Assembly: GCA_018058165.1 (NCBI GenBank) | Contig: JAGPCI010000002.1 | Span: forward strand, 1-37,349 | Reading direction: 5' to 3' | Origin: Bacteroidia bacterium | GTDB lineage: Bacteria; Bacteroidota; Bacteroidia; UKL13-3 | Length of the DNA: 37,349 bases | Shown here: positions 1 to 37,349 of the stretch, piece by piece | Layout of the letters: every line of letters starts with the position of its first letter | Numbering within the stretch: the stretch's first letter is position 1 | Notes under the pieces: model-generated | Seen by the model: the letters and a program-made list of their open reading frames with translations, nothing else | Databases searched by the model: none | What the model was told of the DNA's origin: nothing | Program-made: the position numbers and the translations under genes

Positions 1-865
1 TAGTTCCTTCCATAAAAATACCCGTAGTATTTGCTAAAAATCGGTTGTTAAAAATGTAACTATCCGATATTTCTTTTAGTAATAATCCATACGCAGCATC
101 GCCCCAATTATCCTCAAACCAATTGTTAATCATTTTAACCCCATTAGTAAACATTACGGCTACACCAGCTCCGTTGTTTTTAAATACATTACTTATGTAG
201 GTATCATTATGAGAAAACATAAAATGTAAGCCATACCTAATATTGTTACTTGAAATATTACGCCAAATAATTGACCCGGTAACAAACTCTAAATAAATGC
301 CATCACGGTGGCCATTAATTTTATTCCCTATAATTTGTATGCTGTCACTTTTCCAGCAATGTATGCCATTACCTATTTCTTGTTCTTCTTTTCCGTAGGC
401 ATTAATGGTATTGTTTTTTATAATACAATGTTTGCCGTATTGTATGTAAATGCTAAAAAAATTGTCGTCTAATATATTGTTTGATATGGTTACAAACCAT
501 GCATCGTAAACTTTAACTCCACAGGGATCTTCTAGTGTTCCGTATCCAGAGTTTTTAATCGTAAATCCATCTAAAACAACAAAGTTTGCTTTGATAGATA
601 TTACCTCTTGTTTTTTTTGGCCATCAATTACTGGGTTGTTTTTACCAAGTATGGTTAGGCTTTTATCAATAAGGATATTGCCTTCTTGATAAATTCCACC
701 ATCAACTATAATTGTATCGTTATCTAATGATAATTTAAGTGCTTCTTTAATTGTTTTTAAGGCAAATTTTGGACCAACGGTTATAGTTTTTGCCGAGGCT
801 GATGTGCAAGTTATTGTTGCTAATAAAAGTAATATGATGAAGTTTGTTCTATTAATTATTGCCAT
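1..865 (-). CDS. nosD: Nitrous-oxide reductase maturation protein NosD (periplasmic beta-helix protein). N-terminal part only; the gene runs off the left edge
   Basis: Absent from the ORF track because it has no stop in the window. Manual reverse-complement translation from the ATG at 865-863 stays open to position 1. It gives MAIINRTNFIILLLLATITCTSASAKTITVGPKF..VDGGIYQEGNILIDKSLTILGKNNPVIDG..NGIHCWKSD..HRDGIYLEFV..IRYGLHFMFSHND..NNGAGVAVMFTNG. These are a signal peptide followed by repeated parallel beta-helix motifs typical of NosD. It overlaps the upstream nosL stop by 10 nt. Confidence 0.85.
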   Translation of the reverse strand, partial: MAIINRTNFIILLLLATITCTSASAKTITVGPKFALKTIKEALKLSLDNDTIIVDGGIYQEGNILIDKSLTILGKNNPVIDGQKKQEVISIKANFVVLDGFTIKNSGYGTLEDPCGVKVYDAWFVTISNNILDDNFFSIYIQYGKHCIIKNNTINAYGKEEQEIGNGIHCWKSDSIQIIGNKINGHRDGIYLEFVTGSIIWRNISSNNIRYGLHFMFSHNDTYISNVFKNNGAGVAVMFTNGVKMINNWFEDNWGDAAYGLLLKEISDSYIFNNRFLANTTGIFMEGT

Positions 866-1857
866 GTTATTGCTTTAGCCTCGTATTGTTGCAGGTAAGG
901 CTCAGCATCTGCAATTGTTGCAAATGCGGCTATTCCGCCACCCATAGGGCTTTTAATATTTTCGCTATTTATAAGTGTGGCTTTATTTATTAATAAAAAT
1001 GATGATGGATTTAAAAAATCGGCCACATAAAAATTAGTTGTTACTGCTTGTGGTTGTGCTGTTTTATAATTGGTCATGCATTTTACATCATCAAATTTAT
1101 AAACTCGTCCTTTAGCTGTTACTAATTGGCTGGCAAACTTAGCATCAGTTATGGTCATCTTACAAAAATCACATTGGTCAACATTAATTTTAATTACAGC
1201 AGGTCCTACCTCTGCACACGAAGTTAAAAACATAATCGAAAGGCCAACAATAGTTAGTGCTTTATTTTTTTTAAATTTGCCCAATATGTTGTGCTCTACT
1301 GCAAAACAAAAAAGCATTACCACACCTGCGCCAATAAACATCCAACCGCCAAAGGCAGGTATAGAATAAGCGCCAAAATTTAATAATTGTTTAAATCCAA
1401 TTAATGGTGGTTGATATGCCATACCGGGAACAATTATAGCTGCATTTGGGTCTAAGTTATGGCCATAATTATAATTCCAACGGTAAAAATCTATCATTGA
1501 TATTATACCAAAAAGTATAAAACTAACGAGTAAAAAAGTAAGTATTTTTTTATTATTGAGTAGGGCAGTAGCAAGGCTAAAAAGTGCAAAAAAGGCTATT
1601 AGGTATCTTAATATAGAAAACTCTATAAAATTTTCTGAGTGCAAGGTTTGCATGCCAATGTAATGGTTTAATCCATTAATAATATCAACATCTCCACCAA
1701 GACCATTTGCGTGAATAGTTAGAGCTAATCCTTCTGGATATTGCGGTGCATCTAATTCAATGCGCCATATAGCAACAAACATTGAAGTAACTAACATAGC
1801 AGCGGCTATAACTAACAGCAATCTTGATGACGGTTTAAGTTTGTTATCTGAGTTCAT
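856..1857 (-). CDS. nosL: NosL-family copper chaperone domain fused in frame to an N-terminal four-helix membrane domain (NosB-like?)
   Basis: The C-terminal ~135 aa carry a lipobox (LSIMFLTSC) and NosL-like motifs (VDQCDFCKMTI, KGRVYKFDDVKC, SPMGGGIAAF). The N-terminal ~190 aa have four hydrophobic helices. It lies between nosZ and nosD. Confidence 0.75.
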   Translation of the reverse strand: MNSDNKLKPSSRLLLVIAAAMLVTSMFVAIWRIELDAPQYPEGLALTIHANGLGGDVDIINGLNHYIGMQTLHSENFIEFSILRYLIAFFALFSLATALLNNKKILTFLLVSFILFGIISMIDFYRWNYNYGHNLDPNAAIIVPGMAYQPPLIGFKQLLNFGAYSIPAFGGWMFIGAGVVMLFCFAVEHNILGKFKKNKALTIVGLSIMFLTSCAEVGPAVIKINVDQCDFCKMTITDAKFASQLVTAKGRVYKFDDVKCMTNYKTAQPQAVTTNFYVADFLNPSSFLLINKATLINSENIKSPMGGGIAAFATIADAEPYLQQYEAKAITWQ

Positions 1858-1872
1858 TTTTTTGGCATTAAA

Positions 1873-1911
1873 AAAGGAGGTGCTGATGCATTATTCATCC
1901 GCACCTCCTTT
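1873..1911 (-). terminator. Strong hairpin between nosZ and nosL, followed by a T-run on the transcribed strand (attenuator or 3'-stabiliser)
   Basis: AAAGGAGGTGC (1873-1883) pairs perfectly with GCACCTCCTTT (1901-1911), and an inner GATG/CATC pair extends the stem. On the minus strand the stem runs into TTTTTTAATG. Confidence 0.5.
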
Positions 1912-1926
1912 CGGTTTATTTAAGTA

Positions 1927-3918
1927 TTATTTTTTTGCTTCTGGGGCAGTAGGTGTTGTAGGGTTGCCAAGTAACCAACTAAGTGGTGTGTTACTGTTTG
2001 CTGGCGATACGCGAACATATCCTGACATTTCTTGATGTAATGCACTACAAAAATCTGTACAATACATTGGGAACACGCCTGCTTTTTCTGGAACCCATTT
2101 TAAAGTAGCAGTTTCTCCTGGCATAACTAATAATTCACCATTTCTTGCTCCTTTTACCGCAAAACCATGCGGTACATCCCAATCTTGCTCTAGGTTAGTT
2201 ACGTGGAAGTAAACTTCATCACCAACTTTTACACCTTCAATATTATCTGGGGCTAAGTGAGAGCGAATTGCTGTCATATACACATGAACTTTTTTGCCTT
2301 CGCGAACTACTTTAGTTTCATGTTCGCCTTTTGCAACATAAGGGTGATTGTTTTCAGCAATCTTAAATATTTTAACAGAGTTTGGTGCAATTAATTCTGC
2401 TGGTGCAGCTTGTGCGTAATGCGGCTCACCAATAGTAGGGAAATCTAATATTAACTGCATTTTATCACCGCTGATATCATATAACTGTGCGCTTTGAGAT
2501 AACTCTGGTCCAGTTGGTAAATATCTATCTTTGGTAATTTTGTTGTATGCTATTAAGTATTGTCCAAATGGTTTTTTACTATCGCCACCCGGAACGCATA
2601 AGTGACCTACAGAATAAAATGTTGGTACACGGTCTAATACTTTTAGGTCTTTAATATTCCATTTAACAACTTCTGATGAAACGAAGAATGAAGTGTAAGC
2701 GTTACCTTTACCATCAAACTCAGTATGCAATGGGCCTAAGCCTGGTTTTTTAACTTCACCATATAAAGCAGCTTCGTATTTTATTACATCAATACCATCA
2801 TATTTACCATCAAATTGTTTGTCGGCAATGGCTTTTTGAATTTTATCGAAGCTAAATACAGGAATTAAAGCAGCTAATTTACCACTACCTACAATGTACC
2901 CACCAGTTGGGTCTACGTCACAACCGTGTGGAGATTTAGGGCATGGAATCATGTAACATAAGTCAGAAAACTCTTTTGCATCAAGTATAAGTACTTCGGT
3001 TCTCAATTCTGATTTTGCAGAATGTGTTTTTTCGTCCCATACATTATGAATGTATTTAGCAGCAGTTTTTTTACCTCTACCTGCTTTAATATATTCTTCA
3101 GCTTTTTTCCAATTTACAGCCATAATAAAATCTTTGTCGTTTTTAGAAGCGTTAACCTCTAACAAAGTATTTGCTTGCTCTGTATTGTAGCATGAAAAGA
3201 AGAACCAACCATGTGATTTGCCTTTACCAGCGTGGCTTAAATCAAAGTTTACGCCAGGGCATTGAATTTGAAATGCAATATCCATTTCACCTTCTTTACC
3301 TACACTAATAAAGCTTAAATGGCCTTTAAAGTTTTGTTTGTAAGTGTTAATTGGCACATCACCATTCGAGTTGTCGGCTGGTACGCTAAAACGTGTTCCT
3401 GCAACTACATACTCAGTATTTTCTGTAATAAATGGTGACGAGTGGTTACCTGCACTATTTGGTATTTCAATAATCTCGGCTGTACGGAAAGTTTTTAAAT
3501 CAATACGTGCAACACGTGGTGTGTTATTGGCATTACCAAATACCCAACGGCCATCAATTTCGCCATTAGTTTGCGACATTTCTGTGTGATGCAAATCATC
3601 CCAAGGCACCATACCATGTGATGTGTTTAACATTGGTTTAGTTTCTTCGCTGTATCCCCAGCCTTTTTCTGGATCAACTGCAAATACTGGGATAACACGT
3701 AGTAAACGACCACTCGGCAATCCGTAAACGCTTAATTGGCCGCTAAATCCACCACTTACAAAGTTGTAGAATTTGTCGAGTTTACCAGGTGCGATGTATG
3801 TTTTTTGTGCAGCATCACCTGTAACCGCGTTGCTTGTATTTTTTGGTTTACAAGAAACGATAGCAGCAACGGCCATACTAGCAATTGCGCCTTTAATTAA
3901 TATACTATTCCTTTTCAT
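1927..3918 (-). CDS. nosZ: Sec-dependent (clade II) nitrous-oxide reductase NosZ
   Basis: 663 aa. The CuA motif is C-terminal (CTDFCSALHQEM). CuZ-type histidine motifs are present (DDLHHTE, KSPHGCDV, GPLHTEF, GEPHYA). There is no twin-arginine motif; the N-terminus is a Sec/lipoprotein-type signal (AAIVSC). Confidence 0.95.
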   Translation of the reverse strand: MKRNSILIKGAIASMAVAAIVSCKPKNTSNAVTGDAAQKTYIAPGKLDKFYNFVSGGFSGQLSVYGLPSGRLLRVIPVFAVDPEKGWGYSEETKPMLNTSHGMVPWDDLHHTEMSQTNGEIDGRWVFGNANNTPRVARIDLKTFRTAEIIEIPNSAGNHSSPFITENTEYVVAGTRFSVPADNSNGDVPINTYKQNFKGHLSFISVGKEGEMDIAFQIQCPGVNFDLSHAGKGKSHGWFFFSCYNTEQANTLLEVNASKNDKDFIMAVNWKKAEEYIKAGRGKKTAAKYIHNVWDEKTHSAKSELRTEVLILDAKEFSDLCYMIPCPKSPHGCDVDPTGGYIVGSGKLAALIPVFSFDKIQKAIADKQFDGKYDGIDVIKYEAALYGEVKKPGLGPLHTEFDGKGNAYTSFFVSSEVVKWNIKDLKVLDRVPTFYSVGHLCVPGGDSKKPFGQYLIAYNKITKDRYLPTGPELSQSAQLYDISGDKMQLILDFPTIGEPHYAQAAPAELIAPNSVKIFKIAENNHPYVAKGEHETKVVREGKKVHVYMTAIRSHLAPDNIEGVKVGDEVYFHVTNLEQDWDVPHGFAVKGARNGELLVMPGETATLKWVPEKAGVFPMYCTDFCSALHQEMSGYVRVSPANSNTPLSWLLGNPTTPTAPEAKK

Positions 3919-3932
3919 ATTAGGATGGTTTG

Positions 3933-4436
3933 TTATTTTACTCCGTCATTTTTACGCATAAATTCTAAAATTTTGCGCGCATCATCATCTGTTAATCCTT
4001 GGTTTGGCATTCTCACTAAACAAATTTCTAATTGAGCTTGAACTTCTGGGTCTTTGTCAATCATTGGATCTGGATTAGTTATAAAATTCATAATCCACTC
4101 TGGTGCTCTTCTTGAGGTAACACCGTGCCATCCTGGTCCTACTAATCTTTCGTCAGTCATTTTGTGACATGATGAGCATTTTACGCCCGCAATGCTTTCA
4201 CCTTCAGTTGCCATTGCAGCATCTACAGTTGGGCTAATGGTTAAATTGTCTGCTGAGAATTTTCCTTCACCACGATTTGGATCGTAATCTGGATTGCCTG
4301 TTGTTGTTTCAGTGCTTTCGGTTGTAGTTGTTGTTGCTTCTGATGAAGTAGCAGTGGTTTCGTTTGAGCTTCCTCCGCATGCATAAAGCGCTACAGAGAT
4401 GGCCATAATTGCAATTACTTTTTTCATAAAAATCAT
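3933..4436 (-). CDS. Lipoprotein monohaem c-type cytochrome, probable electron donor to NosZ
   Basis: Lipobox VALYAC, a Thr/Ser/Glu-rich tether, a single CSSCH and a distal Met (VRMPNQG). The stop is 14 nt upstream of the nosZ start. The start may instead be the MKK at 4427. Confidence 0.8.
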   Translation of the reverse strand: MIFMKKVIAIMAISVALYACGGSSNETTATSSEATTTTTESTETTTGNPDYDPNRGEGKFSADNLTISPTVDAAMATEGESIAGVKCSSCHKMTDERLVGPGWHGVTSRRAPEWIMNFITNPDPMIDKDPEVQAQLEICLVRMPNQGLTDDDARKILEFMRKNDGVK

Positions 4437-4587
4437 GTAAATTTTGTTCTACGAAAGTGGTCATGTTTGCATTTTTATTTTATGCGTTCAGTCATAAAAC
4501 TAAGATGATTAAAAGCAGCAACTTATAGTAATTGGTAAGTAAGATTTTGGTTGAATTGGTGCATGTTATTTTATCGCTAATTAAATA

Positions 4588-5649
4588 TTAGTTAGATAAA
4601 CTTTCATTATCTGTAAGTGTTTTTAAAAAGGCTACTAATGCCTGCTTTTGTTCAGTAGTTAGGTTTAATTTATAGGTTGGCGCTTTTTTATTAATTATTG
4701 GGTCGATTGTGGCTGATGGCTTAATTCCTGAGTTATAAAATTCTACCACTTCCTCTAAACTACTGTATCTTCCATCATGCATGTATGGTGCTGTTAGGCT
4801 TGCATTGCGTAAAGTTGGTGTAGCAAATCTACCAATATCATTTGCATTATTTGTTACCAACCATCGGCCATTATCAAACCCACTAAAAGTACTGTTTAAG
4901 CCATTATTATGAAACTCTGTATCGCTAAATAAAGGTGGTTGATGGCAATGAAAACAATCTCCTATTTCGCTAAAAAAAATGTTATAGCCCTCTTGTTCTA
5001 GAGTAGTAAACATTGTTTCACCATTCATAACTTTATCATATTTTGAATTGCTACTAATTATAGTACGCATGTATTGCGAAATGGCATAGGATATTTTTGT
5101 TTGCATAGTTTTAAAATCGTAATCGTAAATGTTTTTAATTAAAAATGCCTTGTAAAATGCATCTTTATAGTAACTGCTATTTGCTAAGTTTTGATACATA
5201 TCTGCCGAGTCTGTATTAAAAAATTCTGGACCAAAATCTGCTATGCATAAAGTATCTAAAATGGTTACTGAACCCGTCCAATTGTAATGTCGTTTAAATG
5301 CTAAATTAATATGTGGCGGCACACTTATTCTATATCCATTCTCGCCAATATGCATGGGTACCGAAAATGATTTATCTCGATGGTGGCATGATGAGCAACT
5401 TCTACCGTTGCTTGATAACATTGGTTCGTTATATAACCGCTCGCCAAGCGCTACCCCTTCTTCTGTTAACGGGTTATCTGAATTTACTTTGTATAATGGA
5501 AATCCTTTAGGCACTTTTAGTATGTAAGGAGTAGGTTTATAATCTACAATTGGTGTGGCGGGCTCGTTTTCTTTACAAGCACTTATGCTTAATACAATAA
5601 TTAAAAATGCTATTAATATTTTACTCAACATAAAACACATCCTTTCCAT
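4588..5649 (-). CDS. Di-haem cytochrome c peroxidase family protein (CCP/MauG/MbnH-like), lipoprotein
   Basis: Two CXXCH motifs (CSSCH, CFHCH) about 145 aa apart and a CCP-type motif TPTLRNASLTAPYMHDG. The lipobox is LSISAC. The likely true start is MLSKIL at 5631. Confidence 0.8.
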   Translation of the reverse strand: MERMCFMLSKILIAFLIIVLSISACKENEPATPIVDYKPTPYILKVPKGFPLYKVNSDNPLTEEGVALGERLYNEPMLSSNGRSCSSCHHRDKSFSVPMHIGENGYRISVPPHINLAFKRHYNWTGSVTILDTLCIADFGPEFFNTDSADMYQNLANSSYYKDAFYKAFLIKNIYDYDFKTMQTKISYAISQYMRTIISSNSKYDKVMNGETMFTTLEQEGYNIFFSEIGDCFHCHQPPLFSDTEFHNNGLNSTFSGFDNGRWLVTNNANDIGRFATPTLRNASLTAPYMHDGRYSSLEEVVEFYNSGIKPSATIDPIINKKAPTYKLNLTTEQKQALVAFLKTLTDNESLSN

Positions 5650-6364
5650 TATTGGTAATTTTCATCATGGTAGTTGAATCGCCCATGGTATAATTTCCAT
5701 CAGTAAATAAGTTATAGGTATATGGGTTTTTGTACCATTCATTAATATTCATGGTAAGGCCAATTGTAGAAGTTTGATTTTCGTTAACTGTTGTACTAGT
5801 GGTGATAGGATTGTGGTTGATTAAGTAAGCATTTAAACCTGTATGCACTGCATAACCTTTTCTATCATTTGATGGTGTTAAAAACTGTCCTTCTAGCTTT
5901 AAAAAATGGTAACCGCCACCCATCGCTTCAGGCCATATCATTCCAATATTTTCATCTGTATTGGGTATCATGCCATGTTGGTTATTTGCTGCATCAATAC
6001 CAATATTAAACGATAGGCTTTCGTAAGTGCCTAATGGAACATTATCTAGTTTAATTTGTATAGGTTGTGTTCTAGCGTCTATATAAACTATTTGGTTTGA
6101 TATATATTTTACTACACCATTAGTGGTGAGCTTAAAATTAGATAAATAATAATTTACCCTTGTAACACTAAAGTTATTGTTGGCTAAGTTGGTATATTTT
6201 AAGGTATCAAAAAGTAATAATTGCCCGTCAACTTTATGGGTTAGGTTTAGGTTAATGGTGCCTGTGGGCGTAATAACAATTGGTTTAATATCTTCTGTAT
6301 CCTTACATGCTCCTAATAAAAATGAAAGCAGTATGATTAAAATGGAGGTTTGTTTGTTTAGCAT
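5621..6364 (-). CDS. MbnP-like periplasmic lipoprotein (putative copper-binding partner of the di-haem peroxidase)
   Basis: 247 aa with lipobox FLLGAC and all-beta-type composition. It overlaps the di-haem peroxidase gene immediately downstream, which is the arrangement typical of MbnP-MbnH pairs. The family call is from recall, not from a search. Confidence 0.5.
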   Translation of the reverse strand: MLNKQTSILIILLSFLLGACKDTEDIKPIVITPTGTINLNLTHKVDGQLLLFDTLKYTNLANNNFSVTRVNYYLSNFKLTTNGVVKYISNQIVYIDARTQPIQIKLDNVPLGTYESLSFNIGIDAANNQHGMIPNTDENIGMIWPEAMGGGYHFLKLEGQFLTPSNDRKGYAVHTGLNAYLINHNPITTSTTVNENQTSTIGLTMNINEWYKNPYTYNLFTDGNYTMGDSTTMMKITNNGKDVFYVE

Positions 6365-6368
6365 ATAC

Positions 6369-6376
6369 CAAAATTA
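6369..6376 (-). promoter_or_regulatory. Bacteroidota -7 promoter element (TAATTTTG) for mbnP
   Basis: The reverse complement of CAAAATTA matches the consensus TAnnTTTG exactly. It ends 4 nt before the mbnP ATG (6364), which implies a leaderless or near-leaderless mRNA. Confidence 0.45.
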
Positions 6377-6398
6377 CCACCGTTTTTTTTGATAAAGG

Positions 6399-6412
6399 TT
6401 GATGGCTGTCAA
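6399..6412. promoter_or_regulatory. FNR/CRP-type box TTGAT-GGCT-GTCAA
   Basis: 9 of 10 matches to TTGAT-N4-ATCAA. It lies in the divergent region between mbnP (-) and a 55-aa ORF (+). It sits 26 nt from the TTTG/GTTG of a -7-like element on each side. Confidence 0.55.
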
Positions 6413-6434
6413 CGTTTATTATTTGTAAGCAAAT

Positions 6435-6442
6435 TAATGTTG
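6435..6442 (+). promoter_or_regulatory. -7-like element TAATGTTG for the 55-aa ORF
   Basis: One mismatch to TAnnTTTG. It shows the same 26-nt spacing from the FNR-type box as the two minus-strand promoters. Confidence 0.3.
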
Positions 6443-6471
6443 CAGCACATTAACCAATTAATCAATATACA

Positions 6472-6639
6472 ATGAAGTTGTTTTTGAATATTTTATTGCA
6501 AGGCGGACCACCAGACCCTATAGATTGGGGAGATCCAGAGGATATTCCAATATCTGATCAAGCTTATGTTTTATTTGTACTTGCAATAATATATGGATCG
6601 TATAAAATTTATCAATCAATAAAAAAAGCACCTAAGTAG
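6472..6639 (+). CDS. Hypothetical 55-aa small membrane protein
   Basis: Below the ORF-track cut-off. Manual translation gives MKLFLNILLQGGPPDPIDWGDPEDIPISDQAYVLFVLAIIYGSYKIYQSIKKAPK: an acidic/Pro-rich segment, one TM helix and a basic tail. It ends inside a strong terminator and has promoter-like elements upstream. Confidence 0.35.
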   Translation: MKLFLNILLQGGPPDPIDWGDPEDIPISDQAYVLFVLAIIYGSYKIYQSIKKAPK

Positions 6640-6649
6640 GTGCTTTTTT
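6621..6649. terminator. Bidirectional rho-independent terminator
   Basis: AAAAAAAGCACCT-aagt-AGGTGCTTTTTT: a 7-bp GC-containing stem with an A-run and a T-run on either side. It lies between the convergent 55-aa ORF (+) and the lipoprotein gene ending at 6675 (-). Confidence 0.75.
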
Positions 6650-6674
6650 ATGTTTAAATAAAAGTTAAGGTAGT

Positions 6675-7163
6675 TTATTCGAAGTATTGGTTAAACATTA
6701 CAAACGATGCTTGCAATGCGTTTACAATTTGTGACGCTTCTTCTTCGTTTTTAGCATTTCCTAAATCTTTTATTAATTGCATATATGGATGTAACCATAC
6801 GTGTAATTCTTCATGCGATTGACCTTTCATGGTGCAGCTTTTGGTTAGTAAGCCTACAGTTGAGTTTAACTCTTTAGCCAGTGCAGCATAATCTTTTTTA
6901 GGTGCATTTATGTAAGTGTCTACTAGGCCTTCGCTATTACGTACATACACCATCATCTCTTTATTCACTGCCCATTTTGCACCATTGTTTAAGTTAATCT
7001 CTAGCTTTTCTGTTGCTTCATGGCTCTCCTCATGTTCTGCTGTATTACTTACTTGTTCTTGATTAGAAGCAACATCGTTTGTTGGTGTTTTTGGCTGTTG
7101 GTTGCAACTAGTAGTAATTGCTAACCCGCCCGCCAAGGCAAAAAATAATTGTAGTTTCATCAT
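6675..7163 (-). CDS. Hypothetical lipoprotein with His/Glu-rich motifs
   Basis: Lipobox AITTSC, a low-complexity linker with EHEESHE, and a C-terminal helical part with QSHEELHVWLHPYM. I recognise no family. Confidence 0.6.
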   Translation of the reverse strand: MMKLQLFFALAGGLAITTSCNQQPKTPTNDVASNQEQVSNTAEHEESHEATEKLEINLNNGAKWAVNKEMMVYVRNSEGLVDTYINAPKKDYAALAKELNSTVGLLTKSCTMKGQSHEELHVWLHPYMQLIKDLGNAKNEEEASQIVNALQASFVMFNQYFE

Positions 7164-7199
7164 TTAAATTGTGTTTAAAATAAATTAATGGGTAAGTTT

Positions 7200-7613
7200 T
7201 TAATCTGCCTCCCAAGTTACAAAGCAAGTGCTTGTTTCGTATAATTTAAGTTTTTTTAAATAAATATTTTGTGGCATTACGGGTTGTAGTTTAGCTGCCA
7301 TATCTAAAATCATTATTTCGGCAGTGGGCTCATCGGCTAACCATAATTTTTTGGTGTTAATTTGATGGGTGCTTTCCAGGTTTAAACTATTGGTTTTAAG
7401 CATAAGCGAATGGTCGTAATCATTAATAACTGCATCATTCACTATGCCTTTTAATACCTTAAAATCAATAATCATGTTATTAGTTAAGGTTGATTTTGTG
7501 CTTACAGCAACGTGTAATTCGTAACCATGGCCATGTATATTTTTGCATGCACCATCGTAATCTGAAATGGCATGGGCCGCTTCAAACCTAAATATTTTTG
7601 TGATACTAAGCAT
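7200..7613 (-). CDS. queD: 6-carboxy-5,6,7,8-tetrahydropterin synthase / 6-pyruvoyl-tetrahydropterin synthase family
   Basis: 137 aa with the motifs FRFEAAHA and CKNIHGHGYELHV (the Cys plus HxH zinc/active-site signature). Confidence 0.8.
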   Translation of the reverse strand: MLSITKIFRFEAAHAISDYDGACKNIHGHGYELHVAVSTKSTLTNNMIIDFKVLKGIVNDAVINDYDHSLMLKTNSLNLESTHQINTKKLWLADEPTAEIMILDMAAKLQPVMPQNIYLKKLKLYETSTCFVTWEAD

Positions 7614-8793
7614 TTGTTTCCCTTCTGCGTTTAACTTCTTTAGTTATTAATTCCAGCTCACGATTCATTTGGCCATTTACAGTTTTGTTTTCGTTTGCCC
7701 TGCGAATTAAATATGGAATTGCTTTTTCTATTTCGCCATATGGTAAATATTTCGACACTTCAAAACCAGCATGTGCAAGGTTAAAAGTTAGGTTATCACT
7801 CATGCCTAATAATTGCGAGAAACTAATTTTTTCTTTAGCATCTGCAATGTTTAATCTATTTACTTCTGCTATTGCATGTGTTATACTTTCTTCGTTGTGC
7901 GAAGCAATACAAAGATGGGTAGTTTGCATATTTGCTAAACAAATATCAATGGCCATATCAAAAGATTTATCTGTATCGGCTTTGGTTTTAAACACAGGAG
8001 AAGGCACACCAGCTTCTTCAGCCCTTTCGTTTTCTTTCTCGTGGTAAGCCCCTCTAACTATTTTTACACCAGCATAAAAATTGTTCTTCTTACTTAAGGC
8101 AATTAAATTATTCAGATACACTATTCTATCTGTTAAATACATTTGTAATGTGTTAAAAATAACTGCCTTTTTTGTATTGTATTTTTGCATCATTTGTTCC
8201 ACTATGTAATCGTAAATATCTTGTGTGCAACGCTCTTCTGCATCAAAATAAATGGTTATATTATGTGCGTGGGCTTCTGCGCATATTTCATCAATGGTAG
8301 TTAATAGTTGGTTAAAGCGTACCTTGTTGTCACTGCTTTTTTCATTTAACAAAAAATTGCTTCGTTTTAAAAAATCGTAGTCTTCTAATCCAGTAATTTT
8401 TATGCTAATATAGTGGCCAGGATATTTTATAGCTAATGCATTAATATTTTGCTTAATGCGTATTGCATTTTGTTTGTATCCAGCTTGGTTATTTTCACTC
8501 TCAGATACATAATCTAATACTGATTTTACCTTGTATTGCATTAAATTACCAATGGTTATAAATGCTTGATGTAAGTTTTCGCCTGCACAAAACACTTTAA
8601 ATACGGTTTGTTTAATTAAAAACTTTCCGGGTAGTTTATATTTTAAAATAAGCGCTGCACCGCCAGATAAAAACTTCACCAAAAATGGATAGTTAAATAA
8701 CTTAAATACAAAATGTGTTTTTTGTAATTGAGTAGTGGTTTTATACTTAAAAGCAAGTTCTGTTTGGTTAAAGTTAGGTATATGCGTACTCAT
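7606..8793 (-). CDS. Proline dehydrogenase family protein (monofunctional PutA-like)
   Basis: 395 aa with the motifs KIVRGAYHEKE, LGMSD and AIPYLIRRANENKTV, typical of the PRODH beta8-alpha8 barrel. Confidence 0.75.
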   Translation of the reverse strand: MSTHIPNFNQTELAFKYKTTTQLQKTHFVFKLFNYPFLVKFLSGGAALILKYKLPGKFLIKQTVFKVFCAGENLHQAFITIGNLMQYKVKSVLDYVSESENNQAGYKQNAIRIKQNINALAIKYPGHYISIKITGLEDYDFLKRSNFLLNEKSSDNKVRFNQLLTTIDEICAEAHAHNITIYFDAEERCTQDIYDYIVEQMMQKYNTKKAVIFNTLQMYLTDRIVYLNNLIALSKKNNFYAGVKIVRGAYHEKENERAEEAGVPSPVFKTKADTDKSFDMAIDICLANMQTTHLCIASHNEESITHAIAEVNRLNIADAKEKISFSQLLGMSDNLTFNLAHAGFEVSKYLPYGEIEKAIPYLIRRANENKTVNGQMNRELELITKEVKRRRETNA

Positions 8794-10163
8794 AATATGT
8801 TTGATTTGGTGTGTGATAGGTTAACTGTTGAGTTTGATTTTTTTAGATAACAAGCTGCGTAGTTATAAAGCAATGTTGCAGCTATAATTAGCAGAGCAAC
8901 TACTAATACAAAACCTGCAATAATAAATGTGGCGAAATAGGGTGTTAAATCCTGCATCATATCGTGGTAGTTACTTTGTATTACCGAGTTTTGCCAAATA
9001 CCTTTTTTTATGCCTGCAATATTTAGCGCAAGCCAAAATACCAATAAACTTATTTGGGTTGTATAAAACAACATATTTAGCCATTTATTTGCTTTATTGT
9101 AATTGGTGCAATTGTTACCTAAAAACATAAAACAAGCTGCTAATAAAATCATGCTATTAATTCCAATTGTTGTACCCATTGCATGGGCAACTGTTACATG
9201 CGTGCCATGTGTGTAAATATTTAATACCGGAATTGACATAAGTACAGCTAAACCCATATTGGCAAACACCCAAATATCCGAAGCCATTATAAATCGATAG
9301 GGGAAAAAGTGGTAGTTTTTTTTCATATCTGATACACTTTGTTTCCATTGAAAAATTATGCGTGCAAAAAATATCCATTCGGTCATGCTTACTATATATC
9401 CAATATATCTTATGTAACTATCTGTAGGAAGAGTATAGACATGATGACCCCAATTAAACATTAAATTAAACAGGCCTAAAAAGTACATACCAAAGGCAAT
9501 TTTACTAAATCCAACTTTGTTGTTGCCAGTAATTTTATCCATTAAAAAAAATGCTGTGCCATATATTAATTGATTCCACGAACCCACCAAGGAGCCATTT
9601 ACTTTCCACTGTATGGTCATGTCTAATACAAAATTATCACGGAAATAAGGGAATACCCACAGGTAGTTTTCAATAAATGTAAACATAAAAAACAACCCGC
9701 CAGTAAGCCACATCCAAACATAAACGGGCCATGTTTTTATTGATTTAACTGTTTTAATAAAGTTTATTAAATAAAGTATCCAAGCGGCTGCAATTGGTAA
9801 TGCCCAAATAGGATTAAATTCCCAGTATTCTCTTCCCCCAAAATCGTGGTGAAAATAACTATTTGCAATGCCTACTATTGCGATTAGCCATAAAGTAAGT
9901 TGTGCGGCTGCAAGTTTGTTTGATAATTTATTAGGGTTGAGTAAGTGCAATGCACTCATAACCGAACCATTTGCTGCAATAATTATCCATAATGTAACAA
10001 ACGAAACATGCAAGGGGCGTAATGCAGTAAAGCCAATTGAATTTTTTAAAAAATCGGGTTTTACGTAAACTATCGAAGCCAATAAGCCAAACACAATTCC
10101 AACTAACAACAAGCAAAGGGCCAATGCCAAAAATAATTTTCCTATGTTTGGTTTCGTGCTCAT
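8790..10163 (-). CDS. Haem-copper oxidase superfamily catalytic subunit, divergent cbb3/NOR-like
   Basis: 457 aa with about 12 TM helices. It has the CcoN/NorB-like motifs LRPLH (helix II) and FNWGHHVY (helix VII HH). The helix VI His and the helix X HxH are not present (see findings). Confidence 0.8.
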   Translation of the reverse strand: MSTKPNIGKLFLALALCLLLVGIVFGLLASIVYVKPDFLKNSIGFTALRPLHVSFVTLWIIIAANGSVMSALHLLNPNKLSNKLAAAQLTLWLIAIVGIANSYFHHDFGGREYWEFNPIWALPIAAAWILYLINFIKTVKSIKTWPVYVWMWLTGGLFFMFTFIENYLWVFPYFRDNFVLDMTIQWKVNGSLVGSWNQLIYGTAFFLMDKITGNNKVGFSKIAFGMYFLGLFNLMFNWGHHVYTLPTDSYIRYIGYIVSMTEWIFFARIIFQWKQSVSDMKKNYHFFPYRFIMASDIWVFANMGLAVLMSIPVLNIYTHGTHVTVAHAMGTTIGINSMILLAACFMFLGNNCTNYNKANKWLNMLFYTTQISLLVFWLALNIAGIKKGIWQNSVIQSNYHDMMQDLTPYFATFIIAGFVLVVALLIIAATLLYNYAACYLKKSNSTVNLSHTKSNIL

Positions 10164-10567
10164 GGTTGTTCTATCATTCCGTTATTAAACTTTTTAAACT
10201 TTCTGTAATCTGCTGTTCCGCTTTGGTTAGTTTGAATTAAAAATTCCAAAAGTGCAGTTTGTTCTTCCTCCGATAAATTAAAAGCAGGCATTGCTTTTAC
10301 GCCACTATTAATTATTCCGCTAATTACCTTATCGCCTTTAAGGCTATATATATTGGTTAAATCAGGGCCTAAATATCCACCTAAACCATAAAGTTGGTGG
10401 CAACTTTGGCAATTGTATTTTTGCCACACCAATCGTCCTTTTACGGCAAGTTCTGTATTAAAAGTTTGTGGTAGTTTTAAAGTGGGCTTATTAGTATAAA
10501 TACTAAATGAGTAAACCAAAAAGCTTAAACATAAGGCCAAAAATATATGTAGCGGTTTTATCTCCAT
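10160..10567 (-). CDS. Membrane-anchored monohaem cytochrome c (NorC/CcoO-like partner subunit)
   Basis: N-terminal TM anchor, CQSCH followed by LYGLGGYLGPDLT, and a distal Met in KAMPAF. Its stop overlaps the oxidase-like start by 4 nt. Confidence 0.8.
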   Translation of the reverse strand: MEIKPLHIFLALCLSFLVYSFSIYTNKPTLKLPQTFNTELAVKGRLVWQKYNCQSCHQLYGLGGYLGPDLTNIYSLKGDKVISGIINSGVKAMPAFNLSEEEQTALLEFLIQTNQSGTADYRKFKKFNNGMIEQP

Positions 10568-12099
10568 GCTGGCACGTTGTATTTATAACTTTTGGCGTTT
10601 GTGGTATCCTCGTTCATGTTATTTAACAAGTCTTCTATTATTACTCCTGCTACACAAGCCATGTTGTTTAGCTGCATTAGTTTAATAGAAAAATTATTAT
10701 TGTTTAGTATTGATGTAGTGAGCTGTTGTAATATTTGCATGTATTTTAAAGCGGCATGTAAGGTAATTACATCACATGTTGAGAAGCTTAAACTCATCCA
10801 TTTTTTAATTACCTGCATTTTTGGGTTTATCCAATTATAGTCTATGTTTTTTGGATGGGTAGCTGTGATAGATTTTGATTGAATAAAAGTATCAGAATTT
10901 AACAGCTCGGTTATATTTATTGCGGCTTGATTTGCAAATACTAATGCTTCGAGCAATGAGTTTGAAGCAAGCCTGTTTTTGCCATGAAGGCCAGTGCATG
11001 ACACCTCGCCAAGGGCATACAAATTGGTTAAACTTGTTTGTGCAAATTGATTAACTTCTATGCCACCGCATTGGTAATGTGCCGATGGTACAATTGGAAT
11101 TAAATCAGTTCTTAAATTATACCCTAGCGAAGTAAGTTTTTGGGTTATTGAAGGAAAATGTTGACTAAATTCTTGATGATTTAAATGCCTTAAATCTAAA
11201 TAGGCACAGGCGGTATTGGTTAATGCTAGTTGGGTATTAATTGCATTACTAACCACATCGCGTGTAGCTAATTCGCCTCGTAAATCATATTTAAATAAAA
11301 AACGACAACCAGCCTTATCAGTAATATATGCGCCAAAACCTCTAACCGCTTCAGATATTAAGAATGATGTTTGTTGTTTATTTTTAACATACAATGCAGT
11401 GGGATGAAATTGTACAAATCGCATGTGTTTTAAATTGGCACCAGCACGTTTTGCCATTGCATAACCATCGCCTGTAGCAGGCTCTGGGTTAGTGGTGTTC
11501 TCAAATAATTGTCCGCAACCACCAGTTGCCAGTACAGTAATTTTAGCATATAAAGTTTCGCAGTTTTGTGTTACCTCATCATAAACCGAGACGCCCATTA
11601 CTGCATTGTTAATGGTAATTAATTTTGCAACAAATAGGTGTGTTATTAGGTTAATATTTTTTTGTGCCTCTACTAGTTTTATTAATGTATTTGCTACTTC
11701 AAATCCTGTTTTGTCTTTATGGTGTATTACCCTTGGTTTGTTATGCCCACCTTCTAATGCAAGTGCTATATTACCTTGGTTATCTTTATCAAACACAACA
11801 CCCATATTTATTAATTCGTGAATGCTTTTAGTTGCATTTTTTATAACTAAATCTACTATGTTTTCATCACATAATCCTTTTCCACTAGCAAGGGTATCTG
11901 CAATGTGTTCTTCGTAAGAGTCTGTTAGGGTGTTTAGCACTGCTGCAATTCCACCTTGTGCATAGCTAGTATTACTTTCTAATGCGCTAGTTTTGGTAAT
12001 TACATTAATTTTGGCTTGAGGGTTTTGTTTAGCTAATTTTAAAGCTAACGATAATCCAGCAATGCCAGAACCAACAATAAGTACATCTGAGTTTCTCAT
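10558..12099 (-). CDS. nadB: L-aspartate oxidase
   Basis: FAD motif DVLIVGSGIAGLSLA, plus SYAQGGIAA, HYQCGGI and NRLASNSLLE. The ORF track extends to 12147, but the ATG at 12099 (MRNSDVLIVGSG) avoids overlap with nadA. Confidence 0.9.
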   Translation of the reverse strand: MRNSDVLIVGSGIAGLSLALKLAKQNPQAKINVITKTSALESNTSYAQGGIAAVLNTLTDSYEEHIADTLASGKGLCDENIVDLVIKNATKSIHELINMGVVFDKDNQGNIALALEGGHNKPRVIHHKDKTGFEVANTLIKLVEAQKNINLITHLFVAKLITINNAVMGVSVYDEVTQNCETLYAKITVLATGGCGQLFENTTNPEPATGDGYAMAKRAGANLKHMRFVQFHPTALYVKNKQQTSFLISEAVRGFGAYITDKAGCRFLFKYDLRGELATRDVVSNAINTQLALTNTACAYLDLRHLNHQEFSQHFPSITQKLTSLGYNLRTDLIPIVPSAHYQCGGIEVNQFAQTSLTNLYALGEVSCTGLHGKNRLASNSLLEALVFANQAAINITELLNSDTFIQSKSITATHPKNIDYNWINPKMQVIKKWMSLSFSTCDVITLHAALKYMQILQQLTTSILNNNNFSIKLMQLNNMACVAGVIIEDLLNNMNEDTTNAKSYKYNVPAWR

Positions 12100-12104
12100 C
12101 CAAA

Positions 12105-13049
12105 TTATGATAATGCTAACATTCTGTTTAAAGGAATTAAAGCACATTCAATTACATCATTTGATAAGGTAATTTCTGGTGTTTCATTTAGTAAACAATT
12201 GTATAGCTTTTCTAAGGTGTTTAATTTCATAAATGCACATTCGCTGCATGCACAAGTGTTGTCTTCTTTTGATGGAGCTGGAATCAAAATTTTGTTTGGT
12301 GCTTCCTGACTCATTTGATGTAAAATGCCTGCTTCTGTTGCAATAATAAATTCGCTTGCATCACTTTGTTTTACATAGTTTATCATTGCCGCAGTAGAGC
12401 CTACAAAGTGCGCTAAGGTTAATAAATCTGCTTCCGATTCGGGGTGAACAACCAATTTAGCCTTTGGATGTTTTTTGTATAAATCAACTAATTTGTTAAA
12501 CGAAAATGCCTCGTGAACAATGCAGGCCCCATCCCATAATACCATGTCTCTGCCAGTTTCTTTTATCAGGTATTTCCCTAAATTTCTATCTGGGGCAAAA
12601 ATAATTTTTTCGTAACTAGGTATCGATTCTATTATTTTTTTTGCATTTGATGAGGTACAAATAATATCACTTTGTGTTTTTATTTCGGCCGAACAATTAA
12701 TATAACTTACTACAATATGGTTTGGATATTGTTGTTTAAAATCGCTAAACTCTTGCGGTGTACAAGAACTTGCTAATGAGCAACCGGCTTCTAAATCGGG
12801 TAATAAAACCTTTTTATTTGGATTTAAAATTTTGGCTGTTTCGGCCATAAAATGTACACCAGCAAATACAATAATATCCGCTTTAGTTTGTGCAGCCTGT
12901 TTTGATAAACCTAAACTATCACCTACAAAGTCTGCTATATCTTGTATGGCTTCCTCTTGGTAATAATGGGCCAAAATAACCGCATTTTTTTGTTGCTTTA
13001 AACGTTTAATAGCGGTTGCATAATTAAATTTTTGCGATGCTAAAGTCAT
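12105..13049 (-). CDS. nadA: Quinolinate synthase
   Basis: 314 aa with the motifs [30 protein letters not shown] and PDRNLG, and conserved cluster cysteines. Confidence 0.9.
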
Positions 13050-13052
13050 AAA

Positions 13053-14864
13053 TTATGTTGCTTTTACAGTAATAGGAGTTAATTGCATGTTGTGTAAATC
13101 TTCTTCAAGTTGATTTAGTTCAATACGCATACCTTTAAATAATTCTTCAGCCTGATTGCCCATGTTGTCTATTAAGCCACGGTAATAATCTATTCCTGAA
13201 AGTAAATTTTCTTTAAACTTTTCTAAGTAAGTTTCTTTACGCTGTACTATATTTAACGTTATCTTTTTTTGTTCGTTTGTTAAATAGTTCATGTAAAGTT
13301 TTAATTCGTTTATAAACAAATTAGGGCGATGCACTTTATTTAAAATGTTAATTCTGCCATAAATATGATCTACCATTTGCTGTAAAGTAAATGTGCCCGA
13401 AAAGAAAGCTAAGTTTGGCCCAGGGCAAATTGTAACTGCACCAAAACTATGCTTAGGTGTTATACCGTTTACCATTAATGCCGGTTCTGTTAAACCTTCA
13501 CATAAGCAATCTTTTTCTTTAACAATAGTTGCCTTTGCTTCATATTCTTCGGGGCTGGCACAAGTTTCTTTTAATTGTTTTAATTTAAAATATTGGTATT
13601 TTACAGATGCGGTGCAAATGGGTTCTTTGGTAAACTCCGTATCAAATTGTAAGTACTTTTTTAGGCATGGGCTACCAGATTTTCCTTTTTCTATCCTGCT
13701 TTTACGTAAGGTTTCTGCACTACTTTTTCTAAAATTATTAAAGGGTACTCCAAGCGGAGAAGCGTTACTTAAATAATAATCTTCGGGCACAGCGCTAGCT
13801 AAATCATTTAGTGTTTTGGTATCTACATTAGTAACTTCTGGTACCAATAAAAACGGGCTACCCCAGCCACCGCTATTTAAGCGATAGTATTTTAATAAGA
13901 AATTATTTTCGTGTACATTACCTATGCCACCTTGTGCAGTAATTTTTAAATTGGGGTTTGTGGCTAACTTGTTCTTGCCCGAAGCGGTAAGTGCATCATT
14001 ACACATATCGTATAAAGTTTGATATAACTCTGCACGTTTGTTTTTAAACTCTTCTAAAATTGGTCCCATTAATATGCCATCTGTTGCAAATGCATGTCCA
14101 CCACAATTTAATCCAGACTCAACCCTAAACTCCGAAACCCACAATCCTTTTTTTGCCAAAAATTTTCCTTGAATTAAAGCCGACCTGTAATCGCTTACTT
14201 TTAATACAATTTTCTTTTTTGATAGCCCATTTACTTCAGGATAAAAATCCTTAAAGTGTTCGCAATAGCCATAAATTTTTGGATTGAACCCTGCTGAGAA
14301 CACAACCGAAGAACTCAAATTGCTTTGCGCAAAACCGCGTAATGCTGATGATGCATCAGATTGTTCGTGTGGTAAAGGATTTCCTGCCTTGTCAAAAATG
14401 GGCTTGTCTACTTTGGTCATAATATTAACTTCAATAGCCCCAATACTCCAACTTTCTTTTAAGTGTTTTTCTGCTTTATCTCGTTCGTCAGCCGTTATAT
14501 TTGGTAAAGTATCATACAGCTGCTTTAGGTCATTATCGTTAGGCAGCATACTAAAATATTGCTTCACAATTGGGCTCGAAAATGGTTGTTGGCGCAAATC
14601 TTCAACTTGTTTGTTGATAATTTCATCCATTGTATTTAAGTAGGTTGAAATTCGCAAAGCGCGATAATCATCATCTGAAGTTGTTATTTCTGAATAAGGC
14701 AAACTATACAAAGTGCAATAATGCTTGCGCATTTGTTCTAGCAATTCATCTTCAACAATAGAAATGGCTGAACTTATTCCAAATTTTGCTACCTTAATGG
14801 GTGTATCTACAGTAAAGCCAATACCCATAACTGGTATATGAAATTTGTGAGCTTGTGCTGTCAT
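13053..14864 (-). CDS. Conserved hypothetical protein, possibly an FMN-type TIM-barrel oxidoreductase fold, with a Cys-rich and coiled-coil C-terminus
   Basis: A 603-aa uninterrupted ORF. The motifs VESGLNCGGHAF and ITAQGGIG resemble nitronate-monooxygenase/IMPDH-like barrels. There are 3-nt gaps to rfbD upstream and nadA downstream. Confidence 0.6.
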   Translation of the reverse strand: MTAQAHKFHIPVMGIGFTVDTPIKVAKFGISSAISIVEDELLEQMRKHYCTLYSLPYSEITTSDDDYRALRISTYLNTMDEIINKQVEDLRQQPFSSPIVKQYFSMLPNDNDLKQLYDTLPNITADERDKAEKHLKESWSIGAIEVNIMTKVDKPIFDKAGNPLPHEQSDASSALRGFAQSNLSSSVVFSAGFNPKIYGYCEHFKDFYPEVNGLSKKKIVLKVSDYRSALIQGKFLAKKGLWVSEFRVESGLNCGGHAFATDGILMGPILEEFKNKRAELYQTLYDMCNDALTASGKNKLATNPNLKITAQGGIGNVHENNFLLKYYRLNSGGWGSPFLLVPEVTNVDTKTLNDLASAVPEDYYLSNASPLGVPFNNFRKSSAETLRKSRIEKGKSGSPCLKKYLQFDTEFTKEPICTASVKYQYFKLKQLKETCASPEEYEAKATIVKEKDCLCEGLTEPALMVNGITPKHSFGAVTICPGPNLAFFSGTFTLQQMVDHIYGRINILNKVHRPNLFINELKLYMNYLTNEQKKITLNIVQRKETYLEKFKENLLSGIDYYRGLIDNMGNQAEELFKGMRIELNQLEEDLHNMQLTPITVKAT

Positions 14865-14867
14865 GAT

Positions 14868-15731
14868 TTAGTTTTGTTGTTTTAAGTAATTTTGTAATGC
14901 ATCTTTCCAATGTGGTAAGCTTGCGATACCCCTGTTTTTAAGAGAGGCGTTTTCTAATACTGAATATTTTGGACGAGGTGTTTTTGAAGGAAAAAATGAT
15001 GAATCAACTTTATTTACCTCAACTTTTGTATTGGTTAATTGAAATATTGTGGATGCAAACTCGTGCCAACTACATGAACCTTCCGATGTTAAATGTACTA
15101 TTCCGCTTAATTCATTTTTTATTAAAGCGGGCAATAATTTAGCAATATCTGCAGTTGCAGTTGGCGATACAAACTCATCACCAACTACATTTAAACTTGG
15201 CCTTTCATTGGCTAGCTTTAGCATAAGTTGTATAAAGTTTAAACCGTTTTTTGCTCTGCAAGGGTTTACACCATATAAGGCCGAAACACGCAAAATTAAA
15301 GCTGCTTGATTTTCGGCTAAAATTGCATTTTCGCCTGCGTATTTTGTTTGTCCATATACATTAAGTGGGTTTGGTTTATCTAGCTCATTGTAAGGCGAGT
15401 TTTTTTCACCATCAAAAACATAATCGGTACTAAAATGTACAAATTTAATTTTTAAGTAATTACACATGCGTGCTATAAAAGCAGGTGCTGTAGCGTTAAT
15501 ATTTAATGCTTCCTTAGGGTTTTCTTCGCATAAATCTACATTATGGTATGCCGCTGTATTTATAATAACATCGGGCCTATGTTGAGCTAAAAATCCTTTT
15601 ACCTGCATTAGGTTTTTAATATCTAAATCAGCTCGGGCAGGTGTTATTGTTTCAATATTTTGTGAAGTGAAAAAGTTGGTAATATCACTCCCCAATTGTC
15701 CTTGTGCACCCAGTATTATCGCCTTCTTCAT
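14868..15731 (-). CDS. rfbD: dTDP-4-dehydrorhamnose reductase
   Basis: 287 aa with the Rossmann motif ILGAQGQLG, catalytic YGQTKYAGE and the STDYVFDG motif. Confidence 0.85.
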   Translation of the reverse strand: MKKAIILGAQGQLGSDITNFFTSQNIETITPARADLDIKNLMQVKGFLAQHRPDVIINTAAYHNVDLCEENPKEALNINATAPAFIARMCNYLKIKFVHFSTDYVFDGEKNSPYNELDKPNPLNVYGQTKYAGENAILAENQAALILRVSALYGVNPCRAKNGLNFIQLMLKLANERPSLNVVGDEFVSPTATADIAKLLPALIKNELSGIVHLTSEGSCSWHEFASTIFQLTNTKVEVNKVDSSFFPSKTPRPKYSVLENASLKNRGIASLPHWKDALQNYLKQQN

Positions 15732-15741
15732 AGTGTTATTA

Positions 15742-16728
15742 TTAATGGTTGATGAGTTGGTTTAAAACAATATTTTTAAACACTAAAATGTTGTAGAATT
15801 TTTCATCATCAAAATTGCTGAACTTATCGACAGCATGATGTAAATTAAGCATAATAGAATGAGCATCTTGTGTAGGTTTATAGTTTAATAATTGTAAAGC
15901 TTTATCGGTGCTTACCTTGTAATTTCGGTAATCTTGCACGTTTTGGTTGGTTATGTTTATATTTAAGTTGTAATGTAATTTCATAAAATCCTTTACCTCA
16001 TTTGCCAACTCACCAATTGTTGCGTTAAACGAGGAGATGTTAATAATTTCGCCCAATTTTAAATCACTATTAATGGCAAGTAAATAGGCATTGCATAAAT
16101 CTTCTAAACCTAATATTGGGCGCCATATTTTAGGATTGCTAAGTGTAATTTCACTTTTGCTTAAAGCATTTTTAAACATGGTATTAATGGCTAAGTCTAA
16201 CCTCATGCGATCAGAATATCCGCTAACCGTACCTTGACGGAAGCACACTACCGAAAAGTTTTCATCAGCCAAAGCCAACAACGAACGTTCGCCTTGTAAT
16301 TTTGATACACCATAAGGGTAATTGCTTATCGCCACATCATCTTCGCTAAAAGTGCTGTTGTGTGTGTATCCATATACCGAACATGAACTTGCAAAAATAA
16401 ATCGTTTTACACCTGCCTCTTTAGCTAAAAATCCAATGTAAGCGGGCATTCCTGTGTTGTAAATAAAATTATCTTTTGGCGAAAATTCGGCCATTGGATC
16501 ATTTGATAATCCCGCTAAAAATATCACAGTATCAAAGCCTGTAACATCTTCAATATGCAAATCAAAAATATCTTTTTGTATGCAGTTTATATGTGGTGGC
16601 AAATAGTTGCCAAACCAATTGGTATCTACCACGGTAATGTTGCAGTTATTATCGTGCAAATAAGGTGCTAAAACAGTTCCTATATATCCTGCGCCACCTA
16701 ATACCAGTACATTGTGCCTATTTTCCAT
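15742..16728 (-). CDS. NAD-dependent epimerase/dehydratase (SDR) family protein
   Basis: Motifs VLVLGGAGYIG and YGVSKLQGE (YxxxK). The ORF track extends to 16767, but the ATG at 16728 sits just before the Rossmann motif. Confidence 0.75.
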   Translation of the reverse strand: MENRHNVLVLGGAGYIGTVLAPYLHDNNCNITVVDTNWFGNYLPPHINCIQKDIFDLHIEDVTGFDTVIFLAGLSNDPMAEFSPKDNFIYNTGMPAYIGFLAKEAGVKRFIFASSCSVYGYTHNSTFSEDDVAISNYPYGVSKLQGERSLLALADENFSVVCFRQGTVSGYSDRMRLDLAINTMFKNALSKSEITLSNPKIWRPILGLEDLCNAYLLAINSDLKLGEIINISSFNATIGELANEVKDFMKLHYNLNINITNQNVQDYRNYKVSTDKALQLLNYKPTQDAHSIMLNLHHAVDKFSNFDDEKFYNILVFKNIVLNQLINH

Positions 16729-17290
16729 AAGTAAAGTGGTTTGAATTTGGGTTTGCCAACCATTCATTTAACGATTGTGCTTTTTTATCTTTTTCTGATA
16801 ATGTTGGATTTTCATCAGGCCATTTAATGCCAATTTCAGGGTCGTTAAATGCAATACCTGATTCTGCTAAATTGCTGTATAATCCTGTACATTTATATTG
16901 AATTTCGGCAAACTCACTCATGGTATAAAATCCTCTTGCAAAACCAGCTGGTGCCCAAACCATTTTCTGATTTTCAGCCGAAACAATTTCACCATACCAT
17001 TGACCTAATGTTGGCGAATTTTTTCTAATATCAACAGCTACTAAAAATGCTTCACCATAAGTTACACGCATTAACTTACCCATTGGCGGTTCCCATTGAA
17101 AATGTAATCCACGTAAAACGCCTTTTGATGAACGGGAGTGATTATCTTGAACAAATTCTAGCTCTAACCCTAATTCTTTAAATGCATCTTTACGGTATGT
17201 TTCCATAAAAAAGCCTCTTTCGTCTTTAAATATTTCCGGTTGTAGCACCATTAGTCCATTCAAGGCTTGATGTATCAGGTTTATTTTCAT
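16718..17290 (-). CDS. rfbC: dTDP-4-dehydrorhamnose 3,5-epimerase
   Basis: 190 aa with the motifs FKDERGFFMETY, GVLRGLHFQ and GFARGFYT. Confidence 0.9.
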   Translation of the reverse strand: MKINLIHQALNGLMVLQPEIFKDERGFFMETYRKDAFKELGLELEFVQDNHSRSSKGVLRGLHFQWEPPMGKLMRVTYGEAFLVAVDIRKNSPTLGQWYGEIVSAENQKMVWAPAGFARGFYTMSEFAEIQYKCTGLYSNLAESGIAFNDPEIGIKWPDENPTLSEKDKKAQSLNEWLANPNSNHFTYGK

Positions 17291-18329
17291 GTTGTTTGGT
17301 TGATTTAATTTGTGAGAAGGTTTTTATACCCTTTAAAAAATAGCTATATACTATGCTACCACTATACATGTATGGCAATATGCGTTTGTCGCTAACCTTA
17401 CGTTTTTGTTGTACTTCTTTACGTTTTTTAATAATTAAGCCAGTGTTTAATATCAACCAAATATGTGCAGTTAAAATAGCACGAATGGTAGTAAAATTAA
17501 ACTTAATCATGGCTTGCAAAATCACCACATAGTCTAAAAATATATGAATAGGTACAAAACGAATTACTTGTAACAATGCGTAATTTTTAAGCATGATGTA
17601 AATGGAATTACGGTGGTTCCAATATGTTTTTTTGAAACTTGCGGTAGTAATTGTACCGCCACCTATATGCCTAATAACTGATTTTGGTTGAACATATAAA
17701 CTGTATCCAGCTAAGCGTAATCTCCAGCATAAATCAATCTCATCCATATGATGCACAATTGTTTCATCTAACATGCCGCTTTCTTCTAATGCAGATTTGC
17801 GTAAAAACATTGCTGCACCACTAGTCCAAAATACTGGTGCAATATCTTCATATTGACCTTTATCTTCTTCAACCGTATCAAATATTCTTCCGCGTAAAAA
17901 AGGGTATCCAAATACATCAATCATTCCACCACTTCCGCCTGCATACTCAAAATGGGTAGGTTTGTTGTAGTCTAATAATTTGGGTTGAATAGCACCTATT
18001 CGCATATCCGATTCTGCAAGATTAACCATACTTTCAATCCAGTTTTTGGCTACTGTTACATCGTTGTTTAAGCAAATAATGTACTCGCCTGGGCAGGCTT
18101 TAAAAGCAAGGTTATAGGCTGCACAATACCCATTGTTTAAAGGGTTTTGAATGATTTTTACTTCGGGATATTTTTCAGTTACGTAGGCTACATCATCTTG
18201 GGTTGATGCATTATCAAGTAAGTAAACTTGTTTTTTGGCGTAAGAAGATTGTAAAACAGAGGTGATACATTCGTCTAAAAAGCGTTTGCCATTATGATTT
18301 AAAATTACAATATCTACTTCTGGTAACAT
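17226..18329 (-). CDS. Family 2 glycosyltransferase (rhamnosyltransferase-like) with C-terminal TM helices
   Basis: Motifs VDIVILNHNG, LDNAST, LNNDV and HMDEIDLCWR. The ORF-track start at 18350 is a TTG; the first ATG is at 18329. Confidence 0.8.
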   Translation of the reverse strand: MLPEVDIVILNHNGKRFLDECITSVLQSSYAKKQVYLLDNASTQDDVAYVTEKYPEVKIIQNPLNNGYCAAYNLAFKACPGEYIICLNNDVTVAKNWIESMVNLAESDMRIGAIQPKLLDYNKPTHFEYAGGSGGMIDVFGYPFLRGRIFDTVEEDKGQYEDIAPVFWTSGAAMFLRKSALEESGMLDETIVHHMDEIDLCWRLRLAGYSLYVQPKSVIRHIGGGTITTASFKKTYWNHRNSIYIMLKNYALLQVIRFVPIHIFLDYVVILQAMIKFNFTTIRAILTAHIWLILNTGLIIKKRKEVQQKRKVSDKRILPYMYSGSIVYSYFLKGIKTFSQIKSTKQHENKPDTSSLEWTNGATTGNI

Positions 18330-18377
18330 GCCTTGTTTATTAGGTAACAAAGCACGTATGTTTATATGGTCTATTTA

Positions 18378-18391
18378 TTGACCTGCGTCAA
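18378..18391 (-). promoter_or_regulatory. FNR/CRP-type box TTGAC-CTGC-GTCAA (perfect palindrome)
   Basis: It lies in the 74-95 nt gap between the Crp/Fnr gene and the GT2 gene. It is 26 nt from a TTTG (CAAA at 18348-18351 on plus), the same spacing as at the mbnP promoter. Confidence 0.55.
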
Positions 18392-18424
18392 TATTCCGAA
18401 TGATATAAGTCGGAGAAATATTGA

Positions 18425-19132
18425 TTAATCCTCGAGTTTCGCAATTGTAAATAATCGCTCGTAATCAACAATTTTTATGTATTTTTTGAAGAGTAAAATT
18501 ACTTTTTCATCGTCCCATTCGCGTAAAACCCTAACTGCAGTTTCTGTAGCCATTCCTGCAATACTGGCCATATCTTCTCGGGTTAATACAATGTTTATAA
18601 AGTTTTCGTTGTTTTTGCCAAACGATTTTTCAAGTAATAATAATGTTTCTGCTAATCGTGCTCGTGTGTCTTTTTGAATAAAGCTAACCGATTTATTCTC
18701 GGCCAAGCTTAAATCTTCGGCAAACCTCGACATAATTTCCATAGTAAACTTTATGTTCGATTTTATTAAATCAAATATGCGCTCTTTAGGAATAAAACAT
18801 ACAATCGAGTCTTCAATTGCAACACCAGAGGCAATGTAGTGTCCATCACCCAAAAGCCCCCTGTAGCCAATTAATTCACCATCTTTAGCTAGTCGTAAAA
18901 TTTGGGTACTTCCATCGTGCAATGTTTTGTAAAGTTTAATTTTGCCTTGGTGCACACAATGTAAACCCTTTGCTAAATCACCTTCATGAAAAATTAATTG
19001 ATTCTTTTTAACCCGGTGCGTTAGCTTATAGTCGTTTAAATCACTTAACTCATCTTTTTTTAAAGTGCAAAATGATGACAGGGCCATGTTTTGGCAGGTA
19101 GTGCAATCTATATTTTTTACAGGTTTTTTCAA
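18425..19132 (-). CDS. Crp/Fnr family transcriptional regulator with an N-terminal cysteine motif
   Basis: cNMP-binding-type beta-roll (IFHEGDLAKGLHCVHQGKIKLYK) and a C-terminal HTH with an FNR-like recognition helix (ATETAVRVLRE). N-terminal CTTCQNMALSSFC. The start codon is TTG at 19132-19130. Confidence 0.85.
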   Translation of the reverse strand: MKKPVKNIDCTTCQNMALSSFCTLKKDELSDLNDYKLTHRVKKNQLIFHEGDLAKGLHCVHQGKIKLYKTLHDGSTQILRLAKDGELIGYRGLLGDGHYIASGVAIEDSIVCFIPKERIFDLIKSNIKFTMEIMSRFAEDLSLAENKSVSFIQKDTRARLAETLLLLEKSFGKNNENFINIVLTREDMASIAGMATETAVRVLREWDDEKVILLFKKYIKIVDYERLFTIAKLED

Positions 19133-19265
19133 TTGTTGTTTAATGTTACAACATTAGTTAAATTTATTTAAAAATAATTTGTGAGCTAAATCAGTTTTGA
19201 TTTTCTTACACCTTTTTAGTATCTGTTTATTTGTTATATTTTGGCATTAATTAACAATTTTGTTT

Positions 19266-21230
19266 ATGATAAAAAATTTGGTAACTAGGCTTTGTGCTAT
19301 TGCTATTGTTGGTTGCATTACAATTAGTAATGTTATGGCGCAGCGTAATTTAGCTGACAGTTTAATTGGTATAACAAACGCTGTTTTACCAGATACCGTT
19401 AAATTAAATGCTTATTGTTTACTTTTTGAACAACCGTTGAAAGATACAACCATTAATTACGAGGAGTTGTTTGATAAGGCAATAATACTTGCAGACAGGG
19501 TAAAGCAAAAGAGCTATAAGGCGATGATATACAATAGCCTAGGTACTAAGCTAAAAAAGCAAGGTAAGCTTGACGAGGCGTTAGCTGCATATTTCATATC
19601 ATTAGAAATAAGCACCCAAATTGGTGATCAGAAATTCATGGCAATTAGCAATAATAATATCGCCAACTGCTATAATAATAAAGGAAAATATTTGAAAGCA
19701 ATTAGTCATTATCTTTATGCTTTAAAAATATTTGAACAAATAAAACTTCCTGCCAAAGCCGCTTCGGTAATGATGAGTATTGGAAATGTTTATGCCGACC
19801 AACGTTTGCCCAAAAAGGCTTTAGTTTATTATTTTAAATCGCTTAAAATTAAAAAAGAGCTTAACGACTCAAATGGGATTGCCTCTAATTTTGTAAACAT
19901 CGGATCTGTTTATGTAGATACAAAAGATTATGCAAAAGCATTAGCTGTTTTTAAACAAGCAAAAGCGATTTCTGAGCAAACAGGCTTTAAACGAGGCATG
20001 TTTGTTACATTAAATAACATTAGTGAAATTTATATTAAGCAAGGTAATTATAAAGATGCATTAAGCTACCAAATTAAGTCGCTTGAAATACGCAGAAATG
20101 ATGGAGAATTAATAGATATTGCTTTAGCATTAATTCAATTGGGTAATACTTATCTTGAGCTTAACCTACCAGCTTTAAGTTTGCAATATTTTAATGAAGC
20201 GGAGCTTATTAATGTAAAAGAAATTTCGTTTGAAAATGCTGCTGCACTTTATGATGGTTATGCTCGTTATTACGAAAAATTGGGTAACCCCACTAAATCT
20301 AATAGCTATTTGAGGTTATTTATTCAGTACAAAGATTCATTATATAATGAGAATAAACATAACCAAATAACAGAGTTAGAAACTAAATATCAAACAGAAA
20401 AGAAAGATTTAGAGATTAACGAGCAAGCATTAATAATAAAAAATGCAGCATTAGAGATTAGTAAGCGTAAAACGCAATTGCTAATTTTGCTTATTACAAT
20501 TGCCACAATTTTGTTACTGAGTTACCTCTTTTATAATAGGTATAAATTAAAACAAAAGGCTTTGCTTGATGCTGAGTTATTGCATCAACAAGAGGTAAGA
20601 AATAAAGCAATTATTGAGGCAGAAGAAAAAGAGCGAATAAGAATTGCTAAAGATTTGCATGACGGTGTTGGCCAACAATTAAGTGCTGTAAAAATGCACT
20701 TGTCGGTTTTGTCAGAAGAGAATACTTTAAAAAGTGTTCAAATGGATGATAAATTTAGTTTGCTATTATCCTTGGTTGACGATGCTGTAAAAGAAGTGCG
20801 TAGTGTTTCGCATAACATGATGCCAAATGCATTAATAACTAGTGGAATTAGTGCAGCTTTTAGGGAGTTTGTAAATAAAATTTCTACGGCTGGTTCGCTA
20901 AAAGTTGATTTGCAAATTGTAGGTTTAACCGAGCGATTAAATAGTAGTACCGAAACTGTTTTATACCGCGTATTGCAAGAGTGTGTTAGTAATATTGTAA
21001 AACACGCACAAGCAAATTACATTAGTATTCAACTTGTAAAACATAATAACCATTTAAATATGATTATTGAAGATAATGGAAAAGGATTTGATACTAAAAA
21101 TATAAATAGTTTTGAAGGTATTGGTTTAAAAAATATCATATCTAGGGTTCAGTTTTTAAATGGCTCGGTTGATTTTGATTCGTCTATTGGTAATGGAACA
21201 ACTGTAAATATTGAGATTCCATTGCAGTAA
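19266..21230 (+). CDS. TPR-repeat sensor histidine kinase (HisKA_3/NarL-partner class)
   Basis: Signal/anchor segment, about 8 TPR-like repeats, one TM (LLILLITIATILLLSYLFY), H-box AKDLHDGVGQQLSAV, N-box LQECVSNIVKHA, and DNGKGF / GIGLKNI. The ORF-track start at 19260 is a TTG; the ATG is at 19266. Confidence 0.85.
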   Translation: MIKNLVTRLCAIAIVGCITISNVMAQRNLADSLIGITNAVLPDTVKLNAYCLLFEQPLKDTTINYEELFDKAIILADRVKQKSYKAMIYNSLGTKLKKQGKLDEALAAYFISLEISTQIGDQKFMAISNNNIANCYNNKGKYLKAISHYLYALKIFEQIKLPAKAASVMMSIGNVYADQRLPKKALVYYFKSLKIKKELNDSNGIASNFVNIGSVYVDTKDYAKALAVFKQAKAISEQTGFKRGMFVTLNNISEIYIKQGNYKDALSYQIKSLEIRRNDGELIDIALALIQLGNTYLELNLPALSLQYFNEAELINVKEISFENAAALYDGYARYYEKLGNPTKSNSYLRLFIQYKDSLYNENKHNQITELETKYQTEKKDLEINEQALIIKNAALEISKRKTQLLILLITIATILLLSYLFYNRYKLKQKALLDAELLHQQEVRNKAIIEAEEKERIRIAKDLHDGVGQQLSAVKMHLSVLSEENTLKSVQMDDKFSLLLSLVDDAVKEVRSVSHNMMPNALITSGISAAFREFVNKISTAGSLKVDLQIVGLTERLNSSTETVLYRVLQECVSNIVKHAQANYISIQLVKHNNHLNMIIEDNGKGFDTKNINSFEGIGLKNIISRVQFLNGSVDFDSSIGNGTTVNIEIPLQ

Positions 21231-21385
21231 TTGATTGTATAAAATAGCTAATTGCTGTTTATTGATTTCACAAGGTATTTTGTTTACCTACAATTAGTGC
21301 TAATTTACCTATCAATTGCTGTTTAATTTATTGCGTAAATGTATTCTGTTAATTAAGCCGTAAAATTGCAGCCTTATTTTTACAG

Positions 21386-23131
21386 ATGAAAATACTACTT
21401 AATTACCTTAAAAGATATAAAAAGCTGGTAGCACTTTCGATGTTGTTTGCTACTATTAACCAAGTTTTTTCGTTATTAGACCCATTAATTTACGGTAAAA
21501 TAATCGACCAATATGCGCAACATGCAAGTGATTTTACCAAAGAGGAGTTTATAAAAGGAGCTGGATTATTAGTGCTTGCTGCAATTGGTGTGGCAATGGT
21601 TAGCCGTATAGCTAAAGCATTTCAAGATTATACCGTAAACCTAGTTATACAAAAACTTGGGGCCGATATTTATACCGATGGATTGCAACATACTTTGCAA
21701 GTTCCATTTAGCGAGTTTGAAGACCAACGCAGTGGCGAAACATTAAATATTTTACAAAAAGTACGTACCGATAACGAAAAGTTTATCATGAGCTTTATTA
21801 ATATTTTGTTTGCTTCGGTTGTGGGTATTGTGTTTGTAATGGTGTATGCAATTAACGTACATGGCGGTTTAATTGTAGCTTATGTTATCGCGGCTACTTT
21901 TCTAAGTATTATTACCAATTCTTTATCAAAACGAATAAAAAAAGTACAAACAAAAATTGTTAGCGAAACCCGCATTTTGGCAGGTAGTACAACAGAGAGT
22001 TTACGTAATATTGAGTTGGTTAAAAGTTTAGGATTAACTAATCAAGAAACTGAGCGATTAAATAGCACAACTAAAAAAATACTACAACTTGAGCTTAAAA
22101 AAGTGCGCGATATTAGGAGTATTTCTTTTGTGCAAGGCACATTGGTAAACTTACTTAGGCAAAGTATTTTGTTTATGTTATTGTATTTAATTTTTAACGG
22201 AGAGTTAAGTGTTGGAGAAATTATCACCTTACAGTTTTATTCGTTCTTTATTTTTGGACCATTACAAGAAGTAGGAAATGTAATTATTAGTTACCGTGAG
22301 GCCGAAGCTTCGTTAGTTAATTTTAAGCAATTAATGAGTATTCCATTAGAGCCAAAACCTACAAACCCGAAAGTTTTAGGAGCAATAGATAATATGCAGT
22401 TTGAAGATGTGGTGTTTAGGCACAAGTCTGCAAATTATGATGCGGTAAGTAAAATTAGTTTTAGCGTAAATAAAGGCGAAACCATTGCCTTTGTTGGCCC
22501 GAGTGGAAGTGGTAAAAGCACCTTAGTAAAATTGTTGGTTGGCTTGTATAGTCCTAAATCTGGGCAAATTTTGTACAATAATATTCCATCAACCCAAATA
22601 GATAAAGATGAATTACAACAACAACTTGGTTTTGTAACGCAAGATACACAACTGTTTTCGGGTACTATACGCGAAAATTTATTGTTTGTAAAACCAACCG
22701 CAACCAACCAAGAGTTAAATAAAGTATTAGAAATGGCGGCTTGTTTAAATATTGTAGAACGTAGCGAAAATGGCTTGGATACGGTAATTGGCGAAGGTGG
22801 AATGAAATTAAGCGGTGGCGAAAAACAACGGTTATCTATTGCACGTGCATTGCTCCGTAATCCACATATTATGGTGTTTGATGAGGCAACTTCGGCACTT
22901 GATTCTTTAACCGAAGAAGCAATTTCTGATACTATTAAAAAGATATCGCACACACGTGAAAATATTACCGTTTTAATTGCACATCGATTATCTACTATTA
23001 TGCATGCTCATAATATTTTTGTATTAGAAAAAGGAGAAGTAGTTGAGACAGGTAAGCACCAAGATTTACTGAATGAAAAAGGATTGTATTACGCCATGTG
23101 GAGACAACAAATTGGTGAACGTAGGAGCTAA
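21386..23131 (+). CDS. ABC transporter, fused permease/ATP-binding exporter (MsbA/MdlB-like)
   Basis: N-terminal six-TM domain, Walker A GPSGSGKST, signature LSGGEKQR and Walker B IMVFDEATSALD. Confidence 0.9.
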   Translation: MKILLNYLKRYKKLVALSMLFATINQVFSLLDPLIYGKIIDQYAQHASDFTKEEFIKGAGLLVLAAIGVAMVSRIAKAFQDYTVNLVIQKLGADIYTDGLQHTLQVPFSEFEDQRSGETLNILQKVRTDNEKFIMSFINILFASVVGIVFVMVYAINVHGGLIVAYVIAATFLSIITNSLSKRIKKVQTKIVSETRILAGSTTESLRNIELVKSLGLTNQETERLNSTTKKILQLELKKVRDIRSISFVQGTLVNLLRQSILFMLLYLIFNGELSVGEIITLQFYSFFIFGPLQEVGNVIISYREAEASLVNFKQLMSIPLEPKPTNPKVLGAIDNMQFEDVVFRHKSANYDAVSKISFSVNKGETIAFVGPSGSGKSTLVKLLVGLYSPKSGQILYNNIPSTQIDKDELQQQLGFVTQDTQLFSGTIRENLLFVKPTATNQELNKVLEMAACLNIVERSENGLDTVIGEGGMKLSGGEKQRLSIARALLRNPHIMVFDEATSALDSLTEEAISDTIKKISHTRENITVLIAHRLSTIMHAHNIFVLEKGEVVETGKHQDLLNEKGLYYAMWRQQIGERRS

Positions 23132-23496
23132 TTTATTATACGTTTAATAGCATTAAGGCGAGCCAATCAATAGCGGAAATATTACCTTTTGATGTTGTTG
23201 AACAAAACAGGCGTTCAAAAGAATTTATTAAACCTGTTTTCATTAATTTGAATGTCGTTATGATGATGTCAGAAAGTTGGAACTTTTGAAAAACTAAAAT
23301 TTTTAACCTTTTTTTAGTAGGTATATATTCATTTGCTTAATGAAGTTTGTGAAGGTTGGATTTTATTCTTTTAAATAAGCCAAAGTAATAAGTTTCTTAA
23401 ATGAATAATATACGCACCTCAATTTTATTAAATTTTAAATCGAAACCCTTTAATTGGTTTATATTCGCGGCCTTTAAAAATTGAACTAAACCGTAG

Positions 23497-24870
23497 ATGT
23501 ATCAAAAATATAAACCCTATTTTTTAAAAATATTAAAACTTAGTTACCCAATAATTATTGGGCAAATAGGTATTGTTTTGATGGGTGTTGCAGATATAGT
23601 AATGATTGGCAAACTTGATGCTACTAATCTAGCTGCCGCAGGTTTGGCCAATTCAGTGTATTTTATGGTTTCTATTTTTGGTATTGGTACCTTGTCTGCT
23701 GTTTCTCCATTAGTTGCTACAGCAAAAGGCGCGGGCCATAATAACGATTCCGCTTTATTGTTCCGTCAAACCATTTGGGCATCCTTAGCTTTAAGTGCGT
23801 TTATAGGTATTGCGTTATATATCCTCACCATTAACTTGCATTGGTTTGGCCAAAATAATGATGTAACTATTTTAACCATTCCTTATTTGCACTTACTTAA
23901 TTTAGGTACAGTATTTTTAATTTTATTTACGGGTGTAAAACAATTTAGCGATGGGTTGTCTATTACAAAACCTTCGGCAGTAATTACTGTAATTGGGCTT
24001 ATATTTAATGTGTTTGGCAATTGGGTGTTAATATATGGCAAGTTGGGTTTCCCTGAATTAGCGCTTAATGGTGCTGGTGTTGCTACTAGTTTAACCCGCA
24101 TGTTAATGGCTGTTGCTATGTTACTTTATGTGCTTTACAATAGCCGTTACAAAAAATGGTTACACCTTAAAGAGGTTGGCGAAGGTTGGCGCTTATTTAA
24201 ACAAATATTTTCTGTTGGATTGCCTTCGGGTATGCAATATTTTTTCGAAGTTGGAGCATTTGCTTCAGCAGCAATAATTATAGGTTGGTTTAGCAAAGAA
24301 CAATTGGCTGCACATCAAATAGCCATTAATTTGGCATCAGTAACGTATATGATTGCAACTGGTTTATCTGCCGGTGGCAGTATTGCTGTGGGCGATGCAC
24401 TTGGCCGTAAAAATAAACGCGATTTAAACTTGGCTGGCAGGGCGGCACTTATTATGGGGTTTGTTTTTATGGCTGCAACTGCACTGGTGTTTGCTGTATT
24501 TAATAATTTTTTTGTAGGTCTTTATATTAATGATGATTATGTGGGTGGCATGGCTGCCAACTTGTTGCTAATTGCCGCTTTGTTTCAATTAGGCGATGGT
24601 GTGCAATGTGTAAGTTTAGGCGTATTACGTGGTATTTCTGATACAAAAGTACCCACCCTAATTACTGTAGTTGCTTATTGGGTAATCGGTATTCCGTTTG
24701 GATGGATACTAGCAAAATATTTTAATTTAGAGTTGTATGGAATATGGTTTGGATTAACCTTAGGATTAACTTTTTCTGCTATCATGTTAAGTCTTCGTTT
24801 CTTAAAAGAATCGCGAGAAATTGATTTTGTTGCAGATGAAAAACAGCATTACCAGCAACTTGTTAAGTAG
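23497..24870 (+). CDS. MATE family efflux transporter
   Basis: 457 aa with about 12 TM helices. The N-terminus ILKLSYPIIIGQIGIVLMGVADIVMIGKL is typical of NorM/DinF-type proteins. Confidence 0.8.
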   Translation: MYQKYKPYFLKILKLSYPIIIGQIGIVLMGVADIVMIGKLDATNLAAAGLANSVYFMVSIFGIGTLSAVSPLVATAKGAGHNNDSALLFRQTIWASLALSAFIGIALYILTINLHWFGQNNDVTILTIPYLHLLNLGTVFLILFTGVKQFSDGLSITKPSAVITVIGLIFNVFGNWVLIYGKLGFPELALNGAGVATSLTRMLMAVAMLLYVLYNSRYKKWLHLKEVGEGWRLFKQIFSVGLPSGMQYFFEVGAFASAAIIIGWFSKEQLAAHQIAINLASVTYMIATGLSAGGSIAVGDALGRKNKRDLNLAGRAALIMGFVFMAATALVFAVFNNFFVGLYINDDYVGGMAANLLLIAALFQLGDGVQCVSLGVLRGISDTKVPTLITVVAYWVIGIPFGWILAKYFNLELYGIWFGLTLGLTFSAIMLSLRFLKESREIDFVADEKQHYQQLVK

Positions 24871-24872
24871 GT

Positions 24873-25787
24873 ATGAAATCACCATTAAAAGTTCATCTTG
24901 CTTTGTTTCTTGTGTCATTAATTTATGGTGCAACATTTACAATTGCTAAGCAAGTAATGCCATTATTTGTAAAACCTTTTGCATTTATTTTAATGCGGGT
25001 AACAGTGGCAGCGGTGTTAATTTTTATTTTTCATGCCATATTTATCAAACAAAAAATTACCGACAGACGTGATATATTTAAACTATGTTTTAGTGCACTT
25101 TTTGGGGTAGCATTTAACATGCTTTTGTTTTTTAAAGGTTTATCCATTACAACACCTATCAATGGTTCGGTATTAATGATGAATACACCAATTTTTGTAG
25201 TGGTATTTGCAGCACTGTATTTAAAAGAAAAAATTACTTGGCAAAAAATATTTGGGATAGTAGTTGCAGCAATTGGTGCAATTTTTTTAATGGGTGGCAC
25301 AAAATTTAATTTTAGTGCGCAAACGGTTTGGGGTGATGTAATGGTAACTGCAAACGCAATTATCTATGCCTTTTATTTGGTTTATGCAAAATCGCTTATG
25401 CAAAAGTACCATCCTTTAACAGTTACCATGTGGAGTTTTGTTTTTGGTTTTATAGTTGTGCTTCCTTTTGGTATAGGCGAGTTTACCGAAATTAATTTTG
25501 CATCATTTTCCCCTAAAATATGGGTTTTTATTGCCTTTGTAACCGTAGGTTCTACTTTTTTAACCTATGTTTTAAATGCATATGCTTTGCGTAAAGCAAG
25601 TTCATCATTGGTGGGTAGTTATATTTATTTACAACCCGTTTTAGCCACCTTAATTGCAATTTTTTCGGGTAAAGATTTATTAACCCTCGAGAAATTATCA
25701 TACATATTGATTATTTTTTGTGGTGTGTTTTTGGTTAGTTATAAAAAAACTCAACCCATAAAAATGACTGCTGCGTTAAAGCAATAG
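24873..25787 (+). CDS. EamA/DMT superfamily transporter
   Basis: 304 aa with ten TM helices in two EamA-like halves. It starts 2 nt after the MATE stop. Confidence 0.75.
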   Translation: MKSPLKVHLALFLVSLIYGATFTIAKQVMPLFVKPFAFILMRVTVAAVLIFIFHAIFIKQKITDRRDIFKLCFSALFGVAFNMLLFFKGLSITTPINGSVLMMNTPIFVVVFAALYLKEKITWQKIFGIVVAAIGAIFLMGGTKFNFSAQTVWGDVMVTANAIIYAFYLVYAKSLMQKYHPLTVTMWSFVFGFIVVLPFGIGEFTEINFASFSPKIWVFIAFVTVGSTFLTYVLNAYALRKASSSLVGSYIYLQPVLATLIAIFSGKDLLTLEKLSYILIIFCGVFLVSYKKTQPIKMTAALKQ

Positions 25788-25830
25788 TTTATTTTTTTTG
25801 GGGTTTGATTTTTTGTATTCGTTTCAAAAA

Positions 25831-25865
25831 AAAGAGCCACCTAAAATAAATTTAGACAGCTCTTT
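25831..25865. terminator. Putative bidirectional terminator
   Basis: AAAGAGC-cac-CTAAA-ataaa-TTTAG-aca-GCTCTTT, flanked by an A-run and a T-run. It lies between convergent genes. Confidence 0.45.
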
Positions 25866-25890
25866 TAAATATATAAGGTAGTATTATCTG

Positions 25891-26580
25891 CTACCAATCT
25901 TCTTCGTCAACAATAATAGGATCTTTCATGTTTACCACTAAATTGTCTATTAATTTAGTAATATCTCGGTCGGCATCGCGCAATATTTTATCATAAATTT
26001 TTACCGATTTTGGAGAGGTATAATAAAATTCGAAATAGTTGCGAGGGGCACTACCATTGTTAGGCTTACGGCCTTCATGTACTAAGCTACTTATTTGGTA
26101 TTTATATCTTCCTTCTTTAATCCAAATGGTTACTTTAAACTGGTGCAAACCTATACTACGTTTTGTGTATTTGCTATTGTAGTTATTAGCTGGTATTATT
26201 CCATTAATAATCAGTTTTTGGTTTTTCTTATCAATCTCGTATAAATTTTTTTCTAGCTTACCAAAGCGTGCTTCTGCCCAACGTTTGGCTCTAATGTATA
26301 ACGAGTCTGAACCGGTATCTTCCTGTTCTATTACACCTAAGTATGTTATTAAGTTAGTAACCGAATCAATGTATAAAACAATACGCTCAAATGGTTTCGG
26401 AATAAGTGAACTATCAACTTCTTCAGCAGGTTCTATCGGGTTTCCATATTCGTCATATTGTTGTTCTGCACTATCAGGCATTTCGGTATCGTAACCGCCT
26501 GTCTCCTCAGGGTTTTGTATTTGAGCAAAGCCTACTATACTCATTACACTAAATACAAATAATAATATTCTTTTTTTCAT
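25891..26580 (-). CDS. Secreted hypothetical protein (DUF4468-like C-terminal domain?)
   Basis: Signal peptide MKKRILLFVFSVMSIVGFAQ, an acidic N-terminal region and a C-terminal beta-rich domain (KVTIWIKEGRYKYQISSL). The family call is from recall only. Confidence 0.5.
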   Translation of the reverse strand: MKKRILLFVFSVMSIVGFAQIQNPEETGGYDTEMPDSAEQQYDEYGNPIEPAEEVDSSLIPKPFERIVLYIDSVTNLITYLGVIEQEDTGSDSLYIRAKRWAEARFGKLEKNLYEIDKKNQKLIINGIIPANNYNSKYTKRSIGLHQFKVTIWIKEGRYKYQISSLVHEGRKPNNGSAPRNYFEFYYTSPKSVKIYDKILRDADRDITKLIDNLVVNMKDPIIVDEEDW

Positions 26581-26743
26581 TCTCAGTCTTTCCTATTTAT
26601 ACGCTATTAATTTACGTTATACGTTCGCCAAAAATAGAAAATCATTTTGTTTTTCAAACCTCATTGTAAACGATATTTTTGTAGCGCTGTTTACAAAACT
26701 AAACTAACTTAGCTTAGTTTATTGTAAATAGCCTAATAATAAT

Positions 26744-28450
26744 ATGCAGCAACACGTACATTCTATTGCAATAACCTGTCGTTTACTTGGTGTTAAACAT
26801 GTGGTTATCAGCCCTGGTTCTCGTTCGGCTCCATTGGCTTTGGCTTTTGCGCAGCTTAAAAAATTTAACATAACTGTAGCAGTCGATGAACGTGCAGGGG
26901 CATATATTGCTCTTGGTATTGCCCAACAAAAACAAATTCCGGTGGTGCTTATTTGTACTTCTGGTACAGCTTCTGCCAATTATTTACCCGCAATTACTGA
27001 GGCTTTTTATCAAAAAATACCGCTTTTGGTGCTTACTGCCGATAGGCCAGAGGAGCTATTAAATCAACAAGATGGACAAATGATTAATCAGCAAAACCTC
27101 TATGGCAGCCACGTTCGCGGGTTTTATCAGCTTAAAAGTTATGCGCATGGAAACGAGAATCATCGTGAAACTACTGCAGTAGTTGCCGATGCTATTGGTA
27201 AAACCACATTTCCGGCCAAAGGTCCTGTGCATATTAATATTCCATTAAAAGAACCATTATATGCTCAAAACACTTCAAATGGCAAGTTATCCACACTCGA
27301 AAAAAATATTTTTAAGTGGTTAAGCCAACATGTTCATAAATCTGCTGCTAAATTTATTGATACAGATTATAGTCAATTAGAACATGCTTGGATTAATTCA
27401 TCAAAAAAAATAATATTAATTGGGCAAGGTGCTATGCACGAAACTTGGATTACTCCACTGTTATCATTAAAAAACAATAATAATGTTGTAATACTAACCG
27501 ATGTGGTAAGTAATAAACACAGCATATCAACTATTAATAATTTTGATAAACTTATTAGTGCTGCCAATTCAAATTTATTAAACAGCCTTCAACCCGATTT
27601 TATTATTAGTGTGGGCGGTCCAGTGTTGTCAAAAAGCTTTAAAAATTGGCTCAAAAATCAGCAACCAAAATGGCATTTTCGTATTCAACAAGAAACCGAA
27701 ATGGTAAATACTTATGGCAATATTACACAAACAATTAATGCTAGGGTTGATGATGTTTTTAACCAACTGGCAAGTATTCAGTTTACAAAAGAATCAAGCA
27801 AAAATTTTAGTCAAATTTGGGTTGATGCAAGTTTAAAATTAAGTAATGCGGTAAACAAATTCACCAACAAATCTGTTTGGAGTGAGTTACATGTTACCAA
27901 TAAAATTTTGCAACATATTCCTTTAGGTGCTAATGTGCAACTGGCCAATAGCAGTGTAGTGCGTTATGTTAGCTGGCTTGGTAATTTAAATGAAAGTTGG
28001 TTAATAAATAGTAACCGTGGCACAAGTGGTATTGATGGATGCACAAGTACCGCCTTAGGTGCTGCAACAGTAAACAATCGTTTAACAGTTTTGCTTACTG
28101 GCGATTTGGCTTTTTTGTATGATAAAAATGCATTTTGGTTAACTAAAATTCCAAACAACTTACGCGTTGTAGTGTTAAATAATGGCGGTGGTGGTATATT
28201 TACTTTAATTGATGGCCCAACAAACCAAAAAGAATACGCAAGTTTGTTTACCACACCTCACAAACAATCTGTTAAATCTGTAGCTACCGATAATCAATTA
28301 GATTATTACTTTTGCGATAATTATTCGAAATTAAATAAAGCATTGGTTAAGTTTTTTGACCCAACTGCTGGCCCTGCAATTTTGGAATTAGCATTTAGTA
28401 TGAAAGATAATGCAAAGGTTTTTGAAACGTTTAAAAAAATAAAAATATAA
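26744..28450 (+). CDS. menD: 2-succinyl-5-enolpyruvyl-6-hydroxy-3-cyclohexene-1-carboxylate synthase
   Basis: 568 aa with N-terminal [10 protein letters not shown] and ICTSGTA, and the ThDP motif [20 protein letters not shown]. Confidence 0.85.
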
Positions 28451-28466
28451 CTGTATAAAAAATAAT

Positions 28467-29291
28467 ATGGAAAGTAAATACGACTGGAAAACGATTAAGG
28501 AATACCAAGAAATTAAATATTCTTTTTTTGAAGGTGTTGCAAAAATTAGCATCAATAGGCCCGAAAAACACAATGCTTTTACACCGCTTACCGTAAAAGA
28601 AATGAGTGAAGCAATGGAACTTGCTCGCCAAGACGAAAATGTATATTGTGTAATTTTAACAGGCGAAGGTGGCAAGGCATTTTGTAGCGGAGGCGATCAA
28701 ACGGTACGCGGTCATGGTGGTTATGTGGGAGATGATGGTGTACCTCGCTTAAACGTGTTAGATTTACAAATGCAAATTCGTAGAATACCTAAACCAGTAA
28801 TTGCAATGGTGGCTGGCTGGGCAATAGGTGGCGGACATGTTTTGCATGTAATTTGTGATTTATCTATTGCTGCCGAAAATGCAAAATTTGGTCAAACAGG
28901 GCCTAAAGTGGGTAGTTTTGATGGTGGTTTTGGGGCTGGATATTTAGCGCGTGTGGTTGGACAAAAAAAGGCACGCGAAATTTGGTTTTTGTGTGATCAG
29001 TACAATGCGCAAGATGCATTAGATATGGGCTTAGTAAATAAAGTTGTTCCTTTAGAAATGTTAGAAGATGCTACTTTAGATTGGTGCAGAAAAATAATGG
29101 AAAAAAGCCCTATTGCTTTGCGCATGTTAAAAAGTGCATTTAATGCCGATTTAGATGGCCAAGCAGGTATTCAGGAGTTGGCAGGTAACAGTACTTTGCT
29201 TTATTACATGAGCGAAGAAGCTAAAGAAGGTAAAAACTCTTTCTTAGAAAAACGTAAACCAGACTTTAAAAAATTCCCTAAATTTCCTTAG
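28467..29291 (+). CDS. menB: 1,4-dihydroxy-2-naphthoyl-CoA synthase
   Basis: Crotonase fold with the motifs [31 protein letters not shown] and [14 protein letters not shown]. Confidence 0.92.
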
Positions 29292-29322
29292 TTAATTGGA
29301 AGTAATGGTTAAAACAAATAAC

Positions 29323-29357
29323 AAAAAAAGCAGCTCAATTTTGAGCTGCTTTTTTTA
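29323..29357. terminator. Bidirectional rho-independent terminator
   Basis: AAAAAAAGCAGCTCA-attt-TGAGCTGCTTTTTTT: a 9-bp stem with an A7 run on one side and a T7 run on the other. It lies between convergent menB and rsfS. Confidence 0.8.
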
Positions 29358-29380
29358 TATAAATACCTTAATTGTAAATG

Positions 29381-29968
29381 CTATTTACCTTTAAATTTTA
29401 CTTCTTTGGCATCACCCCAAAGTTCTTCAATTGCATAAAACTCGCGTTTTTCTTGCTGAAAAACATGTGCTACCACATCAATATAATCTAATAAAACCCA
29501 TTCTAGGTTTTCAAAACCTTCTTTATGCCAAGGTTTTTCTTGTAATATTTTTACAGTTTCGTCTTCTGCACTGTTCGCAATTGCTTCAACTTGTTTATCA
29601 CTTTCTGCATGACTAATTACAAAAAAATCGCTACTTGCACCTTTTACTTCACGCATATCTAGAATACGAATGTCTTCCGCCTTTTTTTCGTACATACCTT
29701 GTGCAACACACATGGCCAAAATTAATGCTTGGTCGGCAGTGCTTGGTTTGCTGCTGCGTTCTGGCCTAACTCCTTTTGGTTTTGTTGTAACTGTTTTCTT
29801 AGCTATAGGTTTTTTTTCTTTACTAAGTTTTTTAATTTCCTTATCAAGTGCTTGCGCCTCTTGTGCTGCTTTACTTAATTTTTTTGGCGCTGCTTTTTTG
29901 GCGCCTTTCGCTGCTGTTTTTCCAGCGGTTTTTTTAGCAGCGGTTTTTTTAGCTGGTGTTTTTGCCAT
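29381..29968 (-). CDS. rsfS: Ribosome silencing factor RsfS with an ~80-aa Lys/Ala-rich N-terminal extension
   Basis: The C-terminal ~115 aa are RsfS/Iojap-like (KKAEDIRILDMREV..SDFFVISHAESDKQVEAI..WVLLDYIDVVAHVFQQEKREFYAIEELW). The N-terminus is AKKTAAKKTAGKTAAKGAKKAAPKK. Confidence 0.8.
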   Translation of the reverse strand: MAKTPAKKTAAKKTAGKTAAKGAKKAAPKKLSKAAQEAQALDKEIKKLSKEKKPIAKKTVTTKPKGVRPERSSKPSTADQALILAMCVAQGMYEKKAEDIRILDMREVKGASSDFFVISHAESDKQVEAIANSAEDETVKILQEKPWHKEGFENLEWVLLDYIDVVAHVFQQEKREFYAIEELWGDAKEVKFKGK

Positions 29969-29977
29969 TACTCTGTA

Positions 29978-29985
29978 TAACTTTG
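29978..29985 (+). promoter_or_regulatory. Bacteroidota -7 element TAACTTTG for birA
   Basis: A perfect match to TAnnTTTG that ends 19 nt before the birA ATG (30005). Confidence 0.4.
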
Positions 29986-29988
29986 GTG

Positions 29989-29996
29989 CAAAAGTA
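29989..29996 (-). promoter_or_regulatory. Bacteroidota -7 element TACTTTTG for rsfS
   Basis: The reverse complement of CAAAAGTA is a perfect TAnnTTTG that ends 20 nt before the rsfS ATG (29968). Confidence 0.4.
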
Positions 29997-30004
29997 ATCT
30001 TTTA

Positions 30005-30754
30005 ATGGATATAAACTCATTAACACAATCGGTGCAGTTTAAAATTGAGCACTTTAAGGTTGTTACATCTACCAATACATTGGCCAAACAAAGGCTTTCG
30101 CAAGGCCAAGCTTACGAAGGTTTAGTGCTTTTAACTAACGAGCAAACTGAGGGCAGGGGCCAACTTAACAGCGTTTGGGAGAGTTGTGCTGGAGAAAACA
30201 TACTGTGCTCGGTAATTTTATTACCAACATTTTTATCAATATCACAACAAACGTATTTAAACATGGCAATTTGTTTAGCAATGTTCGATACAATCAATAA
30301 ATATACCTCATCCGTATTTATAAAATGGCCTAACGATATTTATATCAACAATAAAAAAGTAGCTGGTTTATTGCTCGAAAACGCAATTCAAGGTAATTCC
30401 ATTAAATATAGTATTGCTGGAATGGGTATTAATGTTAATCAACAAATATTTAGTACTGATAAGGCAACATCCTTATCAACCCAAACCAATCACAAATATG
30501 TTTTAATTGATTTGCTGAATGAATTGTTAAGCAATATTAATAACCGATATGGCCAGTTAAAACTAAAACAATGGCCGGCAATTTTTAACGAGTACCACAA
30601 ACACTTATTGGGCTTAAATAAATTGCTTACTTTTAAAACCCAAAACCAACAATTTGAAGGAACTATTTTGGGTGTTAATACCAATGGTCAACTGCAAGTA
30701 AAACGCGGTGATGAAATTTTAAATTTTGGTGTAAAAGAAATTAGCATGTTATGA
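30005..30754 (+). CDS. birA: Biotin--[acetyl-CoA-carboxylase] ligase (class I, no HTH)
   Basis: Motifs GRGQLNSVWES and KWPNDIYINNKKVAGLLLE, plus a C-terminal SH3-like tail. Confidence 0.85.
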   Translation: MDINSLTQSVQFKIEHFKVVTSTNTLAKQRLSQGQAYEGLVLLTNEQTEGRGQLNSVWESCAGENILCSVILLPTFLSISQQTYLNMAICLAMFDTINKYTSSVFIKWPNDIYINNKKVAGLLLENAIQGNSIKYSIAGMGINVNQQIFSTDKATSLSTQTNHKYVLIDLLNELLSNINNRYGQLKLKQWPAIFNEYHKHLLGLNKLLTFKTQNQQFEGTILGVNTNGQLQVKRGDEILNFGVKEISML

Positions 30755-31479
30755 TAACATTAGCAATAGATATAGGTAATACTAGAATTAAAGCGGCTGT
30801 ATTTAATCAGCATTATTTGGTTGAAGAAATTATTATTTCGCAAACCAATGATTTAGAAATATTTATTAATAACCATAAACCTCAACATGCCGTAATGTGT
30901 GCGGTAGGGCAAGGAGCTGATGAAGTTGCTAAATTTATAACACAGCAAAATATGCCATTGTTAAGGGTTACTTATCAAACAAAATTTCCGTTTGCTATAC
31001 AATATCAAACACCTGAAACTTTAGGTATGGATAGGCTAGCGGGAGTGGCAGCTGCACAAGGTTTATTTGCTAACAACAATTGCTTGGTAATTGATGCAGG
31101 TACTTGTATTACCTATGATTTTATTTCGGCTGATGCACAATATAAAGGAGGGGCAATTGCACCAGGTTTGCAAATGCGGTTGCAGGCTATGCATCATTTT
31201 ACACATAAATTACCGCAACCAGCTTTAGTTTGGCCAGATGATTTTGAAGGTAAATCTACAAATCAATCGTTATTAAGTGGTGTTTGTTTTGGCGTAGCCG
31301 ATGAAATAAATGGAAAAATTACTCGTTATACCCAGCATTATGGCCATTTACAGGTATTATTATGCGGTGGTGATGCAGTAATGTTGGCTAAACACATAAA
31401 AAACAACATATTTGCAGCACCTTCATTAGTTTTGATGGGGTTAAATCAAATTTTATTATTCAATGTTAACAAAGGCTAA
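30751..31479 (+). CDS. coaX: Type III pantothenate kinase
   Basis: Motifs LAIDIGNTRIK, LGMDR and IDAGTCITYD. It has a 4-nt overlap with birA. Confidence 0.88.
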   Translation: MITLAIDIGNTRIKAAVFNQHYLVEEIIISQTNDLEIFINNHKPQHAVMCAVGQGADEVAKFITQQNMPLLRVTYQTKFPFAIQYQTPETLGMDRLAGVAAAQGLFANNNCLVIDAGTCITYDFISADAQYKGGAIAPGLQMRLQAMHHFTHKLPQPALVWPDDFEGKSTNQSLLSGVCFGVADEINGKITRYTQHYGHLQVLLCGGDAVMLAKHIKNNIFAAPSLVLMGLNQILLFNVNKG

Positions 31480-32749
31480 AGGCCTCTTCAGTATGTTTTT
31501 GGTACTGTTAGGGTATCAATTATCGGCACAAAATTTATCCAAATCGCCTTACTCGGCACTTGGTATAGGCGATATGCAATTTGGCGGAAGCGCTTGGATG
31601 CATGGCATGGGGCAAGTAAATCAGGGCATAAGTTTGCCAACTTCAATTAACAACCAAAATCCTGCTTCATACGGTGGTTTATTATTAAGCACTTGGGATG
31701 TGGGCGGAGTTGGAGCAATTGGAAATGTTTCCTCAAAAACTACATCAGGCAGTTTTAGTACCGCCTCATTAGCGTATATTTCGCTTGGTTTACCTATTTC
31801 TCAAAAACTTAGCTGGGGAGTTAGTATGGGTTTAATGCCTTACAGTGCCGTAGGTTATAATGTAACTAGGCAAGTTAATAATGCCGCTTTTACAGGTACC
31901 GAAAAAATTGAAGGCCGAGGTGGCTTATCAAAGTTTTACATAGGTTCGGGCATACGCGTTTTTAAAGGTTTGTCGGTTGGTGTAAACGGTTCATATGTAT
32001 ATGGACAAATAAGTAACAGCAATTTATTAAGTATTCCTACCGACTCTATAATGTATAATTTGGTAGAAAATAGAGATAAATATGTTGGAGGAATGATGGT
32101 GGAACTTGGCTTGCAATACACAGATACTTTTGTTTACAAACAACGTAAATACAGTTATGGTATTGGTGCTACTTATAGTCCGCAAACACAGTTAGCAGCA
32201 ACAGATAATTATAATGTACGTACTTTAGGCGTAGGTGTTACGTCAATAGGTAGTATTGGAAAAGATACTGTGGCCAACAACAATAACAATGAAGGCCATA
32301 TAGTAATACCAATGTATTTAAAAGGTGGCGTGTTTTTTCAGGAAGTTAATAAATGGGGTGTTGGTGTTGATGTAGGTTATAATAACTGGGCTAATTATGC
32401 TGGATTAGGTGTACGCGATTCATTAAAAAACATGACAAGTTTTAGTGCAGGAGGTTTTTTTATACCAAGTGCTTTTGATGCTAAAAATTACTTTAATAGA
32501 ATAGAATATAGGGCAGGAGTTAGATACGATAACGGCATGTTAAGTGCTAATGGGGTTGATGTTTCAACCTTAGCAATTTCAATTGGGTTAGGTTTGCCAT
32601 TAGGTAAGTCGCGCTCTAAAGTTAACTTGTCGGCCGAGTACATGATGCGTGGTTCTACCGAACAAAAATTGGTAAAAGAAGAGTATTTACGTTTTGTTAT
32701 CGGTGTTTCTATTGCTGATAAATGGTTTCAAAGGTATAGATACGATTAA
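31463..32749 (+). CDS. Putative outer-membrane beta-barrel protein
   Basis: Signal peptide (MFLVLLGYQLSAQ; alternative start at 31493) and Gly/aromatic-rich alternating beta-strand pattern throughout. I recognise no family. Confidence 0.45.
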   Translation: MLTKAKGLFSMFLVLLGYQLSAQNLSKSPYSALGIGDMQFGGSAWMHGMGQVNQGISLPTSINNQNPASYGGLLLSTWDVGGVGAIGNVSSKTTSGSFSTASLAYISLGLPISQKLSWGVSMGLMPYSAVGYNVTRQVNNAAFTGTEKIEGRGGLSKFYIGSGIRVFKGLSVGVNGSYVYGQISNSNLLSIPTDSIMYNLVENRDKYVGGMMVELGLQYTDTFVYKQRKYSYGIGATYSPQTQLAATDNYNVRTLGVGVTSIGSIGKDTVANNNNNEGHIVIPMYLKGGVFFQEVNKWGVGVDVGYNNWANYAGLGVRDSLKNMTSFSAGGFFIPSAFDAKNYFNRIEYRAGVRYDNGMLSANGVDVSTLAISIGLGLPLGKSRSKVNLSAEYMMRGSTEQKLVKEEYLRFVIGVSIADKWFQRYRYD

Positions 32750-32752
32750 TAA

Positions 32753-33283
32753 ATGCGTAACTACTTACTAATATTGTTAAGCCTAATTATTGCTGCTTGT
32801 GGCAATAATACAGAAGAGGTAAAACGAATTACGGATGATAAAATAATTCCGATAGAAACAGGAAAAGATGTTACTATAAACTATACCGATAGTGGCTATA
32901 CCAAAGCCAAAGTTACCGCAACTTTATTAGAGCGATACGCTACTGAAGATAAAAACTACACCGAAATGCGTAAAGGCGTGCATGTAATATTTTATAATAA
33001 ACAAGGTGTTATCGAGAGTTTTTTAAAATCTAAATATGCCATTCGTTACGATCGCGAAAAAAAGATGATTGCCAGAAATGATGTAGAAGTTTTAAATACT
33101 AATGGCGACACTTTACGCACCGAAGAGCTTATTTGGGATGAAGCCACACAGCTTGTTACTTCTGATAAGTTTGTGCGCATTACAACCAAAACAGAAATTA
33201 TTATGGGTGATGGTTTTGAGTCGGACATTACTTTTAAAAATCCCAAGATATATAAGATAAGGGGCATTGTAAATTTAAAATGA
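32753..33283 (+). CDS. lptC: LPS export system periplasmic protein LptC-like
   Basis: 176 aa with the N-terminal anchor/lipobox IIAAC and OstA-like beta-jellyroll motifs (LIWDEATQLVTSDKFVRI, IMGDGFESD). Confidence 0.55.
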   Translation: MRNYLLILLSLIIAACGNNTEEVKRITDDKIIPIETGKDVTINYTDSGYTKAKVTATLLERYATEDKNYTEMRKGVHVIFYNKQGVIESFLKSKYAIRYDREKKMIARNDVEVLNTNGDTLRTEELIWDEATQLVTSDKFVRITTKTEIIMGDGFESDITFKNPKIYKIRGIVNLK

Positions 33284-33350
33284 CAGAAAAGGCAATTCGC
33301 TTTTTAAAGTTTAAACAATTTGCAAGTTTTATTAGCGCTTATTTAAATTA

Positions 33351-33689
33351 ATGTTTGGCAAACACCGCATATTAGAAAACCTACACATACCATTGTGGTT
33401 GTTAAAAGATACTTGCTGGCTATTAAGTTTTAAATTTATTGGCACTTTAATTTCTATCCCTACTTTATTAATAGCCTTAACTTTGGTGGTAATATCTATA
33501 AAATTCCCTAAACGATTTTGGCCAAACTTAGCCGTGTTTTTTTGGATTAGCGCAAATAGCACTTGGATGATAGGTGAGTTTTATCAACTTAACTTTGTTA
33601 CCCCTGCATTAGTACTTTTTGCGCTTGGTTTGATGTCGAGTTTGGTTTACGTATACATGATTTTTTTCATAAAAAAGCCCAATACTTAA
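33351..33689 (+). CDS. Hypothetical small membrane protein
   Basis: 112 aa with 3-4 hydrophobic helices. I recognise no family. Confidence 0.4.
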   Translation: MFGKHRILENLHIPLWLLKDTCWLLSFKFIGTLISIPTLLIALTLVVISIKFPKRFWPNLAVFFWISANSTWMIGEFYQLNFVTPALVLFALGLMSSLVYVYMIFFIKKPNT

Positions 33690-33823
33690 CAAATAAAAAA
33701 AATATCACAATAAATTGTTGGGATTATTTCACTAATCAAAAAACAAATACTAATTTTACGCGGTTTATTTATCATAAAGACAAGTAAACAGTCACTTCGT
33801 TTTATAGGTTTTAATAGAACACA

Positions 33824-35146
33824 ATGGATAAAATTAAAAATAGGTTTGAAGAATTTGGCTTACCTAAAGCAGCAGAAATTAAAGAATTTTTAAAGGCAAA
33901 TGCCGATGTACCAATGGGTAGCTACAACCTTGATGCTGTAGCTTCTGGCATGAAGGGCATGATTGGTCTTATTACAGAAACATCATTGTTGGATGCAGAA
34001 GAAGGCATACGCTTTAGAGGATATAGTATACCTGAATTAAGAGAAAAACTACCTCGCTTAGAAGGTACTACAGAGCCATTACCTGAAGGTTTGTTCTATT
34101 TAATGTTAATTGGTAAAATACCTACTTACGATGAAATGTATGAAGTAGGTAGCAATTGGACAAAACGCGCTGTGGTTCCTAAACACGTGTTTAATGTAAT
34201 TGATGCTTTGCCAACTACTACACATCCTATGACGCAGTTTTCGGTGGCTATTATGGCCATGCAAACCGAAAGTGAATTTGCTGCTGCATACCGCGATGGT
34301 GTAAATAAAAAAGATTATTGGGTAGCAACTTTCGAGGATTCAATGAATTTGATTGCTCGTTTACCTCGTGTCGCAGCATATATTTACCGCAGAACATATA
34401 AAAACAATGTTCATATCGAACCAAATCCAAAATTAGATTGGGCAGCGAATTTTGCACACATGTTAGGTTTTGGCGATATGCCAGAATTTAAAGAATTGAT
34501 GCGCTTATACATGGTTATCCATGCAGATCATGAAGGTGGAAACGTTTCTGCACATACTACTCATTTAGTAGGTTCTGCTTTAAGTGATCCATACTTGGCA
34601 TTTTCTGCCGCTATGAACGGTTTAGCTGGTCCATTACACGGCCTTGCTAATCAAGAAGTAATTCGTTGGGTATTGGAGTTGCAAGAAGCATTAGGCGGAG
34701 GAAAACCAAGCAAAAAACAAATTGAAGATTACATTCATAAAACCATTAGCGAAGGTAAAGTAGTACCAGGTTACGGACATGCCGTGTTACGTAAAACCGA
34801 CCCTCGTTTTACAGCACAAATGGAGTTTGCTAAAACACACATGCCAACTGATGAATTGGTAAATATTGTTTGGGATGTTTACGAAATTGCACCAGTGATT
34901 TTAGGCAACTACAAAAAAATCAAAAATCCTTGGCCAAATGTTGATGCACACAGTGGTGCTATTTTGTTGCATTATGGTTTAAAGGAGTATGATTTCTTTA
35001 CTGTATTATTTGGTGTTTCGCGTGCTTTAGGTGTGCTTACTTCATTAATATGGGATAGGGCTTTAGGTTCGCCTTTAGAGCGTCCTAAGTCGGTAACTTA
35101 CGAGTGGCTTAAAGAAAAAGTAGCAGCGCAATCGCAAGCAAAATAA
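33824..35146 (+). CDS. gltA: Citrate synthase
   Basis: 440 aa with the motifs GPLHGLANQEV, VPGYGHAVLRKTDPR and NVDAHSG. Confidence 0.92.
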   Translation: MDKIKNRFEEFGLPKAAEIKEFLKANADVPMGSYNLDAVASGMKGMIGLITETSLLDAEEGIRFRGYSIPELREKLPRLEGTTEPLPEGLFYLMLIGKIPTYDEMYEVGSNWTKRAVVPKHVFNVIDALPTTTHPMTQFSVAIMAMQTESEFAAAYRDGVNKKDYWVATFEDSMNLIARLPRVAAYIYRRTYKNNVHIEPNPKLDWAANFAHMLGFGDMPEFKELMRLYMVIHADHEGGNVSAHTTHLVGSALSDPYLAFSAAMNGLAGPLHGLANQEVIRWVLELQEALGGGKPSKKQIEDYIHKTISEGKVVPGYGHAVLRKTDPRFTAQMEFAKTHMPTDELVNIVWDVYEIAPVILGNYKKIKNPWPNVDAHSGAILLHYGLKEYDFFTVLFGVSRALGVLTSLIWDRALGSPLERPKSVTYEWLKEKVAAQSQAK

Positions 35147-35656
35147 ATGTTAGCAAAACGTTTTATAATTATATACATCGCAGCCGGTTTGTTTTTACTA
35201 ACCGGCTGTGGTTTTTATTCGCATACAGGTGCTTCAGTTCCACCCGATGCAAAAACTTTTTCGGTAGAGTATATTAATAATATTGCAACTATAGTAATGC
35301 CTACGTTTAGCCAATTACTAACCGAAAAACTAAAATCAAAATTTATAAACGAAACCTCATTAAAGTTAACTCAAAATGAGGGTGATGTGAGGTTTAGTGG
35401 TAAAATTATTAATTATGTTTCTGCACCTGTAGCAGTGCAAGGTAATCAGCAAAATGCGGTTAACAGGCTAACAGTTACTATCGAAATTACCTACCAAAAC
35501 ACCAAAGACGAAACAAAAAACTTTACGCAGCAATTTTCTAATTTTGTTGATTATCCTGCTTCACAAAATTTCTCATCAGTTGAGGTTGAATTAGTAGGTA
35601 AAGTAGCCGATATTTTGGTTCAAGATGTTTTTAATAAGGCTTTTATTAATTGGTAA
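35147..35656 (+). CDS. LptE-like LPS-assembly lipoprotein
   Basis: Lipobox LLTGC and 169 aa, with the pattern FSVEYINN..LTEKLKSKFINE..VTIEITYQN. It starts directly after the gltA stop. Confidence 0.5.
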   Translation: MLAKRFIIIYIAAGLFLLTGCGFYSHTGASVPPDAKTFSVEYINNIATIVMPTFSQLLTEKLKSKFINETSLKLTQNEGDVRFSGKIINYVSAPVAVQGNQQNAVNRLTVTIEITYQNTKDETKNFTQQFSNFVDYPASQNFSSVEVELVGKVADILVQDVFNKAFINW

Positions 35657-35734
35657 ATCAAGGAAGTAACTCCTACTCCTAGTCCTTATATTCCATCAAT
35701 TCAAAAAAAAGCCGTTTATTCGCATAATCACTGC

Positions 35735-36943
35735 ATGAACAAAACGGAATTTATACACCTAATAGATAATCCTGATTTACTTGGTACAAAACAAGTTGGT
35801 GAGCTAAAACAAATTTTGGCCAACTTTCCGTATTTTACCCATGCCCGAGTGTTAATAACAAAGGCGCTTTACAACGAAAAACATTACGAGTACGAAAAAT
35901 ACCTTAAACAAACAGCTTTAGCCGTTCCTGATAGGGAAGTGTTGTATCATTACTTACATGATTTAACTCCACATTGGTTTACGTTAAATACTCCAGAAAT
36001 ACATAAGCCAGAAGTACAAATTGCAGCGGTTATAAATTCACCAGAAGTAGTTGCGCCAATTATAGAAACACCTGTTGTTGCTGTTGAGGTCGCTATTGAT
36101 GAGCCTTTGGTGGTTGAAGAACCTGCAGAATTAATAGTTGAAGATGTAAAAGAAATTACTCCTGAGCCAATATTGGTGGAGGAAGCTAATATAATAAAAG
36201 GTGATGATGAGGTAGAATTAAGTGATGATGAATTAAAAGCCGATTTGGTAATTAATGCATTGCTTGAAGAAAGCTTAATTTTGCAAGCAGAGCCAACAAG
36301 TGAATTTGATATTGAAGCTGTTGAGGTAGAGAAAAATATAGTTGAAGAAATTTTACTGCAACAACCAACTATAGTTGATGAAGTTAGCATTGAATCTGAA
36401 ATAAACGAAGAAAATAATGCAGCTGAAGGCACAGAACTTACTTTTGTAGAATGGTTATTACAACAAAATAGTCCGCACATCGAAACTGATTCGGCTAAAA
36501 TTGAGAAAGAAATAACCAAGCAGCAAACAATTAAACCTAAAATTGAAACGCCAATATTACCAGTTGAACCCGAAAAAGTAGCGCAGCCAATTGCCAAACC
36601 ATTGTTTTCGCCAAATTTACCCGAGGTTACAAAAGCTGATATTGATGAGGCCGTAGCTAATAGTAATGTTAACAATTTTCACAATATTTTAGATAGGTTT
36701 ATTAAAGAGAATCCTAGCATTAGCAGACCCAAAGCCGAATTTTTTAATCCTGTAAATATGGCAAGGCAAAGTGTTGAGGAAGATGACGACCTTGTAACAG
36801 AGACACTTGCAAATTTATTGTACAAGCAAGGCAATTATAAAAAGGCAATTAAAGCTTATGAAAAATTGTGCTTGTTATATCCAAGCAAAATGTCTTATTT
36901 TGCGAGCCTTATTAAAAAAATTAAAACCGAACAAAAAGACTAA
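35735..36943 (+). CDS. Hypothetical protein with an acidic Glu/Val/Pro-rich low-complexity centre and a C-terminal TPR motif
   Basis: A 402-aa ORF with a C-terminal TPR-like repeat, LANLLYKQGNYKKAIKAYEKLCLLYP. Confidence 0.6.
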   Translation: MNKTEFIHLIDNPDLLGTKQVGELKQILANFPYFTHARVLITKALYNEKHYEYEKYLKQTALAVPDREVLYHYLHDLTPHWFTLNTPEIHKPEVQIAAVINSPEVVAPIIETPVVAVEVAIDEPLVVEEPAELIVEDVKEITPEPILVEEANIIKGDDEVELSDDELKADLVINALLEESLILQAEPTSEFDIEAVEVEKNIVEEILLQQPTIVDEVSIESEINEENNAAEGTELTFVEWLLQQNSPHIETDSAKIEKEITKQQTIKPKIETPILPVEPEKVAQPIAKPLFSPNLPEVTKADIDEAVANSNVNNFHNILDRFIKENPSISRPKAEFFNPVNMARQSVEEDDDLVTETLANLLYKQGNYKKAIKAYEKLCLLYPSKMSYFASLIKKIKTEQKD

Positions 36944-36948
36944 CAAAC

Positions 36949-37344
36949 ATGTATACAGTATTTTCAATCATCATCATTTTAGTGTGTATTCTTTTAACAC
37001 TTGTAGTATTAATTCAAAATCCAAAAGGTGGAGGAATAGCAGCAAACTTTGCCTCTCCTAACCAAATTATGGGCGCAAAACGCAGTAGTGATTTTATTGA
37101 AAAAGCTACATGGATTTTAGCTATTGTTTTAATTGTACTTTCTTTAGGAAGCAATTTTGTTCGTCCTACTATAGATACAGAAGGTGATTTACCTGAAAGT
37201 CGTATTAAGGATCAAATAGAGAATACTGCTGCACCTGCTCCATTAATGGCACCAGCACCAACTCAAGAAACTCCAGCTACAACTCCAGGTGATGGTTCAG
37301 AGCCTGCAACAGCACCGGCAACAGAGCCTGCTCCAGCACAATAA
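36949..37344 (+). CDS. secG: Preprotein translocase subunit SecG with a Pro/Ala/Thr-rich C-terminal tail
   Basis: Two TM helices flank the motif LIQNPKGGGIAANF. The tail reads APAPLMAPAPTQETPATTPG. Confidence 0.8.
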   Translation: MYTVFSIIIILVCILLTLVVLIQNPKGGGIAANFASPNQIMGAKRSSDFIEKATWILAIVLIVLSLGSNFVRPTIDTEGDLPESRIKDQIENTAAPAPLMAPAPTQETPATTPGDGSEPATAPATEPAPAQ

Positions 37345-37349
37345 TTATA

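Follow-up and report, generated by a model that had tools for sequence, protein, structure and literature searches.

An MbnP/MbnH-like gene pair upstream of clade II nosZ in a Bacteroidota genome is transcribed separately and linked only loosely to N2O reductase

Introduction

The reduction of N2O is limited by copper, and Bacteroidota with a clade II NosZ act as major sinks for this gas in soil and wastewater. If a pair of genes for copper handling were tied to the denitrification regulon, it would add a new control point to this process and carry kynurenine-type copper sites beyond the methanotrophs. The stretch of DNA analysed here (37,349 nucleotides from a Bacteroidia bacterium, contig JAGPCI010000002.1; hereafter the window) raises the question of whether such a pair exists. 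An earlier note on this DNA had described two overlapping lipoprotein genes upstream of a nosZ cluster, had compared them with mbnP and mbnH of methanobactin operons, and had suggested that they form a copper module co-expressed with NosZ. In MbnP, Kyn174 derives from a WxW motif, the copper site consists of this kynurenine, a His, a Met and water, and its formation needs MbnH (PMC11951088). Are the two products in the window members of these families, are their genes transcribed together with nosZ, and how general is the association?

Results

The general layout described earlier was confirmed from the open reading frames (Table 1). The gene for a 247-aa lipoprotein overlaps that for a di-haem lipoprotein (CSSCH, CFHCH), and the pair stands 151 nt upstream of cytochrome c-nosZ-nosL-nosD on the same strand. 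The overlap measures 29 nt, or 11 nt when counted from Met7 of the mbnH-like ORF (5631), which is the likelier start. The cytochrome c gene, in turn, probably begins at its second ATG (4427), the only in-frame start found in three related loci (L001, L002 and L016), so that the gap between mbnH and cytochrome c would be 160 nt instead of 151. Neither member of the pair is a chance ORF: at E <= 1e-3 there are 1,919 cluster representatives of the MbnP-like protein. The public annotation (PGAP) already labels the two as 'MbnP family protein' and 'cytochrome c peroxidase'.

Table 1. Features of the window that bear on the mbnP/mbnH-like pair and its surroundings
Feature	Position	Strand	Basis or remark
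nosD fragment	1-865	minus	after the NosL fusion gene
Membrane-domain-NosL fusion gene	856..1857	minus	ORF and Pfam
nosZ, Sec-dependent (clade II) N2O reductase	1927..3918	minus	TIGR04246, 922 bits
Lipoprotein cytochrome c, first gene of the nos transcription unit	3933..4436	minus	ORF and profiles
mbnH/cytochrome c gap	4437..4587	minus	151 nt
Dyad TATGAC-TGAA-CGCATA ahead of cytochrome c-nosZ	4481..4496	minus	inside an almost invariant block
mbnH-like gene	4588..5649	minus	353-aa ORF, di-haem MauG/MbnH-type lipoprotein
mbnP-like gene	5621..6364	minus	247-aa ORF
Candidate -7 promoter element TAATTTTG (TAnnTTTG)	6369..6376	minus	4 nt before the mbnP ATG
CRP/FNR-type box TTGACAGCCATCAA	6399..6412	minus	cross-locus conservation
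Bidirectional intrinsic terminator (predicted)	6622..6649		12-bp stem between A and T runs
Cytochrome c (135 aa) and 457-aa cNOR-related haem-copper-oxidase-like protein	8790..10567	minus	
CRP/FNR-family regulator gene	18425..19132	minus	candidate reader of the boxes

Both products are clearly predicted to be Sec-exported lipoproteins, with lipoboxes of LLGA/C20 at the end of the MbnP-like signal peptide and SISA/C in the MbnH-like protein. The sequences that begin at the lipobox cysteines (CKDTED and CKENE) are suggestive, at most, of the Bacteroidota surface-export signal.

The di-haem protein carries two c-haem motifs, RSCSSCHH (C85SSCH) and GDCFHCHQ (C232FHCH), together with an inter-haem Trp124 and a Tyr305 that aligns with Tyr294 of MauG (within 'ILFYN' in MauG and 'DIYSE' in MbnH). 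Across 67 partner sequences, the two CxxCH motifs as well as W124 and Y305 show a conservation of at least 90%. The best NCBIfam model was that for MbnH (TIGR04039, 181.3 bits, against 102.6 for MauG), and a PDB search returned MbnH (6E1C) as the best match at E 2e-41, with the best peroxidase (1IQC) at E 7e-23. Together with the conserved MauG-type Tyr, these results place the protein with MbnH and MauG and not with ordinary peroxidases, as the earlier note had proposed. Its score falls short of the curated TIGR04039 cut-off of 362.85 bits. From these comparisons, the protein is a distant member of the MbnH superfamily, of the MauG/MbnH type.

The 247-aa protein scored 105.2 bits against the Pfam MbnP family (PF20243; gathering threshold 27) over residues 34-213, but only 16.2 bits against the equivalog model TIGR04052 (MbnP_like_WxW), which has a cut-off of 140; its relatives in L003, L007 and L010-L013 reached 35-49 bits. 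The NCBIfam models recommended by the earlier note therefore gave a mixed answer, with MbnH as the best model for the di-haem protein yet both proteins under the equivalog cut-offs. An AlphaFold (AF2) model of the MbnP-like protein had a pLDDT of 95.8, and its top six Foldseek matches were all chains of MbnP (7L6G; E 1.5e-5 to 1.6e-4, probability 1.00, TM 0.47-0.54). This structure was the sole match at E < 1e-3, the next having an E of 0.03. PDB sequence searches with the window protein, with a 56-sequence profile and with a profile of WxW-type Bacteroidota members all missed 7L6G; the link came instead from the fold search and from a canonical MbnP (L095, on a Methylocystis plasmid). The identity between the window protein and 7L6G is 12-14%, and the hhalign probability was only 64%.

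The conserved core of the MbnP-like protein reads N-M142-x-W144-P-x-x-M-G-G-G-Y152-H153-F-L-K-L-E-G ... G-Y-A-x-H174-x-G, and M142, W144, H153, H174 and M227 are each at least 90% conserved among 93 homologues. By way of L095, a canonical MbnP from a methanobactin operon, the motif can be located in 7L6G as M-A-W-N-W, and profile-profile alignment puts M142 on the motif Met and W144 on the first Trp of WxW; H174 was placed on the canonical His by the local pattern xVHxG, not by an alignment with statistics. The first Trp is reportedly, from work by Manesis and colleagues in 2021, the residue that is turned into kynurenine, and the residue numbering of 7L6G and L095 is compatible with, although not proof of, this assignment. 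The WxW motif itself is absent from the window protein, which has M-I-W144-P-E-A-M with the second Trp replaced; more distant Bacteroidota members (L010-L013) retain it. A four-Cys motif, expected from the PDB name 'four-Cys motif protein', is also absent: the only Cys is the lipobox Cys20, and the canonical sequence has six. Thus, the identification as MbnP stands at the level of the superfamily, through the Pfam score and the 7L6G fold, but not at that of the WxW equivalogs. The profile and the modelled fold indicate that the protein is a distant MbnP superfamily member, and its residues suggest a role for the pair in copper.

Upstream of the pair lie a small divergent ORF and the predicted terminator, which would isolate the pair from the genes upstream. 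The interval bounded by this terminator holds a clear candidate promoter of the pair's own. Its CRP/FNR-type box occupies the class II position, centred 41 nt upstream of the mbnP ATG and ~41.5 nt upstream of the transcription start that the -7 element predicts. This element, of the form TAnnTTTG that we take to be the Bacteroidota-type -7 element, is conserved as TAACTTTG in L002, L015 and L016, and its closeness to the ATG implies a leaderless or near-leaderless mRNA. In 35 of 91 loci the core TGAY-N4-RTCA stands at a distance of 20-130 nt ahead of the mbnP-like gene; among other genes the figure is 5%. The number of such cores within the window (3 found, 1.6 expected) is not significant, and the box is significant only because of its position across loci. 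The same type of box is common to RIC, the nos cytochrome c and other neighbours.

It had been proposed that the gap between mbnH and cytochrome c contains neither a terminator nor a recognisable promoter. The first part of this claim stands, as no terminator hairpin was predicted in 4437-4587 and the RNA fold of this gap was no better than that of shuffled sequences (z = -0.95). The second part needs correction. Comparison with three relatives showed that conservation is low in the first ~65 nt beyond the mbnH stop, whereas the last ~85 nt before the cytochrome c ATG are almost invariant and include a dyad (Table 1) that is a degenerate form of the same CRP/FNR-type box; in L041 it is a perfect ATGAC-N4-GTCAT. 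Transcription of cytochrome c-nosZ is predicted to start near 4447. A scan with the sigma-70 consensus, which is not suited to this phylum, was uninformative.

The RNA evidence came from contigs assembled from ten mixed-community metatranscriptomes, a kind of data better suited to showing presence than absence. At >=95% identity, depth was 8-296 on nosZ and 12-116 on cytochrome c, while the pair had a depth of 0-6.5 (identity thresholds of 80-95%), 10-100 times below the nos genes. Coverage of the nos unit stopped at ~4432, with contigs ending at 4400-4432, and no RNA contig in the ten metatranscriptomes bridged 4433-4531. A single low-depth contig (X38, 4532-4682) extended 56 nt beyond the mbnH stop. 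An artefact of the identity threshold was ruled out as the cause of the weak coverage of the pair by repeats at 80% and 90% and by a DNA control, which was evenly covered at a depth of 11.3. The suggested co-transcription and co-expression with nosZ is therefore not supported: there is no bridging contig, the depths differ 10-100-fold, and each unit has its own conserved operator and promoter. The pair and cytochrome c-nosZ are separate transcription units. We also observed that the pair was weakly expressed even where nosZ was high, which would be unexpected if the same low-oxygen signal sufficed for both.

The neighbourhood was compared across 94 loci, with counts taken from the 43 dereplicated long loci. 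A di-haem partner is adjacent to the mbnP-like gene in 75 of the 94 loci (38 of the 43 long ones). Five of the 43 have a nos gene no more than 10 kb from the pair, where ~0.2% is estimated by chance; the co-location suggested by the window is thus enriched, but it is found in a minority of loci and with varying gene orders. The order mbnP-mbnH-cytochrome c-nosZ recurs in L001, L002, L016 and the distant L041 (MbnP 35% identical), while L035, L045 and L089 have nos on the opposite side or on the opposite strand. The idea that the adjacency is restricted to one lineage (it was seen in 2 of the first 13 genome loci) was dropped after a metagenome scan of 80 loci. The commonest conserved neighbour is the gene for the cNOR-related haem-copper-oxidase-like protein (13/43), in which the metal site is unusual: two His are kept, and cNOR His207 and Glu211 are replaced. 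Homologues of FNR (12/43), RIC (9/43) and Rrf2 (6/43) also recur, and globin stress genes are found nearby with the last two. At least one of HCO-like, FNR, RIC, Rrf2 and nos genes is present in 22 of the 43 loci, far above chance, and the other 21 have unrelated housekeeping neighbours only, such as RNR, PriA, NDH-2 and HPPD. The Bacteroidota module is widespread, and stands beside other nitric-oxide and low-oxygen genes more often than beside nosZ.

Discussion

We favour, at somewhat better than even confidence, the view that the pair is a self-contained, translationally coupled unit: a divergent Bacteroidota MbnP/MbnH 'metallo-mystery pair' with a Cu(I) site built on a kynurenine from Trp144, under the control of low oxygen or NO. 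A CRP/FNR-family regulator would switch the pair on at low oxygen or in the presence of NO. With peroxide and through a high-valent di-haem state, the MbnH-like enzyme would then oxidise its partner at Trp144, which corresponds to the first Trp in the canonical WxW. The resulting kynurenine would complete a Cu(I) site with Met142 and His174 and perhaps with His153 and Met148. The holo-protein may bind envelope copper or relay it to cuproenzymes made under low oxygen or NO, with NosZ as one possible client among several and not a dedicated one. In our view the pair is probably a kynurenine-type copper site, expressed at low oxygen or with NO. The adjacency to nos is best explained by a neighbourhood, loose but recurrent, of genes for denitrification and NO stress and not by an operon, and our verdict is that the pair is linked to NosZ loosely and not specifically.

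How do the alternatives compare with this reading? A role of the pair as a module for copper acquisition, transcribed together with cytochrome c-nosZ-nosL-nosD and dedicated to loading the 12 Cu of NosZ, now seems very unlikely. The shared strand, the short gap lacking a terminator hairpin, the recurrent gene order, the enrichment of nos over chance and the reach of contig X38 would all fit such a module, but RNA depth drops from tens or hundreds to zero at ~4432 and is far lower on the pair, cytochrome c is immediately preceded by a conserved block of operator and promoter, 38 of the 43 lineages lack a nearby nos gene (and in L035, L045 and L089 it is arranged otherwise), and the nos cluster already encodes NosL. 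The client could instead be the cNOR-related haem-copper-oxidase-like enzyme, to which the pair might, for example, deliver the active-site metal. This enzyme is the commonest conserved neighbour (13 lineages against 5 for nos), its gene often immediately precedes the pair on the same strand (as in L017, L025, L030, L031, L035, L044, L050 and L055), and its metal site is unusual. Within the window, however, four genes and a terminator lie in between, mbnP retains its own FNR-type box even when the two are adjacent, and the gene is absent nearby in 30 of the 43 lineages; we consider this client unlikely.

Two further explanations dispense with a copper client. The di-haem protein might act mainly as a periplasmic peroxidase against oxic-anoxic stress, with the MbnP-like protein as a partner that holds no metal and serves, for instance, to anchor it or to donate electrons. 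Its Pfam domain (CCP_MauG), the PGAP name of such genes and the stress genes close by (RIC, Rrf2 and globin) would agree with this, as would the FNR-type box, because control of this kind is also typical of ordinary bacterial cytochrome c peroxidases. On the other hand, the axial ligand position has the Tyr of MauG and MbnH and not the Met of peroxidases, MbnH is closer than any peroxidase, and a protein substrate is favoured by the strict overlapping pairing with an MbnP-fold partner in which Met-x-Trp and His are retained, so that we give the peroxidase role little credence. It is also improbable to a high degree that the position beside nos has no functional meaning and reflects the conserved synteny, within one lineage, of a housekeeping envelope module. 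Separate transcription, the loci with housekeeping neighbours only and a lower third of the family tree in which no member is linked to N-oxide genes speak for such an accident, but the linked members share only 26-38% identity and differ in gene order, which makes inherited synteny alone unlikely; the enrichment of HCO, FNR, RIC, Rrf2 and nos genes and the box type shared with RIC, the nos cytochrome c and other neighbours also count against it.

The pair thus appears as a module under the independent control of an FNR-type box, set in a mosaic neighbourhood where an uncharacterised cNOR-related enzyme is also encoded. A bolder proposal, which we consider doubtful, is that the large Bacteroidota MbnP/MbnH subfamily without a second Trp in WxW belongs to the low-oxygen/NO regulon and delivers metal by means of a kynurenine-based site. 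It would mature N-oxide reductases: the cNOR-related HCO-like enzyme (possibly the hypothesised membrane N2O reductase family), clade II NosZ, or both. If so, the copper supply for N2O reduction in abundant wastewater Bacteroidota would hinge on a post-translationally made cofactor. Our literature search found no paper that names MbnP together with nosZ, so this link, though loose, appears to be undescribed.

Finally, several known systems resemble the pair in part. The MbnP/MbnH proteins of Methylosinus trichosporium OB3b (7L6G, 6E1C) and, for example, Methylocystis iwaonis (L095) are likewise encoded by an overlapping two-gene unit, with an MbnP fold beside a di-haem enzyme that resembles MauG and has a Tyr ligand. 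The Met-x-Trp of the window protein and, as judged from a local pattern, its later His appear to stand where the Cu/kynurenine site is found. The window pair differs in that both products are lipoproteins, the MbnP-like protein has 247 aa against ~300-350 aa and W-P-E in place of W-N-W, and control is through a predicted FNR-type box; unlike in methanobactin operons, no methanobactin, MbnT, sigma or anti-sigma genes lie nearby. MopE/CorA of methanotrophs has a Trp-derived kynurenine in its copper site and is encoded beside a gene for a di-haem peroxidase-like protein (PMC3621798, PMC11951088). It is similar to the window protein as an envelope or surface protein beside a di-haem gene (MCA2590/CorB), but its fold is different, our sequence and fold searches of the PDB returned no match to it, and the MopE/CorA genes are copper-repressed. 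MauG, which acts on pre-methylamine dehydrogenase, oxidises Trp residues of a partner protein and has a His/Tyr haem and an inter-haem Trp; the MbnH-like protein aligns with it across these features, but scores lower against MauG than against MbnH (103 against 181 bits), has no mau genes nearby and has a putative substrate of the MbnP fold. The NosL, Sco/SenC and PCuAC-type chaperones resemble the pair in their envelope location and in a putative Cu(I) site of the Met/His type near nosZ; their folds are unrelated, and the pair stands outside the nos transcript, which already has its NosL. Furthermore, unlike the known copper suppliers of NosZ, the window pair is absent from most of the nos-free and nos-containing contexts sampled.

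Results

Gene organization of the pair

All of the genes described in the earlier note lie on the minus strand: an overlapping lipoprotein pair, followed by cytochrome c-nosZ-nosL-nosD. The overlap in the pair is 29 nt, or 11 nt if the mbnH-like gene begins at Met7, the likelier start. As had been claimed, no terminator is predicted in the 151-nt gap between the mbnH-like and cytochrome c genes, and no significant RNA structure was found there (z = -0.95). The pair is set apart from the preceding genes by a terminator and a divergent 55-aa ORF (MKLFLNILLQGGPPDPIDWGDPEDIPISDQAYVLFVLAIIYGSYKIYQSIKKAPK). This ORF has a C-terminal hydrophobic helix and ends inside the shared terminator; its coding status is backed by an in-frame 6-nt indel in locus L002, and it has no family match.

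Other features were also observed. The 162-aa lipoprotein, which has His- and Cys-rich stretches (HEESHE; CTMKGQSHEELHVWLHPYM) and no Pfam or NCBIfam match, is confined to the closest relatives (the window, L002 and L016) and could be a metal binder. The NosL-fused polytopic membrane domain (~200 aa) matches no NCBIfam family. In loci L001, L002 and L016, the ATG annotated as the first of the cytochrome c gene (4436) does not lie in frame; translation probably begins at the second ATG, position 4427 (product MKKVIAIMA...).

Features of the window in and around the MbnP/MbnH-like pair
Feature	Coordinates	Strand	Remarks
NosD, start only	865 (start)	minus	overlaps end of NosL-fusion gene
Membrane-domain-NosL fusion	856-1857	minus	downstream of pair
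NosZ, clade II		minus	Sec-type; TIGR04246, 922 bits; downstream of pair
Lipoprotein cytochrome c	3933-4436	minus	first gene downstream of pair
mbnH-like ORF	4588-5649	minus	353 aa; CSSCH and CFHCH; lipobox SISA/C
mbnP-like ORF	5621-6364	minus	247 aa; lipoprotein signal LLGA/C20
55-aa ORF	6472-6639	plus	conserved
Bidirectional terminator	6622-6649		strong; upstream of pair
162-aa lipoprotein	6675-7163	minus	
Cytochrome c and haem-copper-oxidase-superfamily protein	8790-10567	minus	135 aa and 457 aa
603-aa protein	13053-14864	minus	
Glycosyltransferase ORF	17226-18350		
TGAC-N4-GTCA box	18379-18390		
CRP/FNR-family regulator	18425-19132	minus	best model Fnr, 84 bits

The two proteins of the pair

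The proposed MbnP identity of the 247-aa protein was borne out by Pfam MbnP, a clear pass (105 bits, threshold 27), but not by NCBIfam TIGR04052, 'MbnP_like_WxW' (16 bits, cut-off 140). Sequence searches of the PDB with these Bacteroidota proteins missed MbnP. With an AlphaFold model (56 homologues, pLDDT 95.8) as query, the only significant fold matches were the six chains of the MbnP structure 7L6G (probability 1.00, TM 0.47-0.54, identity 12-14%). The putative copper site was mapped through a canonical MbnP from a Methylocystis methanobactin operon, whose alignment to 7L6G (E 9e-79) sets the motif as G/A-M-A-W-N-W. A profile-profile alignment (probability 64%) matched Met142 of the window protein to the motif Met and Trp144 to the first Trp, leaving the second Trp of WxW without a counterpart; M-F-W-x-W is still present in the more distant Bacteroidota members L010-L013. 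In a set of 93 homologues, conservation reaches 90% or more at M142, W144, P145, Y152, H153, H174 and M227. The modified Trp of MbnP is reportedly, following Manesis and colleagues in 2021, the first of the motif; if so, the Met-x-Trp...His core would count as retained in the window protein, with the second Trp and the four-Cys motif lost. In MbnP, the WxW motif is the source of Kyn174, whose formation requires MbnH and which makes up the copper site together with His, Met and water (review PMC11951088). The MbnP-like family comprises 1,919 clusters (50% identity, E <= 1e-3), and PGAP already labels such pairs 'MbnP family protein' and 'cytochrome c peroxidase'.

For the di-haem protein, the suggested MbnH likeness holds in that it is closer to MbnH (structure 6E1C, its best structural relative, E 2e-41) than to the best peroxidase (E 7e-23), although the best-scoring model, MbnH, gave 181 bits, under the 363 cut-off (MauG, 103). 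It retains the inter-haem Trp (W124), and Y305 is a Tyr at the MauG Tyr294 position.

Transcription and regulatory sequences

The organism is found in wastewater and sludge metagenomes, and contigs of ten metatranscriptomes were mapped onto the region. At 95% identity or more, RNA depth was 8-296 on nosZ and up to 116 on cytochrome c, as against 0-6.5 on the pair at thresholds from 80% to 95%. In two further runs, X31 and X34, nosZ was covered at its 5' end only and cytochrome c depth was <5. RNA contigs end at 4370-4432, none among the metatranscriptomes mapped bridges 4433-4531, and one low-depth contig runs 56 nt beyond the mbnH stop; in a DNA run, a single contig crosses 4282-6700 at a flat depth of 11.3. 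Since the RNA data are assembled community contigs, they do not prove absence of a transcript; a shared pair-nosZ transcript of comparable abundance is excluded, and the supposed co-expression was not upheld.

Conservation is poor over the 65 nt that follow the mbnH stop. The 85 nt before the cytochrome c ATG, where no promoter motif had been recognised earlier, are nearly invariant (L001, L002, L016) and contain the dyad TATGAC-TGAA-CGCATA, which in the distant L041 is a perfect ATGAC-N4-GTCAT. Before mbnP, a canonical box (TTGACAGCCATCAA, centred 41 nt from the ATG) is followed by a Bacteroidota -7 element (TAATTTTG, 4 nt from the ATG), a geometry from which we infer a class II FNR-type promoter and a leaderless mRNA. 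The core TGAY-N4-RTCA occurs 20-130 nt upstream of 35 of 91 mbnP-like genes (other genes, 5%), and across all loci at 0.9 per kb of intergenic versus 0.09 per kb of coding DNA; it also precedes RIC, FNR-like, nos cytochrome c and some other neighbouring genes. Because each has its own conserved upstream region and the core is common to both, the pair and the nos unit are probably under related factors, each with its own promoter.

Another such box lies just downstream of the CRP/FNR regulator gene, before the glycosyltransferase ORF. Ten of the loci encode the 603-aa protein, for which neither Pfam nor NCBIfam gave a match; five of these copies have an FNR-type box upstream.

Neighbourhood across lineages

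Loci came from a genome scan (13), one look-up and a family-profile metagenome scan (80); dereplication at 70% identity left 43 lineages with at least 12 kb of flank, and neighbours were counted within 10 kb. The di-haem partner is adjacent in 38 of the 43. Partner aside, the commonest neighbour is the cytochrome c and cNOR-related haem-copper-oxidase-like (HCO-like) pair (13), followed by a CRP/FNR regulator (12), a tyrosine phenol-lyase-like gene (11), RIC/YtfE (9), an Rrf2 regulator (6) and any nos gene (5). At least one of HCO-like, nos, FNR, Rrf2 or RIC is present in 22/43; the remaining lineages have unrelated housekeeping neighbours. Given these five lineages, whose nos-linked members share only 26-38% identity and differ in gene order, nos adjacency is real and recurrent, yet a minority trait of a looser N-oxide/low-oxygen neighbourhood. 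The co-location with nosZ raised earlier recurs but is not specific, most lineages having no nos gene within 10 kb; L007 has the upstream synteny of the window and no nos genes downstream.

Rrf2-family regulators, the iron-sulfur repair protein RIC/YtfE, globins and hemerythrins recur near the pair (L014, 10898-18311; L021, L025, L028, L035, L050, L051, L055, L073), with a nitrosative-stress flavour; L014 also has tryptophan 2,3-dioxygenase. The tyrosine phenol-lyase/tryptophanase-like gene (TIGR02618, 722 bits) lies directly upstream of the cytochrome c-HCO-like pair in at least seven loci (L007, 734-2119; L017, L025, L035, L043, L050, L060). NadA/NadB, a PTPS/QueD-like gene and proline dehydrogenase are also recurrent. 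In L096, a Cytophagales plasmid (Chondrinema litorale, NZ_CP111054.1, 8992-13327), two tandem MbnP-family/di-haem pairs of opposite gene order adjoin an ABC/RND efflux cluster.

The closest solved relatives of the 457-aa HCO-like protein are cNOR NorB 4XYD and 3O0R (E 2e-16). Neither cNOR FeB ligand (His207, Glu211) is conserved, and Met329 takes the place of the low-spin haem's second axial His. Among 19 homologues there is no variation at H52, E165, H240, H241, H319, H322, H327 or M329. The protein is possibly a member of the 'N2O red' family, a cNOR-related group that has been hypothesised from Flexibacter canadensis (PMC11214002).

Discussion

The overlapping lipoproteins combine an MbnP fold with a di-haem protein of the MbnH/MauG type, and the pair has its own promoter region and terminator, with no sign in the metatranscriptomes of co-transcription with nosZ. 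The reading that we hold somewhat better than even is that an FNR-family activator would induce the pair, the di-haem enzyme would oxidise Trp144 to kynurenine, this residue with Met142 and His174 would form a Cu(I) site, and the MbnP-like holo-protein would handle envelope copper for enzymes made under the same conditions.

Among the alternatives, service to the HCO-like enzyme is unlikely; in its favour, that enzyme heads the list of neighbours (13 of 43 lineages), and against it, the other 30 lineages have no such gene nearby. Still less probable is a dedicated module of the NosZ operon, which the terminator-free gap would allow and which the RNA depths and the rarity of nos neighbours argue against. 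We give equally little weight to synteny with nos being meaningless, to which the housekeeping neighbourhoods lend some colour and against which stands the recurrence of nos linkage in divergent members. That the di-haem protein is a plain peroxidase, as its PGAP label might suggest, is just as improbable given its greater closeness to MbnH.

The copper-handling reading can be set against known systems. Work by Kenney in 2019 and Manesis in 2021 is said to place MbnP/MbnH pairs in copper-homeostasis contexts as well. Such pairs are conserved far outside methanobactin producers (PMC3621798), and our literature search found no paper naming MbnP together with nosZ. Compared with the characterised pairs, the subfamily to which this pair belongs lacks both WxW and the four-Cys motif, is lipidated and has an FNR-type box; it occurs among N-oxide genes, whereas the characterised pairs are found with TonB transporters or copper genes.

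Follow-up and report, generated by a model that had tools for sequence, protein, structure and literature searches.

A NorC-coupled haem-copper superfamily protein with altered metal and haem ligand positions from a Bacteroidota genome

Murali et al. 2024 (PMC11214002) tentatively gave an N2O reductase role to a clade of the haem-copper superfamily (HCO) "closely related to cNOR", motivated by the membrane N2O reductase of Flexibacter canadensis, which is insensitive to sulfide and acetylene. This "N2O red" clade is a branch of the C-family without the active-site Tyr and was found in 293 GTDB r202 genomes; the accessible parts of the article's text and supplements give neither its sequences nor its active-site residues. 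In the same work nNOR is a B-family-derived group with cNOR-like active-site residues and a CuA-type subunit, present in Thermoproteota, Chloroflexota, Proteobacteria and SAR324 with zero members in Bacteroidota, and gNOR has the active-site His changed to Asp. The NO dismutase NOD is derived from qNOR and carries His to Asn and Glu to Gln changes (PMC3413370). Here we describe a two-gene unit from the window (the whole 37,349-nt stretch of Bacteroidia DNA analysed), which encodes a genuine and well-conserved relative of bacterial nitric oxide reductase, a membrane haem enzyme.

Gene pair, operon layout and fold

The gene pair and its surroundings comprise the following features.

8790..10163, minus strand: catalytic subunit, a 457-aa, 12-helix NorB/CcoN-like haem protein of the K187/G190 subclade (Pfam COX1 and structure-database matches)
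10160..10567, minus strand: NorC-like membrane-anchored monohaem cytochrome c of 135 aa (C53-Q-S-C56-H57, Met93, Tyr65; phmmer)
7606..8793, minus strand: proline dehydrogenase, coupled downstream of the HCO gene (Pfam Pro_dh, 1.2e-68)
10558..14864, minus strand: genes further upstream in this compact unit, namely those for a 603-aa soluble protein, nadA and nadB (Pfam NadA, FAD_binding_2)
6622..6649, minus strand: terminator-like hairpin, a 12-bp stem and then a T-run, after PTPS and a 162-aa ORF (sequence)

Read directly from the sequence, one ATGA is common to the stop of the cytochrome c gene and the start of the HCO gene, a second joins the HCO stop to the proline dehydrogenase start, and the end of nadB overlaps the cytochrome c start by 10 nt. 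The hairpin is probably the end of the transcription unit. Domain and homology searches gave no family match for the 603-aa protein. Its gene is present in 33-35 of 80 related GTDB loci, where it frequently opens the operon of the HCO pair; common descent of the genomes may account for part of this and the other synteny counts below.

The cytochrome c ORF carries an N-terminal TM segment and matches NorC by phmmer (3o0r_C, 2.5e-11; 4xyd_B, 8.6e-9). Its gene lies directly upstream of the HCO gene in all 80 related loci, and the partner cytochromes of these loci keep C53, C56, H57 and M93 in 80/80 and Y65 in 79/80. By its sequence it is genuinely homologous to NorC and stands nearer to NorC than CcoO does, which sharpens the initial annotation of an ATGA-coupled NorC/CcoO-like monohaem cytochrome c. 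Distant clade members have C-terminal FixO/cytochrome c fusions instead of a separate partner, and electron input through c-haems is therefore a feature of the clade.

The 457-aa protein matches Pfam COX1 with an E-value of 2.3e-30. Its best solved relatives in profile searches are NorB (4xyd_A, 1.4e-19; 3o0r_B, 3.9e-15), then CcoN (about 1e-10) and qNOR (4.5e-4); A/B-family proteins match it by fold only (E about 1e-5). The AF2 model (pLDDT 80.7, pTM 0.85) aligned with CcoN and NorB in Foldseek at a TM of about 0.8, with low confidence exactly at residues 180-186 and 238-248. Against the NCBIfam ccoN model (TIGR00780) the protein scores 29.8 bits for a cutoff of 583. In the NJ tree, the HCO phylogeny that had been suggested at the outset, the clade falls beside cNOR and qNOR. 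The protein has 12 helices and belongs, within the haem-copper superfamily, to the cNOR/cbb3 branch; its relatives form a large uncharacterised sister clade of cNOR.

Ligand positions and their conservation across the clade

The register of the active site was taken from single-sequence and profile alignments to NorB (4xyd_A, 3o0r_B) and CcoN (9g6b, 8smr, 6xkw, 3mk7), all of which agree. The positions discussed below are these.

10008..10010, minus strand: codon of His52, the kept axial ligand of the low-spin haem b in helix II (aligned with the LRPLH/RMLH His of CcoN/NorB; codon checked)
9819..9830, minus strand: Glu112...Glu115, counterparts of P. aeruginosa NorB Glu135/Glu138 of the Ca2+ site and periplasmic proton entry ("GREYWE" against "GREFLE")
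9594..9605, minus strand: Lys187-Val-Asn189-Gly190, the remodelled helix-VI metal-ligand segment (alignment to cbb3 and NorB)
9441..9446, minus strand: His240-His241, the kept helix-VII pair of non-haem-metal ligands (aligned with GHH of NorB/CcoN)
9378..9380, minus strand: Glu262, counterpart of NorB Glu280 in helix VIII ("SMTEW" against "SALEP/V")
9177..9185, minus strand: His327-Ala-Met329 in helix X (aligned with HgH of NorB and HvH of CcoN)

The register that the initial annotation had set by eye held up in these alignments: H52 and H240/H241 take the canonical ligand positions in every alignment, and His is absent from the helix-VI position and from the second helix-X position. The protein has His at positions 52, 73, 105, 106, 240, 241, 285, 319, 322, 327, 400 and 451, with no H-x-H anywhere in its 457 residues, as had been noticed together with the H327-A-M329 reading of helix X. 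H327 occupies the position of the proximal His of the high-spin haem b3 and is kept; Met329 stands at that of the second His of the low-spin haem b (cNOR H349). The protein was thus correctly described as an HCO subunit of the NOR/cbb3 branch in which two canonical His are replaced, and it does not fall into a characterised family with normal ligands.

In helix VI the segment "QWKVNGSLVG" aligns with "QWWYGHNAVG" of cbb3 and "WWyVVHLWVEG" of NorB. The position of the CuB/FeB His is taken by Gly190, which precedes H240 by exactly 50 residues, and a conserved Trp has given way to Lys187, one turn from Gly190 on the same helix face. NorB Glu211, an FeB ligand, has no counterpart (it is deleted or replaced by Val), and Asn197 stands at the Glu215 position, so that of the catalytic pair Glu215/Glu280 only the Glu280 counterpart, Glu262, is kept. 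Met235 aligns with the cross-link Tyr251 of cbb3, and the active-site Tyr is therefore missing.

These changes are shared widely. The clade is monophyletic and covers at least 592 GTDB species; at 50% identity it comprises about 160 clusters. Its genes also occur in metagenomic clusters by the thousand; among the homologues found none came from a cultured carrier, the searches giving MAG names only. Among 39 close relatives the six residues H52, G190, H240, H241, H327 and M329 do not vary at all, and they are near-invariant in the HCO ORFs of the 80 GTDB loci and the window protein, the only exceptions being four canonical NorB/CcoN genes that share those loci. The ligand pattern also holds in 80 full-length representatives at 50% identity. 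Since the ligand changes are fixed across a monophyletic clade, they are not an error or a pseudogene. E112 is invariant and E115 conserved in close relatives. About 95% of the representatives of the clade have Met at 329, which bears out the earlier suggestion of a His/Met low-spin haem: ligation by H52 and M329 is implied clade-wide from the alignments.

For helix VI the initial proposal, that the His is replaced by Asn189-Gly190, stands as to the loss of the His; the residue aligned with it is Gly190 and not Asn189. A nNOR-type or further diverged NO reductase with a His-His-Asn site, in which Asn189 would be the replacement ligand, had been put forward on this basis. Asn189 is indeed conserved among near relatives (at least 90% of the closest 39; 73/84 sequences from GTDB loci) and nNOR likewise has a His/Met low-spin haem. 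The clade-wide alignment contradicts this reading: position 189 can be Y, N, A, L, T, C, V or others, with Tyr the commonest, and the invariant new residue is Lys187, which appears a better candidate than Asn189 for a residue of the new site. The partner is NorC-like, whereas nNOR has a CuA-type subunit, B-family ancestry and canonical ligands, and the family in which Asn does replace His is NOD. We therefore give the nNOR/Asn189 explanation almost no credence. An enzyme like NOD, dismutating 2 NO to N2 + O2, seems just as implausible to us. It would parallel NOD in losing one metal His and nearby Glu residues; NOD is, however, defined by absent electron input (PMC3413370), whereas the present clade keeps a haem c subunit or fused c-haems, and it falls outside qNOR in the NJ tree.

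Positions 187, 190 and 262 covary (about 64 representatives have K/G/E, about 16 H/D/A) and therefore form one functional site. Within the K/G subclade K187 and G190 are invariant and Glu262 is conserved, with Ala at 262 in the H/D subclade; the window protein belongs to a Bacteroidota-dominated subclade. This covariation also bears on whether the protein is a catalytically dead relic, or a module for electron transfer or sensing only. The canonical catalytic residues are gone and AF2 confidence is low at the site, as such a relic would have it. Against this, K187, G190, H240, H241, E262 and H327 are strictly conserved across the clade down to about 25-30% identity, site residues change together between subclades and the gene pair is kept in at least 592 species, making a dead module quite unlikely.

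Genomic context and proposed function

The commonest direct neighbours of the gene pair are tryptophanase/tyrosine phenol-lyase, proline dehydrogenase, nadAB and ADP-forming acetyl-CoA synthetase, and amino-acid dehydrogenases are also among the conserved neighbours. An Fe-S-type Rrf2 regulator is encoded in 37 of the 80 loci, RIC/ScdA in 18 (RIC being divergently adjacent to the gene pair in locus L087), nrdDG in 12, DUF2249/DUF1858 in 5, norQD in 4, and canonical norCB and qNOR in 3 each. The Cys triad is present in 39/40 Rrf2 proteins. A 22-bp palindrome, TATCGGATAA-N2-TTATCCGATA, precedes Rrf2 genes in 21 loci and the leading gene of the HCO operon in 19/58 evaluable loci; scanning with a PWM built from these same loci gave 60 sites against 2 in shuffled sequence. 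The window itself contains neither an Rrf2 gene nor the palindromic operator.

A role in handling NO or N-oxides had been suggested from the nearby nosZ, which is of clade II and lies 5 kb from the HCO gene in the window. Since nosZ occurs within 8 kb in only 5 of the 80 related loci, its proximity does not serve as functional evidence; the role itself is plausible from the Rrf2, RIC, nrdDG and cNOR/qNOR neighbours. The Rrf2 regulator might sense O2 or Fe-S status instead of NO, and the amino-acid catabolic neighbours do not point specifically at NO. The canonical cNOR or qNOR beside the pair in six loci suggests that the pair has a non-redundant role.

We tentatively propose that the pair is a cytochrome-c-fed reductase with a remodelled active site that works under anoxic or nitrosative conditions, NO being the likeliest substrate. 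The two overlapping genes would give a cNOR-type heterodimer of NorC-like and NorB-like subunits. From the conserved ligands we infer cofactor occupancy and an electron path that would run from a periplasmic c-type donor to haem c (His57/Met93), on to the low-spin haem b (His52/Met329) and then to the high-spin haem b3 (proximal His327). By analogy with nNOR, His/Met ligation should raise the potential of the low-spin haem b. The Ca2+ site bridging the two haems is apparently kept, as the alignment places Glu112 and the NorC-like Tyr65 there, and proton uptake would be periplasmic, as in cNOR. In the distal pocket only His240 and His241 of the FeB ligands would remain. With the third His replaced by Gly190, Glu211 gone and Glu215 replaced by Asn197, the classical 3-His+Glu FeB site cannot form; its place might be taken by a differently ligated metal or by the ammonium group of Lys187. 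Such a reductase would remove a small reactive oxidant. The loss of His207, Glu211 and Glu215, which are important in cNOR catalysis, argues against ordinary NO reduction.

The neighbouring genes would also suit an O2-scavenging or high-affinity terminal oxidase (or a peroxidase) that drains electrons from two flavoenzymes of the same transcript, proline dehydrogenase and L-aspartate oxidase, and protects O2-sensitive Fe-S/radical enzymes. The HCO pair is translationally coupled to nadB and the proline dehydrogenase gene, the latter being directly 3' of the HCO gene in 27/65 evaluable loci; many of the genes nearby encode enzymes sensitive to O2 or proteins of repair (NadA, NrdDG, radical-SAM, RIC), and the nearest oxidase relatives are the micro-oxic cbb3 enzymes. 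Yet the protein lacks the cross-linked Tyr (Met235) and its cross-link His (Gly190), and so has no three-His CuB site, the small subunit resembles NorC more than CcoO, and the Tyr is treated as required for O2 reduction in the superfamily (PMC11214002). We consider an oxidase role improbable.

A further reading is a copper-independent membrane-bound nitrous oxide reductase. The window's clade is sister to cNOR and lacks the Tyr (Met235 at Tyr251), its size is compatible with that of the "N2O red" clade, and its subclade is dominated by Bacteroidota, like Flexibacter (PMC11214002). A non-canonical site encoded beside canonical NORs would fit a different substrate. N2O is a poor ligand, and to our knowledge no haem enzyme respires it. 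The organism already has a clade II nosZ, nosZ accompanies the pair in only 5 of the 80 loci, and a Solitalea/Flexibacter homologue was not among the search results, which carried MAG names only. The fit is also poor in that Murali et al. describe the active-site His as conserved in all families but gNOR (PMC11214002). On balance this role is unlikely. We see a similarly slim chance that the clade is a new HCO catalytic type with the non-haem metal site replaced and the chemistry of no known HCO, for example copper-independent respiratory N2O reduction; the site would then be a Lys ammonium beside two His in the K/G subclade and His/Asp/His/His in the H/D subclade.

Whichever substrate applies, the clade genes bear names that do not suit them: they are called "nitric oxide reductase subunit B" by JGI and "cbb3-type cytochrome c oxidase subunit I" by PGAP, and fail the defining ligand tests of both NO reductase and cbb3 oxidase. 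Given the spread of this mislabelled clade, with no fewer than 592 species-level genomes and metagenomic clusters in the thousands, norB or ccoN counts in surveys of Bacteroidota may mis-estimate N2O-producing or aerobic capacity. A scaffold with two His and a Lys for the three-His site, and with His/Met ligation of haem b, puts to the test what small-molecule reduction really requires of the binuclear centre, the covarying K/G/E and H/D/A subclades being a natural experiment. If the substrate were N2O, the enzyme would be a second, copper-independent route of removal of this greenhouse gas, and were the clade a new catalytic type, copper-independent N2O respiration could, as one example, extend to hundreds of Bacteroidota and Verrucomicrobiota species.

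Comparison with known families

The closest characterised systems are the cNORs of P. aeruginosa (3O0R) and R. denitrificans (4XYD), which share with our pair a NorC-type monohaem c encoded directly upstream, a 12-helix subunit and the best sequence match. The helix-II His of haem b, the proximal His of b3, the HH pair, the counterparts of Glu135/138 and Glu280 and the Ca-ligand Tyr of NorC (Tyr73 there, Y65 here) are common to both, as is the lack of an active-site Tyr. Identity to the canonical NorB genes of the same loci is, however, only about 23%. In cNOR FeB is bound by H207, H258, H259 and Glu211, whereas here Gly190 is at the H207 position and Glu211 has no counterpart; the low-spin haem b is bis-His (H60/H349) in cNOR and H52/Met329 here. 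The Trp of cNOR is Lys187, the clade has its own invariant residues E165, D181 and Q185, and norQD is linked to it only at loci that also hold an adjacent canonical nor operon. With CcoN of the C-family cbb3 oxidases the protein shares the fold (TM about 0.8) and, in sequence, the "QW" motif and the distance of 50 residues from the helix-VI position to HH, and distant clade members have FixO/CcoO-like fusions. It differs from CcoN in lacking the helix-VI His, the cross-link Tyr (Met235 here) and bis-His ligation of haem b, and since these ligands are absent and the ccoN score is 29.8 against 583, the PGAP name is a misnomer.

The window's clade is probably the "N2O red" clade that Murali et al. 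2024 named and did not describe; the traits that agree are closeness to cNOR, absence of the Tyr, a similar abundance and a link to Bacteroidota, the phylum of the organism that motivated their clade (PMC11214002). The His/Met low-spin haem shared with nNOR looks convergent rather than a sign of shared ancestry, as nNOR has canonical 3-His+Glu ligands, belongs to the B-family and carries a CuA-type subunit. NOD resembles our protein in the replacement of an active-site His (by Asn in NOD), yet is about 800 aa long with neither haem c nor a quinol site, whereas the window protein has 457 aa and an intact haem c subunit. A precedent for Asp at the active-site His is gNOR, whose solution the sister H/D subclade (H187/D190), the one place where Asp190 occurs, resembles; gNOR is related to the B-family and has a cupredoxin subunit, while the window protein has Gly190, a cytochrome c partner and a position in the C-branch.

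Gene pair and ligand positions

The haem-copper superfamily subunit (HCO protein) is encoded with a c-type cytochrome by two overlapping genes:

10160-10567, minus strand: ORF of the NorC-like cytochrome c, 135 aa; ATGA overlap with the HCO ORF
8790-10163, minus strand: HCO ORF, 457 aa; second ATGA overlap with the downstream proline dehydrogenase gene

The cytochrome c ORF starts 10 nt inside the end of nadB. The HCO protein matches Pfam COX1 (E 2.3e-30) but reaches just 29.8 bits with the NCBIfam ccoN model, for which the cutoff is 583; its best solved sequence relatives are NorB of the Roseobacter and Pseudomonas cNORs, followed by cbb3 CcoN and then qNOR. An AlphaFold2 model built on 39 relatives (pLDDT 80.7, pTM 0.85) comprises 12 long helices; its superposition on CcoN and on NorB gives a TM of about 0.8, A- and B-family oxidases matching far worse. 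Four alignments to NorB and CcoN, single-sequence and profile, gave one register. The initial annotation had read two canonical histidine positions as replaced, and this was borne out by the alignments. Agreement of the four independent profile alignments with the exact -50 spacing rules out that the by-eye reading was misaligned.

Key positions of the HCO protein, from alignment to NorB and CcoN
His52: helix-II haem b ligand
His240, His241: helix-VII pair
His327: proximal ligand of the high-spin haem
Met329: position of the second haem b His
Gly190: position of the helix-VI CuB/FeB His, 50 residues ahead of His240, the exact spacing of cbb3
Glu112/Glu115: counterparts of NorB Glu135/Glu138, retained
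Glu262: counterpart of NorB Glu280, retained
Asn197: at the NorB Glu215 position
Val193 and a one-residue deletion: no counterpart of NorB Glu211
Met235: at the position of the cbb3 cross-link Tyr

No H-x-H motif occurs anywhere in the 457-aa protein, as had been stated. The proposed exchange of the active-site histidine for Asn189-Gly190 stood in part: the histidine is indeed replaced and the aligned residue is Gly190, and Asn189 (Asn in the window) does not hold up as a ligand. Position 189 varies clade-wide with Tyr as the commonest residue, so that a His-His-Asn centre is unsupported. Lys187, which takes the place of a Trp conserved in cNOR and cbb3, lies one helical turn from the missing histidine and is a better candidate than Asn189 for filling the gap. 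Other candidates for a third histidine were rejected: H319 is conserved also in cNOR and cbb3, H322 varies clade-wide and H105/H106 are not conserved.

Conservation of the clade and its cytochrome partner

All of 39 relatives, at 59-72% identity, share His52, Gly190, His240, His241, His327 and Met329 without exception. The 84 HCO ORFs from 80 GTDB loci and the window deviate only in three canonical NorB and one CcoNO from the same loci. A profile search of 1.84 billion cluster representatives returned 163 proteins at E<=1e-30, 80 of them full-length; none of these 80 has a histidine at position 190, and residue 329 is Met in about 95%, in line with the earlier assignment of Met to the second low-spin haem position. 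Conservation across the clade rules out a sequencing error or a pseudogene.

The HCO phylogeny that had been suggested as a check, here a rough NJ tree, places the clade as a monophyletic group beside cNOR+qNOR and apart from CcoN. It splits the clade into a group with Lys187/Gly190/Glu262 (about 64 representatives, including the window) versus one with His187/Asp190/Ala262 (about 16). Since positions 187, 190 and 262 covary between the subclades they point to one functional site, and His187/Asp190/Ala262 may represent another way of building the non-haem metal site. The latter subclade comprises cluster representatives P0220-P0270 (for example locus L084:8001-9377), at least one of which comes from an Opitutales (Verrucomicrobiota) MAG.

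Relatives are encoded in at least 592 species-representative genomes in the GTDB scan, and the best 80 of these loci are all from MAGs, whose labels read Bacteroidota or are plainly wrong. No isolate turned up in cluster look-ups and no cultured carrier was identified; a second homologue search with a Sphingobacteriaceae member as query returned MAGs only.

The 135-aa partner, which had been described as a NorC-like monohaem protein coupled by an ATGA overlap, is homologous to NorC (3o0r_C, 2.5e-11) and carries a membrane anchor at its N-terminus. Its C53-x-x-C56-H57 motif and Met93 are kept in 80/80 relatives and Tyr65, counterpart of a NorC Ca2+ ligand, in 79/80; its gene lies directly 5' of the catalytic gene in all 80 loci. 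The His187/Asp190 subclade likewise has a two-gene unit of cytochrome c and HCO protein, and some distant members carry C-terminal FixO-like and cytochrome c domains instead of a separate cytochrome. A proline dehydrogenase fusion in the 800-aa clade members was excluded, their extensions being FixO/cytochrome c domains. Judging from these motifs and gene arrangements, electron input through a c-type haem is a conserved property of the clade, which argues for a reductase and against a dismutase.

Genomic neighbourhood and a putative operator

The initial annotation had taken the proximity of nosZ (1927-3918) as a hint of function, a view the relatives do not sustain: of the 80 loci, just 5 have nosZ close to the gene. 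Among evaluable loci the commonest direct upstream neighbours encode tryptophanase/tyrosine phenol-lyase (28/63) and ADP-forming acetyl-CoA synthetase (15/63), and the commonest downstream ones proline dehydrogenase (27/65) and a QueD-like PTPS (10/65). One or two tandem lyase paralogues stand directly upstream of the pair in about 50 loci (e.g. L031:4787-7573, L081:6808-9580), the synthetase taking that position in 15; this link of amino-acid fermentation genes with the pair is unexplained. nadA, nadB and a 603-aa protein each occur in about 30-35 of the 80 loci. Genes typical of nitrosative or anoxic stress are also present: an Rrf2 regulator (37 loci), RIC/ScdA (18), nrdDG (12), DUF2249/DUF1858 proteins (5), norQD (4), class II RNR (4), canonical norCB (3) and qNOR (3). 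In locus L047 the order is Rrf2-norC-norB-RIC-norQ-norD-lyase-[cyt c-HCO], and in L087 RIC adjoins the pair divergently. A canonical cNOR or qNOR beside the pair in six loci suggests that the HCO function is not simply redundant with theirs. In a cluster of five loci a roughly 430-aa membrane protein with a weak COX1 match (L081:274-1566, minus strand) lies beside DUF1858/DUF2249 and RIC; this may be a further diverged protein, of haem-copper or NnrS-like type, in the same stress island.

The 603-aa protein (window 13053-14864, minus strand) is conserved and soluble and contains seven invariant Cys; over 8000 homologues occur in Bacteroidota, cultured Runella among them. Pfam, NCBIfam, PDB sequences and PHROGs gave no match for it; its AF2 model (pLDDT 73.8) bears a weak resemblance to FabK/FabX/nitronate-monooxygenase-type FMN TIM-barrel enzymes (Foldseek E 4e-5, TM 0.3-0.4). 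Its gene is often the first of an Rrf2-controlled operon with the HCO pair, and minimal operons of this gene, cytochrome c and HCO gene occur in L019, L021, L040 and L067.

A de novo search upstream of Rrf2 and RIC genes yielded a 22-bp palindrome, TATCGGATAA-N2-TTATCCGATA, apparently an undescribed putative operator. Allowing up to 4 mismatches it has 25 sites in 1.27 Mb, 23 of them intergenic, and a PWM trained on the same loci as it scanned found 60 sites versus 2 in shuffled sequence. The palindrome precedes Rrf2 in 21 loci; it also stands ahead of the leading gene of the HCO operon, which is the 603-aa gene (16 loci), the lyase (9) or the cytochrome c (2); 19 of 58 HCO operons whose start is in view carry it. 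Its sites are 20-110 nt upstream of Fe-S-type Rrf2 genes and HCO-pair operons in loci L012, L018, L019, L026 (406-427), L031, L040 (11837-11858), L046, L048, L062, L063 and others. The C-x6-C-x5-C triad of Fe-S-sensing members is present in 39/40 Rrf2 proteins, and nrdDG comes next after the Rrf2 gene in L081-83. Together the Rrf2 genes and the shared palindrome link the HCO enzyme of the relatives to a redox- or NO-sensing regulon, with NO, O2 or Fe-S status as candidate effectors.

The window has neither an Rrf2 gene nor a palindrome site, and carries an FNR-like regulator instead. This Crp/Fnr-family protein (18425-19132, minus strand) has an N-terminal C-x2-C-x8-C motif and resembles FNR-type O2 sensors; its gene shares the strand of the long series of genes closing with the HCO operon and is located upstream of that series. 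FNR boxes are no more frequent in the window than expected by chance; an FNR-like box, TTGATGGCTGTCAA, is found at 6399-6412, at a distance of 35 nt upstream from mbnP. The MbnP/MbnH (dihaem peroxidase) pair precedes a clade II-type nos cluster (856-6364, minus strand: NosL fusion protein, 663-aa NosZ, 167-aa cytochrome c) and occurs together with the HCO pair in 14/80 loci. A strong terminator-like hairpin (6622-6649) is preceded by the ORF of a 162-aa probable lipoprotein (6675-7163, minus strand), the last gene before it; the protein is rich in His and Glu in its N-terminal region (HEESHE) and matches no family. A sigma-70 promoter scan was uninformative, sites being rarer than in shuffled sequence.

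Relation to described families and a possible mechanism

Membership in nNOR had been suggested as a possibility, on the ground of an Asn-for-His exchange. nNOR has canonical ligands and is derived from the B-family with a CuA-type subunit (PMC11214002), and it has no members in Bacteroidota; His->Asn is a trait of the qNOR-derived NO dismutase (PMC3413370) and His->Asp one of gNOR (PMC11214002). The HCO protein is not an nNOR, and ligands, tree and literature descriptions rule out nNOR, gNOR and NO dismutase membership alike. The clade is probably the 'N2O red' clade of Murali et al. 2024, because the two agree in phylogenetic position, lack of the Tyr, host phylum and abundance. That paper names, and does not describe, this HCO family, calling it 'closely related to cNOR' and suggesting that it 'might serve as' N2O reductase (PMC11214002). 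Its statement that gNOR alone has a replaced active-site histidine fits the HCO clade ill (PMC11214002). Our literature search found nothing tying the clade to 'N2O red' or to Solitalea canadensis, and the bioRxiv tables contain no 'N2O red' family.

The pair is a genuine, conserved and mis-annotated cNOR-type variant whose catalytic site is remodelled and whose haem b has a His/Met ligand set; the function of the clade is predicted only and unproven. We infer that NO would be the substrate most consistent with the regulon and with the neighbouring genes. Alternatively the substrate may be N2O, as guessed in print for a clade sister to cNOR, or O2, the pair being coupled to flavin dehydrogenases.

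In the most likely mechanism, electrons would pass from a periplasmic c-type donor to the haem c of the NorC-like subunit and on to the His/Met haem b; for the same ligand change in nNOR about +150 mV was estimated (PMC11214002). From there they would arrive at haem b3, whose pocket would be lined by His240, His241, Lys187 and Glu262, with a cavity created by Gly190 beside it. By its predicted ligands the protein cannot form a classical FeB site; instead it may hold a metal with other ligands (invariant candidates Glu165, Asp181 and Glu262), or the Lys ammonium group may stand in for the metal. Conserved polar residues are concentrated towards the periplasmic side, which is also true of the non-electrogenic cNOR.

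What the first reader, a model, noticed from the sequence alone, without database searches (positions are those of the whole stretch)
13053..14864. Uncharacterised 603-aa protein wedged between rfbD and nadA
I recognise no family name for it. The N-terminus (HIPVMGIGFTVDTPIKVAKFGISS) and the motifs VESGLNCGGHAF and ITAQGGIG resemble FMN-dependent TIM-barrel enzymes (nitronate monooxygenase, IMPDH or GltS-type). A region with scattered cysteines follows (SPCLKKY, EPICTAS, ETCASP, KDCLCEG, TICPGP) that could bind a metal or an Fe-S cluster. The protein ends in a helical, coiled-coil-like tail. The 3-nt spacing to nadA suggests translational coupling with de novo NAD synthesis. It could be an accessory redox partner or an alternative aspartate or iminoaspartate-handling enzyme.
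Basis: inference. Interest (0 to 1): 0.6.

Follow-up and report, generated by a model that had tools for sequence, protein, structure and literature searches.

The report
Low-oxygen FabX-like flavoenzyme, new subfamily
The unnamed 603-residue protein is a real and widespread enzyme, a distant enlarged relative of the FMN/iron-sulfur fatty-acid dehydrogenase FabX, and it sits beside the NAD genes because both belong to a low-oxygen gene set, not because it makes NAD.

Summary
The ORF is real: window 13053-14864 on the minus strand, 603 aa, with 3-nt gaps to rmlD and to nadA. It matches no Pfam, NCBIfam or PDB sequence. It has more than 8000 homologues and occurs as a single copy in 144 of 400 complete Bacteroidota genomes.

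Structure prediction and profile comparison place it in the nitronate-monooxygenase (NMO) FMN TIM-barrel superfamily, closest to FabX. The FMN-binding residues, the E-x-GGH catalytic histidine loop and four of its conserved cysteines align with Bacteroidales FabX-like proteins (hhalign 96%).

An Fnr/Crp-type palindrome precedes the gene in 48 of 81 loci. Recurring neighbours are cbb3/NOR-like oxidases, nos, hemN, RIC and Rrf2. nadA is adjacent in only about 8 of 83 loci. This genome also carries the oxygen-dependent kynurenine-route gene, so nadAB here reads as the oxygen-independent alternative.

Twelve fusion clusters join the protein to a CysJ-like diflavin reductase.

Best reading (about 0.3 for the function): an oxygen-independent FabX/UfaA-like acyl-chain dehydrogenase for unsaturated fatty acids under hypoxia. 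The substrate is untested.

The scan had already flagged this family in at least six other windows.

The parts
13053..14864 (-). Gene X: 603-aa cytoplasmic protein, a new subfamily of the NMO/FabX FMN TIM-barrel superfamily
   Evidence: ORF and translation. No Pfam, NCBIfam or PDB sequence hit. Family size. Fold assignment.
14751..14849 (-). Barrel strands beta1-beta2 (residues 6-38), carrying the HIPVMG...GISS motif. This is equivalent to the PIIQGGM...AGGLG start of NMO/FabK proteins.
   Evidence: AF2 secondary structure. N-termini of NMO ORFs for comparison. Conserved columns.
14454..14750 (-). Helical insertion of about 100 residues (39-137) between beta2 and beta3, absent from FabX, FabK and NMO proteins
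   Evidence: AF2 model: helices 39-52, 67-91, 98-137, pLDDT about 90. The hhalign match to FabX-like proteins starts only at residue 127.
13830..14453 (-). Barrel strands beta3-beta8 (residues 138-345), with N147 (NIMTK), K222, the QGGIG phosphate loop (311-315) and GWGSPF
   Evidence: hhalign to FabX-like proteins at 96.1% and to NMO proteins at 80%. Invariant columns.
14094..14120 (-). Catalytic loop E249-S-G-L-N-C-G-G-H257, equivalent to FabX E175-GPLSGG-H182
   Evidence: Aligned to EGPLAGGH of FabX-like proteins, which in turn aligns to EGPLSGGH of FabX. FabX residue roles come from PMC8626469. E249, G256 and H257 are invariant.
13329..13829 (-). Cys-rich small subdomain (residues 346-512) with C400, C417, C453, C455 and C480; the probable Fe-S site
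   Evidence: When folded alone it reaches pLDDT 91. Residues 330-504 superpose on FabX 237-363, which holds the cluster ligands C300/304/308/320 (123 aa aligned, rmsd 2.7 A, Z 5.7). Foldseek probability 0.99. Four Cys align with Cys of FabX-like proteins. Conservation.
13056..13328 (-). C-terminal antiparallel three-helix bundle (residues 513-603); variable in sequence, with invariant E520
   Evidence: AF2 model. Only generic helical-bundle matches, Z about 10. Weak compositional hits to apolipoprotein A-I, E 0.02-0.05.
12105..13049 (-). nadA, quinolinate synthase; 3 nt downstream of X and the only nadA found in this genome
10558..12147 (-). nadB, L-aspartate oxidase
14868..15731 (-). rmlD, 3 nt upstream of X. 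It belongs to a GT2-rmlC-epimerase-rmlD block that lies between the promoter and X only in this lineage (window, L004, L021).
   Evidence: In L063 the same box lies directly upstream of X.
18378..18391 (.). Fnr-type palindrome TTGACCTGCGTCAA heading the minus-strand array that contains X
   Evidence: One of only three TGAY-N4-RTCA sites in the window. The identical box lies 31 nt upstream of X in L063.
18425..19132 (-). Crp/Fnr-family regulator next to the array
   Evidence: cNMP_binding plus HTH_Crp_2 domains; best NCBIfam hit is Fnr, below its cut-off.

Best explanation
X is a cytoplasmic flavoenzyme of the nitronate-monooxygenase (NMO) superfamily, on the FabX branch. Its parts are an FMN-binding (beta/alpha)8 barrel with the conserved Asn147, Glu249, His257 and QGG residues, and a Cys-rich small subdomain that most likely holds an Fe-S cluster. 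It also carries two lineage-specific additions: a 100-residue helical insert and a C-terminal three-helix bundle. It is transcribed from Fnr/Crp-type (low-oxygen or NO-responsive) promoters, and it exchanges electrons with a flavodoxin-type partner, which in some bacteria is fused to it as a CysJ-like NADPH diflavin reductase. Proposed mechanism (inferred, about 0.3): like H. pylori FabX and gonococcal UfaA/NGO1024, it dehydrogenates and isomerises an acyl-ACP (or otherwise acts on the C=C bond of an acyl chain) at the FMN/His site. The electrons would pass through the Fe-S cluster to a protein carrier instead of to O2. That would supply unsaturated fatty acids when the O2-dependent desaturases of these aerobes cannot work. 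Its position next to nadA-nadB reflects shared low-oxygen regulation, not a shared pathway. My odds for the separate steps: superfamily and fold 0.9; low-oxygen regulon 0.8; Fe-S cluster 0.6; acyl-chain/UFA function 0.3.
For: Fold. The full-length AF2 model matches PfaD (Z 15.8), MlnA enoyl reductase (15.6) and FabX (15.5, 286 residues aligned); FAS enoyl reductase, PA1024, FabK and IMPDH follow at Z 13-14. The C-terminal half folded alone (pLDDT 91) again hits FabX first, and NMO-family clusters in the ESM Atlas.

Sequence. hhalign of the family against eight Bacteroidales FabX-like proteins gives 96.1%, E 3e-9, over 270 columns. It aligns N147, E249, H257, QGG, ASPxGxP and C400/C417/C453/C455. 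The best PDB match of those FabX-like proteins is FabX at 5.6e-23, against 2e-11 for FabK. Against ordinary NMO/FabK proteins, hhalign gives only 80% over 60 columns.

FabX biochemistry is taken from PMC8626469.

Regulation. An exact TGAY-N4-RTCA site lies within 250 nt upstream in 48 of 81 loci, against 87 of 609 for other genes. TTTG starts exactly 27 nt after the box in 16 of 52 boxes. Recurring neighbours are COX1-family oxidases (15 loci), Crp-type regulators (14+5), Rrf2 (11), hemN (6), RIC (6), nos, Usp and POR.

Precedent. NGO1024 is induced 8-10-fold anaerobically (PMC3032703). It is reported essential for anaerobic UFA synthesis with an unknown electron acceptor (Isabella & Clark 2011, as cited in PMC11300592).

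Distribution. X is in 144 and the FabX-like protein in 85 of the same 400 genomes, and no genome has both. X-bearing genomes carry 2-6 FA_desaturase genes and no FabA above cut-off; the FabX-like genome tested has no desaturase.

Electron partner and lipid hints. Twelve clusters fuse X to Flavodoxin_1, FAD_binding_1 and NAD_binding_1 domains. One fusion joins X to a PlsC-type acyltransferase.
Against: No fab, ACP or lipid gene recurs among the neighbours in 83 loci. The structural Z-scores for FabX, PfaD, enoyl reductases, PA1024 and IMPDH lie within about 2 units of each other, so the fold alone does not pick a substrate. The Cys spacing (C-x16-C-x35-C-x-C-x24-C) differs from the C-x3-C-x3-C-x11-C of FabX, and no cofactor has been shown. 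A CysJ-type fusion normally feeds electrons INTO the partner, which suits a reductase better than a dehydrogenase. The mutual exclusion with FabX-like proteins rests on two or three lineages (f24, f28 and one f36 genome whose gene carries an internal TAA), so it amounts to few independent events. In the sample, 171 of 400 genomes have neither protein. X is nearly twice the size of FabX.
Confidence: 0.4

Rival explanations
1. X is a reductase rather than a dehydrogenase. Electrons from NADPH (through a diflavin reductase) or from reduced flavodoxin/ferredoxin would enter through the Fe-S cluster and FMN. They would then reduce a small acceptor, such as an enoyl or enoate compound, a quinone (as in PA1024), or a nitro/nitronate or other nitrogen-oxide-derived compound. 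In that role X would be an electron sink or a detoxifier within the denitrification/nitrosative-stress regulon.
For: Twelve CysJ-like fusions exist, and this architecture usually delivers electrons to the fused catalytic domain. One of these fusions lies beside NarH- and NarJ-like genes. Neighbours include 2-oxoacid:ferredoxin oxidoreductase (4-5 loci), RIC/YtfE (6), Rrf2 (11), NOR-like oxidases and nos genes. FabK, PfaD, enoyl-reductase domains and the NADH:quinone reductase PA1024 score as well as FabX in structure.
Against: At sequence level the nearest recognisable relatives are FabX-like, not FabK or NMO. CPR-type modules can also accept electrons from Fe-S enzymes, as in pyruvate:NADP+ oxidoreductase (my own knowledge). 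No candidate acceptor pathway is conserved nearby.
Confidence: 0.25
2. X works in de novo NAD synthesis with NadA and NadB. It could be a redox partner that reoxidises NadB or maintains the NadA cluster without oxygen, or it could handle iminoaspartate.
For: The order X-nadA-nadB, with gaps of 3-20 nt, is kept in the window and in L004, L005, L020, L021, L023, L034 and L063, although the X proteins there are only 51-64% identical to the window's. X is predicted to be a flavin and Fe-S protein.
Against: nadA is near X in only 9 of 83 loci and nadB in 7. Most X genes stand alone behind their own box. In other lineages the adjacent gene is PTPS/QueD-like, tryptophanase, hemN or cbb3 genes instead. 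The genome has 3-hydroxyanthranilate dioxygenase, so nadAB in a low-oxygen array is explained without X.
Confidence: 0.07
3. X replaces some other oxygen-dependent step outside lipid metabolism. One possibility is pterin or 7-deazapurine metabolism, suggested by the PTPS/QueD-like gene immediately downstream. Another is an unrecognised step linked to the NorB-like enzyme, proline dehydrogenase and tryptophanase genes of the same island.
For: A PTPS/QueD-like gene follows X with a gap of 0-14 nt, or a 4-nt overlap, in 5 loci (9-10 loci carry the gene within 10 kb), in Hymenobacteraceae and Cyclobacteriaceae. The gene set X, nadAB, tnaA-like, cyt c, NorB-like, ProDH and PTPS recurs in several orders.
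Against: These neighbours are each present in at most 12% of loci. All of them can be read as members of one low-oxygen regulon. No chemistry links an NMO-type barrel to pterins.
Confidence: 0.1

Closest known systems
FabX (HP0773, H. pylori; PDB 7E1Q) and UfaA/NGO1024 (N. gonorrhoeae): FMN/[4Fe-4S] decanoyl-ACP dehydrogenase/isomerase of the NMO family
   Same: Both have an FMN TIM barrel with the same Asn, Glu and GGH-His residues and the same GGI phosphate loop. Both share the ED-x-x-x-SP-x-G-x-P motif. In both, a Cys-bearing small subdomain follows strand beta8. Low-oxygen induction has been shown for NGO1024 (PMC3032703), and X sits behind Fnr-type boxes.
   Different: X has 603 residues against about 363. 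It has a 100-residue helical insert after beta2 and a three-helix tail. Its Cys spacing is different. It gets no Pfam NMO hit. It forms recurrent CysJ-like fusions. Its substrate and cofactors are untested.
Bacteroidales FabX-like proteins (about 436 aa; for example L121:1168-2475, probably the family called FabX in PMC11300592)
   Same: They are the nearest relatives detectable by profile (hhalign 96%, 270 columns). Four Cys align, including the C-L-C pair.
   Different: They still match Pfam NMO (E 1.8e-24). They lack the insert and the tail and carry an extra C-W-T-C pair. They are found in other genomes than X: 81 of 86 in f24 and none together with X.
FabK, PfaD, trans-AT polyketide enoyl reductases and the type I FAS enoyl-reductase domain (FMN-dependent enoyl-ACP reductases)
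   Same: Same barrel and lid architecture, Z 13.4-15.8.
   Different: These use NAD(P)H directly at the flavin and have no Cys cluster. The sequence-profile link is weak (80% over 60 columns).
Nitronate monooxygenase / NADH:quinone reductase PA1024
   Same: Same superfamily fold and catalytic His motif.
   Different: About 330-360 aa, no Fe-S subdomain, and oxygen- or quinone-dependent chemistry on small substrates.

Membership tests
NMO superfamily (FMN-dependent TIM barrels: NMO, FabK, FabX, PfaD) | (beta/alpha)8 barrel with a lid subdomain after beta8 | tested here: met
   The AF2 model has eight strands. Foldseek probability 1.0. VIA Z 13-16 with 230-290 residues aligned. ESM Atlas NMO clusters match the lid.
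NMO superfamily (FMN-dependent TIM barrels: NMO, FabK, FabX, PfaD) | FMN phosphate loop (A/Q)GGI followed by G-x-x-F...E, and Asn on beta3 | tested here: met
   hhalign aligns QGGIG/GWGSPF..PE with AAGGI/GSRF..ES. N147, Q311, G312 and G313 are conserved.
NMO superfamily (FMN-dependent TIM barrels: NMO, FabK, FabX, PfaD) | Catalytic His in the E-x-GGH loop | tested here: met
   E249...G255-G256-H257 are invariant or nearly invariant and align to EGPLAGGH, which matches FabX E175...H182.
NMO superfamily (FMN-dependent TIM barrels: NMO, FabK, FabX, PfaD) | Match to Pfam PF03060 above its gathering score | tested here: not met
   P0001 has no hit. Of 47 diverse members, only P0203 reaches 21.8 bits, below the 28-bit cut-off. 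X is therefore a superfamily relative outside the current model.
NMO superfamily (FMN-dependent TIM barrels: NMO, FabK, FabX, PfaD) | Bound FMN | not testable with these tools
   Requires purified protein.
FabX/UfaA | Closer to FabX than to FabK or NMO | tested here: met
   The link is transitive. X against FabX-like proteins: 96% over 270 columns. FabX-like against FabX: 5.6e-23, compared with 2e-11 for FabK. X against NMO/FabK proteins: only 80% over 60 columns.
FabX/UfaA | Four Cys in the small subdomain ligating a [4Fe-4S] cluster within 14 A of FMN | tested here: inconclusive
   Five conserved Cys lie in the structurally equivalent subdomain. Their spacing differs from FabX C300/304/308/320. 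No coordinates or cofactor data were available.
FabX/UfaA | Acts on decanoyl-ACP; ACP docking on a basic helix (R164 and the chink) | not testable with these tools
   The only hint is a conserved A237-K238-K239-G240 patch at the position corresponding to FabX R164; this is an inference.
FabX/UfaA | Compact single-module protein of about 360 aa | tested here: not met
   X has 603 aa, with a helical insert (39-137) and a three-helix tail (513-603).
   IMPDH chains align at Z about 13.5-13.9, level with many NMO chains. No sequence-level hit to either family was found.
De novo NAD pathway component | Conserved gene linkage with nadA/nadB | tested here: not met
   nadA is within 10 kb in 9 of 83 loci and nadB in 7; nadA is adjacent in about 7-8.

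The most novel reading that the evidence does not exclude
X defines a previously unrecognised, oxygen-independent route to unsaturated fatty acids in aerobic and facultative Bacteroidota, and also in Ignavibacteriota, Calditrichota, Latescibacterota and some Planctomycetota. In this reading a FabX-derived FMN/Fe-S dehydrogenase passes its electrons to a flavodoxin-type carrier or to the anaerobic respiratory chain instead of to O2, and it is switched on by Fnr-type regulators together with cbb3/NOR/Nos respiration, HemN and NadAB.
Probability: 0.3. Interest if true: 0.75.

Novelty: new variant of a known kind. Interest (0 to 1): 0.6.

Why it matters
About a third of the sampled complete Bacteroidota genomes carry this highly conserved gene, yet it has no family model and is annotated only as 'hypothetical'. 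Three things follow from placing it on the FabX branch and in the Fnr-type low-oxygen regulon. First, the protein gets a testable function. Second, the mixed-looking operon is explained: it collects oxygen-independent substitutes and low-oxygen respiration genes. Third, it addresses an open question raised by gonococcal UfaA, namely which electron acceptor lets FabX-type enzymes work without oxygen. The natural fusions to a diflavin reductase point to a flavodoxin-type partner. If the function holds, it would explain how desaturase-dependent aerobes keep membranes fluid during denitrification or micro-oxia.

Tried and rejected
1. Sequence searches of X alone against Pfam, NCBIfam and PDB, and a 47-member profile against PDB, gave nothing except compositional hits of the helical tail to apolipoprotein A-I.

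2. The strict FNR consensus TTGAY-N4-RTCAA with at most one mismatch was not enriched (7 of 81 loci against a 5.8% background). A mistaken N6 spacing found nothing. The core TGAY-N4-RTCA was enriched.

3. I tested the idea that X is an oxygen-independent protoporphyrinogen oxidase and rejected it. Two complete X-bearing genomes (G083, G156) lack HemY, HemJ and HemG and also lack ferrochelatase, so X does not depend on haem synthesis.

4. Predicted X-NadA complex: score 0.11 against a mark of 0.32. The tool gives no verdict, so this is evidence neither for nor against binding.

5. The contexts of distant members and of the fusion proteins (P0131, P0144, P0183, P0198, P0203, P0279, P0282) were mostly uninformative.

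6. The VIA wide search with the C-terminal model was swamped by generic three-helix bundles.

8. Two papers could not be read (Isabella & Clark 2011; Bi et al. 2016). Their content is cited only as reported in PMC11300592.
Full report
OBSERVATION. The ORF is real but lies on the minus strand: window 14864 down to 13053, 603 aa, kept as P0001. The stop of rmlD, the start and stop of X, and the start of nadA are separated by 3 nt on each side. The flanking genes are confirmed as rmlD (TIGR01214), nadA (TIGR00550) and nadB (TIGR00551). Downstream lie a cytochrome c, a NorB-like COX1-family protein, proline dehydrogenase and a PTPS/QueD-like gene. Upstream lie an epimerase, rmlC, a GT2 and a Crp/Fnr regulator. 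The nosZ/L/D, MbnP and MbnH genes are at the window's low end.

A LARGE UNNAMED FAMILY. X has no Pfam, NCBIfam or PDB sequence match. It nevertheless has more than 8000 homologues at 55-78% identity, all labelled hypothetical, and 999 representatives at 50% clustering. They include Bacteroidota, Ignavibacteria, Planctomycetales, Calditrichaceae and Latescibacterota. In 400 complete Bacteroidota genomes, X is present as a single copy in 144; one family (f24) has it in 0 of 86 genomes. Conservation is high, with 67% mean column identity over 25 members. Across 47 diverse members the invariant residues include N147, M149, K222, D225, E245, R247, E249, G256, H257, S369, P370, C400, C417, C455 and E520. 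C254, C453 and C480 are at least 90% conserved.

FOLD. The first AF2 model (pLDDT 72) shows a complete (beta/alpha)8 barrel with a helical insert at residues 39-137. The region after beta8 was modelled with low confidence. Foldseek matches FabX, PfaD, trans-AT enoyl reductases, NMO, FabK and IMPDH at probability 1.0. On re-alignment with VIA, PfaD scores Z 15.8, MlnA enoyl reductase 15.6 and FabX 15.5 (286 of 366 residues aligned). FAS enoyl-reductase domains, PA1024, FabK and IMPDH score 13-14. Residues 330-603, folded separately with a 47-sequence alignment, reach pLDDT 91. Within that model, residues 330-504 again match FabX best (Foldseek probability 0.99). They superpose on FabX 237-363 with 123 residues aligned at rmsd 2.7 A. 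That FabX segment carries the [4Fe-4S] ligands C300, C304, C308 and C320 (PMC8626469). The ESM Atlas gives NMO-family clusters for the same part. Residues 513-603 form a generic antiparallel three-helix bundle.

SEQUENCE-LEVEL LINK. A profile of X against ordinary NMO/FabK proteins from relatives gives only 80% probability over the GGI...F..E region. The bridge came from a genome of family f24, which lacks X. Its only NMO-type ORF (436 aa, L121) has FabX as its best PDB match by far: 5.6e-23, against 2e-11 for FabK. hhalign of the X family against eight such FabX-like proteins gives 96.1% probability, E 3e-9, over 270 columns (X residues 127-459). It aligns the following:
- NIMTK with NCMEK
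- E249-SGLNCGG-H257 with EGPLAGGH, which corresponds to FabX E175...H182
- QGGIG with AGGIF
- ASPLGVPF with SPTGYPM
- C400, C417, C453 and C455 with four invariant Cys of the FabX-like proteins
. X is therefore a distant, enlarged member of the FabX branch. Its FMN-binding and catalytic residues are conserved. A metal or Fe-S site is likely but unproven, and its Cys spacing differs from that of H. pylori FabX.

ELECTRON PARTNER. Twelve 90%-identity clusters of about 1167-aa proteins fuse X to Flavodoxin_1, FAD_binding_1 and NAD_binding_1 domains, the CysJ/CPR type. So X exchanges electrons with a flavodoxin-type FMN domain. The direction is not settled. Such modules usually donate electrons, but they can also accept them from Fe-S enzymes (my own knowledge: pyruvate:NADP+ oxidoreductase). 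Single fusions to a PlsC-type acyltransferase and to a TetR regulator also exist.

GENOMIC CONTEXT. I clustered all ORFs within 10 kb of X in 83 loci. The recurring neighbours, with the number of loci, are:
- COX1-family oxidases, either NorB-like or cbb3 CcoNO: 15
- response-regulator/Crp fusions: 14
- hybrid kinases: 14
- Rrf2 regulators: 11
- NosF: 10
- PTPS/QueD-like: 9-10
- nadA: 8-9
- tryptophanase-type lyase: 8
- Usp: 8
- nadB: 6-7
- ProDH: 6
- HemN, above the TIGR00538 cut-off: 6
- RIC/YtfE: 6
- NosZ: 5
- 2-oxoacid:ferredoxin oxidoreductase: 4-5
- CcoP, CcoI and CcoG
. No fab or lipid gene recurs. In most loci X stands alone with 100-250 nt upstream of it.

REGULATION. An exact TGAY-N4-RTCA palindrome lies within 250 nt upstream of X in 48 of 81 loci from at least 17 named genera. 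The figure for other genes in the same loci is 87 of 609 (Fisher p about 1e-17, but related genomes are not independent). In 16 of 52 boxes, TTTG starts exactly 27 nt after the box core, and in 3 more at 26 nt. No other offset exceeds 3. In the window, the only such boxes are at 3586, 6399 and 18378; the last one heads the array that contains X. In L063 the identical box TTGACCTGCGTCAA lies 31 nt upstream of X itself. That suggests the GT2-rml block was inserted between promoter and X in the window's lineage.

WHY nadAB IS HERE. The genome has one nadA, which is this one (the MAG is 81% complete). It also has two 3-hydroxyanthranilate dioxygenase genes, the oxygen-dependent kynurenine route. 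So nadAB in an Fnr-type array reads as the oxygen-independent route to quinolinate. This parallels HemN and the tryptophanase found in the same kind of island elsewhere. The order X-nadA-nadB is kept in seven other loci, but that is about 10% of loci, so it does not indicate a shared pathway.

FUNCTION. The closest characterised relatives introduce the double bond of unsaturated fatty acids. FabX is an FMN/[4Fe-4S] decanoyl-ACP dehydrogenase/isomerase that uses O2 in vitro (PMC8626469). Its gonococcal homologue NGO1024 is induced 8-10-fold anaerobically (PMC3032703). NGO1024 is reported to be essential for anaerobic UFA synthesis with an unknown acceptor (as cited in PMC11300592). Several results here fit an analogous role for X. 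In the same 400 genomes, the FabX-like protein is present in 85 (f24 81/86, f28 3/3, and one f36 genome whose copy has an internal TAA) and X in 144, with no overlap. The four X-bearing genomes tested (G000, G218, G062, G083) have 2-6 FA_desaturase genes; these four plus G156 have no FabA above cut-off, while the FabX-like genome tested has no desaturase. These tests are confounded by phylogeny and are small. The lack of lipid neighbours and the CysJ fusions leave a reductase role open. I therefore put the UFA reading at about 0.3. I put the superfamily assignment at 0.9 and low-oxygen regulation at 0.8.

REJECTED OR UNRESOLVED. A role as an anaerobic protoporphyrinogen oxidase is excluded, because X occurs in genomes without ferrochelatase. 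The predicted X-NadA complex gave no verdict. Expression data could not be obtained.

VERDICT. X is a new, Pfam-less variant of the FabX/NMO kind, widespread and tied to low-oxygen life. Other first-stage notes of this scan flagged the same family in at least six other genomes: next to nadAB, next to nos, next to tryptophanase, and behind an Fnr-type box.

Noticed in passing
window 10558-13049; own genome G000:C220:16153-16608 and C17:3148-3600: The genome carries both routes to quinolinate. nadA-nadB lie in the Fnr-type array, and two 3-hydroxyanthranilate 3,4-dioxygenase genes (oxygen-dependent kynurenine route) lie elsewhere. This suggests the NAD precursor route is switched by oxygen.
   Followed up: partly
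window 6675-14864; L004, L020, L021, L023, L034, L055, L062, L070: A recurring 'low-oxygen island' combines X, nadA, nadB, a tryptophanase-type lyase, cytochrome c, a NorB-like oxidase, proline dehydrogenase and a PTPS/QueD-like gene. Gene order varies, and the island often sits beside nosZ and MbnP/MbnH. It occurs across Chitinophagales, Flavobacteriales and Cytophagales.
   Followed up: partly
L026:11790-12200, L049, L051, L062:11795-12244, L070 (and window 7200-7613): A PTPS/QueD-like gene follows X within 0-14 nt, or overlaps it by 4 nt, in Hymenobacteraceae and Cyclobacteriaceae. Its scores sit at or just below the QueD cut-off. The reason for this tight pairing is unexplained.
   Followed up: partly
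L063:1107-1120 versus window 18378-18391: The identical palindrome TTGACCTGCGTCAA lies directly upstream of X in L063. In the window (and in L004 and L021) it lies upstream of GT2-rmlC-epimerase-rmlD. The sugar genes therefore look like an insertion between the promoter and X.
   Followed up: partly
upstream regions of X in L004-L083: There is a fixed spacing between the TGAY-N4-RTCA core and TTTG: 27 nt in 16 of 52 boxes. This is a usable signature for predicting the Fnr/Crp-type regulon of Bacteroidota.
   Followed up: yes
G083 and G156 (complete genomes of families f31 and f39): No ferrochelatase, HemY, HemJ or HemG was found, although both genomes carry X. They are probably haem auxotrophs.
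   Followed up: partly
L133 (G064:C10:40579-41841): This is the only FabX-like gene found outside families f24 and f28. It lies in family f36, whose other sampled members carry X, and it has an in-frame TAA. It may be a decaying or recently acquired copy.
   Followed up: no
L110:7107-10052 (P0144); P0133; L109:1655-6545: Rare architectures exist: X fused to a PlsC-type acyltransferase, TetR fused to X, and an X-CysJ fusion placed directly after NarH-like and NarJ-like genes.
   Followed up: partly
L041, L053, L054, L068, L080: In Sphingobacteriaceae, X is embedded in the cbb3 oxidase cluster (CcoNO, CcoP, CcoI, CcoG) together with hemN, a D-2-hydroxyacid dehydrogenase, Usp and a receiver-Crp fusion regulator.
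   Followed up: partly
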